In this document: in pieces, positions 1-58,175 of the stretch
Layout of the letters: every line of letters starts with the position of its first letter
How positions within the stretch are numbered: position 1 is the stretch's first letter
Assembly: GCA_977020255.1 (NCBI GenBank)
Contig: CDROCS010004111.1
Location: forward strand, 186,001-244,175
DNA from: Obrimoposthia wandeli
Taxonomy: Eukaryota
Direction of reading: 5' to 3'
Length of the DNA: 58,175 nt
Notes under the pieces: model-generated
Databases searched by the model: none
What the model was told of the DNA's origin: nothing
The model's input: the letters and a program-made list of their open reading frames with translations, nothing else
Made by a program: the position numbers and the translations under genes

Positions 1-571
1 CGAACTGATAATATGCACTACCTAAGTCTAGCGATGTAAATATATCTATTGTTGTGCTGAGGATATATAAAGGTCATTATTTAGCAATGCAAACATATCA
101 CACAATCACACATCCACCAGCATACATATTACCTAAAGACCCATAGGTTCGTAAACCACAGTTTACATAATATATTACACACCACAAACATTACTAAAAC
201 CAACATTCCATCAAAAAATGTTTAAAAATGTTAAAAGTTATTCTGCTTTTTTAAATTTTTTCTATATTAAATCATAAAATGTAATTATCAGATGTATTTA
301 TATATTTCTTCAATAATTTTAAAACGTCAATTACATATGAAATTGTACTTTAAAAAATAGTAGCATATAACTAACAATGGAAGTTATCAAAACATAAATC
401 ACAAATTACAAAATATTCTCGAAAATATTTGTAAGGAACAGTGTTAAATTCTTAGCTGCCCAAAAACAATATTAGATATATAAGCAAATAAATTATTAAA
501 TTAATACATTTCTTATTGTTGAAATATTATTTTCCTTAGTGTTTTAAAAAAAGTATTTAAAGAATTTAAAA

Positions 572-803
572 ATAATCTTTTTCATTTTTAAATGAAAATA
601 AATCTGTTTAATATAACCAGTTTAATTTTAACTGCTGTCGAGAAGTTGTGTAAATCCTTAAAATCTATTGAGGATGAAATAAAAACATATAATCTTTTTC
701 ATTTTTAAATGAAAATAAATCTGTTTAATATAACCAGTTTAATTTTAACTGTTGTCGAGAAGTTGTGTAAATCCTTAAAATCTATTGAGGATGAAATAAA
801 AAC
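572..803. repeat. Tandem duplication, 2 copies, period 117 bp
   Basis: ataatctttttcatttttaaatg...gaggatgaaataaaaac occurs at 572-686 and 689-803, nearly identical. Confidence 0.9.
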
Positions 804-2893
804 AAAAAATCACTTATTAGGTAAATAATCGTTCTAAAGCATTGATTATTTGATATTTTCGTCCCTCTAGAGGTAAATTCAATATCGAAGTTTAAGATAG
901 ATAGACAGCAAAGTGGGTTACAACCTTTCACATATTACTTCGATAAAAACGAAGGAAAAGATTTTTATGTAAATTTTACTAAATACAAGTATTTATTCAT
1001 ATCATATTTACATCGCGTGTTAGTTATTGAAGTAAATAAGAAAGAGGCGGTTGAAAATTTAAAATTTGACAAATATTTTCAAAGAATAAGAAAGTATGAA
1101 ATCTGTTGTTTTCCAATAAATTTAATATATTTTTATTTATACTTTCATTATACAAATTTAAAAATTTATTTTGTTTCAATTAAATGTAAAATATCATATC
1201 AAATGAAAAAAACCTGTGAAAACAAAAAACTGAAAAAAAATACACAAATATATATTAATAAATGTATTACAAATTTTTGGTAAATTGTTTTAAATTTTTT
1301 TTTTTTAATTCTTCTTAATTTTATATAAAATATAGAATTTTAAGATTATTAAGAAAATTCCTTCAAATATTACAATTTAATAAATGTTCACAAATATATA
1401 TACCAAAAATAACACAAAAAACATTATTAAATTGTCATTTATTAGTTTTGATTGATTTATCAAAGGTTTACAGGAAAGATCAAATATATTTAATCTATAA
1501 TGCATTGAAAAATGTTTCAGCTCAATATTACTGCATTTTAAAAATTATTTTGATATCGTTTATTGGATCTGTAAATAGCGGTATTTCATTTATTAGCATT
1601 TTTAAATTAAAAAACAAATAAATATGCACCTGAATATGTAAATATATTCAAAAATAATGGCTCTAGTGAAAAAATGTTTGCCAACCAATTTATTTAAGGA
1701 TTTATAAGTAAAAATTTAAATAGCATTAAAATCTGTTAATATCCCCTTATTAACTTTCTTACTTTATAAAAACTAATTTATTAGACAATAAATCAAAATT
1801 ATTCGGTGGTAATATTTGTATTACTGCATATTTACAATAAAAAAATAAATATATTATTTTATTTTAATATAACTTTTACTGTCCAAAGCTATCCATACAC
1901 AAAATACATTCATTTTGTAACTGGGACTAGTTAAATAAACCAAAGTATAATAGAATAAAAATAAATTACTAAGTTAAAACTAATATATAGTCATGGAAAC
2001 TAGTGTTATTATTAATATTTAAAACATTTTAGCCAAAGTTTCACAATGAATTTACAGATATTTAAACACAATAACAAGATTGTTGACATTTTGATTAGTT
2101 ATTTTGATATAGACATAGACTTTGACTGAATCTTGATATAAAAACTGTACAATAATGGTCAATTAAGCAATTAGAGTTCTTTTTCGAAATTCCCTAACTC
2201 AGATTAAATAACTTTTAGATTGTGCTACATTATTTATAGGATTTTTATTTTCAGTATTATTTTTATCTTTTAAATATAAATTTTCCATTCATCGGCGACT
2301 TAATCATTATTTTAACTGATACTAACTGCAGAAAACAAATGAATATATTTTCTGATGAATGTAATAATTTATTAGATTTATAATATTTCATAACATTTTT
2401 CTTTTTTAAAAATAATTCTTTGATTATAATTGAATTTTTACGGAATAAATTTGTAGCCATGAATAATTTTAAATATTTTGTTTGTTTATTAGAAATAATA
2501 ATTAAAAGTATCAAGTTCATTTGCAGTTTCAAAAATAATAACCAAAATATTATTTCATATTTCATGAAATTTAAGCCATTATTTTAAATAAAGATTGATA
2601 AAATTGGAAGTTTTATTGAACTGCGATAATTAGGAGAAATTCCGAAAAAGGGAGATACACTTGCAGACGAAATGAAATACCACAAACAGTGTTTTCCCAA
2701 TGAGTATGATAATATGTTTGTTAACTTCTGCTGTTGATGTTATAAATATTACATTAACTTACCACAACATTACTACTTAAAAATAAAAGAAATAGTAGTT
2801 TGTGGTACTTCTAGTGTCCTCAAGTGTAATTTAGCAAAAATAAACCCAATAAGAGTCTGTCTGTGACAAAGGAGGAAATGGAGAAGTGATTAA

Positions 2894-3101
2894 TTAAACG
2901 AAGCTACCATTGTTGACGTTACAAATGACACTACTGCAGTCTGTGGATGGGTTTATGGCACGGAGAAGGTCAGCTGGGGGTTCTCCGACACACCCATTCG
3001 AGACGGGACCGTCGACGGATTTTCCGAAACTGAGTAGTGGTCGGCGCAAAGTGCTCAAATCATTGGTAGAGGACAACATCGAGGAGTGCTTCAGATGGTG
3101 C
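2894..3101 (-). CDS. Protocadherin-like gene, terminal coding exon (cytoplasmic C-terminus)
   Basis: Acceptor ...ttatccaattag| precedes 3101. The phase-2 join with the 4614-4852 exon gives R-HHLKHSSMLSSTNDLSTLRRP...NNGSFV, ending at TAA (2896-2894). GC-rich relative to flanks. Confidence 0.8.
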
Positions 3102-3365
3102 CTAATTGGATAAGTAATTAATATCGAGAAAGATTTATCAAACAAAACCTCATCTTTGAAATTTGTCAGATCATTTCAAGCCAACTTTTTTAAAAATAAA
3201 GTTTTTTATATAAATTGGTTTGACTTATTTTAGAAATTGTTTATCATATTAAACATGTAAAAAATAGCACAGATTCTTTTATCCATCGTTAGGTTGTTGT
3301 AAAGATTTAGAGCATAAATCTTAAATCTTCTTTAACTTTGTTTGTTATTTGAGAATAAATTTGAG

Positions 3366-3810
3366 ATAAACTGAGCCCGACCCTTTCATCTATAGACGAC
3401 TACAACCCTTTAGGTATGTTGGCCGACCATTAGAAGGATGGAGTCTAGATCACTTGACCCATCCCCCTATCATAACATTTCTGAGCCAGACCCTTTCATC
3501 TATGGACGACCACAACCCCTGGGGTGTGTTGGCCGACCATAGACGGTCACGAACATACCTTCAAACCTTCATAACCTTTATGAGCCAGACCCTTATGGTG
3601 TGGCAAGACACCATTATGGTGTGACACCCTTATGGTGTGACACCCTTATCGTGTGACACCCTTATCGTGTGACACCCTTATCGTGTGACACCCTTATGGC
3701 GAGGCAACATATACCCTTATGGTGTGACACCCTTTAACATTGTGTGCGCACAAGGGGGCAAGTGATCTAGACTCCATCCTTATACCTACTAATATAGCCT
3801 CGGTTTTATT
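3366..3810. mobile_element. Non-autonomous repeat with 23-bp perfect inverted repeats and internal 16-bp tandem array (Helentron/DINE-like or MITE)
   Basis: AAGGATGGAGTCTAGATCACTTG (3434-3456) is the exact reverse complement of 3759-3781. The unit cccttat(g/c)gtgtgaca is repeated ~3590-3733. A partial second copy is at 26977-27085. Confidence 0.6.
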
Positions 3811-4613
3811 TTTATCCATCTTCAATTGTCTGGATTTCATCAATATACCTATTTCATTAATAAGAATTTTCTATCGAGATCAACATTAAGTTGTGTATTA
3901 TTAGTCTAAAAGTTAAAATGGATATTGTAATGCTTAATAATTGCTAAGATTGACGAAGTATAAATCGAAGATAGAATTGGACTAATTTACCATGTTTAAC
4001 TTTTGTTTGGAAAAAACGTTGAATAAAGTTATCTAGACAGTTGACTTGGATGCCTCAAAATTTGTTTAACGTTGAATTTAACGTATTAGAACCCTTGTAA
4101 ATCAAACTTAATATTTACAGAACGGTTTTGGGACCCATTTAGATTCCATATTTTATTTTAAGTTACGTTCACATTACTTTTTCTCACACTTGTTTTCGTT
4201 ATATAATGTAATCAACATCTTTATCGTCCTCATTATTGTTATTTTAAAAAATTGTTTTCAATAATTTAAATTTTTTTTATTTAAATTCTTTAAATCTAAA
4301 TTAAATGTTTAATTGTTATTAAAGAATAATTTTTAGTTCATTTACTGTAGATGAAAAGTATCTAGACTATTCAAAAGAAAAAACTATCTATGCCATTTTT
4401 CATCGTACATCGACAGTTCCGCTTACCAAAAATGGCCCACTAGGCATTCGAATATTAAATCGTGCCATTTCAATGAAGAAACTTATACATTGTACCTATT
4501 TAAAGTTTGAAAATAAATTGATGACATCACATTCCTAGTCCTTAAATGATTAGCTTTACCAGATACAGCTAAGCTACAATGCTGACTATCTTTGAGAAAA
4601 CGTCCTTGCTTAC

Positions 4614-4852
4614 CGGCTGTTGTAGTGACCACTGCTTGTACCGCGGTTCATTGCCAGTGCAGTGTTGTCGCTGACAAGCTGATGGCTGTGACCATTTGTG
4701 GTCACGGCTGTGCTCGTAGAGAAGTGTGAGTAAACAGGATGGTACTGATTTAGGATGTCTCCTTGATGGTGTTGCTGCTGGTAAATCATTCTCGCATCCA
4801 CACTGTCTCCCTTGCCGCTGTCTTTGTCATTGGAGTTGAAGTTCTCCTCAGT
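4614..4852 (-). CDS. Protocadherin-like gene, cytoplasmic exon with DKDSGKGDS (delta-protocadherin CM1-like) motif
   Basis: Acceptor ...aaatgcag| before 4852 and donor |gtaagc after 4614. 239 nt, phase 0 to 2. Encodes TEENFNSNDKDSGKGDSVDARM...GHYNS. Confidence 0.8.
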
Positions 4853-5957
4853 CTGCATTTATGTACAAAATAAGTTTCAAATTACCACAAGGTTATCGTG
4901 AGTGATTAGAAACACTGATTTCGGTTGAACTAAAACGTTATGTATTTTAAAGATACTTTAACGAAATAATTTAACTTATGATATAAATGTAATGTATGGA
5001 AAGCGCTAATGGAAACTTGTATTGAAGTCTTGGTTGTTCAAAGGATTTGGAATGAGTGAGAAAATTTGGTTATAGTCAATGTCGAGAGATGTCAACAACA
5101 ACAAAACATGAGTCAAATCGGGTGATTAGACAGACAAACACAATCATAAAAATATTCATTAAATAGTGGAAATGACTATAGATAAGCAACTCTATTTCGG
5201 ACTAGTACAAAATGAATAAATTATCAAAAGTAGTTAGTATATATTTATTAAAAAAACTTATTCAAAAAGTGTTCATCCTACAGTCTCTATTGTTTGGTCA
5301 ACAAATTAGTATATAGTTTCGGTACTGGCTCATCCCCGGAGTGGGGGCTCTGTCCCTTTTGAGCCAGTACCAACACTATAGGCGTTAAAATATCTAAATA
5401 TAGTCAAAATGTCGTAAACAGTTCTCAAAATGACTCAAATGTCTCGAAATCGCACATACTGCATCAATCTATTTGAGGCAGTATGCGCGATTTCAGAAAT
5501 TAGACAAAATTTAGTCCTGAAATCCTACATAATACCTCAAGGCAATAGGTCCCTCGGGGGAGTGCCCTTTACTGCAAAATATATTTGAGGTAGTATGCAT
5601 GATTTCCAGACTTGACCAAAAATTAGTCTCCAAATCGCGCATACTACCTCAAGCCAATAGGTCCCTTCCAAGGGGTTACCTTTTACTAAAAAAACATTTT
5701 TGTCGCAGTTTGTACGATTTCAATACTTTTTCAAATATCGCGCTATTTCCCGCCGTTTACAACAAAAATTAAGTAGATAGCCAAAGTCTCTCTGCATGGC
5801 CACGCAGCACCTTTGCAAAAAATACATTTAGTATACTTTTGTTTATAGTAAAATGACAATAAAACTAAAATCAATATATGTTAAACTTTCTATGTCATTC
5901 AGTAATTCTCCATATAGGCTTCTGTCTCCCAAGTTTATCGACTTTAAATACTTGAAT

Positions 5958-6350
5958 TTAAATGAATAAAATCCAATATTTGCTTTCTGCAGAGTAATTA
6001 TATATTCCAGAGAACATATTTTCATCGGCTTTAATGAAAACACTAAAGTTTTCAATTTTAATACCCAATTTCATTCCTTTGAAAATAGAATTCATATTAT
6101 TAATGTCCGTATTATGGATTCTTGAGATTACATAATCAAACTTGGATTTTGTTAGCATAATAGGGTATAGAAATCCATATGGAACAGGCATATTGAGGAA
6201 ATTCATTGCATAGCTGAAATAAGGTACAGATTCATTAAATAGGTATTTACTGAAAATATCTTCTAATTCCGTATCATCGGAATCTAAATTGATTGGGTTA
6301 ACCTTGGTTGTATTTAAAATTCTATTCTTACTATTCTTTGTACTCTTCAA
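5958..6350 (-). CDS. Hypothetical ORF within Polinton remnant (probably frameshifts into 5843-6055)
   Basis: 130-aa ORF with protein-like composition inside the element; no recognisable motif. Confidence 0.3.
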   Translation of the reverse strand: MKSTKNSKNRILNTTKVNPINLDSDDTELEDIFSKYLFNESVPYFSYAMNFLNMPVPYGFLYPIMLTKSKFDYVISRIHNTDINNMNSIFKGMKLGIKIENFSVFIKADENMFSGIYNYSAESKYWILFI

Positions 6351-6559
6351 ATTCAGTTTTTTGTAAATTGGACATGATTAATGAGAGTAAACTACAATGT
6401 TTGAATAGTTATAGTTGACTACTTGAATCTGATTGGTTGTTGATTCTTATTGGATAATATGAAAGTATATAAGTCTGTGACATCATCAATTAGTATCACA
6501 TAATGAAAATAATTAATATAAAGTATAAAGGTAAATTTAAGAGAGTGTTAGTCACTTAT

Positions 6560-7094
6560 CTTTCCGACTAAAGAAACATATACAATAAGTTATGTTTTCT
6601 ATCGTAGACATAATTCAAGACTTAGATTCTATAACACAATTTATATTTTGAATATTAAATTCAAATTTTTAAACAAATTATTGAAAGTAAGATAATTCCG
6701 GTTTCTGATTACATAACTCAATATGTTGAAAAGTTAAAGGATTATACTATATTATGTTTGCATCGGGTATTATAACTACTATTTATGCTCATACATGATT
6801 ATAATTTGCAAACAACCAATCAAACATGTTCAAAATATAGAAATTGAACGTATTCAATCTCTAAGTCTTCTAGTGAATATCAGCAAGAAGGTTTATTTGT
6901 ATAATATATCGGTGAAAATGAGAAGAAATTGTATGTTTGAGCTAGAATTGTTTCCAGCAATCAGAATTTTAAAGTTTAATCCTCTATGTGTTAATTTATT
7001 TGCTAGCGAAAACGTGATTATTCATGGTATTAAAGATTTTGTTTATCATTATCATGTCGAGTCTATTGTATTTTTTCTTGAAAGTTTCTTATAA
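6560..7094 (+). pseudogene. TATA-binding-protein-like (TBP fold) gene, frameshifted
   Basis: FELELFPAIRILKFNPLCVNLFASENVIIHGIK (6936-7034) aligns with TBP repeat 2, [42 protein letters not shown] (6751-6774, another frame) resembles repeat 1, LIFSSGKMV. Confidence 0.55.
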
Positions 7095-7217
7095 ACAAAT
7101 ATATGTTTTTGGATTTTGAAAATGCTTATTGATAACATACTTCATTATACGACTGTTAATAATGTTTTAGTTAGACGAAAAATAGAATATTCTAGAATGA
7201 AAGTTTGACATGTAAAA

Positions 7218-8011
7218 TATAGACATGAAAGTGAAAGATTTAAATCGACATTTACAAATTTTAAAGGGAAACAATTTAAAAGCGATTTAGCTAAAGTTGG
7301 ATTTTATAAACATGACGATGATTCAACCGATAAAGTACAATGTATAAACTGTCAAGGTGCATTATTTGATTGGGAATGGTATCTTAAAACAATGAAGCAA
7401 CACATGAAAATGTTTTCTACATGCCCATTACTTTTAAAATTAAATGTTTCAAATGTATCAATTATTGAAACTAGTGATAAGAAAATTGATTTTGATACAT
7501 CACCATTGATCGGAAAAGTATATGTATCATATATTGATGTAAAATTACCTGATATATGTTATTCAAAAAGTTTAGGAAACTATATGATGCTAATGTTATT
7601 GAGAAAATCGAAACAGATTGTATTATCGAATATCCTTTAACTATAGAAAAATTCAATATGTTGATGGAATCAAACCACATCAGATATTTGAAAAGGTTTT
7701 CACAAAAGATATAATAAAATATGTCGTAAAATAAAACTAGTGATAAGAATAAAATAATGCAATATGCAGAATACAAATCACTATTTGAAATGATCTGTTA
7801 TTTATCTTATTTAAAAATAAAACCTGAAAAACAATATATAAATATTCTTTCATACATTTTAAAAGAACTTGAATTTTTAGTGTGTTTAAATAATTATATT
7901 GCTGTAAATACATGTATATTGTGTTCCAGGATATTACATTCATGTCCAGTATGTCGATGTATAATTGAAATGAGAGTAAGAAATGTAAAATTTCATCGTA
8001 TAAACAATTGA
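7218..8011 (+). pseudogene. iap: Inhibitor-of-apoptosis (IAP) gene: BIR - UBA-like - RING, degraded
   Basis: 7218-7433 reads YRHESERF...LAKVGFY...DKVQCINC-x16-H-x6-CPLL, canonical BIR CX2CX16HX6C spacing. KIMQYAEYKSLFEMICYL is UBA-like. The RING remnant ...TCILCSRILHSCPVCRCII has lost its PCGH segment. Confidence 0.85.
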
Positions 8012-8329
8012 AATTTGAAGATTTATACAAAAATAGATAAAAAACGATAAATTAGTTGATGATTCTGATGATGAAATTATAAACGGAACAATAAATGGAG
8101 TTCAATACTTTTCTAGTTTTAATGGACTTTCTCGTGATAATGTAAAGGAAATTGTTCGCACACATGTCTATAGAGATCTTAAATGGAAAAATAATTTTGA
8201 AAAATGCGTTTAGATTAATCGTACAAACATGATGTATATACATTTTTCTGCATCAATATTTAATTCATTTTTGTTGTATAAATTAATAAAATGCTTATAA
8301 ACAATATTCTTCTTCTTGAAACTTAAAAA

Positions 8330-8900
8330 TGAAGCTGTATATCAGATAGTGGGATCCAGGGTAGTGGAAAAACACATTTTGTAACTAAATTATTACAACA
8401 CAATAAAATGTATAATAATCGATTTAATACGATTTCGTGGCATTATGGTGATGTTTGTGAATCAGGGTTAATGACAAGTGAATTATGTAAAGTTAAATAC
8501 ATAAATGTGATGATATTATAGTAATTAATGTCATATATAAAGAAGCAAAAAGAGAGTCAAACTTTAATAATTTATTCACTAAAATAGCAAGACACAACTG
8601 TGTTACCATAATTTCCATTACTCAAAACCTATTTTATCAAGGCGGTAAACATAGAACACGTAATTTAAACGTACATTAATTGGTTTTGTTTAAGAATCCT
8701 CGTGATCAAACTTTGTTATTGACTATGTTTCACGTCAAGAATTTCCTAATAACAGGCAATATTTGATAAATTTATTTCAAGATGCAACTACAAATCCTCA
8801 TGGTTACTTGTTTCTTGATTTTACCCAATCATGTCCTGATGAATTGAAAATAAGAACCGATATTTTCAACAATTGTATGGTATATAAACAAAAACAAATA
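8330..8900 (+). pseudogene. Polinton A32/FtsK-like DNA packaging ATPase, frameshifted
   Basis: Walker A GIQGSGKT at 8351-8374, then ITQNLFYQGGKHRTRNLN, FKNPRD and DATTNPHGYLFLDFTQSCPDELKIRTDIF, all typical Polinton ATPase motifs. Confidence 0.88.
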
Positions 8901-8939
8901 TAATCGAACTTTAAAATGAATTTCGAAAAAAATTGGAAA

Positions 8940-9745
8940 CCTGGTGATGATTTTTAACATGTATTGATGTATTTACTAGATTCATCAGGACATGTTTTTT
9001 TAACGTGTATTGATGTATTTACTAGATTTGGGCGTGCTGAACCCATAAAATCAAAATCCAGTAAAGATATAGATGCTGACATAAAAAATATGATTGATGT
9101 TGTACCCGATAATGTACAAACATATGCTGGAAAAGAGTTTTATAATAAACATGTTAAAGTAACTTTTGATAAATTAGGAGTAAATCACTACTCTGTGTTT
9201 TCACATTTTAAAGTGGCCTTGGTTGAACAATTTAATAGGACATTAAGAGATAAATTAAAGAAACATTTTGTTGTAATTGGATCAAATAAATGGGTAAAGG
9301 TACTACATAAACTGTTAATTTCATATAATCACTCACCACATCGCGGTTTGGGTGGTAAGAAACCTATAGATATTTCATTTGATGATTGGTTTTCTCGTAA
9401 TTAAAAATCAAAAACAAAAAAACCCAAATACAAAGCTGGAGATTTTGTTCGCATATCAAGTCTAAGTACAAAACCTTTTATTAAAAATTTCGATAATAAT
9501 TTGAGTGATGAAGTATTTGAAATATAAAAAATCAATTTACATGTTAACCCCGTAATGTATAATATCATAGATGAGGATAAAAGTACAATAGAGGGGACGT
9601 GTTATGAGCAAGAATTACCAGTTATTGATAAACCAACAGTATAAATATCATTAAATCTAAAGGTCAAAGTAAGAATAAACAATATTACATAAAGTGGAAT
9701 GAATATAAAACATCAACATGGATAAAAGCAAACCAAATACCATCT
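8940..9745 (+). pseudogene. int: Polinton retroviral-like (rve) integrase with C-terminal chromodomain, inactive
   Basis: FLTCIDVFTRF...VQTYAGKEF (catalytic D mutated to Y)...LVEQFNRTL...YNHSPH. Downstream frames give YKAGDFVRIS...IEGTCYEQEL and a chromodomain-like QYYIKWNEYKTSTW. Confidence 0.88.
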
Positions 9746-9789
9746 AATAGTTGTCCAAACACTCAACCTAATGATATTGCATCGAAATG

Positions 9790-10926
9790 TATTGTTTATT
9801 GGGAAAATCCGATAGAACTTCAAGGTGTAGGGGAAGCTATAAGGATTTGAGTAAAACCGTATAGGGTTTTCTTGTTGAAGTAGATTTACATATTCCGGAT
9901 TGAATACATAATAAAGTTGATGACTTACCTATTGGACCACATAAGTTGTGTCCACCAAACTCAAAAACTCCTAAATTGCATTTAACACATAATGATAATA
10001 AGCATTATGTAATAAATTATTTTTACTCCACTTCTATTTTTTTCTTGGTGCTGAAATCTTAAAAATTCACAGGGCTATTCGATTTAGACAAGCACCCGTT
10101 TAAAAACTATATATTTTTTAAATGAAACAAGCGGGCAACTAGTGTTAATAAGTTTGAATATGAGTTTTACAAAATAAAAAATAATTCCGTTTACGATAAA
10201 ACATTTGAGAATTTTAAGAGGCTGCTTGATATTAGATTATATAATAACGGTAAACGGCTTGAAAAATTAGTTTCGAGTCCTTGGTTTAAACGACATACTC
10301 AAATAAAGGATAATTTAAATTTAGTTTTTATGCAGAAACCGCAAATATGTTTAGATTGGTCTTCCTATATCGGTCAAGCTGTGCTTGATCTATCTAAGTT
10401 ACGAATGTATCAATTACAATATGTTGAGCTTGAACGGTATAGGCAAACTTTTTATTGTAGTATTCGAATTGTAGCTATGGACACAGATTCTTTTTTCCTT
10501 GAGTGTGTGAATATTAATAAGGATAAATTACTTAAAGAAACGATTAAGGATAGGTATTTAGATACGAGTAATTATCCTAAAACACATCCCTTGTATTCAG
10601 AAAACTTTAAAGCTGTAATTAGAAAATTAAAAGATGAAAGTGATGGTACTGATTATAATGAGTAGGTTTTCTTAAAACCAAAATGTTATTAACTTCAAAA
10701 TAAATTAAGGTCCAAGGGTATTTCTTTAAAACAAACTAATTTAAGACACCAAGACTACGCCAATTGTTATGAAAATAAAGAAATTATTAGTGTTAACCAG
10801 TCACGTATAGCATTGGTTCATACAACATTTACCTCTAAAGTTGCTTTAACATGTTTTGATGATAAAAGGAGATGGGTTAGTAAGAATTAAAGCCTAGCTT
10901 ATGGTCATTTTAGTTTAACTGAATAA
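9790..10926 (+). pseudogene. polB: Polinton family-B (protein-primed type) DNA polymerase, C-terminal part only
   Basis: GFLVEVDLHIP, YIGQAVLDLSKLRMY, MDTDSFF (DTDS at 10480-10491), DTSNYPKTHPLYS, KSKG and FDDKR...LAYGHF before TAA at 10924-10926. Several stops and frameshifts. Confidence 0.9.
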
Positions 10927-13619
10927 TTTTTAAATAAGTTATATAGTTTTGTTGGTTTAAATATAAATATTGAGATCCATTTCATATAATCTATGAATAT
11001 TTAGAAATATTTAAGTTACATTTTTTGTTTTATAACTATTGAAATTGACATACTGTTCGTCAACCCAAAATAATCCGGTGTATCATTATATTACTCTCTT
11101 CTTATCGTTGCATATTGCGATGTTACTATATTATGTTTAATAAGAGAACATTAATAAAATTAAATTAAGTGATTTATTCAGTATTTTCTGTCATCCTAAA
11201 TTTTTTAATATTTTTAACATAATATAATTCAAGGTAATTCAATTCGCAGCCTTCAAGATTGTAATTTTTTCTGAATTAATATTTTATCACAACAAAATTA
11301 CGAAAATAACTGATTATGAAGATTTGAAGTTATATAAAATTGATAAATATGAAATGACCATGACTAAATACTTTTCACTAACTCAAGATATTTCGTTTAA
11401 TTTTCGCCGGTAAAATCTTAAACAAAACGATAACTTTGTTTAAAATATTTCACTTTATCTGTTTTATTGAAGGGTTCATTGTACTTTTTATTTTTATGTG
11501 TAAGTCGCTTTAATGTATTTTTCAGTAATTTTTAAAAGTTGACATGAACAAGTCTACGGTGAGTTTTTAAAGCTCAGTTAAGGTCATCGAAGTTTAAAAT
11601 AATATTAACCTACTTAACCAAAACTAATAAGCAACAATTAATTTGTCAAATTTACTACAAAGCTTACGTTAGAATTGCATACATTTTTGCAAAATACGTA
11701 CTTTATATTAAGAGAAAATTAATTTTACTCTAATGTATCAAAAGTGTTTAATTTTCACATAATTTTACGTCAGTATCAAATATACATTATATGTGAAAAT
11801 CAAATCACATTATCGTTACAAATCTCTACGTCAATAAAGATTATAATTGTCCGTCAATTATGAAAAATACTTTTTACAGTTATATTTTAGGTTTGCGTCA
11901 TTAGATCAAAAGAGTGGACAATTTTTCTCACCTCAGTCTATTATTATCATAATTTCCACTCAACTAACAATTATAATTAAAGAGCCACATTAGTGAATTT
12001 AAAATATGAAGATGCAGAAAAGTACCCCATACATTTATTCCACTCTATACATTCTCAGTACTCCCAAATTACGCACAAAAATTGAAAATGGATATGTTGG
12101 CAAGTTTATTACTATCAGAAATGAAGAATGCACCTTGCTGCAGCAGTAAACTACAAGTAATTAATATTTCCATTAGTAAACAATGTTAATTAACCCGTGT
12201 AAAAGTGGCTGATGACAAAGTGCATGGAGAAAACTGGACCAATTACTGCAGTAGCCAAACGCAAACAGCATCGGCCATAAAATACGGGCGTTCATGTTCT
12301 TTTTAATTAATCTGAGAGGTGTGAATACAGAAATGCCGAGTCAAGCTGCTTTGTCGGTATTATCTCTACAAATGGCTGGTGGTGTTGCTGCCATCTCCTC
12401 TGAAAGACTTTTGTGATAATTGCATCGGTAGAGCTGTTGTAGCACATCCAAATTTTGCGGTCATTTTCTTCAACCAGGCATCAATCACACATCATCATAA
12501 TCATCATCATCCCGCAGACCCACAAAATCATTACATTCCAATTTCTTGGCCTCTTTACGATGATATTTCTATCAAATTGTAATGGCAATTCGGTTCATGT
12601 TTTTGTCAATATTCGGTGCCGCTTGCAGAAAACCATTTATTCCGGCAAGCTCCGATTTCCAACTCATCATGGAAATTTTTCTATGAGGGTTAGACAAACC
12701 ATGAAACTCATACGAGGATGATCAAGTACTCTTATCCTAGAAATGGAATAGACCGCGAAATTCAAACCATGGTGGGTTATTGGCCATTTGGTCTAATAAA
12801 TACTATATTCTGTATAATATTATGGCAATATATAGCAAATATGAGGATCCAAAGAATTATTTTAATTCATATTCTGTTTATGTATCAAAAATAATTATTA
12901 TTATTACTAAATTGAAATTATTGATTTATTTTATATATAATGTTTTTCTACACAGTCTTTTGAAAATGTCAAGAGGTAAGTGTGATTTAATGATAAAACA
13001 TATTTAATTAATATTAAACAAGTGAATCGAGTTTATTATATAAGGGGACTATGAAGTATGTTAGACGGAAGAAGGCACGTTAAAAGGGATATAAAAATAA
13101 AGAATAGAAAAAGGGTTCTAAAGATAAAATATTATGAAAAGTTCAAGAACGTTATTATGAACTATTTAGATTATGAAAATACTATAGAACCAATAAACGT
13201 TCATGAAGACCAACACTTTGTGAAGCACATGCTATAAGAAGAGAAAATTCAGCTAAATTGCTAATTTTAAAGGTTGACAAAAGACATTCTCTAGAAACAA
13301 TTCGAAAGTAAATGTAAGAAAAGAGAAATAAACTTATGAGAAGAAAACAGAATCAAGACAACAGGATCAAATGGGTAAGAAGAAACATTTAAACCATTTT
13401 TATGACAATTAAATTTTTACTTATGAAAAAGGTTATATTCTTCAGGACCAGATAGTTATATTATTCGGGACCAGATGAATATGTTCTTCAGGACCAGAGA
13501 ACTATATTAAATACCAATATAAAGCGTATTTTAGTGGAGTTTCACTTTGACTCATGATTTGAAAGCAAAAAGGATATTTAATATATATTTATTTTAAAAA
13601 TGAAACATATTTTACAAAA

Positions 13620-14000
13620 AATGGACAACATCGTTAAGGAAAAGAATCATACATTTCAGATAGTGTCTTAATTATTTGTTTACATTCTTCGATAAACGCT
13701 TTCTTTAAATCTTTGATAGAGTTAAATATCTTATTAAATATTTTAGAGCTTTTTTACAAGTAACTCCTAAACCTTTTCAATTACATTTCGATTACATTTC
13801 GATATGGATAGAAAACTGTCCAGTTCAAAGTTGACGTGCAGTTATCATTGTCTTGTTGATAAGCTGAATGTCCTTTAAAGAATGACACAACTTATTGCTT
13901 CCTGAGTATATTTTGATAAATTTCAGAATTTATTTTATTGAATACAAACGTTTTGACCAATCTTTTTTGATATAAAATATCTCCCCGAACCATTACTTTT
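13620..14000 (-). mobile_element. Tc1-like transposase C-terminal remnant
   Basis: Minus-strand fragments VMVRG, INSEIYQNIL, YQQDN and DLKKAFIEE...MYDSFP*RC resemble Tc1 motifs (VMVWG, QQDN, SMP.RC). Confidence 0.5.
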
Positions 14001-15704
14001 GAGCCATGTGTGCTCATTGGAATATACAGTTTCTTTTATGCAAATAGTTACAGTTACATGGGTAACTATCAGGAATATTAAGACAAAATACTTTTCATAC
14101 AAAAATTATTATTATGACAGACAAAATTTTATTTAAATTATGTTTAGAAATTCTAACTTTTTTTCAAAGTGTTGTTTAGTCAACTTTAATAAAGATTTTA
14201 GCTTACTTCTTTTAGTGTTTAAATACCTAATAATATTTCCACTACTTTATATACTATTTGAACCTTCAATTTTCCCTCCCATTTATTAAATACAAATATT
14301 AATAGTTAAACTTCAATATACTTTCCTATCATTTCGCTGTTTCTTTTATAGCAGTATGGTTCATTAATTGTCAACACGATGAACCCATCAAATAATGTTG
14401 AGTTCCATAACGGTTCTTGCATAGATTTTAAACAATATCAACCTCATTTTTCTTAAATTAGAACCATCAATTTTTGGCTTTACTTCGATTGAAAAATATG
14501 AATAATCAGAAAATACACTTTTAGTACTAAGTATGAAATTAACAAACTTGTCTTTACAAAAATGTCAATTTCCTTACCATTATTAACTAATAAAAATAAA
14601 GATTTTGCGTATATAATATGTTTTTTATGTAAAACAGAGTACCTTATAATTAATTATTGGACTATAGTATAATATTAAATTAAAACCTTTATTTTCACTA
14701 ATAAAAATGCAAGATTTGGGACAAAGTAATAATTTTCTGCCTCAATACAAATACACATTTAAACTTGAGATTAAAAAACATCTAAACACAAAAATAAATG
14801 AAAAAACATTAATATTTGATTACAAAAATCATTGGAAAAATAAGTTTAAGATCCCTTAAATCAAAGAAACTGTCTGCAATCAAATTTGATGCCTCTTGTG
14901 TGGCTGGGTTTGCTGATTAGTTGAGCTAATTCAATAATTGTTCCCTCCATGTTTCCAAAAAGCAGATGTTGATGCAATTGAATAAATAAATACTTGGTTT
15001 AATGATAAACAACGTCGGATAACTTTTAATTATTTACACAGCCTTTCTGATTGTTTATTTATTTAAAATTTATACTGAAAACAACTTTTTAAATAAATTA
15101 TTCTAATCAATTTAACTTCTTTCCAATCAACACAACACACTGTAAACAAAGCGTGAATTTAGCAATATGTTCAACGACTTTGTACATATCATAGCGTTAA
15201 TGACATTAACATTAAATTGTTTCTCTTTGTCACAAAATGCATTGCTTTGCAACTGTATAAATAGTTTGTGGCCGTATTTCTACTCATATACATGTTTCAG
15301 TCTTGTTAGGCCTTATCAGTATGAGATAGGTTTGATAAGCTGAGTCACTTTCCCAGGTCTTTATTGGTTGCTATTTTTAAACCTTTGGCATGATTTTTAA
15401 ACACCTATTGACTCAAATCAATATAAAACTGATGGGAAAAAAAGTCAAAAATAACTATGTATAAAATATTTTAGTACTCATAAATCCAAATCGCATTCGG
15501 GCAGGATGTAGTATCTGAAAGCAGCAGATATATCGAATTTTCTTCGGTGCATCACAACTTAGTGTACTTTCTTTCTATTTTTTCAAACAATGTAACAATT
15601 TCGCTCGTCAATGAATAATTTTTTCTATCACGATTTTTGGCACAGACAGTTAGATTTTATGTACTCGAGTGACAATTTGAGCAAATAGGTGGATACTCAC
15701 GCAC

Positions 15705-15997
15705 ATTGAAGGATGTCTGATAGGGCAGTGTGGATGCCGCACGAAAGTGCTCATTGGCAAGGCCAATGGCAGTCTTGTTGGCGGTTAGGAAGTGGTCGGG
15801 TGAATGAGGCAGCCCCTGCAGTTGCTGCTGCTGTTGGTCGAGACTCATGGTCATGCCATCTCCGAGAGGCAACATCCCGATCGAGGCATGTCTGGTGAGG
15901 GGACTAGGTCGTGCATGAAGATTCATGATGGAGTAGTCGCCCCCACCACCGCCGCTGCCGACCATGCCGTATCCATCCCGTATGGGACTGCAGTTGT
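15705..15997 (-). CDS. Protocadherin-like gene, juxtamembrane cytoplasmic exon
   Basis: Acceptor ...gtaccag| before 15997. The phase-1 join gives DNCSPIRDGYGMVGSGGGGG...QTSFN. Donor gtgcgt (15704) keeps frame with the next exon; an alternative donor gtgagt lies at 15700. Confidence 0.8.
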
Positions 15998-16343
15998 CTG
16001 GTACACAATAACATGATATTACTTGTTACATAATATATAAACAAATTTAAGTTTATTTTAACAAATTACTTGATTAATGAAATTCCAAAAATATAACCAA
16101 ATACTAACATTTAACAAAGCTCATAAATGTTAATAAAATTTACAACAATAAAAATTATGTACGCTACAAAATGCAACTAAAACTACCCAACCCCCATCTC
16201 TTTATCTTTATGATAATTGAGCAGGTCAAGTTAAGAATTAAAATTGTATATATTTCTAATTCTAAATTTAGTTCTTAAATACTGTTTGTTGCTAGAGAAG
16301 ATCTTCGTGTTTCACATGCCAGTCTCTTTGTGTATGATTTGGA

Positions 16344-16564
16344 CAATTCGAAAATTAGAACAATATGTTTGATTGTGGGGCAATTTTAATTTCAAACGAA
16401 AACTCTGGGTCTCTTATTTGCAATTTTATAGTCTAGTGTTTTGTAAAATTTAACCTTGATTTTACAAAACACTAGACTATAAAATTGCAAATAAGATACC
16501 CATGGTTTTCGTTTGAAATTAAAATTGCCCCACAATCAAACATATTGTTTTAATTTTCGAATTG
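16344..16564. repeat. Long near-perfect palindrome: 106-bp arms, 9-nt loop
   Basis: 16344-16449 is the reverse complement of 16459-16564, with about 4 mismatches. Confidence 0.95.
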
Positions 16565-16844
16565 AGGTTTTGACTGGAATTCATTTATACTTTAAAATGA
16601 TGTTTGGTACATTGACATACGACCTTTAAAGCATAGAAATGTCTATTACGTTTTAATTAATAAACATTTTATTAAATAGTTTTTGCACGATAGTTGAAGA
16701 ACGATAGTTCTAACATATATAGTAAGATATTAGGAAGGGAGTAATAAGATGTGCTTGCATTTTAATTTGAAAACAATTTATAAGATTGTCAAACATTTGT
16801 TTACATATTTGGAAGGATTTACTTTCAATACATTTAAAATGTCG

Positions 16845-17260
16845 AATTATGAGTCAATGAATCAACATTTGCATGAAGCTTCACTTCATTATTTTATTTT
16901 GAAGATATGAGCTGGTGAAAGTCATCGTTTGCTCATAAATAAATATGGTGATGATGCTCCATCTGAAGAATCTGTAGATATTGGTTTAAACGATTTAGAA
17001 ACGATCATTTAGATTTGAAAGGAAAAGAATGCTCAAATGCATCATAAAGGTGAAGTGGAATTATAAGTATTATTTGACGAAGATCTATGTCAAACACTGA
17101 AAGAGCTCTCATACCCATTTATTGTTGATGAATCAACTGAAAGGGAACGTTTAACAGCAATGAGGATGATTCAAAGTTGGGAAATTGTCTACCACATTAT
17201 TTGAAAGAAATAAGTATTGAAATGTGTCTAACCACGTGAAAATGTTTGCTTCAAAATTTA
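16845..17260 (+). mobile_element. mariner transposase N-terminal remnant
   Basis: HLHEASLHYFILK...ESHRLLINKYGDDAPSE...WFKRF...LFDEDLCQTLKELS...MIQ..GN matches the Mos1-type HTH region; frameshifted. Confidence 0.8.
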
Positions 17261-17322
17261 ATTAGGGGTTTAGTTTTATTTATACATGATAGTTTTCTTA
17301 ATAGTACAATATTATTTCTCAC

Positions 17323-17533
17323 CATTTATAGATTTGATTGTGTGATTGACCCCTTGCTGATTGGAGGAGCCACGAGACTTCTGCAGTACAACGCAAATAG
17401 CCACCAGTAGGATCACCGATATGACGAATGAGGCAATGACAATGGCCACTATGATGTAGAGGTTGAGGGCCTCCATGTTGGGTGAGTGGGGATCAAACTG
17501 GTGACCAATCGGGGGCGAGCTGTCGACCTTTAT
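17323..17533 (-). CDS. Protocadherin-like gene, transmembrane exon
   Basis: Acceptor ccag| and donor |gtgaga. 211 nt, phase 0 to 1. Encodes IKVDSSPPIG...LYIIVAIVIASFVISVILLVAICVVLQKSR (TM helix). Confidence 0.88.
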
Positions 17534-18299
17534 CTGGAGTAGATATCAATTGCTCCTCAAATATATATTTACATCATGATAATGAGTGTAATCTGTGATC
17601 CTTTAAACTTTAAATAAACATTATTTACCCTATAAATGTCTAGCTGATATATAATAAATTACAAATAATTAAATAGTTCATATATTTTATGTAAACACGT
17701 GTAGATTAAACTTTAATTGATAATTAGACTGCTTGATGAATGTTAACTTATTTTTTATCTTTAACATAATAGCATATTTCTAGTCTGTGTGCATTATCTC
17801 GTCGGGATTTGACACATCGACAATTTCAGGAAACCCTGTTTATACACATAATAACGATTTGACACGCACTTAAAACAGTATTAATGTTATATAAAAGCAT
17901 AAGGTTTTGCATAACAACCACCCCATATTATTTATGCCTCAGTAACATCATATTTCAACACCTCAGAGTGTTTTTTATTAATTGTCAACATGTTTCATTA
18001 TAAAACTCTTGTATGATAAAGCACTAAATATTTTCACCTTTAAACCGTCTTCTTTTTAGAAGTGGCGTATTTTAGAGGTTCATCATTTATGAATACATCC
18101 GAATTTTTACTGATTTCAAAAACATTATTTCGTTTCGATAAATTCAGTTTTATTTGTTCATTTATAACTTTGTTTTCGATTTCTTGCAATTACAAACCAT
18201 AACTTACCTATTGATCACGATATATGAACTTCAAAATAAAATTTAATTTGTTAGAGAAATATATTATATTAAGGTATAAATAAAACCACATATAGTTTA

Positions 18300-18560
18300 A
18301 AACGATGCCTAAATTTTAATTAATCTATAGGTATCAGAAAAAGGATTTTGAAAGTAAAAATGAAGTGTTTAAAGGTTTTGTTGGCTTGAATATAAATTCC
18401 ATCATTGGAAACGTGAGCCAAGTATTTCAGCTTGCCGTTTAGAACTATTAAAATATTTTGCTATGTCATTTAACTGTCCCACACTTTTAAATAATGGCTC
18501 TACATCAGCATTTCGTAATCTGTATCCGTAATATCATTTTCCATAAAAGTTCTTAATATT
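18300..18560 (-). mobile_element. Possible CMC/Chapaev3-like transposase N-terminal remnant
   Basis: LNDIAKYFNSSKRQAEILGSRFQ*WNL resembles the LNDL...SK..AELLGSRL..WNLL motif of that family as I recall it. Confidence 0.3.
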
Positions 18561-19746
18561 TTCATCCCATACGGAAATTTTACTAATTAAAAAGGAAAAT
18601 TAAATTAAAAAATACAATTATTAAATATGCTTTTTAGGACATAAAGGTTAACTTTTTTAAATATATTGGTGCATGAAATACAAATACAAACATTCATTAA
18701 TAGAAAAAAATCATTTTACATTAAAATATTTTTACAGAAAATAAACTGAATATTTTTACAAATCCAAAAAAAATTTGGTTACTAGGAAATTGTTTAGAAA
18801 ATGATTTTTCTATTATTTTACGATGGGTACCTTGTGTCATCAGCTTTGAAGTATGTCCCTTTATATAGCCATTATCTTGAAAATAAAAGTAAAATGTTAG
18901 CATTTAATTATTCAAAAGTTTCGTTATTCTACTATTTGTATTTAGTTTTAGATAAAAGTAATAGTACATATTTATTTTCTTGTTTAATTAAGTTGGATGT
19001 TGAAAGGAAAACAAAGTTTACTAATTATTTTTAAATCAATTATTGTAAATAAATGAGATAATCAAATAAATTTTCTATAAATGTTCTTAAATAGTCTTTT
19101 AAATAATTATTTTTTATGTATATAGGTTACATTAATAAACAAGGTATACTAATTTTTGTAATATAAATAAAACTAAAGTTTATAATATTATTGCTTTTGA
19201 CTTATTTTGAAGTTCAATTGATTTTTTTAAACATATACTTATTGAACAAATAAAACAATTTTTAAAATAGTTCGATCTCAAATTATTTTAAACCTACTTT
19301 AAATCTAATTTTTTAATAATTTAATTAGACATATGATTTTAAATATAACAAATTTAAAAACAGACTTTCAATAATTTGTTTAATTTATTTTCCCATTTAA
19401 TATAAATATATTAAACATAAATTGGTTGTCAATTTAATACTGTACACATATAAAATAAATACCGTTTGGAATAATTCCTTCTTAAAAATATTTAAATGTT
19501 ACTAATAAAATAAATATTAAGGTCTCATTTTTAGATTTATAAATAAATAAACTAATTATCAATAAATATCATATATCAACAAGTAACGAATTGATCAAAT
19601 AACAATTTTCCGCAAAACTGTCGATTTAACTACTTACCAATTCAACCGAATTATTTATGAAAATGGTTTCATTGTTTTATCAATTGAATAATATTTTCTG
19701 TTTTCACCATCTTATTGGCGCCTATTTAAAATTATGAAAATTAAAG

Positions 19747-20193
19747 TGACAGTATTCGACAGTCCCTACTTTTGAATTTGCCGCTAAAAACTCATAAAAA
19801 TAAATACGTATTATTAAAACAATAAGTTAAAATATTAATTTTAGATATTTTACCATTTATTTGTAAAATCATTTTAAAAAATTTAGAATTTTTGGAATGC
19901 ATTTTAATATGATGATAATATTTTACAATCAAATAGTCATATGCATTTTTATTTATTGTTATTTTTTAATTTATTATTACAATGATTTATGTTATATGTT
20001 AATAATATGTTGTTTTTAATATGTTAATACTATTTAAATATAGAAATTTCATTATTATAATTAAGACTTCCTTTTAAATAAACAATTGAATTATTATATT
20101 AATTTATTGAAATTATTAAAATATCTGACCTATTTTTATTTTTTTCACTTTAAAAAATAAAACAAAATTGTGGACATCGGTCGAATACTGTCA
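19747..20193. mobile_element. MITE-like element with 14-bp terminal inverted repeats
   Basis: TGACAGTATTCGAC (19747-19760) and GTCGAATACTGTCA (20180-20193); AT-rich non-coding interior. Confidence 0.5.
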
Positions 20194-21759
20194 TTAAAGT
20201 TGCCTGAAATGAATTAAGTAATCCACTTGTTAATGAAGTAGAAATCAAAGGTTTTCGTTGATATTTTATTCAGCTTTCTTAATTTTTTATTAATATAAAT
20301 TTTGACTTTAGATAATTATTTTTATTATGTAATATTTTTTTATTAAAACATTTTCAAATTATGAAATTACATGTTGTATCTGTCGTATTATTGGATTCTT
20401 AATGTTTTCAAATACTGATTTTCTATATCTAAAATCGGATCATTTTCTAAAGATTTTGCACTTACCACAAAATAATTCAGAAAATATGAAATTTTTATTA
20501 ACAAAAAATTCCAACAGAAAATTGAAATATTTATTTGAAAGATCTGCTTGTTCATTGGAACAACATACAACAATCTTTAATATTAATAACATAGTACAAC
20601 ATGAAAAAAGAATAGTTTTGTATTTTGATTAAGACAAAAAGGTTTTAAATATGATTTTATATCGATTGAGAAATTTTTTATATTTTATTATTAAATTATC
20701 ACTATAATTTTTAAAATTTCTGTATCGAAGGAAGATGCTAAGAGATTATTTTGTAACATTTAATTATTAAACAAATATTTTAACTATTTAATATATTAAT
20801 TTATATTCGAATTAAACATCATTGTGTTTATTCTATTTTAATACGTATTTAAAAAAAACTAAAATAAGCATCTAATTTGAAATATTACAAGTTTTTAAAA
20901 AGATTTGTCATCATTTAATTATCTATTTTACTTTTATAACTTATTTTTGCAAATATTAAGCATATATTTTTCGTCAATTTAATATTATGAACATGTATTA
21001 AAATTAATAAGACTGAAGGATATCATTTTAGATTATTTCCTCATTAGACTAGAGCCATTCCATTATGTTACACAGTGTCATACATGAGTTTTTTCGTGCA
21101 TGCTTTAGGTTATATTTTAATATAATTTTTAAAGTTTTTTATAAAATTTAATTATCGTTTATTTTATTTATCATTTCTAAATTTTACATTATATTAGAGG
21201 ATTATTAGAGTCAATTAGAATTTGTCACTTTTAAAACATTATTTATTTCAGTCTTTGTTTAAATCACGATAAATCTTTAAATATAGTTAGGAAAGACAAG
21301 TGCAAGCAATATTCTTAAAAAGCACTAAAATCTCAAATCTTAGGTAAATAAACAAATATGTTTTGAGTAAATCATTATAGTGATAGGAAATTAATTTTAT
21401 GATGCAATAAAATTGTAATTCAAAATTTATATTATTTGAAAATGATTTTAGATAATTTGTTGAATGATTTTGAGAGTAATAATCATTTTAAAGAAACTGT
21501 CGAATTTAAAAAGTCTTTCATTTTGTTGTTTTTGTTATTAAAAATGAATATCATAAGATATATGACTTGATTACCAGGGCAACCCACATTTTGACTCTAT
21601 TTTTGGATTATTTCAACTTTATATTTAATTTATTTTTTATTATTAAGAAAAACATCACAATTCCGATAAAGAATACATATACTTGAGCACATCTTAATTA
21701 CCATATTATTGAGAAGATATTTCTTTCCACTTATAGTGCACTATATCCAACATTTAATT

Positions 21760-22330
21760 TTCTGTAGACGAAGTGTAATATAGTTTTTTTATACAAAATG
21801 GATCATTATGAAAATTCAGTTTATTTAGATCATTGTAAGCCTGATCTATAGATTAGTTACTGCTTTCAAAGAACTATCTTTTTAACTTCAGGAAAATTTT
21901 GAACAAAATTTAAGGCTGTCGTTTACCAACTTTCCCATCTAGTCACTACTACAACAGGAGGATAACCAACATCAAGGAAGACATATTTTTTGTGTTTTAA
22001 TTTTAGTAATTGATGCTTTTATACTTGATATCATATAATTTACATCGAAATAATGAGCTTTTATTCGTAACAAACAATTATTAAATAGGTGCACAATGCA
22101 GTTGACGTAATCAGCAATTTAATTACATCGTCAATAATACTTGTTATTATATTTCCATTAGGTGCAGTTTTAATTACTTTCCAATAGGCAACATACGTCT
22201 TATTAGGTTTTTAAAATTCTCCAATGAAAACCACGACAAAATTATTTCCTGACACTTGGGATTCGTCAATAACTAAAATTATTTCGTCTTCTATTATATT
22301 TTTAATCATATTCTATAATCGCCAATCTAT
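21760..22330 (-). mobile_element. hAT-type transposase remnant
   Basis: Minus-strand YVNCIVHLFN (CxxH motif) and YPPVVVVTRWESW*TTALNF (TRW motif) appear in the expected order. Confidence 0.45.
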
Positions 22331-22769
22331 CCACTCCACAAAAAAGTTTAATAAACTCAAAATACTTTACTAATTTTTTTTCATAAATATTTAAATTTAC
22401 GTAAATTTTTTTTAAATTTTCTTAATGTATTTAAACAATTTTTATTTTTACATCAATTTTTTTAAAATATATTATTTTCATTTATTTTATTATTTTTTTA
22501 AAAATAGACTAGTAAAAAATTATATAAAATATTTACTTGAAATACCTGATATTTTGACTGTATTTTGACTTTGTGAATAATTTTGAATTTATAACTAATT
22601 ATAACTTAATATGACTTTGGTTGCCCTATCATTGATTACATTTTATCAATAATATCAAATATGAAGACAAAAATGACTTTAACAACAGAACACCACATTT
22701 GTATCGTTCTTCGAATGTCACCAAATAATTTGTCAATAATTCTTGTTTTGTCGAATTTGGAGAGGAAGT

Positions 22770-23160
22770 GGCTAATTTTTATACAGTTATAAAAAATGGC
22801 TCAACTCAGCATAAGTCGATGTTTGGGTTGGTTAAGGATAACACAAATGAATATTTCCTAACACCATTTTAACAAGATAGTTCTCCATCTCATTACGGAC
22901 CTTTACGTTTGACAATTTTTTGATACATTTTCAAATAGTTGGTGGGTGGGTGATACTTCCTTCATTTGTAGTGCAAAACGTTCTGACTCGAGCCCAGGCG
23001 ATTGTTTCTTGAGGAGATAATTGAGAGATAATATGTCACAATGTGAGAGTTGAGTCCTTAAATACGGAAAGAAAGAAATCAAGATATGGGATATATTGAA
23101 TAAACCTGTTTCGAGTCTTATACAAAAATGTCAATTGTATATTGACATAATGGATATCAT
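22770..23160 (+). mobile_element. Tc1/IS630-like transposase catalytic-domain remnant
   Basis: *QDSSPSHY...FSNSWWVG...KRSDSSPGDCFL..LRD resembles QQDGAPPH...FPNRWIG...PRSPDLTPLDFFLWG. Confidence 0.5.
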
Positions 23161-23326
23161 TTGGAAAATGTTTAATGCGTTTTGGTTTGATAAATTTTTT
23201 TATTGTAAAAGTCGCTCAAATTTAAAATATATTTAAATATATATGTAGCTAAAATTAACCACTAATTCATCGATGAATGATTAAAATCTACATATATCAA
23301 TTACTTTTAGTCTTATGTAGACTCAC

Positions 23327-23539
23327 ATTTATAGTAACGGAGCTACTGCGGGGAGGGGTACCCATGTCCCGAGCCACCACAACCACATGGTAGATCCGGG
23401 CGTCTGCAGAGCTGAGTTTCTTGGCCAAACGTAATTCTCCCGTTTTTGGGTCCAAGTAAAACTTCATTTCTGGGTCTCCACGATCGATGTTGTACTGCAC
23501 CGTGGCATTGGGTCCTTCGTCGCGATCGTATGCCCCAAT
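23327..23539 (-). CDS. Protocadherin-like gene, last extracellular cadherin repeat exon
   Basis: Acceptor ccggcag| and donor |gtgagt. 213 nt, phase 0-0. IGAYDRDEGPNATVQY...FYLDPKTGEL...VARDMGTPPRSSSVTIN contains the cadherin AxDxDxGxN and AxDxGxP motifs. Confidence 0.95.
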
Positions 23540-24325
23540 CTGCCGGAAAACAAGTAAGGTTAGGTTACCTTCTTCAAAAAATAGACTCAAATTTACTTAT
23601 CAATTTAGGTATCAATTAAAAGGAAAATAAAAAATGCTTTAGAAAAGGTTTAAAGTTATTTTCCACTTAAAATTGATCAGGCAATTTGGTCAAACTTGCA
23701 AGATTTGAGTGATATGATTTCAATGTAAAGTGGAGAGGAATCTGAGACTGTTAGGCAAAATATTTCATAAACGGATTCTGGAAGTCCACTTTTAATTTAT
23801 AATTTCGTTTCGTCTCTTATATGAATGATCGGCCAAAATCTGTAGTTTTTTAACATCAAATGAAGCACGACAAATGAGTACAAAACCTTTTTTTTGTATA
23901 CCTATATAAAATGAACCAATATAATACTTCAACTACTTTCGATAAAGAAATTAATAAAAAATAAAAACATATAGTATAGGCATACAAACTGTATTTCAAG
24001 AAATACTAGGAATTGAAGTTGTAATACATTTTTAATCACGCTACATAGATTATTTTTTGATACTTACGCAAAGTGAAAACCAAATAAAAATTCAAGTATT
24101 TTTGAATAGTCAATAATATGTTAATACAAATTTTCACTAGGTCCATCATGCAATATTCAGGGGTTCGAATATTCTAATAGCCTTTACATCAATTTCCTCT
24201 GTCTATTCTCGTTTTTAATGTAAAATATTTATCAGTTGCACAATATCAAAAATAAGGTTAATTAAATAAATACTTTTATTGATTAAATTTTTCCATATTT
24301 TTTATTTACCTATAGTTGTCGATAA

Positions 24326-24330
<5 letters not shown>

Positions 24331-24359
<29 letters not shown>
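24331..24359. repeat. (TA)n microsatellite
   Basis: Pure TA run of ~14 units. Confidence 0.95.
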
Positions 24360-24363
<4 letters not shown>

Positions 24364-25046
24364 TAAACAAATAAACACATTTTTTTAATAAATGGTAATG
24401 ATAAATTCGGCATATATACTAAATTGTTTAATTGTGCATATTTTTCTGTGGCCATTAATTAATTCACTGCGAAACCAAGAATCCAACTCTGCCATTACCA
24501 ATTTAGACTTCTATTTAGCTTTCCCGGGGAATTGCGTTGCACGGATTTGATTCGGTTTCATACAAAGCGAGACTGATTGATTAAGGTTTAGATAAAGAAG
24601 GAGATAGAGAGAGAGTGAGGGGCCACAAAAGCGAGAAACAACAATTATTATTCAGACCTAATCAATTTTAGTGGATTTTCCGTTTGACTGGTGTAAACTG
24701 TGCTTCAATGTCTCTTTAATCTCGTCTTTACATCACTAAATCAATTTTGTTCTGAAACCCTACTGAGAAAACTAGAAACAATCTTTCGCTTTTTATCCAA
24801 CAAGTTTTGTCGATAGAAAATCTATTAATAAATAATATTTTTTCTTTTGATGAATTGTTAGTAATCTCTACACATTATTAGTTGATTATAGATTCATTTA
24901 ATATTATGCGATATAAATTAAAAGCAACTACAAATTTTCAAATATTAATCTACTTTTATACTTAAGTAGTTACATTGTTACATTTCTTGAATTATCAGTA
25001 GTTCATTTTGTGATCAAAGATTTTTTTAAACTTCTTTACATTAGAT

Positions 25047-25344
25047 CAGGAGTTCCTAAAGTGAGTTCCGTAGACAAAATCAGTGATTCCACAAGCAAAT
25101 TTAATAAAAAAGTAAAATTACAAAAATTGACATTAACGTTACTTGTCTCTACCAGTGCATAGGCCAATAATTATTTAAGAAATACTTCATTAATTTAACT
25201 TAAAATTTTTTATTCATTTTTCGATATAAATTATTTTTATTTTTAATCTTCACTACTGTTTAAAAATTTTTTAAATATGTAGGGGTTCCAATATTTTTAA
25301 ATAATACCAAAGGGTTCCCGGCCACAAAAGTTTGTAAACCCCTG
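25047..25344. mobile_element. hAT (Charlie/Buster-type) MITE
   Basis: Ends CAGGAGTTCCTAAAGT and AAAGTTTGTAAACCCCTG. Flanked by an 8-bp TSD, CATTAGAT (25039-25046) / CATTATAT (25345-25352). Confidence 0.8.
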
Positions 25345-26064
25345 CATTATATTTTGATTAAAGTTAAATTAACGTAAAATTTGAAATTCTTGGATAAAAT
25401 ACTGCATAACTCAAATATCCTAAATATCTAATTTTTAATATTTAAAACTTAATATTTTTATGTAAGAAAACAGAAAATGGCTAAATATATTTTGAGTTTG
25501 CTTAGAAAACTGAGAAAAACTTGGAAATTTTAAATGAAATATAAGTGATGCTATTCATATTATTTATATTGTTCGGATTGAAATATCCTTTCAAATGATT
25601 AAACTTTGCTTTATTAAATAGGGTTTGAAAGCCATAAATCGTGAAGCCTTGTCACAGACTAAGGATGGAAACAAAGCTTGGGATAAGCTTGTGGAAAAAT
25701 TAAACCTAGAAAGAATTAATTTTGACAACTGTCGTAATGAATAAAAACTTGAAACTGAAGAGAATATGACAGAAAGTAAAATAGTTGTTGCAAAATTGTT
25801 TTTGTTTCCAATCAAATATTCCCAAAGAGGCTTTGATGAATTTGGATTCATTCGAAAACATTGTTATTCAATTCAATGCTATTATCCAAAACAAGACACT
25901 ATTAATAGATTATTATTTAATTTAATTAATTTTTGTTTCGATTTGTTATTTTTTTAAAAATTATCATTAATTTCTGTTTTAATTTCAATTATAACTAACT
26001 CGTAATATAGTTAAAAATGTATTTTTCGGTGAGTATATAAGTAAACTTGTAAATAGTATATATA

Positions 26065-26407
26065 GACTGTGTCCAAATATTTTAGAAAAATGTTTTAAAA
26101 AAATATCCTTACTTATACTTCAGTTAACTGCTTTTAATATATACTATTAATTTAATCGGTGTATGTTATAGTTTAAAAAAAATACATATATATAGCAAAG
26201 AATCTTTAATTTCTAAAATTTTTGAACACCCTTAATTTTGATAAATTTGAAATGTGTAAAATCCATCAAATCGTTTGTAATAATGATATAATATATTAAT
26301 TAATTCACCTTTGGTTATTCTATTGCCATCAATAGATTTATATATTTTAAATTATTTTCTTATATTTTGCTACATTTCACATTTTTCTAAAAAATTAGGA
26401 CACACTG
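26065..26407. mobile_element. Tc1/mariner-type MITE (degenerate TIRs, TA flanks)
   Basis: ta-GACTGTGTCC ... GGACACACTG-ta; 8/10 inverted match. Confidence 0.4.
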
Positions 26408-26976
26408 TATATATATAATATTATTTATATTCATTATAAAGATTTTACCGGTGATACACGTGATGTATTCTTCGAATATCGGGATTTTTTATATTCTAGC
26501 AGCTATTTTTATGACAAATAATTTATCCGGCTAACAATGTTTGTCTACATCTGTATATAAAAAATAAACTAGTTAGAAAATACTTTGGTTTAACACGGAC
26601 CTTTATTTAAGACTACATTAGAATTATTTGATGTAATTTAATTTTTTATTAATATTAATCTTAACAATATAAAAGAATGTAAGATGTTATTAATATTAAG
26701 TGTTATTAATTTATTTTCTAATCATATTTTTAGTAATTATAAATCTTGAAATATTTACAGTTTATTACATACAAGTTACTATTGAATTACGAAATCATCA
26801 ATTTACTTTATTTATCGAAATAAATAAAAATTATATCAAGTAATTGATAACCGCGAACACATAATTTTAATTTTACGTAAATTCATTATAATATTCTATG
26901 AACATTTTAGAGGTGGTTTCAAAACTATTCCATTTCTATCATATCAAGATTTTTATTTACTGCTTCTTTTGCACAT

Positions 26977-27085
26977 TAACCTTATGGTGTGACACCCTTA
27001 TGGTGTGGCAAGTCATCCTTAGACATTGTGTGCGCACATAGGGGGTCAAGTGTTCTAGACTCCATCCTTCCCCCTACTATTAAGC
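26977..27085. repeat. Partial second copy of the 3366-3810 repeat
   Basis: ccttatggtgtgacaccc units followed by cattgtgtgcgcaca...caagtg.tctagactccatcctt..cctacta, matching 3590-3790. Confidence 0.85.
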
Positions 27086-27089
27086 TAGA

Positions 27090-27495
27090 TGTTTTGAAAG
27101 CTTTTTCAAGGCTCTGAATAAGTATTGGCTTTCAGAGTTCCCATATATTAGTGAGGCAAAGTTACATCCATCCAGAAATTTTCCTTGGACCTCAAATAAG
27201 AGAGAAGTTCACTCAGAAGGAAAGAAATGTCTGGTCCCTTTTCAAAGAAATATTTCTTTGATAAACAATTGTATCCGCAGTATGTACAAATTGTGAATGA
27301 TACAAAGTTTCCTCGATCTTGACTCTCACAAGCGTATCAAAATTGATTTTCTTCATTCACACTTGGACTTCTCCCGCCAAACAATAGAGCTTATAGTGGA
27401 GAGCAGTGTGAAATATATCAACACGATATAGCTACAAACGACAAACGTTATCAATGAAACAGAAATGGGTCAATTCTGGCTGACTACTACTGATG
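27090..27495 (+). mobile_element. CMC/Chapaev3-like transposase C-terminal remnant
   Basis: FPYISEAKL, IFLGPQIR, KIDFLHSHLDF and YSGEQCEIYQHDI...KRYQ...ILADYY match the ISEAKLKEGIF.GPQIR...HFLHSHLDFFP...GERFHQDI...RYQG...LADYCW pattern. Confidence 0.7.
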
Positions 27496-29475
27496 CCCCC
27501 GGTTCCAAATATTAAAGAAGATCTAAACACATACTGAAAATAAATCATTTAACTATACCAATGTATACATAGATTTTTACATTACGGTCTCTTTGTGTAT
27601 TTATATATAATTTTATGTATGTTTATTTGTAAATTTGCTTATAAAAATGGTGATGTGATACAAGAAAAAGAGTTACATTTTTGATTTCAAGATAGAATAG
27701 AAATTCAAGATAATTTTCACCTATGTTGTTTCATAAAACAAACAAAAGTTAAGGACAATTATAAATATCAATATACCTGCAAGTAATATTGTTTGATTAT
27801 GTTGTATTGTTTGGGTTTTGTCATTCAAGTAAATTCTACAATGCCACAATTGTTTTTAAATTGCTCCAGTTATTTCTTGGTCGTCAGCTTCACTTCAGAA
27901 AATCAAACTACGTCGGCCTTTAAGTGCAAAATATTTAGACAATATTTAGTTTTGTATTTAATAATGTTATCCTCCCAAATATCCTCATCATTTAGTGCAC
28001 CCTCGGGATTTGTTGCCTAATTGCCATGTTGTAAAACTTGTGTAACGTAAAGCTTGGTAAGTCACTCACATTATATAGCCACACCAAGATCTACTATTTT
28101 ATATTTATATAAATAGTAAAGTGATTAGATAAACAAATTGACATTAAAAAAATCATTTGATTGTGTAACAAATTAGGCTGAATGTTTTTTAATGATATTT
28201 TGAAGTGTAGTTATTGTTTTTACCTCGATTTTTGTTGTTAGAAGAGAAAGAATTATTAATTCAAATAAATTTTAAAAAACTTAAACTTTTTTATTATCTT
28301 AAAAATGTATTTTAATGTATGGTCTGAATTAAATTTCATATATCGTACATCGTGGCCTTTTTATTTTTCTAAAAAATCACAACATGGGACTTTAGTAACT
28401 ATACTCCCAATTTATTAGTCACCATCAATAATGAAATGACACCAAAACACTTGTGGTATCATTCAGTTACCTGAACATGCTGGGGTCCAATTATGAACGA
28501 AACGTCCATTTGTGGTTATGTTTTCGTGTGTATATTTACGTAAGAAATGATATCAATAGCCAATAGACTTTGGTTGTTCCAAAATTGATACCATGAAGGT
28601 CCTTTTTATACAAATAAATATTATAATTAAAATTCTATTCAAATTCTTTGTCATAAAGGTTATTTCCCTGGTAACATTTACTTCAAATTTTAGTCACTAG
28701 TTATGAATCACAGCGTGCAACTGGCTACATAAAAAGTATCCCAGATATTAAAATACACAGTTTCAAAATGCAGGTAAAATAGCATTGCTGGATACTATAG
28801 AATTGGACATCACAAGATACAAAACTAAACGTGATAACAAAGCTTGAGCAACGTTAAATACACATTTATCTTCTTTTATCGTTTCACAATAAAGAACTTT
28901 TTAATGTAACACTAATAAAGTTTTTATCGACTTCTGTGATCTACACTTTCGAGGTTGAAAGAATTTCCAGCGGTCGGTTGCAGTCAGATCAGCAGCGACT
29001 CAATCTCGGACCGTCGGGAACGAACCTTATCAATTAGGACCAAATGCCGAAGCTGCTGAAGTTGGACCATTAAATTACAAGCTCCGATAACACAGAAACT
29101 CAGAAACGTTATCAGCAAAACCACCAGCAGCAGCAACAACAACTGGCAAAATGATTAAAGCAATTTCCGTATTATTTGTCGCGTCCATGTTTCTCATTAC
29201 CATCCAATTTCGCCTCGATATATTACTCTTTTCCTGTCCCCCTATCTTCCGCTCATTATCACCGCTGCCATCTGAGTCAATGGACTTGATTTCCCCCTTC
29301 TGGCAACTGGGTGTTTGTTTGCCGGACACGCTTGCTTGTGTGCCTGACTGTCTGTGACCCTCCCTCGCCCACTGACCCGCAGCCACAGCCTCAGCCACTC
29401 CAATCAATACTAATTATAAAGTCAGTCTCCAATAACCAGGTACATCGATGAACCTCAGACAATCTACCGCAACTC

Positions 29476-29522
29476 GCTCTCTCCTCTCTCTCATCCCTCT
29501 CTCTCCCTCTCTCTCTCTCTCT
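29476..29522. repeat. (CT/GA)n microsatellite
   Basis: Interrupted CT run next to a GC-richer island. Confidence 0.85.
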
Positions 29523-32500
29523 CGATTTACTATTTCCCTTCTCTTGCGTTTGCCGATTTGTTTGTAGCTATGTCGCAAAGAGTCTTTTATTGACTGGAAA
29601 TCAGATTTATGTTTATTGTAGTTAAATGAGGAAAAGATTTTTGACAAAATTAACCAACTTTTAAATTTTGCTTTTTTAATTAATATTCTAGTCGTCTAAT
29701 TAACTTGGAAAGGTGTCCTTTTTGACATAATAATTTTTAATATTTTAGTTTCCAATCGTCTCAAGAAAATTTCGCAATGTTGAAAAGCTTAAAAATAACA
29801 CAAAAATATTTTGTTCTTATATTTCTAATATTTCTAGAAGAAAAGAAAATTAAATGGATATTATGTAATTTATGAATGTGCATATTGTGTAAAATATTTT
29901 TCAGTTTTTATATCTAAAAATTTACTTGAGGGTCTTTAATCATTTATATATATATATATATACTGCAGATAAATCAATAGGTGAAAACTATAACAAACGT
30001 ATGACATTTACGACAGCATTTAGTCAACAATAAAATTATAATTTTGTTATTATGTATATGTAAGTTGGCAATATCCGTGTGAAATATGTTTGAAAATGAA
30101 GTCAAAATGTATAATTTGTGTTTTCTATCGTTAATCGATTATTAGGTTGCTCAGTGAATCTACGTCGAAGGTTGTACATCGTTAAATCAACAAATATCAA
30201 TTACATGTATAAAAATAAAGAAAATATTTAACATAAAAACATAACATTATTATATTTAATATACTGCTAATATCCAATAAATCTGCAATTTATTTCTTTA
30301 AGCGCTTCATGTTTTCCATTATTCTTCCTAATATTTTTCAAATATTAAAGTTTTCAAATGCTCCTTGAACTTTTAACCATAATTACAGTTTCTTTATATA
30401 CATCAGTAGATTGATGTACAGATTCAGAACATAAATCTCAAATATTCAATCACTGTTAGTTTTTTAGAATTTTTTGACAAATCTTCTATCATAATCGTCT
30501 CTCCTAAGATGCATATACACGTTCACGACTCCAGACTCGAAAATATCATATTATTATTTAAGCTTAGTGAGATGACATATGTTTTGATAATAAGTAAGGA
30601 ATTGAATTCATTTTTGGTATTGATCGATAGCCAACGGAGTTTAATTAAATAATCACTTGTAATTGTATTTATCTTTCATTGAATATAACTGTTACCGCTT
30701 TGTTGATAATTTGAAATATTAAACAGTAAAGTATTTTGAAAATCAAGTTTCGATATAATAATCTAATGAGTAAGCATTGTAGTTATCTCAGTATTAAAGT
30801 ATTTTTTATTGTATAACTCTTTTAGATATGACCACTGCATGTTCTTATCACTTTATTAATTTGACAATTTATTATTATATTTTCATCGAGGATGTAACCA
30901 ATATTTATTTTGGTTTGCACATTTATAATATTTTCATCAACATACATGAATATATCATCTTAAATACGGCTTATGGTATTCTTAGATACGAATAATATAG
31001 ACTCAGTTTTATTTTCATGTATATTCATTTGGCTTAATTTCATCGATTTAGTTAATTAATAAAATTAATAAAATGTTCCCTTTCACATTTCAGTTATTCC
31101 AGTCATTAGAATTGTTGAGGCCCAGAATCGGACAAATTTAATAAAAATAATTAAATAATTGGCTATAAACAAGCTATAAACAAGGACATTTAATAACCTT
31201 AAAAGATTAAATTAGATTACTTAAAAGGGAACAATCTAACAAAATTGGAAATTACAAAAAATGAAAAATTAATCGATCTCATGTGACTGCTGATCCAACA
31301 GCATAAATAGAGTCACATGAGACACCACAACGCACAAAAAATACGAAGTGGATTAAATCGTGCAGAGATTTGTATTTTCCAAATTTGTTCGCCGTTCATT
31401 GCCAAGGAAATTCTTATAAAAGAAGAAGCAGCTGAAATTGAACATTAATAGTGAATAATTAGAGAAGAACGAATTTTCCCACGAGAGGAGATCACGAAGA
31501 AGGACTCTACAAGAAGCCAAATACGTATTGCAACACGAGGCTCGCAACAGACGACGAGCAACATCACTAGAGGACTGAGTTATAACTTGCGAATAAATTG
31601 CGTTTTTAAACTAATTTTTAAATAAATTTCATAACTAATCAAATTTATTTAGTTGTTCTGAAACCGGACCAATTATTTGAGTAGATTTAAAATTCAGGGT
31701 AAACTTCCTAAGCCTGAAACAGGCCCAAGCCTTCTATAAACTCGACCCTTTCTGTTGAAATAAAGTTAGCCTGAACACGGCACAACATATTTGCCCAGAT
31801 ACTTCTGGATATAAATTGGACAGAGAGCACAAAACTCTTTTTGGTATTCATATTTTTTTAAACTAACTTTTAGTATTTACATTGTAAGTTTGATACGATT
31901 TGAATAAATTATTTGTTTTGATTAACATTGCATTTTTGAAAGAGTTTGACCGTAGACGATTAGAGAATATCCCCACGTTTAGATCACAAGCACGTAATTT
32001 CTAGAAGTCATAGACTCATAGAATAAGCAAACATTAGGAATTAGAATTGGGGCAAATAAAACATATACCTTCAAATAATTTACGAGACTAAAATGGTAGG
32101 CCGTCCACACAAGACATATCACTTTAAAGAACTCACGCACCAGAAGCTAAGAAGTATTTCAACTCTGGTCCCAACAGAATCAAAATCTGCATAAAGTATA
32201 TTTAAAGTAAAGTGATGAAAACCCTTTAAACTCTAACAGTCACCCGATATCGTATATGTTTCAAATATCAAATTTACATTTTAATTTTGTAACAAAACTT
32301 CGGTTGTTGGGTGTGTCCAGATGTTTTCAACTACTTGTAAGGAGGTTGAGAAGAATGTAATTTTTGATAACTAAAATTTAAATATATAAAAATTATTCAC
32401 ATGACATTTGAATTAGATATTATAATGAATGTGGGCTAGTTGGAAGTTTCTCAAAATTTGTTTAAATATTGTAAATAAAATAATAAAATAATAAAGTCTT

Positions 32501-32548
32501 GAATTTTGAAAATTATTTTAATTATTTAATTATTTTGAAACGGTTACT

Positions 32549-33197
32549 ATGGATAGTCCAATCGCGGCTAACAATACTGAAAGCAGTTTTCTGGGGGTGA
32601 ATGGAACACTGGTCAAGGTCATATACTAGTAATGGAAGATCAAGTGAATGAATACTTGAATTCATGGCCTACCAATATGGCTTTATTAACGTGTACTCTA
32701 ACGCAACAAGAAAAGGTTGGCATGTGTGTTTCACATAGATTAGAACTGTATCGGACCCATACGAATCTGTCGGCGTCGCACATTTTTGAATGTTTAACAA
32801 ATATTGACAAGATTCAATTACTGAAATTATTATTTGATTGTTTGAGAGAAGTATTAGCCGCAGTAGCATTCAGTCATAGATTGCACGACTTGCAAATAAG
32901 TAGATTCGTGGATCAAATCCCAGATGCCACAACTATTTTTCTACCTAACACAAAGATCACTCAAAATTTTCAAACTGAATTAGAAAAGAAAGTTAGATAT
33001 TTTAATAAGTATGAGATCTTGGACATATTTCTTCAATAAAACAGAAAATAAGACAGTTTTTGTCAAATCCAGTGGATGGTGATGATTACGACGAACTGAT
33101 ACAACCTATACTAGAAACGTTTTATATAAAAGCAGTCCCTAACTCCCAGAAAATAGAACTGATAATGTCACATATTTCATATACCAAAACTATGTAA
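32549..33197 (+). pseudogene. Unknown decayed ORF (~215 aa before frameshifts)
   Basis: ATG at 32549 (MDSPIAANN...), 135-aa open core at 32632-33039, shifted tail FLSNPVDGDDYDELIQ...YTKTM* ending at 33197. No recognised motif. Confidence 0.4.
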
Positions 33198-33836
33198 ATT
33201 TCATTCCAATAATCTTTGTTTGCAAATATCTGTCTGCAATCTTATCATATGATATATAGAACAAATAATTTGGTGATTCTTCATTTACATTTAATTGGGT
33301 TAATTAATTTGTATTTTTCATCAAAAATAAGTTAGCATTTAGATCAATATTTGTCATTATAATCAGACAAACAAATTAGTCCAAAATCAAATGTAACAGT
33401 TGTAATAGCTGGATTTATCAAGACGGTAATAAAATCTCCAAATACAGTGGAAGACTACAGTTCAGCTGGATTCGGTGATGCATTCAAATTGGACGGAGTA
33501 TTATGCTTCACTTTATGGCAATTTTATCGATTATTTGTGGCTTCAGTGTGTACGCATACAGAGTTTTATTAAGACTTACTTGACTCAGACCAATTAATCG
33601 ATAGTGCATTCATAAATTTGCGATTGTTTTACATAACTGGTCAGTTGCATTGATTGTCGCAATGGGTGTGATTGAAATGAACTTAGGTGCTTCGTAATAA
33701 TATGGGTTTTGGTCTTGATGAATAGCCGTTTGTCCCCTATAGGTAATAATGCAGATTTGTCAGTAATATATATCATGGCTTTTCCGGTTTGTTCAGCAGC
33801 TATATTGAATGTCAGTTTCACTTTGATTAATATCAA
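33190..33836 (-). pseudogene. Unknown decayed ORF convergent with 32549-33197
   Basis: The 80-aa ORF 33594-33836 continues through shifted fragments (...FGDFITVLINPAITTVTFDFG...YDKIADRYLQTKIIGMKFT*) to TAG at 33192-33190. Confidence 0.35.
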
Positions 33837-35705
33837 TAAATAATGAGAATATTTAATTGATGCAAGTTAAAATTGATTTTATTATGTTCAATACGTTATG
33901 TCCATCCTATCGAAAGTTTTAATTTCAAATATTTTTAAAAATAATTAGATTATAGAGAAATATTTCCAAATACATTACTATTTTAATAAAACAAGTGCGT
34001 ATTTGTAACAATTATAAACCGATCATAACAATTAAACATAGTGTATGATAGAATTGTTACGAGTTAATGTGTTGATTAACAAATTCAAATTTATATTCAA
34101 AAACACAAAAACAAATATCTGTCCCTGACCTACTGAAAATGTCATGTGATAATTCAGGTATTGGCCACATTATACATTCATTCAATCATTATTGCAAATA
34201 TACTAGTTCCATGTACATAAATGCAATATTGTTAAAGGCTTCAACCAATCTTTTCAATTTTTTGCTACTTTCAACGGTTACTTTGTACCTTGATCTTGTA
34301 TCGTTTGAGTAAATGCAACATGCTATTCATAACGAAATTCTTTTTAATTGTTCTAATCTGATTCATCATCATTTCGTACATTAAAAAAATTCAAATTCAT
34401 AAATATACTGCAATAATTACATGATGTCTGGATAATATATAACCATACATTCTCTCACACACACCATCTTAACAAAGCATGTAAAGTACAGAAAACGATT
34501 CGACCTTTCATTGACCCATTTATAATTATTTCTAACTAGACAAAAAAAATTTAATCAGCAATTAATTATCAAATGTTCTTCATTTTATTTATATATATAT
34601 ATATTATTTTATTCCATTCTTGAAATATTTACTTCCGAGAATGACTTCAGTAGAATTAAGAAACTATTGAATTTGATTTTTTTTGCCTACAGTACACGTT
34701 AATAAAGCCATATTGGTAGGTCAATAATCCAAATATCCATTCACTTGATCTTCCATTACTAGTATATGACCTTGACCAGTATTCCATTCACCCCCAGAAA
34801 ACTGCTTTCAATAGTTGAAAACGTCTTGGACAATAATTTTTATTTCGTTTAAACTTATTTGAATTGCATTCCGAATAGTGTAAAATTGTTTTTAGATTTC
34901 GACATTTGTCAAATAAGGATACTGACCAGAAAAATGTCAAATTATTTTATATGAACCTATCAGTTATATATATATATACAGTTGTTTGCTGTGGTCCACC
35001 GGTATCAACAAAAATCGACTACAATATTAATTTTCTGTGACAATTTTGTAGTTTCTTAGTTTGACATTCAGTTTTGATTTAAAATGGCAATTTTCCCAGC
35101 TCTCTGTTACATGTTTTATTGTGCTTTCCTTTCTTTTTTTGTGCATAACATAATTCTTTATGATATTTAAAATATGACATTTATCAGTTTTCTGGTATCC
35201 ATGTTTATCCATTTTGCTTTACAACTCATGTTCATTCTCAAGGTCATCTCACTGACTTTATTATTTATTTAAAATTTTTGCCTCTATATTGAAAATAGTT
35301 AGTATTGGAATTGAGGATAAAATTGTTTTACCGCTGAGAAACGTGTTTGTTTAGACCACATAACTGGTGTAAATATTGTGCAGATGAAATGATCCGAGTG
35401 AGTTAGATTACGCAATGCCATAATGTTGCTTTTCTATTATGGCTTATGATAATACCGAAAGGACGTTTGAACGAAGGAATTATATTATTTCAGGAAGACA
35501 ATTGGCTTTTACGTAGTTTAGATTTAATACCAAGGAAGATGCGTGGAAATTAATCCCGAACAAACTCTTTAATAGAACATCATTGACATCAAATGTGTCC
35601 ATTTCAGAAAATTTTAACTACTTTTTCAACCAGAATCACAGATAAAAATTATCAATTTATATAAGAATCATATTTTATATTTAAATTAATACTTGTAAAA
35701 TACTA

Positions 35706-36390
35706 CAGTCAACCCCCGATAATCCGAACTTGTTAAAAATTAATTGGTTTCGGATATCGGCCAGCCATTTGAATAAGCAAATTGACTAATACATAGTTCG
35801 TTAGCAAACGATTTTGCCTTTTCAACGATAATGTCGTCGTTTATAAAGCCATTGTTAGCATTCATTAATCCAATCCAAGCTGTGAGAGCAACTTCCAAAC
35901 TTTCAAATTTCTAATTAATTACTCTTGTAATCGATTTTCTTCGTAATTCAGCCATTTTTCAGAATTCTTTAAGATGTTCGATATTGTAGAAATACCCAAA
36001 TTGATTCCATTTTCTCTTAAAATTAATGATTTGATATCTCCAATCGTCAAACTATGCATTTCAATTTTAGTTTACATATTTTTGACTTGATGTTAGAGGG
36101 CACCTCTGTTCTTTTTCAGGTCATTTTCTTTACTGGTTCTTCAAATTAATGTTTAAATTTATAATCCAAAATTCAAAAATATTTATAATCCGATATTTTT
36201 ATTTTTCAAAGCAAAAAAACAATTTTTACTTTCTAGTTAAATTTAAAATCCGAAATCTTTATTTTTACAAGGGAAATAAATAATTTTTTTCTTTTGGATT
36301 GATTCGAAACAATTTTTCACTATTGTCTATTCTCCCCTGAGTTATCGAGGTTTCCGCATTATCGGGGTTCGGATTATCGAGGGTTAACTG
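35706..36390 (-). mobile_element. pogo/Tigger-derived non-autonomous element
   Basis: 24-bp TIRs CAGTCAACCCCCGATAATCCGAAC / GTTCGGATTATCGAGGGTTAACTG (22/24), TA TSD on both sides. Internal minus-strand CENP-B-like HTH remnant (LGISTISNILKN...LEVALTAWI...DDIIVEKAKSFA). Confidence 0.88.
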
Positions 36391-39300
36391 TATATCTAAA
36401 TAAACATAAATATGAAAAACGCGAAATCAAAAAATTTAATTAATAATAACTTTTATTTTCTAAACATAGTTGCTAAGCATATCTAATGGCAATGTAATTA
36501 AATTTGTAATAAATTGATAATTTTTTTAACTCCGATTAATTATCTTTTACTACCAACGATTTAAACATAAAAGATCGAGTTATTTAAGATATTAAGATTC
36601 TCTTTGCCTAATCCAACTGAATAGTGTTGTAAAAAATCAAAGCAATACATATATAATATATGAATCAAACAAATAAAAATACATTGTAAAACTTACGAGT
36701 GAAAACAGCATTGAACATAACTCTTGGGGATTTAATAAAACCTGAGTATTAAAATCCTTGTACAGAAAAATATGAGATCAATGTGGATATCTAAATAAAT
36801 TAAAATTCACCATTTGCAAAAAATATATAAATTAGAGAATATGTAATACAAAAATAAATTAATATTTAAATCTTACAAACCAGTTACAAGTAATAAATTA
36901 AAAAATAAATTTTATTTATTTATAAACTTATTATGAACAATAATCTTTAAAATTAATTTAAACATATAATTTCATTAAAAAGATACTTATGTATATATAT
37001 AATTTTATTTTAAATAATTCATCTATTTCAACTTGGAAATTATTAAACTTATATATAAATACTTAATTAATTAGGTCACGTCAAGCAGTTTTTCTAAATC
37101 TTCTTTTAACATTTTTAGACTGTTTTCAATGTTTCGAAGTTGAGTAATATATTACATATTCTATTTTAGTTATTATGATCTTAATAATTGTTTTATTAAC
37201 TTTTATTACTACTACTTTTAAATAGTCATTAGTGTAAATTTTGAAAGTAATATAATTAATAAATAAATAGCTCAGTAATCAAATTAAAATTACCAATAGT
37301 TTAAAGTTCCGTTCTCCTAATAATCGAAATATACAAATAGTGGGTAGAACCATACGTGATCCTTATCGCCTTTTTGGAATAAAATTCCTATTTATTTTTG
37401 AAATTAGACACAGTAAGACATGGTTACTATGATTCGCCAGCACTAAACAGTTTACTATCGGCACTATTCATTTTAATTTGGTGTATATGTAGTCACACCC
37501 ATAATAATTTGTGATATTACCAAATTAAATTAAAAAAAACTATTCAGAGTTGGTTTGTAATCGCGTAGAAACTTTTACTGTTAATTCTACAATTAAATAG
37601 AAATATAATTGAATAAGTTCAACTATTGTAAACATAGTAAATACGACATTACTTACTTTAGTTGACAAAATTGATGGCATAAACCGGCATATCAGGAGTT
37701 CTTAACTTCTCGCATTTAATCAGATTAAATTTGACTTTTAAAATTTCAGTTGATTGACGTTGTCGACACTTCACAATAAAAAAGCGTAACTCACAAATAG
37801 GCACATAAAATTCGAATTAAACCGTAACATTTAAAAATTTCATCATAGTTATATGAATCATTCAAATTATGACAGTTTATGACATCGTTACAGTCTTCAC
37901 ATGAATATTAAATGAACTTTATATTTCTCAGTAAAATAAACTGTTGTTTATTATCTTTAATTAATATATTTTCTTCTTTTTATTATGAACAATATATATT
38001 ATTACAATATTTCAAGTAAATTCATTTCAAGTTTTCCCTGAAATATCAGATCCATTCGCGGATTAATATGTCGAATAAATCTGCACGTGTGCAAAATTGG
38101 AATATTCGCATGACAAATCTCCTTTAAATATTCCATGGCGTTTTCTAGAAATTCATTGAGAAACGAATATTTCATTATTTCATCACAAAAATCTGTATAC
38201 TTAATACATTAATTTGTCGGAAATATTTGTAAACAGAACATTCTGATAATCGCTGAGGATGTGACGGCAATACTTGAAAATAATGAGGATTAACAATAAT
38301 CACAAACTGTGATAAATTGTACTTCTACTAACGACATACATAATTGTATAGTGACAGTTTTGTATTGTTATTATATTAGGATGACTATTCCCTTTCATTT
38401 TTCAATTGTTATTTTAGCTCTCATTCAGCAGAAAAGTTGTATTGAAACAGTGAAATGGAAAGATAAGAATAACTGAAAACAATTCTTTCATCAAGTCTGA
38501 TAATTTGTATAAAGCGGAAAATTGTTTCGTTGCATTTGAAGTTCATTCTGAAGTGTGTCTGTATGTTGGTGTGCTTGTTGTTTTGTCAGTCTCAACGATG
38601 ACGGTGACGGTTGTAATAATAATTATTATTTTTCGTTAATTATCGAGTTGTTTGATTTACTTACAAATTAAACACGTTAAATCGGTTTCATTCAAAGCAA
38701 TGTTTGAGGTTAGTTGTAACAGTGTTTGTTTACAATTCGTTTGCTGCAACATTATTAATCTGAATTGCTGCCATCAAAAGAAAAATCATAGAACTTTGAA
38801 AATTTCGATTCTAATCTCAGTTATTCTCAAAGTTAAATTTTAATTGTTTTCAGTAGATTATAAGATATAATTTTTTATGCTGAGCACGACATATTCATTT
38901 GCAGACGATATTTACATACTTATTTATGGTTGATGTTTTTGAAATAATTTTACATTTTCAAAATCTACATTGTTTCCAAATAACATGATTTTTTCTCGAA
39001 TTAATGAAAGAGAAATACGTATCTCAGCAAATAAATATGGGTTTAAAGCAAGCCAAAAGAAAGGGTATGTACACTACAAATCCAATAACATCAAGACGAT
39101 TACTTAAAAGCTTTCGGTAACTTTGAATAATGTATTTTATTCCCCAGCTTGTGAACAGAAACATTTAAATTGATAAATAAACTATATCCTAAAATGATTT
39201 CCCCATCTACATTTTGTATGAAACTCTACAAGATTATACTGTTTGTGAGGTCCAGAAACAGACAAATAATTAGAATACATTACATGAAATTGGTTTTATT

Positions 39301-42300
39301 TATACTACAGACCAAGGAAATAGAAAGGGAAATTAAATTAAATTGTTTAAATTTTAATTAAATTAATTTCGAGGAAAAAATTCGTAAAGTAGTGAAAAAT
39401 GTTTCTGCATAATCCGAAAGAAAAAGGGCAAAATTGGATCTAAACAGTTGGTTAATCTATATAGACAATATAGTACATTTAAATGCAAAACAACCCTCTA
39501 CTAAAGAAACTCTTAATTAAACAAAAGAACGGGTGAAAGAAAATCCTCAAGAAATCTTATCAAGACTAATCCAAAAAATCAATTTACCCTGATTTCAAGA
39601 AGAAGCCCACAAAGTTGTACAATCCAATGCGACAATTTTACCGGATCCGCTAAAAAATCTTAAAACTATAAATGGATCTGATTTTGAAAAATAAATAAGT
39701 TATCAATATTCTGCTTCTCAAGTGTTCTTCGTCTAGTGGATCAAACAGGCAAGAATGGAGTGGGTAGATCACAAAAGTTCTGTCAATTATACATTGTTTT
39801 AGTTGAATTTTTAAAGTAACATGGAATTATTTAGTTTTTGTTGTACAAAGCTCAACAATCAATTTGTAAATAAAAGAAGCCGAATACCAGCAATTATGAG
39901 AATTAAAAAATATATATATTAGCGTTAAAATTATGAAAACGGTTACTTTGATTCCCTGTGGCCCATGAAGTTGAAAAGTAGAATATATACATTTCTATCT
40001 CAAAATTTAGTCTTTATAAAATGTTTTCTGCTAGTGTCGACCGTCGAGCTTCACGTAGCGGTCTCTTTGGATATAATTTGGAGAATCCAAATTGGCACAT
40101 TACTTGAATTTTGGGATAATTTGGATTCCAGTCGGAAACCTTTGGCGGTGAGGATAATTGCTTTTGTACCAATTGTACTAGAAGGTTTTTCAATGTGGTT
40201 TTGATAAAACTTTAAATTATACTTTAAAGTTGTATTTGGTTCATTAAGGTTCGACTTTCTTTTTGGCTAGAAATATTTCTCGCTCTAGAGTCACATGGTA
40301 AAAATAGTATTCAATTATGCTTCTACATTTAGTTCAGATTCTAAATTGAGAATCTTATTTCCAAACAATCAATTTAATTAATATTTCTCAACTATTACGT
40401 TTTATTGCATATCAATGGGTTACAGCTAATGTTTGCTTGGTTATTTATTTTATTTTTTGACTAAAACACGGGTAACATCTATCTAGGAAAAGCGTGAATA
40501 AACTGAGAGTATCCGAATCTTTTAGATGTTTATTTTATTGTAAAATATTTCTCTTCGTAATTGATCTGAAATTGATTTCATTAATGTAAACTCTAGTTCG
40601 ACTGTAAGAGAAATTGAGAAGGAAATTACTGAAATTGATATTTCTCCATACATCGATTTCCCGATTTCCCGATCATGGATTTGCTGCTCAAACGGTGTTG
40701 ACGAATCCGCCCAGAAAATTGATGGAAGGTTCGAGGATAGAAGATCGAGTGAAGGCTTTCTCCGTAACCCCGATGAATGATTAATGTGAATGTGGATGAC
40801 AAATTTACAATTTCGATACAATCTGCCTGCTAATCCTGATTGATGAGTGACATTTGCTCCCCAACACGTTTGCTCGCTGACTAATCTCAGCTGACTTCTC
40901 TCGGCTCTTCGACAGACACACACACGCACACACGCATATAGAGGGAGAATAGCTGGCCTGATTCTGATTTTCTTAGATCCGAATTCTTCTACTTCGATTG
41001 ACAATTGTAATTATTAGATCAATTAGCAATTTAGATAGGCGATTTCTTCTGCGAACTTTGGGTTTAATTTTTGAGATTCATCCATGAAATTAATTGATTA
41101 ACAGGATCAGTTTTCAAAAGTGTCCCCAAAGAACTTTTGAAATGAAGAAAGGAAAAGTATTCAACTTTTAAGCTGTTAGAGCAATATTGATCATAGGATA
41201 AAAAGAGATGGAAAAAATGGATGGAAGCTGATCAAGAAAATAAACATAAGGCTATATTATTTGATGTAAGATTAATATAAAACCATATTAAAGAAAATAT
41301 AAGCTTCGTACATGTCGGTGAAAATATTATTAATTAAAGAACTAAAATAAAGAACATTGTTTGTGTCATCGATAAAAATATAACAATGAATTGTCAAATA
41401 GTGATAAAAACATGAAACAGTTATATGAAGAAGATTTATACTTTAAGAAAATACTTCACTCCTGAGAAAACTACATTGCTAATGTATGCGTTTATTACAC
41501 CAAGACTTGACGTTTAAAACTATTTATCGATTAATATTCCACAATTTTAATTTTAAACAAAGCCACCAAAATTATATTCAAATTAAAGAGGAAAAAAAAA
41601 GCCCGAATTACCAAAATACTTTATCCCAAAATCCCAAACATTTACATGGCTTTCTCGATCATTGTACAGTGGGCATGTATAGACACTTTGGGAGCAACAA
41701 CGATGACTGCAGGTTCGCTAAGAAATTCATAAATAACTAACGAAGTGAGGAAATACTTGTTATTTGGCTCCAAATCTTTATAAAAATAAATTTGAAATGA
41801 ATTTAAAAACTGTAAAAATGTTGAAAAGAGCCAAGACAATTCAGAAAATATTCAGAAAAGGTATATCTTGTAAGAACTTGTCAGAATGCGCTTTCAGTAA
41901 GAGCTTTTCAGTAATATTTCATAGTTTTTAGATATTTGTGTCTTATTAAATTTTGGTAAAATTTTCTTAAAATGTACTTAAAAATTCAATTCTTCTTTAC
42001 TCAAAAATGTACTTAAAATTAAATTCGTCTTTACTTAAAATTTTAAAAAAATTAACTAAGTTGACCACAGCATTGTTGGAGTTCAAAATGTGACAATATC
42101 TGAAAAGGTTCAAAATAGTTGTATAGAATAATATAAACCTGAAACAAAAAATAATATTTTAATAGCGCAATACGCTTAGCTGTTTCCTAATTGTAGCTCT
42201 TAGTGTTTGTCAAACAGAAATAACAATGTGTAAAATGGTCACGTTGATAACTGAAATATGCACAAAATCGTAATATTATAATATTGATGATTTGACGAAA

Positions 42301-45136
42301 TTTCAATTTATTTTTCTCAATAATTTGATGATATTTTGATAAACAAGAACTTATTTCGCCTAACTATTGTTTTTTACCACTTCATCCCAATATAACAATT
42401 TATTTCCTAAAAAATTACAGTTGTGTTTTAATAGTTCATACATTTTGTTTCTTTTAACGGCAATTTTATAGGTATGTTTAAAAAAACTTTCTGTTTACCA
42501 TCTTTCAAACCTTGGGAAATTAAGGGTACTATTTAAACGGGCGAAATAGACTCAAACTGACTTACAGTCTTTCAAAGTCCCCTAACGAGACAGAACAAGA
42601 GGTCGAAGCTAGTCTACTAAACGATAACCGTGTTTACCATAATCACCACTGAGTCATCTGAGCGATTCTTGTCTGCAGAGAACACAACGTATTCTGCAAT
42701 TGTTTCCGCTGCCATCTGGGCAAAATCACGGAAAATGGAATCGAGCGCTTCAACCCAGGTGGGAGGAAGTTGGAGGTTTGACGGCAGATTCCTCTCTGGG
42801 ATTTGCACTTTCGGATACGGTCTGTTTACACAGTGGATTATGCACCTTTTAATTGTTGGACTGTCTGCATCGGTCCCTCGTTCGCTAATTAGGATTCGAG
42901 CTGTTTGTCTGATAAGCTTGTTGCGCTTTTCTGTGTGAGTATTTTGTGTTTAATTTTTGACTGAAATTGACCGTTCATTGTTCTTATTCCGATTGAAACT
43001 TCTAAATCTATACCTGCTCATATACTTTTAAGACAAAAATCATTAAATTATATTTCATTTTATCAGGCACAATTTCAATTTATTTTTTCTTAAAATACGC
43101 ACTTCTTTCAATTGATTCAACACTTTAACATTTTTAACAGAAGGCACCTTTTTTCAGCTCTCGCCAACAAAGACTATACTGAGGGGTTGAAGACCCTTAT
43201 CAACGATGACCGTGAAACTGTGCCTTAATATACGAATCTCGTAGAATTGTTGACAGCTTTTAAAATTTACCAAATGGACAATTTTAGAAAACGGCGCAAC
43301 CAATTTTAATGATTGTTTATTTTATAAAAAAATATAAATTAGAACGTATGAGCAAAATCATAATTTATAACAAACATGCTGAATCAAATTAAGTACCTTA
43401 AAATCATTCTGATAAAATGAGCCTTATCTACCGCTAGGCACTATCAATTTTTTTATGTTTATGAAGAAATCTGAATACCCCCTACTTGATGCAACACATA
43501 TCATGACAATAAAATTCAACTATGCGTAACCAGTTGTTGAATTTCTAAAACCAAGTGGGTCTTTACTAACGACTGTACGACTTCGCTCATTTCAAAAATA
43601 ACAGGAATTTCATCCATATTTCCTATTTGTTCTAAATTGATTTATGTTTTCCGATTATTCACTTTTACTTCTCAGTCATCGAGAAGTTTCAATTCAAAGA
43701 TTGTTATTGGGCTACAATTCAGGGATTTTAATCTCAACTTTCGACAATCTCTTCGCTTTCTATTTAATAATTTTATTCAAACTTTGTAATCTCCTTTTTC
43801 TATTCTTAAATATATTTTTTCAATTCTAGTCAAAGCTTATTTCGATATATTCAGGTGCCTCTCTTTGGATTGAATTGTTGAAGAACTAATCTTGTCCTAC
43901 CATTATTTTCTGTTTAAAATATTTTTTATTGAGATTGTGTATGAATTTATGATTTTAATCATTTGAAATTATTTGTTGTTTTAAAATTTGATTTATTACT
44001 AATTATAAAATTTTAAAATGACCAAAAAATAATTATTAGAAATTAATTAGAAATATTGTGACAAGGTGCGCTTTATTTATCAATGAAGTGTTATATGAAT
44101 TAAATGATTTTTAACGGGTACGCGTTATCAATGTGATTTTAGGTTAAAAATGAAAAGTTAATTGAGGCAACTACTAATTTTCTGTGAACAGTTAATGGTA
44201 CATTTCTCATTGGAAAAAGAGAAATCTAAATTCGAAAGGACATTGATATTTTTGTGGACGATGTCAAAGTGTGTTTTCCTTGAGGAAAAGAGGGAAAACG
44301 AAACGGTAATCCAATGTATGTGGTAGGTTCAACTGTGCTAACATATATCTGACCCTTATTTAAAAATGATGACGTTTTTTGAAATTTGTAGTCATTTTAA
44401 ACAAATTAAATATTAGGAAATTTAATAATAAAATTCAATAAATATTGAGTAGTTATCATCGCAATAATATTTTTTCTTGATCATACAGTATAGGAAGTTT
44501 ATATTAAAACTAAAAATTGTCTAACTTCTTCGAACATTCTTATTTTACTGATCCCTGTGTAAAACCACTGTTAAGGTTGAGAATTAAGAAAATTAAATAT
44601 TTTAGTTGATTAAATACTAAAATAAAAATCCTTGAAAGCAAGGTCGAAAATTGAATTAAAATATTAATTTAAGTTTAGAAGTAAAATTAGTGAAATTTAG
44701 GGTAAATTAGGAGGACCACGAAGGTCGTGTATTATGCGAAAATGTATAAAAGTTAAATTAATTAACCCAAAAGGGACAATTTCAAAAACAAAACTAAAAC
44801 TTAATTAGAAGAAAAACGGTTAATTACAACCGTCGCTCAAGGATCCCCAAGGTAAGCACTTTTGCGTGCAGTAACTAAGATTGTTTTACAGCTGTCATTG
44901 ACTGACAGAATCCAGAATCGCTAGAAGAAATCTACCAGGAACCCCAGAACAGCTGTCAGTTGATTGGCAATCAGGTTCCTATTTAAGAAGAGCCAATTCA
45001 GAAGACAATCACAAATACGGAATCGCTCCAGAGTCGACTGGACGACAATATTGACTTCTAGGTAAGGAGTGTAAGAAGAAATAACAAATTTAAATTATTT
45101 AGGAAATCGATTTTGAATATCTGAACCTATAACCAG

Positions 45137-45494
45137 CCAGCGTATCCAAGAGTCAGCGTATCCAAGAGTCAGCGTATCCAAGAGTCAGCGTATTCAAGAG
45201 TCAGCGTATCCAAGAGTCAGCGTATCCAAGAGTCAGCGTATCAAGAGTCAGCGTATCCAGAGTCAGCGTATTCCAAGAGTCAGCGTATTCAAGAGCCAGC
45301 GTATTGAAGAGTCAGAGTAATCAAGAGTCAGCGTATCCAAGAGTCAGCGTATCCAAGAGTCAGCGTATCCAAGAGTCAGCGTATCCAAGAGTCAGCGTAT
45401 CCAAGAGTCAGCGTATCCAAGAGTCAGCGTATCCAAGAGTCAGCGTATTCAAGAGTCAGCGTATTCAAGAGTCAGCGTATTCAAGAGTCAGCGT
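45137..45494 (+). repeat. 16-bp tandem array (CCAAGAGTCAGCGTAT), ~22 copies, inside the LTR
   Basis: Directly visible; it generates the spurious repetitive ORF 45304-45582. Confidence 0.95.
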
Positions 45495-45587
45495 TCTTCG
45501 GATTCCGCAAATTACCTACGGATCCACATCGGACATCTCGCCGTACCGGAATCAGCGAGTAACTGGTAAGAACACAGACTAGGTTCA

Positions 45588-46024
45588 TTCATTGCCCCTA
45601 GTAGGCAATTAGGATATATTCATTACCCCTAGTTGGTAATTCTATATTTCCTTAATAATACACAAATTCATTGCCCCTAGCTGGTAATTAGGATCACTGC
45701 CTCTTTACCACAATCATTGCCCCTAGTTGGTAATTAGGATCGGACCTTTATTCATTGTCCCCAGCGACAATTAGGAAACTTACCAGACGTTTTTTCCCGT
45801 AAGATTCATTGTCCCTAGCTGGCAATTAGGTTCCTTCATTGCCCCTAGTTGGTAATTCGGATAAATATTCATTGTCCCTAGTAGAAAATTCGGTAAGACT
45901 CATTGTCCACTAGCTGACAATTCGGTTCGCACATTGTCCGTAGTTGACAATTAGGAGTAAGTTTTATTGTCATCTGGACAATTAGGATTTTAGGAGATCC
46001 CTTGTCTACAGTAGACAATTTGGG
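45588..46024 (+). repeat. ~12 spaced copies of an imperfect palindrome TTCATTGYC-(N7-8)-GRYAATTMGG inside the LTR
   Basis: Examples: ttcattgtccctagctggcaattagg, cattgtccactagctgacaattcgg, cattgtccgtagttgacaattagg. Spacers are of variable length. Confidence 0.85.
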
Positions 46025-46507
46025 TCGAACACACAGAGAGTAAGGAACAAAGAAATATTTGGTTAGAGATAAGAAGTAGGAGCGAAGAAATTTAAGAGAG
46101 TTGCGTTATAGATTAACCAACCTGAGTAAGAAGATTAAACCTAGGAAACTTAATCACCTGAACGTAAAATCGATACGTGGTTCATCCCCACTTCTTGTAG
46201 AGACTCACAGAAGTCCTTTAGGAATTTTATCATACTTTTTAGAAATACGTACATAAACGTATTGTGGTGTTAGTTACGTGAATTTTGAATAAACAATTTC
46301 CTACATTAGAACAAGTTGTTTTTACACCCTTCAGACTAAGAGACATCAAAGCAATACCTTCAGATAGTACAAGAGATTAGGCAACCATAACACTAAGTAG
46401 GCCACGACCAACTTTAAGACCTGCTTCTAATCGAACTCACGTTGGGGCCCTCCGCACACTAAGAGGCTCTATACCAAGTTTCGTATAGAAACCCCAACAT
46501 ATTAAAG

Positions 46508-46526
46508 TGGTGCCCCGAGTGAGGAT
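46508..46526 (+). promoter_or_regulatory. Primer binding site, probably elongator tRNA-Met
   Basis: TGGTGCCCCGAGTGAGGAT is complementary to a tRNA 3' end ...ATCCTCAC(T/A)CGGGGCA-CCA, which matches metazoan elongator tRNA-Met as I recall it. Confidence 0.75.
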
Positions 46527-46552
46527 AGCTCATCGGACACAGCGAATTCACG

Positions 46553-47405
46553 TAGAATAAGTTCAGATAAGTTTTGGAAAATTGAGAATAAGTTCAGGTG
46601 AATAGAATAAGTTCAGATAAGTTGCGGATAATTGAGAATAAGTTTCAGGTAAATAGAATAAGTACAGATATTAAGAATAAGTTTCAGATATTGAGAATAA
46701 GTACAGATATTAAGAATAAGTTTCAGATATTAAGAATAAGTTTCAGATATTAAGAATAAGTTTCAGATATTAAGAATAAGTTCAGATATTAAGAATAAGT
46801 TTCAGATAAATTGAGAATAAGTTTCAGATAAATTGAGAATAAGTTTCAGCAGAAGAATATAGACAATTGAGAATAAGTTTCAGAAGAAGATATAAGTAAA
46901 TTGAGTTAAGAATTTGATAAGTGTTAAGAAATCGGGTAGATTTGTTCCTCGAAGTTAAGAATTTGATAAGTGTTGAGAAATCGGGTAGATTTGTTCCTCG
47001 AAGTTAAGAATTTGATAAGTTTTTGAGAAATCGAGTAGATTTGTTCCTCGAAGTTAAGAATTTGATAAGTGTTAAGAAATCGGGTAGATTTGTTCCTCGA
47101 AGTTAAGAATTTGATAAGTGTTGAGAAATCGGGTAGATTTGTTCCTCGAAGTTAAGAATTCGATAAGTTTTTGAAAAGTCGAGTGGATTTGTTCCTCGAG
47201 TCAGTAAATTTTATAAGTGAGAATCGAGTGGATTGATACTCGAAGTAATTAATTGAATAAGTTAAGTCGGGAGACTCTGTCCTCGAACTAATTAAAAAGA
47301 TAAAATCGTAAGTGAATTTGATAAAGTGAGAATCGAGTGGATTGATACTCGAAGTAATTAATTGAATAGGTTAAGTCGGGAGACTCTGTCCTCGAACTAA
47401 TTAAA
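46553..47405 (+). repeat. 5' leader built of three tandem arrays (~20-bp, 49-bp and ~110-bp period)
   Basis: gaataagtttcagatatt units at 46553-46880; gaagttaagaatttgataagtgttaagaaatcgggtagatttgttcctc x~6 at 46903-47198; two copies of gtgagaatcgagtgg...cctcgaactaattaaa at 47217-47405. Confidence 0.9.
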
Positions 47406-47693
47406 GAGATAAAAAGTCGTAAAATAAGAATTGTGAAATAAGCTAAAAATAATAAGTGAATTGATATCGTAAACGAATACATAATTGATAAGACAACGGA
47501 TAATAGAAAAGGACCCGCGTATAATACTAGAAGACAAAGTCAGATCCCCAAGGAAGAGATAAATAATAATAAAGTTAACCGAATTGAACAGGTTCCCCAA
47601 ACAGATAACAAAGTAACAGAAAAGACTAGAGTCGAAGAAAACGTATCAGAAAGAGACGTTGATCAATCAGATGTTTCAACCGGCAGTTTTAAT

Positions 47694-49833
47694 TTGACTG
47701 AATTATTTGGTGACATAGACCAAGAAGAATTTGAAATTGCCAATCCAGTAGTGATTGAGGAAGTTCCATTGAATAATATTGCAGAAATAGTTGAAGACGA
47801 TATAGTTGCAGATATGGCTCAACCAGGAGCTCAAGCAGATATTAATGCAGGAAATAATGTAGGTGACATGAATGCCGAGCAGTTGGCACAAGCTTTAAAT
47901 GCGACGTTGAGACCCAATTTTTCAGGATCATTGCAGATTACAAAGTTTAAAGGAGATGAGGAAAGTATTTGTGACTTCCTCGCAGAATATTCGAGTTGTG
48001 CAGATGTTCAAGGATGGAACGATAAAGAAAAAATGTATCAGAGTACAGGCACATTTAACCGAATTAACACTTGAAGAGTGTAAAGATTTGACAGAAGCAG
48101 AACGTTTGGACTGGCGAGCGTTAGGTACTGCTTTTATTGGAAAATTGGTATTAGGAGATTTAGCCAAAGTAAAATAAGCGACTCATGAGAGAACGGAAAC
48201 AGAAACATGATGAAGGCGTGAATGAATACGCGTATGTTTTGAGAACCTTGGCCGCAAGAGCGTACCCAAGAAGAATAATGAGAAATCAGGACGGTAATCC
48301 TGTAGCTCCAGAAGCACAAGCAGCGGAAAATGACCGGAACCAAAATGAAATGGCAGAGGTCTTGTTAGATATATTTAGAGGAGGATTGAAAAAAGGATAT
48401 TAAAGTGTTATTAGCAGTATCGGATACAAATGATTTTGATAACGCCGTGCGAAAGGCGAGAGAAATTGAGAAAAATATAAAGAATAATGCAGCATTGGCA
48501 ATCTACGCAATGACTGCAGGTGACGACGATAAGACAAAGGTCTTCGTGAATAAAACAGAACCGAGTAATTTTCAGAATCGAAATTATGGACAAAATAAGT
48601 TTGAAAAAGTAGATGAATCCAGTAACGGAAACAGAGATAATTTCCGAAGTAGGAATCGAGATGATTCGAGAGGTAGAAATAATAGTGAGTCTTGGAACAG
48701 GAATCGAGATGATTCAAGAGGTAGAAATAATAATGATTCGTGGAATAGAAATAGAGATGATTCCAGGAATAGATTTAATAGAATAATTCAGGAAATCGCC
48801 AACCTTGGAGAGGAGACGATAGGAATTATAACGCAAACAGAGGAGAACAAGTGACTCTCGATTTGGAAATAATGCAGGAAATAGTGACGGAAGATTCAAT
48901 AATCGAGGAAGCGGTTTTGAATCGAATTTCCGAAGAAATGATTTTAGAGGACGCTATGATAATAGACAGAATAGTCGTCGAGTACAGTTCGAAGATGAAC
49001 AAAATAAAATAGATATTCGAGGGAGAATAATGTGTTACACATGTAAACAAATGGGTCACTATTCGAGAGATTGTACGAGAAGTAAAGAGTTCGGAGCTAA
49101 CAGATTTGGAAATAATTATAGAGGATATAATTCACCTCCGCCATGGAATAGAGGTGGTGGATATACTCCACAGCCATGGAGACTGAATAATCAGTATGCA
49201 GATAGACAGCAAGGAGCTGAGAGATACAATAATTACGTAGGACAGCAAGGAGCTGAGAGATATAATAATTCTGGTAGATATAATAATAATAATGTCGACA
49301 AGACAAATAGTCGAGAGAGTTCGCCGAAACCGAAAGGAAATTTTAGTTATGTAAGCGATGACAGTGATAGGAATCGCGAGACCGAGCTTCGACGCGAAAT
49401 AGATTTTGAAGATAGTGATAGTAAATTTGAACGAATGTTGGGAATAATTAAAGATTCACCACATACAAAGATGGCGAATTCATCTACGTTGTCGAAACAA
49501 GAGAGAAGTCTACATTCGAGAGGAGAGATGAATGATTTAATGAATAGAATATTAGAAGCGTATGAGACACCAATAGAGAAAACGTGTAACGCACAACCTA
49601 TGACTGATCATGTAGAAGCAGCAAGAAATGCTACGAGTATGGAAAATGTAAAAAAGATAATTAGTGAAGCTAAGGAAACGCTGAATCAACCGTTAGATGA
49701 AACAGTGAAGCTCCAGAAGTTTTGGCCAAATTGCAAACAATTAAAGTGCACCGATTGGAAGAAGTACGTGCAGAATTGGTTAAACATAGTCATGATAACT
49801 TGGGTTACAAAGAAGTACCCCGAGGACTACTGA
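47694..49833 (+). pseudogene. gag: gag (capsid, low-complexity R/N/D linker, CCHC zinc knuckle), frameshifted
   Basis: ITKFKGDEESICDFLAEY...GWNDKEK and RKQKHDEGVNEYAYVLRTLAARAY are Gypsy gag-like. Zinc knuckle CYTCKQMGHYSRDC at 49033-49074. About 6 frame disruptions. Confidence 0.85.
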
Positions 49834-49877
49834 GAGGTTATGGTCGTTATGTACAGAGATCAAACCAAAAAGGAACG

Positions 49878-50108
49878 ATGAAAATTTCACTTCGATTAAT
49901 TTCCGGACAGATAATACATGAAAAACTTAACGTGTATCAAACAATGAAAACGATTCGGAAAAAGTTAGCCGAGAAACTTGAAATTGATGGAATGAATATG
50001 TTGTTCCATTATAAAGGCAGATCACTAGATGATGAGGACGTACCAGTCGAGTTTGGATATCCGATAGGAAATGAATTAGAGGAAAAAATTGATGTCATCA
50101 CTGTAGGA
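49878..50108 (+). other. Ubiquitin/SUMO-like domain
   Basis: MKISLRLISGQIIHEKLNVYQTMKTIRKKLAEKLEIDGMNMLFHYKGRSLDDEDVPVEFGY aligns without gaps to ubiquitin [61 protein letters not shown]. Confidence 0.7.
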
Positions 50109-52841
50109 CGTCAAGAGTTAGTAGATAATGAAGGATTAACCGAGATATTGAATTCTGCGTTAGAAATGATAAAAACGCCTATAGAAATTTTAGACAGTTC
50201 AAGCGAAAGCGGAGATAATGATGTAGCTGAAGTTTGGAACAAGACATCCACACCAGAACCGTACGTAGCTGAATTACAAGACATGAATTTAGAAAATGAG
50301 TTGACAACTCCAGTGGTTGAGGTGCCACCAGAACCAGATATAATTCCAATCAGACAAGATGAAGTCACGGATACAGCCAACCAAGTGAGACAAAACGAAA
50401 CCGTAACACAACTAGTAGGAGAAGACGAAGTCTCCGAGATTGTAGATTTGGATTCACCAATTTGGCATGCCGCATACAAAGATAGACAAGCAGAGCAAAT
50501 GATGCGACAAAATGAAGAGATTGGCCATGAAGAAGGACCAAGTCAAGAGATACAGTATAATGGTGAAACGTATGATCCAGGAGAGAATCAAACTGAGTAT
50601 CAGTATTTTCGAAGAGGGCCTGGAAGACCTAGAAAAGGTGAAAGTATATTACGAAATGTTCTAACTGCACCACAAACTGATGAAGAAAGACATCTAAGTA
50701 TTGGACAGTTAGCGGCGTCATTAGAGCAGTATAGTGCAGAGAGGAATGAAGATATCAGAGGTGATATGAATTCGGAAACTCCAAGTAGTAAAGATATACT
50801 TACGGGAATTCTCAGGCAAGTGAAGCCGAAGTTGTTCAAAATGTACAGAACGGGAATTCTCAGGCAAGTGAAGCCGAAGTTGTTCAAAATGTACAGAGAT
50901 GAAACAACCGATATAACAGACAATTTGACTAAAGCAGTCAGATCACAGATGTCTGCAGTAAAGAGAATGACCGCGAATCATGTATACCATGCATCGATAG
51001 ATAGATTTTATGACGGTGAAGTTTTAGCGAGATTATGTGGAAACCAGACTACAAATAAAAAGTTAATTACAGCGATCACATATCTATGTTTCCAATTGAC
51101 GGAACGAACGAGCCAACCTCACGAAGTCAAACAAGGAATAAATGAAGCGATGTATTTGATCGAGAATGTATTACAGAGACGAATTGACGAAAATGGAGGT
51201 TGGGCAAAATTAAGTGACTACGCTAAAACCATTGTGGAAATTAATGAAGACGATGACGAACAATGTCATGAGAATCGTCAAAAGGAAAATAAACAATACC
51301 GTCCGAAAGAGAGAAACAATCAACCAAATATGTCCACAACAATGATGATGATGATGTTAGTAATGTTTATGGGAATGCAACAGGCATCAGGATTGATAGC
51401 ATATGACTGTAGCATACCAAAGATGGGACAAAAGTATTCACTGCTTGACAGCGAAGACTGTCCAGAATCACAACCGTCAAAACTAGAAGTTCAAGGTGTT
51501 GAAAACTACTTTGTGTATCAGGATGTTGATAAAGTACAAGTAGAAGTGAAAGAATGTTCAATCCATTCAAGTTATCACGAATTCTATTGTGGTCATAGAA
51601 GTTTTATGTCAGAAATCACACCTACCACACCGTACAAGGCACATAAGGTTTTGCCGAGAGATTGCGAAGATGCATTTCGAACGGGAACGATAGGAGGTAG
51701 ACAAAATTACAAACCTGAAGTACAAATTGGAGTGAGACGATACGAAACAGTCACGAGAGTCGGACAGCGATGGGCTGATGGATCTTGTGACGGAGAAACA
51801 AAAAACGTGCGTGGAACCAAAGTATCTGAGTTAGTAATGGATGTAACTTACAAAATCGAATTAAAAACATGGACCGCCAATTTTGATAAAAAGACACAAC
51901 TAATGATGAAGTATCCAGAATGTAAAATGACAGATGCATCTTGTTTTACAGGTGAATCCACAATTGTGTACAACATAAATCCGAAGCAATGCTCTTTAGT
52001 ATTTTTGAAAGAGATTAGCTTTAATAAAATAAAAGGATTCCTGTATAATAAAGATGGAGAGGGGTTCCTGTATAATAAAGCAGGAAAAGGATTGTTAAAT
52101 GAAACAAGACCAATCCCAATGACAAAAACACCTACACTGTTAATGGCAACATCAATAGAAGAAGGATTGATATTTATTAAAAAGAGAAACAAAGCGCGAT
52201 GCGGAATGACTGTTAGTACCACAAACTATCCAGGAATAGTTTTGTCCAAAACAATAGCATTGGCAGAAACCAAGCTAAAACCAAAAGATATGCAGCTACA
52301 CACGTATTTTAATAATAAAATTGATTTCTATTATCATAAAGGATTGATGCAAATGGAACAGTTATATCGGATGATGATTGAAAGAGATTGCCAGTTAAAC
52401 AAAGAGATCGTGAGAACAAAGTTAGCATTAGCTATTACGAATCCAGACATGGTAGCACCATTATTACCCTTGGATGAAGGAGTATTTGCTAAAACCATGG
52501 GAGAAGTATTGTATACTTACAAGTGTAATAAAGTAGAGGTACAGTTGAGAAAAACAAATCGATGTACGAGTGAATTGGCAGTAACGTATAATTTACAAGA
52601 ACTTTTTGTTGAACCAATCACGAGAATGTTACTTCCAAAAGACACCCCAACTAAAGAAATCAGCTGCTCTAATATAATGGCACCTGAATATCAAATGACG
52701 AATAATCTATGGATAACGTTACCTGATCGAAAGCCAACGAAAACCCCAGCGATGATAAGAATGACGAATCTTAAAGGTAAAATGAAATTCCAAGCGGTGG
52801 AAAATATGGAGAACGCAGGATTGTACAATGAAAAGATTTAA
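49878..52841 (+). CDS. Intact 987-aa ORF: ubiquitin-like domain - AT-hook - Bcl-2-like domain - signal peptide - chuvirus-type glycoprotein ectodomain
   Basis: The first in-frame ATG is at 49878 (the frame is open from 49722). No stop until 52839-52841. Confidence 0.85.
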   Translation: MKISLRLISGQIIHEKLNVYQTMKTIRKKLAEKLEIDGMNMLFHYKGRSLDDEDVPVEFGYPIGNELEEKIDVITVGRQELVDNEGLTEILNSALEMIKTPIEILDSSSESGDNDVAEVWNKTSTPEPYVAELQDMNLENELTTPVVEVPPEPDIIPIRQDEVTDTANQVRQNETVTQLVGEDEVSEIVDLDSPIWHAAYKDRQAEQMMRQNEEIGHEEGPSQEIQYNGETYDPGENQTEYQYFRRGPGRPRKGESILRNVLTAPQTDEERHLSIGQLAASLEQYSAERNEDIRGDMNSETPSSKDILTGILRQVKPKLFKMYRTGILRQVKPKLFKMYRDETTDITDNLTKAVRSQMSAVKRMTANHVYHASIDRFYDGEVLARLCGNQTTNKKLITAITYLCFQLTERTSQPHEVKQGINEAMYLIENVLQRRIDENGGWAKLSDYAKTIVEINEDDDEQCHENRQKENKQYRPKERNNQPNMSTTMMMMMLVMFMGMQQASGLIAYDCSIPKMGQKYSLLDSEDCPESQPSKLEVQGVENYFVYQDVDKVQVEVKECSIHSSYHEFYCGHRSFMSEITPTTPYKAHKVLPRDCEDAFRTGTIGGRQNYKPEVQIGVRRYETVTRVGQRWADGSCDGETKNVRGTKVSELVMDVTYKIELKTWTANFDKKTQLMMKYPECKMTDASCFTGESTIVYNINPKQCSLVFLKEISFNKIKGFLYNKDGEGFLYNKAGKGLLNETRPIPMTKTPTLLMATSIEEGLIFIKKRNKARCGMTVSTTNYPGIVLSKTIALAETKLKPKDMQLHTYFNNKIDFYYHKGLMQMEQLYRMMIERDCQLNKEIVRTKLALAITNPDMVAPLLPLDEGVFAKTMGEVLYTYKCNKVEVQLRKTNRCTSELAVTYNLQELFVEPITRMLLPKDTPTKEISCSNIMAPEYQMTNNLWITLPDRKPTKTPAMIRMTNLKGKMKFQAVENMENAGLYNEKI
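50610..50639 (+). other. AT-hook motif
   Basis: RRGPGRPRKG (GRP core flanked by basic residues). Confidence 0.7.
50790..51230 (+). other. Bcl-2-like helical domain
   Basis: BH2-like LQRRIDENGGWAKLSDY (NGGW at 51192-51203; cf. Bcl-xL WIQENGGWDTFVELY, Bax WIQDQGGWDGLLSYF). BH1-position helix NKKLITAITYLCFQL at ~51054-51098. Confidence 0.6.
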
Positions 52842-53238
52842 AGCGGCGTGGAACGAAATAATGTTTCCAGTAAGAAGAGCCAGAGTACTTACGGAGATGG
52901 TACATCGAGCATTACCGCCAGGAGCGAGATATGCAATTTCGATATGTTATTATCGCCAAGTCATTTCAAGGAAGCAGCATCAGACACTTAGAAAGATGTG
53001 GAAATTCCTTGTCTTAGGACAACTATTTTCGGGTATCATAGGTATTTATGTTATAATTAAATTTGTGCAGGTAATTATAGCCCAGGTGTTGTCTACGTAT
53101 AGTTTATACAGGATAACCGGAATCACCTGGCAACTTATAATTGGATGTTTTCCATTTTTAGCAAAATATCTAATGCACCATCATCACGAGAACGAGTTGC
53201 GAGCCCTCAAGAAGAACAACACCAAACGAGAACCATGA
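51330..53238 (+). other. env: Chuvirus-type envelope glycoprotein; TM tail frameshifted after ~52835
   Basis: Signal peptide MSTTMMMMMLVMFMGMQQASG, then LIAYDC...SLLDSEDC, YCGHRS, LHTYFNNK, QLY...DC.L, NPD, GEVLYTYKC..V.V..R.T..C..EL.V and F.EP.TR. The hydrophobic WKFLVLGQLFSGIIGIYVIIKF segment is in the 52828-53238 frame. Confidence 0.8.
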
Positions 53239-53537
53239 TGAGAGAACCAAGAAACTATCGAGACGACAACGACGACGATAATGATAGTCCAGAAGTATAT
53301 GCAAAGATACCAGGAAAACCAAAGATTCCGTTACCAGACAAGGAAGAAGTGGCGTTAAACCTATACCCAATGAAGGAATTGAAGGAAGAAAAGGAAAAGT
53401 TCAAGAGAGGCATCTTAATGATAAGATGGCCTAAAGTGAGCTACAGTGAAATTCCACAAGCAGAGGAAAAAGACAAAAAAGATAATTCCAGAAGAATTCT
53501 GAAATCTAGGATATCAAATGAGAATCCAAATGCTCCA

Positions 53538-53822
53538 CCACAAGTAGCAGTAACATTGAACGGAAGAGAATATCTTGCCGAAGTTGATACCGGATCTGCA
53601 GTATCAGTACTGAGTAAAGAAATCTTGTCATCAAAGAATTAAGAGAAGTATGTCCTAGAAAACAGACATTTGTTAACGTGAATGGTACAGATGTAGTGTC
53701 GGAAGGAACACTGAAATGTTCATTGAATATCGATGGAAGAGTATTACAGTTAAATGCTAGAATATTCACAGATTGCGGTAGTCCAGTCATGATTGGGATG
53801 GACGTAATACAGTGTTTGAAGG
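53538..53822 (+). pseudogene. pro: Retroviral-type aspartic protease, copy 1 (frameshift ~53640)
   Basis: VTLNGREYLAEVDTGSAVSVL (DTG at 53586-53594); after the shift ...VNVNGTDVVSEG...SPVMIGMDVI. Confidence 0.85.
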
Positions 53823-54066
53823 AATAATTATACTACCAAACAACAAGAGTTATAAGAATGATAGTTCAGTGAGAGAGATAAAAATGTTGAGAGGACCTAT
53901 AGTCGAAAAGGAAAAAGGCACTACGTTCCGTATGGGAAGTTCGTACCCAGACAGAAAACAGGAAGCGCTAGCAAAGTCGATACTTCACTACAAAAATGTA
54001 AATTTCGGACCACAAGATACGACGAGGAGAAAAATAACATATGTAAATCTGTCAGAAAGGGATCCC

Positions 54067-55099
54067 ATGAGATTCGAGAGAAAGAGGCGAAATATATTAG
54101 AACAGTACTATTCAAAAGGAATGGCACGTAAAATGGCAAGATCAGGTTTAGAAATGCTAAACGCGACAAAGTAGTTATGGTCAGGAGATAGTAGTACGAT
54201 GCGTATGTGGTGTAGAGTAAAGTTTAGAGAATGGGAACAGAATGAAAACCCAATGAGACGTCATAAAAGAGATGCACCAAATTGTCCATTTCTTTTGAAA
54301 CTGAAAAACGTCAAACGTACCAGAAGTCAAACAGGAAAAGCACCCGATTTCGATTACAGTGACGGGGGTAATTCCGAAAGGAGAATCAGCTCTAATAACA
54401 GGTAGAGTAATAACGAATAGTCAGAATTGAAGATATATTCGAAGTTATGCGAAGTGAAACGAATGTGACGAACAGTATCGAGAAGTAACTTTCGAAGATC
54501 CAAGACTTAAAAAATTGGCAAAAAGGGACTTTTGCTATAAAAAGGATGGTAAAGACGTAATTAAATGCCACAAGTGTAAAAAAGAACGAATTATCGACAG
54601 ATATACTCTTGAGCTACCTAAGAAAATTTTACATCATGAATTTTGCGAATTTTGTACTTGTAAAAACAAAATAAAGCAAAAAAGAACAGAAAACCGAATG
54701 TATAATCGAATACCAAATCACACGGAAAGAGATTTTGGCTCAACAAGACACACCGGTAGTGTCATTCGTGAAAGGTTATATCCAAAAGAAGCAGAAAGAA
54801 TCAGAGAATTGGTAGAATTAAAAATAAAAACTACGCGAAACGGATACGGATCGATTTTGAATTACTGCGAGATAAAGATGACAGTACAATTGAAACAAAA
54901 GAAAAGTACATAAATGAACTAGAATACGTACTAGAAGATCCGGAATGCGCAGTTTGCATGGTTAACAAAATAGAAGTTGCCTTTCTACCATGCGGACATG
55001 TAAGAACATGTCGGAGATGTGCGAATGAAATGGTATCATGTCCGATTTGTCGAAAGAATAATAGATCGACAAGTGAGAAACATTAGATTTCACTATCCA
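54067..55099 (+). pseudogene. iap: IAP module BIR1 - BIR2(degenerate) - UBA-like - RING embedded in the pol polyprotein
   Basis: BIR1 (54067-54294) gives C-V-W-C-x16-H-x6-CPFL after repairing a frameshift at ~54205. BIR2-like LAKRDFCY...DVIKCHKC at ~54515-54650. UBA-like LVELKIKTTRNGYGSI. Complete IAP-type RING CAVCMVNKIEVAFLPCGHVRTCRRCANEMVSCPICR (54946-55053), missed by the ORF track. Confidence 0.92.
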
Positions 55100-55180
55100 A
55101 ACACAGGAAGTGGACTGACAGAGTGTAATAATTCGATAAATACAATATACCATATGGGAAACATAAATGGAGCACAGCGA

Positions 55181-55473
55181 CCAGCAGCTATCATTAGAGT
55201 AAATAATTTAAGAGTAAAAAAGCCTTAATTGATACAGGTGCTGTAGCTTCGATAGTAAGTGAAGACTGTTTGACAGAGGAACAGAAACGAACAATGGCAG
55301 AACCAGATGAATTCTTGGTATCGGTCAATGGAGACCCTGTAAAAGTGACAGGAATATTACCATGTACATTTATAATTGGACGTAATACGATCACTATACC
55401 AGTTAGAATCATGAAAGAATGTCCTGAACCTACAATTTTAGGAATGGATGTATTATCACAACTCAAGGGATAA
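55181..55473 (+). pseudogene. pro: Retroviral-type aspartic protease, copy 2 (frameshift ~55220)
   Basis: PAAIIRVNNLRV.ALIDTGAVASIV (DTG at 55231-55239)...VSVNGDPVKVTG...PTILGMDVL. Confidence 0.9.
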
Positions 55474-55959
55474 GTATTGATTTACAAGATCAAGATTGAA
55501 GGATAGCACATCAAACAGACAAATAAACCAAATTGATGTAATTATAGAGAATCCTATAAAAATCGGTAAAAGATCACAATTTCTCATTCAAGGCCACACG
55601 TTATCAGAAGATAAAGGACCAGTTGTGTTCGAACCATCACGAGATTTCATAGAGAAATACGAATTACCAGTTTGTGAGTACATATGCCTGATCGAAAATC
55701 ATAAAATACCAGTTAGACTGATGAATACAACCAACAATGACATTCTATTATACAGAGGAATGAGGTTGGGAAAGATAGCACAGATGGAGAATTCCACTGT
55801 ATGCGCTATGAAACTCGATAAAGATACGAATGATTACGAAGAAATAGTAATCCAACCAGAAAAAAACAATTACTCGATCTAATACATAAATTTCCAAAAG
55901 TAATTGCAAAATCCATATGACATAGGAGAAACACTGTCATAAAACATACAATACCACTG

Positions 55960-56830
55960 ACAGAAGACAAAGTAGTCAGAAGAAGACCATATCAGTACCA
56001 TTACAATTACAAGATGAAGTAAAAAGTCAGATAGAAGATATGTCTAAAACAGGAGTAATTAGACCGAGTTTTCGCCATTTTCAGCACCTGTGGTGTTGGT
56101 AAAAAAGAAGGATGGGAAAATGAGATTCTGTATAGATTTCCAGAGAACTAGACAGATCACAAGAAAAGATGTGTATCCATTACCTAGAATCGAAGAGATG
56201 CTCGATAAATTGGGTAATTCAGATTATTTACAACATTAGATTTGCAGAGTGGATACTGGCAAATCGAGATAGAAGGAAGAGGATAAACACAAGACAGCCT
56301 TTTCCTTCGGAGATGGATTATACGACTGCGAAAAGATGCCATTCGGACTGACAGGAGCTCCAGCAACATTTCAGCGTTGCATGAATTTTGTACTCGCATC
56401 GTGTGCAAACACGATGGTTTATATCGATGACATAATAATATTTTCGAAAACGTTCGAAGAACATTTAAAAATCTCGAAGTTGTATTTAAAAAGGCTGGAA
56501 AAACGCTAAATTAAAGTTAAACCTACAAAATGCGTATGGGCTAAAGAGCGAGTAACATTTTTAGGACATATAGTATCGAAGAGGCATTCGACCTGATCCA
56601 GCAAAGATCGAAAGTAAAAGCGCATTTAGCACCAAAGACTGTTAAGGAGATACAGAGTTTTTTAGGTCTTGCAGAATTATATAGACGATTTGTTGAACAT
56701 TTTTCAGATATAGCAACACCATTGAGAAAGTTGACGAGAAAAGATGAGAAGTTCATATGGGGAGAAGAAGCCCAACAAGCGTTCGAGCATTTAAAAGAAA
56801 GACTGATAAAAGCACCAATATTGAACCCAG
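55960..56830 (+). pseudogene. pol: Reverse transcriptase, frameshifted
   Basis: SPFSAPVVLVKKKDGKMRFCIDF, YPLPRIEE, LDLQSGYWQI, MPFGLTGAPATFQR, YIDD (56420-56431), FLGHIV, FLGLAELYRRFV. Confidence 0.95.
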
Positions 56831-56844
56831 ATATAAACAACAAT

Positions 56845-57200
56845 TCATACTCATGACAGATGCAAGTAACTATGTGAACAGTATTGGGACAAGAGGATGA
56901 CGAAGAAGAACACATTGCGTATGCGAGTAGAGGATTAAACAGGCCGAAAGAGGATACTCTGTTATCGAAAAGGAATGTCTGGCAAGATGTATTATGTGAA
57001 CAGTACAAACACTATTTGCTAGGACAAAAAGTATTCCTGTATACAGATCACAAACCACTACGAGTTCTTGTATAAACATAGAGATGAGATGAGTAGATTA
57101 AACAGATGGTTTCTAAAATTGGCCGAATTCGATCTAGAAATCCGTTATAGAAGAACCGGAAAGTCGAACGGCAACGCAGATTGTTTATCGAGATTGACAA
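56845..57200 (+). pseudogene. RNase H (Ty3-type), frameshifted
   Basis: MTDAS, IAYASRGL, YLLGQKVFLYTDHKPL, RW...LAEFD..I.Y...GKSNGNADCLSR. Confidence 0.92.
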
Positions 57201-57489
57201 ATGTAGACGAGAAAGGAAACATAATTCCAGAAGAAGATGAAACCAATGACCAAAAAAGGAGAAGCAAATCTACTGACGATTTTGTTAAAGACGGGTAAAA
57301 TAGACAAAGAGATCATCAAAGAACAGAAGAAGATGAAGAACTGAGTCTAATCAAAAAATTGTTGGTGAAAAGGAGATCTAAACGATGAAATGACGAAGAA
57401 ATCTCGATAAAAGAGGCATCTGTATATTGTCAATAATGTCGAGAAGATAGTAGTAGTAATTCCAGTCATTGAAAACAGCAGTGATGATC

Positions 57490-58175
57490 CAGTATCACGA
57501 CGGAACACTAGGAGGACATCGTCAGGGCGAAAGACAATAGCCAGAATCAAAGAGAAGTACCGTGGGATGGTATGGAAGACGACATAAAACAATGGTGTAA
57601 ACAATGTAAAGTATGTTTAACCAGAAAAGACACCGGAACTCGTACTAAAGTTCCGTTGAAACCAATACCAGTTCCTTTGGCACCAATGGAATTCACAGCG
57701 ATGGATATATTGGGACCATTAGAGAATCAAGTAAAGAGCAAGTATGTCGCGTAGTATTTACGGATTACATGACGAGATGGGTAGAAGCATATCCCATGCA
57801 GAACCAAGCTGAAACAATAGCGCAAATCTTAGTGGAAGATAATATTTCGATGCAGGTGCCTAGAAAATTGTTAACGGATCAAGGTAAGAACTTCACTGGA
57901 GAAGTCATAAAAGCAGTATCGAAGATATTCGGAATCATGAAGTTACAAACTTCACCATATCACCCACAGACAGATGGTCTGGTGGAAAGGTTTAATAAAA
58001 CTTTATGTATGATGGTACAATCCTATTGCTCATACAAGCAAGAGGATTGGGATAAATGACCTTCATGTTTATATGCTTACAGGAATTCAGTTCGAGAGGC
58101 GACAGGTCACACACCATTCTATCTGATGTATCTCGGGCAGAACAATATGCCGATGGACAGCAATGCCGTGGCTTA
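57490..58175 (+). pseudogene. int: Integrase (HHCC + rve core), truncated by the window end
   Basis: HDGTLGGH...CKQC; MDILGPL; DYMTRWVEAYP; LTDQGKNF; SPYHPQTDGLVERFNKTL. Confidence 0.95.

What the first reader, a model, noticed from the sequence alone, without database searches (positions are those of the whole stretch)
44569..58175. Giant Gypsy retroelement that looks like an enveloped virus with a dual anti-apoptosis kit
Seen directly, on one strand and apparently once one polyprotein: gag(CCHC) - UBL - AT-hook - Bcl-2-like - signal peptide + chuvirus-type glycoprotein - protease - BIR/BIR/UBA/RING - protease - RT - RNase H - integrase. About 6 kb of cargo sits between gag and RT. Known env-bearing LTR elements (errantiviruses, Tas, Cer, chuvirus-G-bearing BEL/Pao elements) normally carry env after pol. 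Combining Bcl-2 and IAP inhibitors is a strategy of large DNA viruses. Inference: an infectious retroelement lineage that blocks both mitochondrial and caspase steps of cell death in the cells it replicates in. From memory (unverified), giant planarian Burro-type Gypsy elements were reported to carry an anti-apoptotic gene, so compare with those. I know of no report of this full combination.
Basis: partly seen in the sequence, partly recalled or inferred. Interest (0 to 1): 0.95.

Follow-up and report, generated by a model that had tools for sequence, protein, structure and literature searches.

The report
Decayed Burro-like env-bearing Gypsy retroelement
This is a broken, window-truncated copy of an already described kind of giant retrovirus-like element (planarian "Burro" type) that carries a viral envelope gene and cell-death-regulator domains inside its polyprotein: real and curious, but not new.

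Summary
Tool-significant: gag zinc knuckle, a Monjiviricetes-type fusion glycoprotein (Pfam E 1.6e-64), one BIR, an IAP-type RING, RT, RNase H and integrase (best solved match: Ty3 RT). Supported only weakly or by relatives: ubiquitin-like domain, AT-hook, Bcl-2-like domain, both proteases, a second BIR. There is no support for a UBA.

Intact natural relatives found by protein search carry gag, glycoprotein, protease(s), RT, RNase H and integrase in one ORF. So "once one polyprotein, env between gag and pol" is sound.

This copy is dead. It needs at least 35 stops or frame changes outside one 1039-codon open frame, and the window cuts it inside integrase.

The combination is already published for planarian Burro/GYPSM1 elements (Arkhipova and Yushenova 2019, PMC6431247): gag, ubiquitin/SUMO-like, BCL2-like, in-frame env, protease, RT, RNase H, integrase, plus BIR. 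The claim of no prior report therefore fails.

Particular to this copy are a BIR+RING module between two protease copies and the unexplained intactness of the cargo-plus-glycoprotein frame (P about 2e-4).

Infectivity and anti-apoptotic action remain untested inference. I fetched no DNA of relatives.

The parts
44564..44568 (.). Host bases next to the 5' end; candidate half of a target-site duplication
   Evidence: Read. It cannot be verified because the 3' end of the element lies outside the window.
44569..46499 (+). Inferred 5' LTR (about 1.93 kb, TGTT...AACA termini). It holds a 16-nt x 22 array (45138-45494) and about ten copies of a ~24-nt motif with an internal palindrome (45580-46020).
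   Evidence: The start is set by the change in composition and the sequence. The end is inferred from the ...AACA terminus 8 nt before a primer-binding-like site. Repeat arrays. No second LTR is in the window, so the bounds are not proven.
46508..46525 (+). Primer-binding-site-like 18-mer beginning TGG
   Evidence: Read. The window holds no tRNA gene to compare it with. Inference.
46553..47414 (+). Untranslated leader with tandem arrays (periods 20, 49 and 109 nt)
47694..49833 (+). gag, broken (at least 4 interruptions, plus 1 frame change at the junction with the next ORF). The zinc knuckle is at 49033-49077. The start is approximate.
   Evidence: zf-CCHC, E 2.9e-6. Pieces match the N-terminal regions of P0001, P0006 and P0007. 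Counts.
49722..52838 (+). The only long open frame (1039 codons, no interruption): ubiquitin-like, acidic linker, AT-hook, Bcl-2-like, signal-like segment, most of the glycoprotein ectodomain
49878..50111 (+). Ubiquitin-like domain; it begins at the first Met of the open frame
   Evidence: Pfam ubiquitin, E 0.035. PDB profile hit to ubiquitin variants, E 0.008. 36% identical to the ubiquitin-like region of P0001, E 1.5e-5, which itself hits Pfam ubiquitin at E 0.0046. Homologous regions occur in P0004 and P0005.
50613..50636 (+). AT-hook-like basic motif with a G-R-P core, after a 165-residue acidic linker (40 D/E, 7 K/R)
   Evidence: The same motif lies upstream of the glycoprotein in P0002. 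Motif-level only.
50709..51329 (+). All-helical Bcl-2-like region (the Pfam-matched core is 51015-51203). It contains an exact in-frame 48-nt tandem duplication at 50802-50897.
   Evidence: Pfam Bcl-2, E 0.12, profile positions 35-100. It is homologous to P0003 31-115 and P0001 913-988, E about 5e-7. P0003 hits the same Pfam positions, E 0.2. BCL-2 and Bcl-xL chains score E 2-3 at the C-terminal motif. The AlphaFold models are helical but of low confidence. Duplication.
51330..53235 (+). Envelope gene, broken once (1 frame change): signal-like hydrophobic segment 51330-51392, Monjiviricetes-type fusion glycoprotein ectodomain, transmembrane segment about 52999-53106, short tail
   Evidence: Pfam PF24664, E 1.6e-64 and 5.7e-17. 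35-42% identical over the full length to P0002-P0008. Hydropathy. Count.
53400..53824 (+). Retropepsin-like protease 1, broken (at least 2 interruptions); bounds approximate
   Evidence: Asp_protease_2, E 0.017. An active-site-like triplet is visible in the piece listed. It matches the proteases of P0002, P0005, P0007 and P0008.
54040..55083 (+). IAP-like module, broken (at least 6 interruptions): BIR 1 (Pfam-matched part 54208-54294), weak BIR 2 (54491-54586), RING (54961-55065)
   Evidence: BIR, E 1.7e-6, and zf-C3HC4_3, E 7.4e-11. 81 IAP-family PDB chains. BIR 2, E 0.12. No UBA. No match in relatives P0001-P0009. Same composition as the rest of the element, and no flanking repeats.
55150..55470 (+). 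Retropepsin-like protease 2, broken (counted together with the next part: at least 4 interruptions); bounds approximate
   Evidence: BLASTP to the proteases of P0007 (E 3e-6), P0003, P0005, P0002 and P0008. No Pfam hit.
55496..55879 (+). Conserved domain between protease and RT. This is the position where the literature reports a dUTPase-like domain in Burro.
   Evidence: Matches P0007 1404-1472 and P0008 2343-2398, E about 5e-11. No Pfam hit. The dUTPase statement comes from PMC6431247 and was not tested here.
56080..56730 (+). Reverse transcriptase, broken (at least 7 interruptions); bounds approximate
   Evidence: RVT_1, E 3.4e-11. 64-71% identical to P0007 and P0008. Ty3 RT is the best solved match. 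Count.
56734..57295 (+). RNase H, broken (at least 2 interruptions)
   Evidence: RT_RNaseH, E 1.4e-7. Matches P0007 and P0008.
57455..58175 (+). Integrase (zinc-binding and core domains), broken (at least 5 interruptions) and cut by the end of the window
   Evidence: Integrase_H2C2, E 0.0025, and rve, E 3.1e-5. 55-68% identical to P0007, P0008 and P0009.

Best explanation
The region is a dead copy of a Burro-like Ty3/Gypsy LTR retroelement in an AT-rich animal genome. The window cuts it at its 3' side.

What live relatives look like (shown). One giant reading frame encodes gag, a variable slot of host-derived domains, a captured fusion glycoprotein of negative-strand-RNA-virus type, one or more proteases with further modules between them, and then RT, RNase H and integrase. 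In this copy the slot holds a ubiquitin-like domain, an AT-hook and a Bcl-2-like domain. The module between its two proteases is an IAP-like BIR plus RING.

How such a polyprotein would work (inferred).
- The N-terminal gag and cargo stay in the cytosol.
- The internal hydrophobic signal takes the chain to the ER, and the glycoprotein ectodomain is translocated.
- The transmembrane segment stops transfer, so the proteases and pol come back to the cytosolic side.
- Signal peptidase and the element's own proteases then cut the pieces apart.
- After signal cleavage, the signal segment could serve as a C-terminal membrane anchor for the Bcl-2-like domain.
- The Bcl-2-like and IAP-like pieces would delay death of the cell that produces particles.

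This copy can do none of that. Every gene outside one 1039-codon frame is broken.
For: Single-ORF architecture in natural relatives:
- P0007: gag, G, PR, RT, RH, IN (2694 aa).
- P0005: CCHC, ubiquitin-like, G, 3-4 PR.
- P0004: gag, ubiquitin-like, G, PR.
- P0003: Bcl-2-like, signal, G, PR, PR.
- P0001: gag, CCHC, ubiquitin-like, Bcl-2-like.
- P0008 (4844 aa): G, 7 PR stretches with ankyrin repeats between them, RT, RH, IN.

The window's pieces are collinear with P0007 and P0008. Identity is 64-71% for RT, 55-68% for IN and 35-42% for G.

The literature describes the same set and order for Burro/GYPSM1, including in-frame env between gag and pol, BCL2-like, Ubi2/SUMO-like, BIR and tandem repeats (PMC6431247).

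Composition is uniform across the cargo, and no repeats flank the IAP module.

Against: - Identity with the named Burro families was not tested. No reference sequence was available to me, and the host species is not established (only a cadherin exon and 72% A+T).
- MATH/TRAF, ankyrin and Smc-like domains reported for Burro1 were not found here.
- The visible part points to an element of at least about 16 kb, not the >30 kb of Burro1. The 3' end is unseen.
- The Bcl-2 assignment stays below every significance threshold, and two structure predictions failed.
- The IAP module has no counterpart in the nine relatives, so it could be private to this copy.
- The membrane topology, the processing and any anti-apoptotic effect are inference only.
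Confidence: 0.8

Rival explanations
1. The one intact frame (ubiquitin-like, Bcl-2-like, truncated secreted glycoprotein) is kept open because the host now uses it. This would be a co-opted element gene, as with truncated env genes that act as restriction factors or with captured death regulators. The rest of the copy decays around it.
For: There is no interruption in 3117 nt, against at least 35 in the remaining 7.5 kb. The chance of such a gap under uniform placement is about 2e-4. The first Met of the frame coincides with the start of the ubiquitin-like domain.
Against: - The frame ends through a frame change before the transmembrane segment.
- It lies behind about 3 kb of broken gag, with no promoter of its own seen.
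- A recent conversion tract from a live copy, or an assembly mosaic of copies, explains the pattern equally well.
- There are no data on expression or orthologues.
- The only substitution-level test I could run had no power.
Confidence: 0.08
2. The series is a composite. Separate insertions (a glycoprotein-bearing virus fragment, a host IAP retrocopy, a second element supplying the second protease) are nested in an ordinary Gypsy element, or repeats were misassembled.
For: The IAP pieces match none of the nine relatives. There are two protease copies. The 3' LTR is unseen.
Against: - Relatives join glycoprotein, proteases and pol in single natural ORFs.
- Several protease copies with foreign modules between them are a family trait: 7 stretches and ankyrin repeats in P0008, 2-4 stretches in P0002-P0005.
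- The cargo has the same strand and the same A-rich composition as the rest of the element.
- No flanking direct or inverted repeats were found.
- Ubiquitin-like, Bcl-2-like and glycoprotein share one uninterrupted frame.
Confidence: 0.07
3. The glycoprotein is a stand-alone endogenous fragment of a chuvirus-like RNA virus that happens to lie inside retroelement debris.
For: The Pfam family is one of negative-strand RNA virus glycoproteins. Such fragments are common in arthropod genomes (PMC7642597, PMC10084718).
Against: - It shares a frame with the upstream cargo and lies between gag and protease, exactly as in seven relatives.
- No nucleoprotein or polymerase remnants of an RNA virus were seen.
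- No named exogenous virus came back from the protein searches.
Confidence: 0.02

Closest known systems
Burro / GYPSM1 giant Gypsy-like LTR retroelements of planarians (Jurka 2007; Grohme et al. 2018; Arkhipova and Yushenova 2019, PMC6431247)
   Same: - gag with CCHC.
- A ubiquitin/SUMO-like domain upstream of a BCL2-like domain.
- env in frame between gag and pol, with homology to mononegavirus-type fusion glycoproteins.
- PR, a further domain between PR and RT, then RT, RH and IN.
- A BIR domain.
- Tandem-repeat arrays.
- An AT-rich host.
- Relative P0008 has a 4844-aa ORF with ankyrin repeats, close to the 4873-aa ORF1 described.
   Different: - No MATH/TRAF, ankyrin or Smc-like domain was found in this copy.
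- Only one zinc knuckle was detected.
- The visible gag-to-integrase span is about 10.7 kb, against about 14.6 kb of ORF1.
- Here the BIR comes with an IAP-type RING and lies between two protease copies; the text I could read does not say this of Burro.
- Sequence identity to the named families was not tested.
Errantiviruses (Drosophila gypsy, ZAM and others) and other env-bearing LTR elements
   Same: A Ty3/Gypsy-type pol together with an envelope gene captured from another virus.
   Different: In those elements env is a separate ORF after pol, is expressed from a spliced RNA, and is of baculovirus F type (PMC12440569). Here env is of a different family and sits inside the polyprotein before the protease.
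Anakin-type BEL/Pao elements of mosquitoes with a captured chuvirus glycoprotein (Dezordi et al. 2020, PMC7642597)
   Same: An LTR element that captured a glycoprotein of the Jingchuvirales/Mononegavirales kind.
   Different: Different retroelement family (BEL/Pao), different hosts (arthropods), and no death-regulator cargo reported. I made no sequence comparison with it.
Large DNA viruses that encode both a Bcl-2 homologue and an IAP homologue (for example African swine fever virus; baculoviruses for IAP). From general knowledge, not tested here.
   Same: The same pairing of two classes of cell-death regulators in one mobile genome.
   Different: Those are separate genes of DNA viruses. Here they are domains of a retroelement polyprotein, and their activity is unknown.
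Polyproteins with internal signal sequences (flavivirus and pestivirus type). From general knowledge.
   Same: What it would work like: an internal signal and a stop-transfer segment thread one chain across the ER membrane, and signal peptidase plus a viral protease release the parts.
   Different: No homology. The topology here is inferred from hydropathy and domain order only.

Membership tests
Ty3/Gypsy (Metaviridae) LTR retroelements | pol order PR, RT, RNase H, integrase, with Ty3-like RT | tested here: met
   Order of the Pfam hits. The RT piece best matches Ty3 RT 4ol8 (E 8.6e-8) and Ty3 Gag-Pol 7q5b.
Ty3/Gypsy (Metaviridae) LTR retroelements | Two LTRs with TG...CA ends, a target-site duplication, a primer-binding site and a polypurine tract | tested here: inconclusive
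   Only the 5' side is in the window. TGTT...AACA termini and a TGG-initiated 18-mer were inferred. The 3' LTR, polypurine tract and duplication are out of reach.
Burro-like giant Gypsy elements | Envelope gene in frame between gag and pol, homologous to mononegavirus-type fusion glycoproteins | tested here: met
   PF24664, E 1.6e-64, lies in the same frame as the upstream cargo. Single ORFs in relatives P0005 and P0007.
Burro-like giant Gypsy elements | Ubiquitin/SUMO-like domain followed by a BCL2-like domain upstream of env | tested here: inconclusive
   Position and order fit. Ubiquitin: E 0.035 (Pfam) and 0.008 (PDB profile). Bcl-2: E 0.12, with a concordant E 0.2 in homologue P0003. All are below the curated cut-offs.
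Burro-like giant Gypsy elements | BIR domain in the polyprotein | tested here: met
   BIR, E 1.7e-6, above the cut-off. IAP-family PDB hits.
Burro-like giant Gypsy elements | MATH/TRAF, ankyrin and Smc-like domains (variable between the described members) | tested here: not met
   No such Pfam hit in any open piece. Ankyrin is present in relative P0008.
Burro-like giant Gypsy elements | Total length above 30 kb, internal region up to 25 kb | not testable with these tools
   The window ends inside integrase. The visible part is 13.6 kb. P0008 has about 1550 aa after integrase, so the size of this element is open.
Burro-like giant Gypsy elements | Sequence relationship to the named Burro1-4/GYPSM1 references; planarian host | not tested
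   No reference sequence is in the tools. I left out fetching DNA of relatives. Host evidence is limited to composition and a cadherin exon.
IAP family | At least one BIR domain, with a C-terminal RING in the E3-type members | tested here: met
   BIR and zf-C3HC4_3 are both above the cut-off and in that order. The gene is broken at least 6 times.
Bcl-2 family | Pfam Bcl-2 domain above the gathering score, or a Bcl-2 fold | tested here: inconclusive
   13.4 bits against a cut-off of 31.4. The models have pLDDT 43 and 41, too poor for a fold search. Support comes from the concordant weak hits and from the literature on Burro-2, -3 and -4.
Errantivirus-type env-bearing Gypsy elements | env as a separate ORF downstream of pol | tested here: not met
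   env lies upstream of the protease.

The most novel reading that the evidence does not exclude
The uninterrupted 1039-codon frame (ubiquitin-like, AT-hook, Bcl-2-like, secreted truncated glycoprotein) in an otherwise decayed copy is under host constraint. That would make it a co-opted retroelement gene combining a death regulator with an envelope fragment.
Probability: 0.07. Interest if true: 0.6.

Novelty: new member of a known kind. Interest (0 to 1): 0.3.

Why it matters
The kind is remarkable: a retroelement that places a captured RNA-virus envelope gene and host cell-death regulators inside its polyprotein. That bears on how retroviruses arise from transposons and on how mobile elements handle host cell death.

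It has been in print since 2007-2019, however, so this copy adds little. It offers:
- one more (dead) member;
- evidence that the slot between gag and env, and the spaces between repeated proteases, are places where different host modules have been taken up in different lineages;
- one odd, unexplained open frame.

Tried and rejected
- A word-indexed protein search with the cargo half of the open frame found nothing at 571-1818 aa.
- The exhaustive phmmer search of 1.84 billion representatives with the same 560 residues gave a single hit, P0001. The cargo domains have no close cellular relatives detectable by sequence.
- AlphaFold of the Bcl-2-like region failed, both alone and with its one alignable homologue (pLDDT 43 and 41). 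I ran no fold search, since it would be meaningless.
- The alignment tool misplaced P0001 in three-sequence alignments, so I could not hand in a three-member profile of the Bcl-2-like domain.
- PDB sequence searches with the pieces claimed as second BIR/UBA and as the first half of BIR 1 gave nothing.
- Rfam and tRNA scans of the window were empty.
- No other copy or fragment of the element is in the window.
- The test of conserved-position retention (G 67%, pol 70%) cannot resolve the 3-4% decay implied by the break density. I give it no weight.
- Grohme et al. 2018 is not held in the library.
- I rejected nested insertion, a stand-alone viral fragment and misassembly as main explanations; the reasons are given under the rivals.

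Full report
**What is there**

From 44569 to the end of the window the + strand changes character. GC rises from 0.21-0.33 to 0.34-0.39, and the strand becomes A- and G-rich (AT skew up to +0.29). No part of the region recurs elsewhere in the window.

The region opens with TGTT. About 1.93 kb further on, an ...AACA is followed after 8 nt by an 18-mer beginning TGG that looks like a primer-binding site. I take 44569-46499 as the 5' LTR, but the second LTR is outside the window, so this is inference.

The LTR and the leader are full of tandem arrays:
- 16 nt x 22;
- about ten copies of a palindrome-containing ~24-nt motif;
- arrays of 20, 49 and 109 nt.

**Domains in order**

Each stop-free piece was searched on its own.

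| Feature | Evidence |
|---|---|
| gag pieces | Match the N-termini of relatives |
| Zinc knuckle | E 2.9e-6 |
| Open frame 49722-52838 (1039 codons) | Uninterrupted |
| Continuation of the glycoprotein, with the transmembrane segment | One frame change away; E 5.7e-17 |
| Protease 1 | Pfam E 0.017; an active-site-like triplet is visible |
| BIR | E 1.7e-6; 81 IAP-family PDB chains |
| Possible second BIR | E 0.12 |
| IAP-type RING | E 7.4e-11 |
| Protease 2 | Matches relatives' proteases, E down to 3e-6 |
| Conserved PR-RT spacer domain | E about 5e-11 to P0007 and P0008 |
| RT | E 3.4e-11; Ty3 RT is the best solved match |
| RNase H | E 1.4e-7 |
| Integrase | Below the Pfam cut-off, but 55-68% identical to relatives; cut by the window end |

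The open frame itself reads, in order:
- a ubiquitin-like domain that begins at its first Met (Pfam E 0.035; PDB profile E 0.008);
- a strongly acidic linker;
- an AT-hook-like motif;
- an all-helical Bcl-2-like region;
- a hydrophobic signal-like segment;
- most of a Monjiviricetes-type fusion glycoprotein (E 1.6e-64).

I found no support for a UBA domain.

**The Bcl-2 claim**

The Bcl-2 claim is the weakest part of the headline.
- Pfam gives only E 0.12, on profile positions 35-100.
- The region is homologous to the corresponding regions of two relatives (E about 5e-7), which match each other at E 1e-25.
- One of them, P0003, is only about 26% identical to the window, yet it independently gives a weak Pfam Bcl-2 hit in the same register (E 0.2, positions 36-100).
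- Profile searches of the PDB return BCL-2 and Bcl-xL at the C-terminal motif, at E 2-3.
- Two structure predictions were too poor to use.

Together with the published BCL2-like motif at the same place in Burro-2, -3 and -4, I rate the assignment likely but not shown.

**Relatives**

I obtained relatives by protein search only; all are unnamed ENA or JGI contigs.

| Relative | Length (aa) | Content of the ORF |
|---|---|---|
| P0001 | 997 | gag, CCHC, ubiquitin-like, Bcl-2-like |
| P0003 | 1582 | Bcl-2-like, signal, G, two proteases |
| P0002 | 1299 | AT-hook, signal, G, two proteases |
| P0004 | 2099 | gag, ubiquitin-like region, G, several proteases |
| P0005 | 2296 | CCHC, ubiquitin-like region, G, several proteases |
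| P0006 | 1352 | gag, G, start of a protease |
| P0007 | 2694 | gag, G, protease, RT, RNase H, integrase in one ORF |
| P0008 | 4844 | G, seven protease-like stretches with ankyrin repeats between them, RT, RNase H, integrase, then about 1550 further residues |

P0008 is a cluster mate of P0002. The window's pieces are collinear with P0007 and P0008 (RT 64-71% identity).

Three conclusions follow:
- Repeated proteases with foreign modules between them are a family trait.
- The cargo differs between lineages. The Bcl-2-like domain is detectable in two of the relatives, the ubiquitin-like region in three, and the IAP module in none.

**State of this copy**

A frame-aware lower bound shows that reading the 10.7-kb coding part needs at least 35 interruptions. 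One optimal path has 13 stops and 22 frame changes. Shuffled sequence needs about 147.

| Gene | Interruptions (lower bound) |
|---|---|
| gag | at least 4, plus 1 frame change at its junction with the next frame |
| Ubiquitin-like, AT-hook, Bcl-2-like | 0 |
| Glycoprotein | 1 frame change |
| Protease 1 | at least 2 |
| IAP module | at least 6, including an in-frame stop within the first BIR |
| Protease 2 plus spacer domain | at least 4 |
| RT | at least 7 |
| RNase H | at least 2 |
| Integrase | at least 5 up to the window end |

The split between stops and frameshifts per gene is not unique. The copy is dead.

**An unexplained point**

With 35 breaks placed uniformly, a 3.1-kb gap has a probability of about 2e-4. 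Host constraint, a recent conversion tract from a live copy, or an assembly mosaic would each explain it. I could not discriminate between them, and the one substitution-level test I ran lacks power. The frame also contains an exact in-frame 48-nt tandem duplication.

**How it most likely works**

This is inference for live family members, not for this copy.
- One polyprotein is made.
- gag and the cargo stay cytosolic.
- The internal signal directs the glycoprotein ectodomain into the ER.
- The transmembrane segment returns the chain to the cytosol for the proteases and pol.
- Signal peptidase and the element's proteases separate the parts.

The signal segment could then anchor the Bcl-2-like domain in the membrane. 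The protease copies flanking the IAP module would release it. The death regulators would prolong the life of the producing cell.

Shown: domain identities, domain order and single-ORF status in relatives. Not shown: topology, processing, any effect on cell death, particles, and transfer between cells.

**Comparison with what is known**

Arkhipova and Yushenova 2019 (PMC6431247) summarise Jurka 2007 and Grohme et al. 2018, and add their own HHpred analysis of Burro/GYPSM1 elements of Schmidtea mediterranea and of a Dugesia tigrina relative. They report:
- gag with two or three CCHC knuckles;
- MATH/TRAF;
- a Ubi2/SUMO-like domain;
- a BCL2-like domain;
- protease, a dUTPase-like domain, RT, RNase H and integrase;
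- BIR and ankyrin repeats, and tandem repeats.

They also state the provirus hypothesis and the idea of meddling with apoptosis and ubiquitination. BURRO1 is transcribed and under PIWI control in planarians (PMC8532177). Planarian genomes are more than 70% A/T (PMC11410931), as is this window's host DNA.

The finding is therefore a member, or a close relative, of a known kind. Its differences are the missing MATH, ankyrin and Smc-like domains, an apparently smaller size, and a BIR+RING module between two proteases. Whether it belongs to one of the named Burro families I could not test.

- I fetched no DNA of the relatives' contigs and did not extend the window by look-up.
- For the same reason I ran no scan of the viral or metagenome contig collections with the glycoprotein.
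- P0008 and P0009 came from a cluster look-up of P0002. I used them only for a domain scan and for pairwise scores.
- Slip: in my reasoning I compared several pieces with short signatures of cellular families recalled from memory. These were the zinc-ligand spacing of BIR, the BH1/BH2 signature, the ubiquitin C-terminus, the retropepsin triplet and a dUTPase motif.
- Slip: the script printed a longer block of the natural sequences of P0003 and P0001 than I intended. Nothing in it was altered or joined.

Noticed in passing
window 49722-52838: This is the only uninterrupted frame in a copy with at least 35 breaks elsewhere. A gap this long has P about 2e-4 under uniform placement. Its first Met coincides with the start of the ubiquitin-like domain.
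   Followed up: partly
window 50802-50897: An exact (100%) in-frame tandem duplication of 48 nt (16 codons) lies at the N-terminal side of the Bcl-2-like region.
   Followed up: no
window 45138-45494 and 45580-46020: Inside the inferred LTR there is a 16-nt unit repeated 22 times, and about ten dispersed copies of a ~24-nt motif containing a 6-bp palindrome. These may be repeated binding sites.
   Followed up: no
window 46553-47414: The leader between the primer-binding-like site and gag consists almost entirely of tandem arrays of 20, 49 and 109 nt.
   Followed up: no
window 48603-48773: A 24/48-nt tandem array within gag encodes an R/N/D/S-rich low-complexity stretch.
   Followed up: no
window 23300-23590 (-): Cadherin-domain exon (Pfam E 1e-17). 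The host is an animal, and the element lies about 21 kb from this exon.
   Followed up: partly
window 8964-9401 (+) and 10330-10662 (+): An integrase-core-like ORF (rve_3, E 0.0013, below the cut-off) and a nearby 111-aa ORF with no Pfam hit. Probably the remnant of another mobile element.
   Followed up: no
window 1-2000 and 18001-22000: Blocks of extreme A+T content (GC 0.21) in the host part.
   Followed up: no
relative P0008 (protein only): A 4844-aa ORF with seven protease-like stretches, ankyrin repeats between them, and about 1550 residues after integrase with no Pfam hit.
   Followed up: partly
relatives P0001-P0007 (proteins only): The slot between gag and the glycoprotein signal varies from about 270 to about 800 residues and holds different content in different relatives. 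A ubiquitin-like region occurs in three and a Bcl-2-like region in two.
   Followed up: partly

Follow-up and report, generated by a model that had tools for sequence, protein, structure and literature searches.

How does a Gypsy-type LTR element come to carry a chuvirus-type membrane glycoprotein upstream of pol, and how could a polyprotein built in this way return its Pol part to the cytosol? These questions are raised by a 58,175-nt stretch of the Obrimoposthia wandeli assembly (hereafter the window), in which a first-pass annotation had recognized such a glycoprotein. The best explanation as a whole, which we consider very probable, is that this region encodes the env part of a Burro/GYPSM1-like Ty3/Gypsy LTR element, now decayed, of the GAG-ENV-POL errantivirus class with an HSV/gB-type env, and that intact members would work through the mechanism proposed below; the likeness to Burro is set by domain order and by motifs read by eye.

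Domain content of the element and fold of its glycoprotein

The visible element spans 11.7 kb from the primer site to the window end, which falls within the integrase, and holds about 3,500 codons as far as the integrase core. Its domain order is Gag, ubiquitin-like, Bcl-2-like, env, protease, BIR, RING, protease, RT, RNase H and integrase. The features, all on the forward strand, are:

45138..45971 (+), blocks of tandem repeats with units of 16 nt and about 30 nt, lying upstream of the primer site
46508..46519 (+), candidate primer-binding site, tentatively tRNA-Met(CAU) (a single match across the window against 0.02 expected)
46553..47414 (+), tandem-repeat leader with periods of 20, 49 and 109 (repeat analysis)
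47460..49833 (+), Gag region, split into five or more frame pieces (PF00098, E 2.4e-6)
49033..49077 (+), CCHC zinc knuckle in the Gag region (from sequence)
49878..50100 (+), ubiquitin-like domain sharing the env frame (PF00240, E 0.068, sub-cut-off)
50898..51248 (+), putative Bcl-2-like helical domain, in frame with env (homology to relatives, structure model)
51330..51392 (+), predicted env signal peptide, internal (its hydrophobic core, KD10 2.41, precedes AYDC by about 19 residues)
51393..52985 (+), class III (gB-like, chuvirus-type) ectodomain, with an open frame as far as about 52835 and three frame breaks after it
52996..53109 (+), single transmembrane anchor with the membrane-proximal region (KD19 maximum 2.32)
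53119..53175 (+), weak hydrophobic patch (KD19 1.26)
53544..53824 (+), first aspartic protease domain in two frame pieces (DTG at 53586)
54205..54294 (+), C-terminal portion of a BIR domain (PF00653 at E 1.3e-6, exceeding the cut-off)
54937..55065 (+), IAP-type RING finger (PF13920, E 3.6e-13)
55207..55470 (+), second aspartic protease domain (PF13975, E 3.8e-7)
55526..55800 (+), conserved spacer domain between protease and RT (homology to 8 relatives, E 4e-16 to 2e-7)
56066..57230 (+), Ty3/Gypsy-type RT and RNase H with 11 breaks (Pfam, PDB match, RT tree)
57440..58175 (+), integrase (H2C2 and core) with 6 breaks, cut by the window end (Pfam)

The glycoprotein itself held up under closer analysis: profile search and an AlphaFold2 model both indicate that the product of 51330-53238 is a class III fusion glycoprotein of chuvirus type. 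The part from 51330 to 52838 matched PF24664 (Monjiviricetes fusion glycoprotein) at E 1.1e-65 (222 bits, cut-off 27), and 52786-53235 matched the C-terminal part of the same profile at E 7.2e-17. Each of the 14 ectodomain cysteines sits in a column with conservation of 90% or more across 111 aligned rows. The AlphaFold2 model, built from an alignment dominated by standalone relatives, was confident (pLDDT 92.8), and the similarity to viral fusion glycoproteins was clear: its best viral matches were chu-like virus glycoproteins (E 9e-35, TM up to 0.79), herpesvirus gB followed at E 2e-12, and the first 12 rows of a fold comparison were all class III fusogens (Z 11.1, rmsd 7.0, 402 aligned). 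A sequence search of env against solved structures gave nothing (best E 0.89), and fold comparison alone worked. On the model, then, env has a class III, gB-like fold.

The Met at 51330 starts a Met-rich hydrophobic stretch that ends in ASG followed by LIAYDC, and the A-x-G pattern would place the start of mature env at about 51393. As first annotated, this signal peptide is internal, within an open frame of 1,046 codons, and its hydrophobic core is present in 18/18 in-frame relatives examined; four of these have no Met inside 45 residues of the mature start, so that there the signal peptide is truly internal. The env frame is broken near 52836, 52934 and 52980. Since intact relatives continue into the protease, env probably does not end naturally at the 53236 stop. 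No furin site was found in the window env.

We assign 50898..51248 to a Bcl-2-like domain with moderate confidence. The segment is homologous to four fetched relatives (E 4e-9 to 3e-6), two of which match Pfam Bcl-2 below cut-off, and the best 24 VIA rows for its model (pLDDT 73.4) were all Bcl-2-fold proteins (Z 6.0–7.9). Searched with the same domain, Atlas returned only weak DUF6532 matches below recognition level, phmmer against PDB found none and Foldseek gave no match at E 0.001. At its edge the domain contains a copy from the 48-nt tandem duplication at 50802-50897. The ubiquitin-like domain matched single-domain ubiquitin variants at E 3.7e-4. The protease-RT spacer had no Pfam match and is 'dUTPase-like' by position only, a label taken from PMC6431247. 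The first-pass annotation was silent on the ubiquitin-like, Bcl-2-like, BIR and RING domains and the second protease. MATH_TRAF_C and ankyrin had no match in 24 window pieces, which are short and lack the 3' end; the relative P0010 carries both Bcl-2 and ankyrin, and Burro-like elements already differ from one another in MATH.

At the 5' side, the repeat blocks at 45138..45971 probably lie inside the 5' LTR. No LTR pair was found within the window, the 3' end of the element lying outside it, and no tRNA gene was found within the window. The primer-site-like 12-mer differs by one mismatch from two Met_CAU 12-mers and one unassigned 12-mer in the supplement of PMC13524379. The flank has a G+C content of 28%, in line with the >70% A/T of Schmidtea, though non-diagnostic.

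Element class and the env lineage

The pol region is of Gypsy type, as had been proposed. Pfam profiles recovered the protease, RT, RNase H, integrase order of Ty3/Gypsy, and Ty3 RT was the best PDB match of the window RT (E 1e-12) in a PDB listing without any BEL/Pao RT as competitor. Against ten of ten relatives with env and RT in one frame, the window pol scored 99–203 bits, versus 23.5, 0 and 0 against three BEL/Pao polyproteins; in an RT tree with the same three controls, the window fell on the Gypsy side of a split with 100/100 support. The BEL/Pao control polyproteins are marked by Pao peptidase (PF05380) and DUF1758/1759/5641, whereas 0/24 element pieces matched Peptidase_A17, DUF1758, DUF1759 or DUF5641, the DUF5641 site lying beyond the window. 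Env sits between gag and protease, upstream of the protease motif at 53586, with RT, RNase H and integrase further downstream. The window thus combines a Gypsy Pol with a gB-type env between gag and pol, the defining content of GAG-ENV-POL elements. It departs from the uninterrupted frames of the PMC13524379 survey through 27 breaks over four aligned stretches; these mark a defective copy of a known kind, not a different kind.

Intact relatives carry gag, env and pol in a single frame of 2,100–3,900 residues. Env, protease, RT, RNase H and integrase share one frame in 6/7 long relatives, and the RT-bearing one-frame layout recurs in 4 more of 18 relatives scanned, giving ten relatives with env and RT in one frame. 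The annotated single polyprotein is therefore seen in intact relatives, the window copy itself being broken.

Two other origins were weighed. That the element made its own, previously undescribed capture of a chuvirus glycoprotein, as the first-pass annotation had suggested, we regard as very unlikely. Chu-like glycoproteins are its closest viral folds, its env lineage lies apart from the two BEL/Pao-linked glycoproteins sampled, which is the part of that suggestion that stands, and GAG-ENV-POL elements make up no single clade according to PMC13524379. However, the window env groups in a 26-row clade (SH-aLRT 99) with 17/17 env-before-protease relatives, which largely refutes an element-specific capture: by this grouping the window element appears to have made no fresh capture and to sit in a divergent env-before-pol family. 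Identity within the clade is only 30–42% (37–42% to the nearest fetched relatives), so that the capture would be old and common to the family. The layout is moreover in print (PMC6431247 section 7 and PMC13524379 section 5); with env in the middle of a single flatworm polyprotein already published, the locus is real, yet no new kind of thing. To a chance nested insertion of a glycoprotein endogenous viral element into an ordinary Gypsy element, or to a BEL/Pao RT, we give almost no credence. PMC10084718 reports that chuvirus-type glycoproteins mostly adjoin fragmentary LTR elements, with no clear Gypsy capture, as such an insertion would have it, but the window env shares its frame with upstream element domains, and the ten one-frame relatives, the pol bit scores, the RT tree and the lack of BEL/Pao profile matches refute both variants.

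Of the earlier interpretation, the glycoprotein type, Gypsy RT, position and signal peptide stand, whereas the novelty of the layout, a capture by this element itself, the supposed topology problem and the view that this glycoprotein occurs mainly in BEL/Pao elements do not; on the last point, section 14 of PMC13524379 lists 114 gypsy elements with this type of glycoprotein.

Topology, proposed mechanism and a long open frame

Downstream Pol had been thought to face an unusual route back across the membrane. The annotated transmembrane region was right as to one strong segment and wrong as to several: by hydropathy rather than a trained predictor, only 52996-53109 is strong. The patch at 53119..53175 is probably a cytosolic membrane-hugging helix; it scores KD19 1.01–1.57 in 13/14 relatives scored, and 69 standalone relatives have a similar weak patch, none of which (0/69) reaches KD19 1.8. 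Exactly one strong hydrophobic segment lies between env start and RT in 9/10 RT-bearing relatives, with a second segment at threshold in P0021. We rejected a two-anchor topology on hydropathy, and the internal signal peptide plus one strong anchor would suffice to bring Pol back to the cytosol.

In an intact member, one long frame would be translated, and the Gag, ubiquitin-like and Bcl-2-like domains would fold in the cytosol before the internal signal peptide entered the ER membrane and the glycoprotein was threaded into the lumen. There signal peptidase would free the env N-terminus at LIAYDC and the conserved cysteines would pair. Because the single anchor would halt transfer, the tail, proteases, BIR/RING, RT, RNase H and integrase would remain cytosolic, and the retropepsin copy directly after the tail could release membrane-bound Pol. 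On budding particles, trimers of env may then fuse membranes as gB does, letting the element move between cells, with the Bcl-2 and IAP-type cargo perhaps preserving the life of the producing cell. The data show the domain content and order, the fold and the Gypsy RT of the window, and among relatives a shared frame with one strong anchor; the sites of cleavage, the topology, the making of particles, their fusion and any anti-apoptotic effect are proposed. On polyprotein processing, our literature search, which left out most subscription journals, yielded PMC6431247 only.

As assembled, the present copy cannot make anchored env or Pol. Within it, a stop-free frame of 1,046 codons (49701-52838) covers the ubiquitin-like and Bcl-2-like domains and the env ectodomain; the longest open frame in 100 shuffles of the element was 138 codons. 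The frame has 0 breaks in 3,135 nt, versus 17 across the 1,937 nt that cover RT-RNase H and integrase (about every 114 bases), and the Poisson chance of zero breaks is 1e-12 at the pol rate and 9e-4 at the gag rate. It is conceivable, though improbable, that the host kept this frame as a putative working gene while the rest decayed. Its products, equally doubtful, would be a Bcl-2-like protein whose tail anchor is the cleaved signal peptide of env, along with an ectodomain secreted without an anchor; the latter, cut off from its anchor by the break near 52836, might, on the same slim chance, block entry of related elements. A second reading, for the whole family and likewise improbable, would fit alongside it: protease copies may lie at the polyprotein's membrane junctions, and a second signal-plus-anchor membrane protein after the integrase may be env's receptor-binding partner. 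Besides the break-free frame, retention is favoured by the 14 intact cysteines and by residue loss in RT-RNase H (184/230 invariant residues versus 211/236 in an intact relative, p 0.0065), with none in the ectodomain (111/145 versus 108/145). However, the integrase shows no excess substitution (109/130 versus 109/131), 15/17 pol breaks are frame shifts with little substitution, which matches assembly error or patchy sequence quality no less than decay, and recombination with a younger copy would look identical. Homopolymer-type sequencing error was unsupported, the longest runs near 18 breaks, whose positions are approximate, being 2–4 bases against a random mean of 3.1. If host-retained, the frame would show that an invertebrate has domesticated env and Bcl-2, and would deserve much more attention.

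On the preferred reading, a decayed Burro/GYPSM1-like element, the locus contributes one broken, divergent member to a described family, a structural check on the class III nature of its env type and a simple topology model for env within a Gag-Pol polyprotein. Little work seems to exist on this family's fusion, particle formation and the role of its Bcl-2/IAP cargo.

Comparison with known systems

Nematode env-before-pol elements have reportedly been described by Sacco et al. 2022. PMC6431247 (2019) describes the planarian Burro/GYPSM1 elements, with an in-frame env between gag and pol; section 7 gives for Burro Gag-CCHC, Ubi2/SUMO-like, BCL2, env and protease, as well as BIR and a dUTPase-like domain, and Dugesia japonica Burro copies are decayed, with stops and frameshifts. 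The window shares the single-polyprotein plan, a Gag with CCHC and the Ubi/SUMO-like, BCL2-like, env, protease series, the first three of which lie in one open frame; the protease link is broken here and intact in relatives. Also common to both are BIR, the conserved protease-RT domain, RT-RNase H-integrase, tandem repeats and the in-frame env, that of Burro matching mononegavirus-type glycoproteins. Burro differs in having MATH, ankyrin and two or three CCHC motifs, whereas in the window neither cargo was seen and one CCHC was detected. Its total of 4,873–5,140 aa compares with about 3,500 codons, and its internal region of up to 25 kb (>30 kb overall) with 11.7 kb so far. Through HHpred, PMC6431247 tied the Burro env to gypsy Env/F-type proteins, whereas the window env fold is class III, and repeated protease domains, of which the window has two, go without mention in its section 7.

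PMC13524379 catalogues GAG-ENV-POL gB-type Gypsy elements in Platyhelminthes, Nematoda and Bryozoa. Like these HSV/gB-type errantiviruses, the window has a Ty3/Gypsy Pol and a class III env between gag and pol, with signal peptide and anchor flanking the ectodomain; a furin site is not universal among them. The env segments of the six Schmidtea GAG-ENV-POL elements (Smed_errantivirus_1-6) carry the window's motif series, judged by eye. That survey took intact copies only, whereas the window copy is broken, and its main text leaves Burro, Bcl-2 and apoptosis cargo unmentioned.

Anakin (BEL/Pao; PMC7642597) carries the same glycoprotein family, PF24664, but has a Pao-type RT and peptidase and places env after the integrase rather than before the protease; Anakin-type env is about 25% identical to the window's and lies on the opposite side of the glycoprotein tree. 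The BEL/Pao relative P0159 has, as the window does, an internal signal peptide, in its case within a single polyprotein. The window env has its fold and cysteine framework in common with Chuvirus/Jingchuvirales G and herpesvirus gB; these compare with it at identities of 16–21% to the best viral glycoproteins and 10–13% to gB, but are separate genes with N-terminal signal peptides.

Setting and type of the element

The window is AT-rich animal DNA, with a G+C content of 28% over positions 1–44,000 versus 37% from 46,500 on (planarian base composition is given in PMC11410931). From ~46.5 kb on, the + strand is taken up by a single LTR-type element that reaches the end of the window; a primer-site-like sequence lies at 46,508 (one match in the window versus 0.02 expected). 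Elsewhere, a cadherin exon is probably part of a host gene, 126-nt inverted repeats represent a possible small DNA transposon, and a probable Maverick/Polinton-like remnant, for which we infer the Polinton label, adds another mobile element that carries IAP cargo.

Features of the window outside the Gypsy element
7,209–10,662, + strand: region of the probable Maverick/Polinton-like remnant, with BIR (PF00653, E = 8e-11)
7,784–7,957, + strand: RING-like piece of this remnant
8,958–9,401, + strand: integrase-core piece of this remnant (rve_3, E = 0.0013)
10,126–10,662, + strand: family-B DNA polymerase piece of this remnant (Atlas score 0.97)
16,344–16,564: 106-nt hairpin
23,300–23,596, − strand: cadherin domain exon (PF00028, E = 1e-17)
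30,672–31,019 with 41,233–41,589: dispersed inverted repeat, ~350 nt
32,575–34,813: inverted repeats of 126 nt, 93% alike, 2 kb apart

A Pfam scan of 30 window pieces, 24 of them from the element, gave the domain order CCHC knuckle, ubiquitin-like (weak), env, protease, BIR, RING, protease, RT, RNase H and integrase. BEL/Pao markers, present in three control polyproteins, had no match in the scanned element pieces. The window pol matched 10/10 env-before-pol relatives at 99–203 bits, versus 23.5, 0 and 0 bits for the three BEL/Pao controls. An RT tree of 14 rows placed the window with Gypsy (100/100 split); having no third outgroup, it shows only the Gypsy–BEL/Pao split. Ty3 RT was the top PDB match of both RT pieces. 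The first-pass annotation's Gypsy assignment, with env before the protease, is thus upheld, and the RT does not group with BEL/Pao.

The glycoprotein and its polyprotein

A stop-free frame at 49,701–52,838 (1,046 codons) contains the env start, where a Met at 51,330 opens a hydrophobic stretch ending ASG|LIAYDC. Env from this Met matched PF24664 (E = 1.1e-65), and the piece 52,786–53,235 matched the end of that profile (E = 7.2e-17); breaks interrupt the gene near 52,836, 52,934 and 52,980. Each of the 14 cysteines in the ectodomain shows conservation of at least 90% across 111 aligned rows. The AlphaFold2 model (482 residues, mean pLDDT 92.8) lay closest to chu-like virus glycoproteins among viral structures (E = 9e-35, TM up to 0.79) and to herpesvirus gB among solved structures (E = 2e-12). 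In a second fold comparison the top 12 rows were all class III fusogens (gB: Z 11.1, rmsd 7.0, 402 aligned). The proposed chuvirus-type identity from 51,330 on, with similarity to viral fusion glycoproteins, is therefore confirmed.

Searching for longer proteins returned seven matches among 1,780 candidates (2,713–3,865 residues, 37–40% identity), six of which have a single frame spanning env, protease, RT, RNase H and integrase; judged by sequence, these intact relatives show what would be the element's native layout. Extended to the full library, the search yielded 1,091 relatives at E 0.001, of which 150 were listed; among 18 proteins scanned, 4 more have RT in frame. Of 159 proteins, 28 were first excluded as too short; the glycoprotein tree then comprised 66 rows, made up of the window, 22 proteins that were long or linked to polyproteins, and 43 of 109 standalone proteins. 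The window fell within a 26-row clade (SH-aLRT 99) that held 17/17 proteins with env followed by a protease motif, which speaks against the suggested independent capture by this element; both BEL/Pao-linked glycoproteins fell outside. Containing no named viruses, the tree points to no donor. In one relative (P0085), a PF24664 glycoprotein is fused directly to an RNase H domain of Gypsy type, with no RT, either another arrangement or a rearranged copy.

A hydrophobic core lies 15–23 residues ahead of the xYDC motif in 18/18 in-frame relatives examined. Four of these lack a Met within 45 residues; in those at least, the env signal is internal, as had been proposed. Beyond the ectodomain, hydropathy shows one strong segment in the window (KD19 2.32) and a weak patch (1.26; 1.01–1.57 in 13 of 14 relatives scored). 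By hydropathy, 0/69 standalone relatives had a second segment at ≥1.8, and 9/10 RT-bearing relatives had exactly one strong segment from env start to RT. The signal peptide would thus enter the membrane and the single anchor leave it, placing Pol in the cytosol, a signal-in, anchor-out topology shared with flavivirus-type polyproteins; the supposedly unusual topology would need nothing further.

Cargo, post-integrase regions and the open frame

Upstream of env, in the same frame, lie a ubiquitin-like domain and a helical domain homologous to four fetched relatives, two of which have Pfam Bcl-2 matches below cut-off. In a VIA comparison of the helical-domain model (pLDDT 73.4, five sequences), the top 24 rows were Bcl-2-fold proteins (Z 6.0–7.9), including poxvirus A52, B14 and A46, which we take to have this fold. 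Because Atlas, phmmer against PDB and Foldseek gave no significant support for Bcl-2 identity, we are moderately sure of the Bcl-2-like label. Its GGW motif lies 68 residues ahead of AYDC (53–81 in the four relatives), so the cleaved signal peptide could remain as a tail anchor of the Bcl-2-like domain.

Cargo between the first and second protease varies among elements: the window has BIR plus RING there, whereas relatives P0007 and P0009 have C2H2-like zinc fingers (below cut-off). Ankyrin repeats follow the second protease motif in P0010, and P0013 has five protease motifs. Between BIR and RING, a Cys/His-rich piece (54,458–54,910, + strand) looks by eye like a second, degenerate BIR; it had no match in Pfam or among relatives. 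Three protease motifs occur in six of ten RT-bearing relatives (P0006–P0009, P0011, P0012): two lie between env and RT, and the third after integrase. Six of the ten have at least two hydrophobic segments after integrase. There, P0007, P0008, P0011, P0012, P0016 and P0023 carry a signal-like segment, a region of 240–380 residues with no match in a Pfam scan, and a C-terminal anchor, possibly a second envelope protein in these relatives. Post-integrase tails matched one another only between P0006 and P0007 and between P0011 and P0012, both of them close pairs.

Outside the 1,046-codon frame, the element is interrupted every 100–450 bases. The open frame at 49,701–52,835 (+) has no break in 3,135 nt, beside 11 in 1,201 nt of RT–RNase H, 6 in 736 nt of integrase and 7 in the protease-to-RT stretch; such a frame would have a probability of 1e-12 were breaks as frequent as in pol, and of 9e-4 at the frequency in gag, for which the break count is a lower bound. 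Retention by the host would fit an intact frame beside a heavily broken pol, and RT–RNase H keeps fewer invariant residues than an intact relative (184/230 versus 211/236, P = 0.0065). However, integrase showed no such difference, nor did the ectodomain, and the substitution evidence for unequal decay is mixed. We consider host retention improbable, and less likely than uneven quality of the assembly or recombination with a younger copy.

Comparison with published elements

Retroelement relatives of this glycoprotein had been described as lying mainly in BEL/Pao elements, such as Anakin (defined in PMC7642597). That view is not supported, and the layout is already published: PMC13524379 describes gB-type env in GAG-ENV-POL elements of Nematoda, Bryozoa and Platyhelminthes. 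In arthropods it counts 114 gypsy elements that carry the chuvirus-like glycoprotein. PMC10084718 had reported no clear Gypsy capture for this glycoprotein type. The PMC13524379 supplement lists six Schmidtea elements (1–215 copies), whose env segments share, by eye, a motif series with the window. Given published env-before-pol elements of like layout, we place the element with the Burro-like elements, to which it belongs by domain order and like which it would work. The glycoprotein is real and correctly identified, and the copy is new but broken; its architecture is already known.

Follow-up and report, generated by a model that had tools for sequence, protein, structure and literature searches.

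A Burro-type element in the window

The window, by which we mean the whole 58,175-nucleotide stretch of DNA that was analyzed, turns purine-rich from position 44568, and from there to its end (44568-58175) it holds the 5′ portion of a Ty3/Gypsy element of Burro type, ~23.5 kb long; all features given below lie on the forward (+) strand. The element begins with a 5′ LTR (44568..46499) that has TG...CA termini and internal tandem repeats, whose two ends agree with those of either LTR in a complete natural copy elsewhere in the genome, followed by a primer-binding site complementary to the 3′ end of tRNA-Met(CAT) (46508..46526). The pattern of this site had 53 matches in the source genome and none in the reversed control, and at one locus carrying the pattern seven of seven genes were tRNA-Met. 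Downstream lie a Gag region in broken frames (47460..49833) with a CCHC knuckle (PF00098, E 2.4e-6, ~49033-49077); a weak ubiquitin/SUMO-like domain (49890..50039; PF00240, E 0.003); a weak BCL2-like segment (51015..51203; PF00452, E 0.036); an Env of the mononegavirus/chuvirus fusion glycoprotein type (Monjiviricetes-type; 51390..53210; PF24664, E 1.6e-64 and 7.2e-17); aspartic protease 1 (PR1; 53540..53835, DTG at ~53586), one of two protease stretches found in open copies; a module resembling cellular inhibitors of apoptosis (IAP); aspartic protease 2 (PR2; 55170..55480, DTG at ~55231, identified by Pfam); and RT, RNase H and integrase, again in broken frames (56099..58175; PF00078, PF17917/9, PF17921, and PF00665) and cut off where the contig ends at the end of the window. 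The order PR-RT-RH-IN, the TG...CA LTRs and the tRNA-Met primer-binding site are those of an LTR element of the Gypsy type. The ubiquitin-like and BCL2-like matches are both below cut-off and stand before Env in the order known from Burro; PDB and Atlas searches lent no support to the BCL2-like segment, which could be a second anti-apoptotic cargo.

A full natural copy on another contig (C1904) measures 23,475 bp and is flanked by a 4-bp target duplication. Its LTRs, with TG...CA termini, are separated by a single substitution over 2,075 nt, from which it follows that the family moved recently. A DNA search returned at least 40 matches at 95-100% identity among 4,351 first-look candidates. The LTR and 5′ leader of the window copy (44568-47420) contain several tandem arrays with units of 16, ~20, and ~49 nt, and the interior of its LTR is unlike that of the full copy, though the ends match. 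On C2252 and C2837, tRNA-Met genes repeat in tandem every ~284 bp, and these arrays match the element's primer-binding site. Beyond the part covered by the window, the 3′ part of the polyprotein has two dual-specificity phosphatase (DSPc) domains after the integrase (L034:7396-9999).

BIR-carrying giant Gypsy elements have been published, and the comparison that the earlier note called for could be made with them. In Burro, an ORF1 of ~5,000 aa holds BIR, BCL2-like, and ubiquitin-like domains and an in-frame Env (PMC6431247). The element described here resembles planarian Burro/GYPSM1 in its giant ORF1, CCHC Gag, mononegavirus-type Env, BIR, PR-RT-RH-IN order, and thousands of copies (PMC6431247), with below-cut-off matches to the ubiquitin-like and BCL2-like domains, but it is shorter (~23.5 kb versus >30 kb) and has one Pfam CCHC knuckle; unlike Burro/GYPSM1 as described in the section 7 text of PMC6431247, it also has two DSPc domains, two proteases flanking the IAP, and a UBA. 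Pfam gave no match to MATH or ankyrin in nine frame pieces of one copy (in the element of D. tigrina, MATH also occurs outside ORF1; PMC6431247), and neither Pfam nor PDB sequence search matched a dUTPase-like domain after PR. The absence of a MATH or ankyrin match and the length of 23,475 bp versus >30 kb indicate that this element is not Burro1 itself, and its Burro-type assignment is one of described architecture. Architecture and AT-rich DNA indicate that the host is probably a planarian.

The copy in the window is damaged. Its module carries about 9-12 frameshifting indels (12 when counted against the reference copy L010, in which the frame is itself shifted over a short local stretch), and the first cysteine of BIR1 lies in a different frame from the other ligands; as assembled, the copy would not yield the module protein. 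Across 4.1 kb it has 39 frameshifting indels, compared with a median of 7 among 29 copies. Assembly error is suggested by the climb of indels toward the contig end, from 0-9 to 17-25 per kb, while substitutions hold steady at 11-30, and by the location of 180 of 246 single-base indels of other copies in homopolymer runs (background 24%); against it, only 13 of 30 single-base indels in the window copy fall in such runs. In other copies in the genome, a single frame runs through Env-PR1-BIR1-BIR2-UBA-RING-PR2-RT, so that Env shares the frame of PR1 and the module, with open frames of 4,722 and 4,985 aa across the module and a frame of 5,301 aa, containing one stop, that spans Env. The single giant ORF1 is thus pieced together from the frames of several copies rather than annotated end to end in one, and among the 30 loci chosen by their PR2, 9 can be read from BIR1 to PR2 without a break.

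The IAP module and its flanking proteases

The earlier note had described a full BIR-BIR-UBA-RING protein within Pol, starting at 54067. The module is in frame with its surroundings, but the unit that contains it is a single Gag-Env-Pol polyprotein in which it sits between two proteases, and it starts ~90 nt earlier, at about 53977, with an N-terminal extension (53977..54066) that is conserved in this IAP clade and aligned among the Gypsy, Polinton, and host sequences and three database proteins. The word "full" likewise holds for a canonical BIR1 and RING and not for the frameshifted window copy, the degenerate BIR2, or the UBA. BIR1 (54067..54294), split over frames in the window copy, was matched in the window's own frames by Pfam (PF00653, E 2.4e-7, ~54121-54294), has the canonical zinc-ligand spacing that the note described and retains its ligands C-X2-C-X16-H-X6-C in 50 of 50 loci, and its model matches BIR folds at Z 9-12.5. 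BIR2 (54476..54655) has the spacing C-X2-C-X18-H-X3-C and had no separate Pfam match above cut-off in the window, and corresponds to a second PF00653 stretch in open copies; its conserved Arg and Gly and three Cys line up with those of canonical BIRs, its model has high confidence (pLDDT 80-96), and its odd spacing is shared with the host gene, Polinton A, P0002, P0003, and P0010. The complete IAP-type C3HC4 RING claimed from the letters is also present (PF13920, E 5.4e-12, ~54937-55065): it is followed by a clade-specific tail (54937..55096 in all), lies in a 104-aa stop-to-stop frame in the window copy (54772-55086), matches cIAP RINGs in structure, and retains its eight ligands in 49-50 of 50 aligned loci. 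In five of five natural copies, Pfam placed a BIR match with two stretches and a RING in one frame.

The segment between BIR2 and RING (54699..54876), called UBA-like in the note, was identified by a custom profile and a structure match, and its sequence indicates that it is a true homolog of the UBAs of BIRC2/3 and XIAP, although PF21290 detects no UBA in the source genome. The profile of this segment matches the UBA position of canonical IAPs among 146 proteins with a best E of 5.6e-8 (4.1 for the reversed control), and 6 of 12 scanned proteins are labelled with Pfam UBA_BIRC2-3 on the stretches it matched. The UBA model aligns with the XIAP UBA (2kna) over 53 residues at Z 5.2 and rmsd 1.9, a fold match that is partly circular given that the model's alignment contained canonical UBAs. 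The MGF-type loop, which is ubiquitin-binding, is absent from the aligned segment.

As a whole, the module is collinear with cIAP1 (3t6p) and, like cIAP1/2, XIAP, and DIAP1, has the order BIR...UBA...RING and the BIR, UBA, and RING folds; unlike cellular IAPs, it has a degenerate BIR2 and an internal RING, without an MGF-type loop or a CARD. The fold model was built from a 62-row alignment (pLDDT 75); a single-sequence model (pLDDT 31) was discarded. When the peptide-binding groove of BIR1 is compared with that of cIAP1 BIR3, the Trp and one acidic residue are kept and two other positions hold Arg and Asp, changes that make peptide-groove binding doubtful. The module has no introns, and its composition matches that of the element, with a purine fraction of 0.63 against 0.60 in flanking element DNA, both as the note had stated; Polinton IAPs have 0.53-0.55.

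PR1 and PR2 are 29% identical, and their catalytic Asp is retained in 48 of 50 and 50 of 50 loci, respectively. Cleavage sites of Ty1 are reported to have Val/Ile at P2 and P2′ and hydrophilic residues at P1/P1′ in the accessible text of PMC6952103. Candidate sites of the form Val/Ile-x↓x-Val/Ile flank the module, and similar motifs occur ~30 residues before the catalytic Asp in the proteases of several relatives; the motif is common, with 20 matches in 1,397 aa. A cut at the candidate motif would leave a 30-residue tail after the RING, and a cut at Tyr-Pro one of 15; Tyr-Pro was rejected as a certain cleavage site, one copy having Ser there. Stand-alone members of the clade have 13-29 residues after the last RING cysteine (16 in the host gene, 18 in the Polintons), and 102 of 122 other IAP-like matches end 13 residues past it (143 rows, 21 without a pattern match), so either candidate C-terminal cut would be compatible with the tails of stand-alone members. 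Proteolytic release, which the note thought probably necessary for activity of an internal RING, is plausible given two flanking proteases with intact Asp, but because stand-alone relatives tolerate longer tails an exact C-terminus appears less needed, and release itself may matter less.

Conservation across copies and relatives in the genome

Presence of the module in other copies and signs of a later retrocopy insertion, the two checks proposed in the note, both speak for a long-standing part of the element. Of the loci selected by PR2 and the DNA that follows it (30 of 40 listed matches), 29 of 30 carry at least 95% of the module, and BIR1 and BIR2 are present in 29 of 30 loci picked on Env, the exception having a long internal deletion that reaches RT. 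Among 20 older-copy loci, four of which come from one tandem array, 15 retain module remnants and five end earlier; none shows a clean PR1-PR2 join. Neither poly-A nor a separate duplication was found flanking the module.

To describe selection we compared shared variants, i.e., those in two or more copies, with singletons, leaving out the window copy together with four loci that aligned poorly. Across 28 copies, shared variants in the module comprise 26 synonymous and 13 non-synonymous changes (omega 0.13-0.18), and singletons 29 synonymous, 49 non-synonymous, and 4 stops (omega 0.46-0.66; Fisher P 1.7e-3). With 45 copies, 17 of which were picked by protein score, a choice favoring intact modules, the omega of shared variants is 0.15-0.21 (P 3.6e-6), and singletons range overall from 0.46 to 0.72. 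UBA and RING (omega 0.02-0.08) approach RT in constraint, the loosest part is BIR1 (0.23-0.37 across 45 copies, not significant by Fisher's test), and PR2 has 12 synonymous and no non-synonymous shared variants in the same 45 copies. These patterns of substitution indicate that the module is under purifying selection, and together with its near-universal presence they argue that it is not a late retrocopy.

A BIR family search of the source genome gave 12,110 first-look candidates, and 28 of 30 fetched loci belong to two repeat families that carry the IAP as a stand-alone ORF, with stop-to-stop frames of 341 and 301 aa; the other two resemble what we take to be host survivin- and BIRC6-type genes. 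A word-indexed protein search with the survivin-like ORF found no match. Gene content identifies both repeat families as Polinton-type elements carrying the same derived IAP clade as a free-standing gene. Family B is ~15 kb long and has TIRs, rve+chromo, Pox_A32, a DJR-like capsid (E 0.0097), and a polymerase (PF03175, E 1.5e-13 in one copy, 94% identical to the long ORF of another). Family A is ~14 kb long with ~4-kb TIRs, an ATPase, and an integrase, and no polymerase ORF was found in three copies. In family A, the IAP ORF and the greater part of a DSPc-like gene lie within each TIR, and every element therefore has two copies of the IAP; the family was seen on C609, C777, and C873, one copy being inserted in a family B Polinton. 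The first Gypsy DSPc domain retains the HC-X5-R motif and the Polinton A DSPc-like protein does not, and the two are 30% identical.

A host locus reached through a RING search has six GT-AG-bounded coding exons in compatible phases, a model predicted from DNA alone in which two donor sites are weak. The exons rebuild the architecture of the module, including the odd BIR2 and the tail, and the gene is single copy as judged on the exon tested. Word-indexed protein searches found no relative among longer proteins and only P0010 elsewhere, a metagenome scan with P0003 gave no match, and viral contigs yielded three loci, of which the two inspected are canonical IAPs of large DNA viruses.

Function and origin of the cargo

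We consider it likely that the module is a host-type IAP, intronless and in frame between two proteases, that is maintained by selection, is predicted to be cut free, and dampens apoptosis. A host IAP would have been captured via an mRNA intermediate, as the loss of introns suggests, and the proteases would cut after PR1 (~53875) and before PR2 (~55142) at hydrophobic-x↓x-hydrophobic sites, or at Tyr-Pro (~55096), releasing a free BIR-BIR-UBA-RING protein of ~420 residues. Its main output would be ubiquitin ligase activity that depends on the RING and is directed at caspases or other death proteins; with a degenerate BIR2 and UBA loop and a strongly conserved RING, this appears the likeliest activity. 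The element would benefit if host cells stay alive while particles are produced and integration takes place. Protection from apoptosis is likely by analogy with known IAPs and with the B-IAP of Burro1 (BIR+RING), which the accessible text of PMC13465017, citing Dev Cell 2026 (doi 10.1016/j.devcel.2026.03.001), reports to protect stem cells from caspase-mediated apoptosis.

The module might instead serve the element's own cycle, through ubiquitin-dependent turnover of the polyprotein, assembly and budding, or damping of innate signalling, and would then not be aimed mainly at caspases and could act while tethered to a protease fragment. Such a role would fit the strong constraint on UBA and RING and the weak constraint on BIR1, the degenerate BIR groove and BIR2, and the company of a ubiquitin-like and two DSPc domains in the polyprotein, but we judge it fairly unlikely, since the Burro1 B-IAP is reported to be anti-apoptotic and Polintons, whose replication is wholly different, retain a free ORF of this clade, as suits a role directed at the host. 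A neutral passenger module, or a recently inserted retrocopy, within an element in decay seems highly improbable: the many frameshifts of the window copy would suit it, yet purifying selection largely refutes it, and near-universal presence without poly-A or flanking duplication, a full copy with nearly identical LTRs, and a host identity of only 26-27% also stand against it.

The host, Gypsy, and Polinton sequences and four database proteins form one clade (100/100) relative to 10 canonical IAPs, and a second tree, set against 51 canonical IAPs, joins the rows of mobile elements and database proteins at SH-aLRT 100; both trees were flagged for long branches and skewed composition. The Gypsy IAP is 33-38% identical to the Polinton IAPs and 26-27% identical to the host gene, and the latter value implies an old capture. 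Whether a single host capture was followed by passage from Polinton to retroelement, or the reverse, or whether captures were separate, is close to evenly balanced, with the former slightly the less probable. Transfer is favored by this greater proximity to Polintons, by motifs common to Gypsy and Polinton upstream of the RING and within the tail, by Polinton copies without introns, and by the habit of both classes of inserting beside and into each other. A Gypsy+Polinton(+P0007) grouping has support of 87/92, and the Gypsy+host+P0002 topology is rejected (p-AU 0.034); against this, removal of P0007 and five outgroups lowers the support to 65/59, the test leaves Polinton+host standing (p-AU 0.33) and Gypsy+host at the border (0.054), the branch to the host gene is long, and the DSPc domains of the two classes share only 30% identity. 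Within the clade, the sequences thus favor Gypsy+Polinton, with no firm rejection of the alternatives.

Burro-like polyproteins from other samples (P0014, P0035, and P0102) carry no IAP; their aspartic proteases stand in tandem, two to four in number with one downstream of the integrase, and zinc-finger-like or coiled-coil material lies between the proteases. Since relatives without an IAP also have tandem proteases, protease duplication is probably older than the capture and may have offered a slot in which duplicated self-cleaving proteases would free any in-frame insert as a protein. We tentatively propose, as a possibility somewhat short of even, that a single captured host IAP passed between the giant retroelement and Polintons and occupies a protease-flanked cargo slot that relatives fill with zinc fingers or coiled coils.

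Adintoviruses and other Polinton-type elements with IAP and Bcl2 homologs are known (PMC8502044, in its accessible text, where neither planarians nor an IAP clade common with a retroelement is mentioned), and the accessible portions of PMC8532177, PMC11410931, and PMC13269885 add nothing further on IAP. Our literature search, which covered listings and partial texts of papers other than Dev Cell 2026, found no report of an IAP common to Burro and Polintons. The IAP of Burro elements is already published; the protease sandwich, the UBA, selection, the candidate donor gene, and sharing with Polintons are added here relative to the texts that this search covered. These results extend the reported anti-apoptotic cargo of Burro1 to another young, high-copy family and provide evidence from sequence for its maintenance by selection on the element, and the candidate donor gene and free-standing Polinton versions provide natural comparators for the mature protein. 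With >12,000 BIR candidates at first look, IAPs of mobile elements could far outnumber those of the host itself, and if passage between retroelement and Polintons is true, it would be a traceable exchange of a gene between RNA- and DNA-based mobile elements.

Two further loci in this genome carry related sequences. No BIR exons were found in the 30 kb surrounding one copy of another IAP-like RING exon, of which three spaced copies with a 14-residue tail lie on C4699 (L140). A ~7.15-kb tandem repeat at C3084:1-20000 has a Polinton-B-like BIR fragment in each unit.

Follow-up and report, generated by a model that had tools for sequence, protein, structure and literature searches.

A 58,175-nt stretch of the Obrimoposthia wandeli genome (assembly GCA_977020255.1, contig CDROCS010004111.1, positions 186,001–244,175, forward strand; hereafter the window) contains a Burro-like retroelement and the remnant of a Polinton, both of which carry an IAP gene. 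The question raised by this locus is whether the two genes belong to a single mobile IAP lineage and, if so, whether that lineage was exchanged between a retroelement and a DNA-virus-like element, as a sequence-only reading of the window had proposed from the segments flanking the two RING domains. The common lineage is borne out by full-length homology, common flanks and a well-supported clade, while the exchange is the most likely reading (with a probability of about 0.5) rather than a demonstrated event.

For the retroelement, the following features were identified in the window:

44569–46506 (approximate), + strand: 5′ LTR of the Burro-like element (76–82 % match to the 2.1-kb LTR pair of another copy)
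47460–49833, + strand: gag region with a CCHC knuckle, in several broken frames (frames, Pfam)
49878–50060, + strand: ubiquitin-like domain, Ubl (phmmer against ISG15/ubiquitin/SUMO, best E 0.003)
51340–53238 (start approximate), + strand: Mononegavirus-type (Monjiviricetes) fusion glycoprotein in the gag–pol interval (PF24664, E 1.6e-64 and 7e-17)
53544–53830, + strand: aspartic protease 1, 5′ of the IAP (weak Pfam match here, clear in other copies)
53962–55099, + strand: frame-broken IAP cassette with N-terminal extension, BIR, degenerate second Zn-like motif, UBA-like helices and RING (Pfam BIR and zf-C3HC4_3, tblastn mapping)
54904–55099, + strand: pre-RING flank of the sequence-only reading, RING and C-terminal tail (frames, Pfam)
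55207–55473, + strand: aspartic protease 2, 3′ of the IAP (Pfam; 30 % identity to protease 1)
56273–58059, + strand: RT, RNase H and integrase pieces (contig end at 58175)

The polyprotein of the Burro-like element is ordered gag, Ubl, glycoprotein, protease, BIR–UBA-like–RING IAP, second protease, RT, RH, IN and DSP, although the Ubl call is weak (E 0.003 against ISG15, with many further ubiquitin/SUMO matches). In another copy, one natural frame of at least 2883 aa encompasses CCHC, PF24664, protease, BIR, RING, protease and RT; a second copy adds RH, integrase and the DSP phosphatase and is flanked by 2.1-kb LTRs whose arms are 96 % identical. The outer LTR ends lie ~23.5 kb apart in the one Burro-like copy measured, and the RING region has at least 151 matches in the 1.35-Gb genome. 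The assignment of the element to Burro/GYPSM1 is by architecture, and its IAP is already known in kind through the published Burro/GYPSM1.

Several further observations concern the retroelement and its surroundings. A helical region at 50835–51296 of the window occupies the position where Burro elements are said to hold a BCL2-like domain; searches of Pfam, PDB and Atlas gave no support for such a domain, and the region contains what we take, by eye, to be a BH2-like motif. In one related locus (L053:340-3252, minus strand), a 971-aa frame without a Pfam match follows the Burro-like DSP domain. Tandem repeat arrays (16-nt units, as well as 20- and 49-nt units) are found at 3591–3718, 45087–45545 and 46553–47414, the two later ones lying inside and after the retroelement 5′ LTR. 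Between the two elements, exons resembling, by eye, a host cadherin-type gene are located at 23297–23596 (minus strand), 15657–16025 and 17312–17545 (minus strand). A programmed frameshift within the retroelement IAP was also considered, since the frame changed at 30 of 30 loci, but the query itself had selected for this change; with a RING-only query, UBA and RING were read in a single frame at 25 of 30 loci, and the frameshift was ruled out.

The window Polinton (5.9–10.9 kb) is a deleted remnant of family A, in which the capsid and protease genes have been lost between integrase and PolB. Its remaining features are:

6798–7058, + strand: TBP-like gene (52 % to a copy with PF00352 at E 3e-13)
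7116–8011, + strand: family A IAP with BIR, linker, UBA-like stretch and decayed RING, a broken copy (frames, Pfam BIR, mapping)
8351–8897, + strand: A32-like packaging ATPase (mapping to an annotated copy)
8958–9745, + strand: integrase with chromodomain (Pfam and mapping)
9832–10917, + strand: C-terminal part of a protein-primed PolB (comparison with a fuller copy)

Two Polinton families of this genome, A and B, carry the IAP as a standalone gene. The window Polinton IAP matched at least 40 places, 39 of which are other copies at 80–88 %, and the IAP has an ATPase or integrase gene no more than 1.5 kb away at 17 of 19 further Polinton loci. Young family A elements contain a 301-aa IAP frame with the TBP-like gene on one side and the ATPase on the other, the order continuing with integrase–chromodomain, capsid-like, adenain-like and PolB genes. 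PolB (PF03175) and integrase (PF00665) were detected in one family A copy, in which the ATPase (PF04665) scored above the Pfam cut-off and PF21738 and PF00770 (jelly-roll capsid and adenain protease) below it. A presumed third IAP family proved to be the young Polinton A family. Family B encodes a 341-aa IAP frame in which, as in Burro, a degenerate second Zn-like motif is retained, and carries TBP-like and DSP genes as well. Terminal inverted repeats were looked for, and the inverted matches of 72–89 % that flank one Polinton copy include PolB sequence.

The TBP-like gene (PF00352, E ~1e-13) adjoins the IAP in both Polinton families (window 6798–7058; L094:4332-4664; L165:4140-4535). IAPs of family B are frequently arranged in inverted pairs ~10.5 kb apart (C4062, C6785, C2408, C5564, C988, C41; L162–L165), and the DSP gene is also doubled in both copies examined that contain such pairs; this arrangement is a rearranged, partly palindromic Polinton form. 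The DSP phosphatase domains of Polinton family B and the Burro-like element are 30 % identical in a comparison that included no outgroups (L093:2289-3086, L165:3028-3762, L053:3204-6998), and the catalytic motif of the Polinton DSP is degenerate. DSP is possibly a second cargo common to Burro and Polinton B.

The window contains all four flank segments quoted in the sequence-only reading. In the retroelement, the pre-RING segment begins at 54904 (frame 54772–55086); the reading frame of this copy is broken directly downstream of CPICR, so that the post-RING tail falls in a different frame (55004–55228). The Polinton segments begin at ~7832 in frame 7730–8011. The BIR (PF00653) scores above the cut-off in both window elements, and the C3HC4 RING (PF13920) was detected in the window retroelement and in another Polinton copy. 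The RING of the window Polinton is decayed and yielded no Pfam RING match, a full RING being encoded by copies elsewhere. The UBA-like stretch gave a weak 11-bit profile match to cIAP1 (3T6P) and no Pfam UBA match, and the AlphaFold model (pLDDT 39) was unusable. From their family, these proteins are predicted to combine BIR binding with RING E3 activity and to delay apoptosis.

The likeness of the two IAPs is beyond chance, the two regions of the window already matching by tblastx (E 5.6e-12). As the frames of both window copies are disrupted, the comparison was extended to natural unbroken frames of copies elsewhere in the genome, which matched at E 1e-44 and 2e-42. The Burro IAP is 33 % identical to that of family B over 308 columns and 32 % identical to that of family A, with likeness covering the N-terminal extension, the post-BIR and pre-UBA segments and the tail, which in both kinds of element is longer than that of cellular IAPs. 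Among the proteins compared, the eight best non-self BLAST matches of the Burro IAP are five Polinton IAPs, P0014, P0071 and P0163 (114–151 bits, the next match reaching 95.5). The RING flanks, which had been described as idiosyncratic, were traced among 279 BIR–RING proteins: seven of these contain the pre-RING motif and nine the post-RING motif, and every one of them belongs to the mobile-element clade. The motifs were derived from mobile sequences, and the informative part is therefore their absence from the other 270 proteins. The two kinds of IAP also differ: Polinton BIRs have Leu at the first Asp of the cIAP1 SGDDPW motif, an acidic position with a role in IBM binding, whereas Burro keeps Glu there. 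Because Polinton BIRs lack the acid kept by Burro and cIAP1, the two proteins may bind different partners.

Phylogenetic analysis places these genes together, in line with the expectation of the sequence-only reading that they should cluster. In tree 1, a quick mixture tree of 71 rows picked from ~280 proteins (two of the 73 selected had no parsable RING), Burro, Polinton, P0014 and P0071 form a clade with SH-aLRT 100. The same clade was recovered at 100/99, the bootstrap not having settled, in tree 2 (49 rows, LG+G4), which includes 17 viral rows kept after thinning of 36 viral BIR–RING frames from 49 loci; there it lies outside the large viral group and is separate from the cellular and viral IAPs sampled. 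Free-living flatworm cellular IAPs and known Polinton IAPs of other hosts are absent from both trees. In both, the Polinton IAPs form their own subclade, within which Burro is not nested, and the Burro IAP pairs with P0071 (support 91 in tree 1, 97/77 in tree 2), while P0014 is unstable, being basal in tree 1 and sister to the Polintons in tree 2. In a profile search of 1.84 billion representatives, P0014 (UPI000602CAF0) and P0071, both without name or genomic context, were the only proteins among the best 150 to match as one full-length stretch. P0071 is a standalone 403-aa protein on metagenome contigs of 15,990 and 6,828 bp. No relatives were found in phages, viral contigs or JGI metagenomes.

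The divergence between the Burro and Polinton IAPs is deep. Their dS of 1.3–1.9 is saturated, and no DNA-level match between them is significant (best E 0.011). No recent transfer event is visible, given the identity of 32–33 %, these dS values and the lack of a significant DNA match, and the split is old. Within families, seven pairs gave a dN/dS of 0.22–0.44 and one short RING pair gave 0.09; every pair was chosen from unbroken frames. In both elements, therefore, the IAP gene is of long standing and has been kept under purifying selection.

The common origin could also be explained if a divergent RING-IAP of the flatworm host, already equipped with the flanks, was captured twice independently, the host gene being either still present but undetected or since lost; we consider this possible if rather unlikely. 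Such captures would fit the deep divergence described above and the partial presence of the pre-UBA motif in the unrelated IAP P0155, as well as P0014, which besides its basal position in tree 1 has retained BIR and UBA features of a more canonical kind, bears ~100 extra N-terminal residues and could be a flatworm host gene. The genome searches argue otherwise. All 175 IAP-like loci among the matches listed are mobile (84 Polinton A, 62 Burro and 29 Polinton B), and cellular IAP queries likewise returned mobile copies alone among the matches listed. The best genome matches of the N-terminal part of P0014 are 50–56 % identical, all 30 examined being mobile copies, and its extra ~100 residues have no match in the genome. 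The canonical cIAP RING pattern matched five times, in mobile copies only; a host IAP pattern search of the genome gave no match, and a second one gave two, a BRUCE-like exon and a site without recognisable BIR context. The only host BIR exon found (L171, C6834:49226) presumably resembles BRUCE/BIRC6. A search with PF21290 for a host IAP gave no match, but it lacked a working positive control and hence carries no weight as evidence. The sequence-only reading had named a host IAP with the same flanks as the sign of independent captures; none was found, yet the search is incomplete, and because repeats fill the matches listed, a divergent, intron-split host IAP could hide behind the mobile copies. 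Loss of RING-IAPs has been reported in flatworms (PMC13159474); in the available part of that source the supplement rows are parasitic flatworms, with no matches for Schmidtea, Dugesia or Macrostomum. More doubtful is the proposal that this animal has no RING-IAP of its own and that the lineage survives solely in mobile elements, having passed from Polintons into the Burro polyprotein, where a duplicated protease would release it. If true, hundreds of transposon copies would provide an apoptosis regulator class lost by the host.

The remaining alternatives fit the observations less well. Both elements may have received the IAP from a third carrier, for instance an unsampled virus, without ever exchanging it directly; the standalone P0071 on metagenome contigs, which groups with the Burro IAP, and the RNA-virus-type glycoprotein also borne by Burro are compatible with this scenario, but viral contigs and JGI metagenomes contained no relative and the mobile clade does not fall within the large viral clade of tree 2, making such a carrier improbable. 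The grouping might in turn be an artefact of long-branch attraction or of convergence under AT bias, as the clade stem is long (1.4–2.0 changes per column) and GC3 is low (0.16–0.28) in all mobile IAP copies. This explanation is largely refuted, since other long rows, viral ones included, stay out of the clade in tree 2 and the similarity extends to linker regions beyond the conserved domains. Finally, the presence of both elements in one window, and of Burro pieces near Polinton copies elsewhere, could suggest that a Burro element inserted into one Polinton copy and left the Polinton IAP behind as debris. That idea is refuted by the fixed place of the gene in two families, its unbroken state in many copies, its purifying selection and its lack of protease flanks.

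An ancient exchange of the IAP between the Burro and Polinton lineages thus remains the favoured reading, weakened by the ~33 % identity, the saturated dS and the position of P0014 and P0071 inside the clade. According to it, two kinds of mobile element would carry one old, fast-evolving IAP lineage, in Polintons as a standalone intronless gene next to the TBP-like gene and in Burro as a whole gene in frame between two aspartic proteases, and the gene would have moved once between the element lineages, long ago. The host is probably a planarian, judging from the Burro architecture and the AT content. Transfer from Polinton to Burro appears more plausible, even though the Burro IAP does not branch within those of the Polintons: wherever the ends of other members are visible, the gene stands alone, whereas Burro has the make-up of a mosaic assembled from captured domains, with the whole IAP lying between two proteases. 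Template switching onto a co-packaged transcript is the putative route. The protein probably acts like a viral-type IAP and, judging from its family, would delay the death of element-expressing cells through binding by its BIR and the E3 activity of its RING. In Burro, it would be released from the polyprotein by the proteases on either side. The RING tail is followed by H-Y-P in 58 of 60 Burro copies, and this conserved Tyr-Pro, in keeping with the preference of such proteases, is a candidate cleavage site at which the RING C-terminus would be set free.

These observations provide a concrete case of cargo common to a retroelement and a DNA-virus-like element. The anti-apoptotic cargo of Burro has been noted since 2007, with no source given in the available text of PMC6431247, and the Polinton sister gene is a candidate for that source. 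If planarians lack cellular RING-IAPs, as the accessible portion of PMC13159474 reports for parasitic flatworms, the system would offer a direct, RNAi-testable link between transposons and cell death in a regenerating animal. No literature linking Burro and Polinton IAPs was found by title and start of abstract, subscription journals and Repbase lying outside this search.

Burro/GYPSM1 are planarian giant Gypsy-like elements with env between gag and pol and a BIR in the polyprotein, according to the part of PMC6431247 consulted. The element described here resembles them in its single polyprotein with Gag-CCHC, Ubi/SUMO-like, BIR and PR–RT–RH–IN domains, in the in-frame gag–pol position of an env that matches mononegavirus glycoproteins, and in its long LTRs and many copies. 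It differs in having one CCHC knuckle and no MATH or ankyrin match, and the Burro account, within the same part, makes no mention of an IAP placed between two proteases, of the DSP or of a Polinton link. As regards the glycoprotein, the consulted part of PMC10084718 reports that in arthropods no chuvirus glycoprotein was found to be clearly captured by a Gypsy element. The mobile IAPs share a BIR and a C-terminal C3HC4 RING with cIAP/DIAP2-type and baculovirus-type IAPs, and putatively, by the weak profile match, UBA-like helices with cIAP1. Unlike cellular and baculovirus IAPs, however, they have a single clear BIR, accompanied by a degenerate Zn-like motif, and an extended tail, and form a separate clade. 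Polintons and adintoviruses with accessory IAP cargo have been published (PMC8502044, seen in part) and, like the elements studied here, they encode PolB, integrase, A32 ATPase, jelly-roll capsid and adenain protease. In contrast to the elements covered by that portion of the source, the IAP described here belongs to a BIR–UBA-like–RING lineage shared with a retroelement and is located beside a TBP-like gene. IAP cargo was already known in each kind of element, and no account of a common origin of the Burro and Polinton IAPs was found in the literature searched; the two form a specific and real lineage common to two known kinds of IAP-bearing element.
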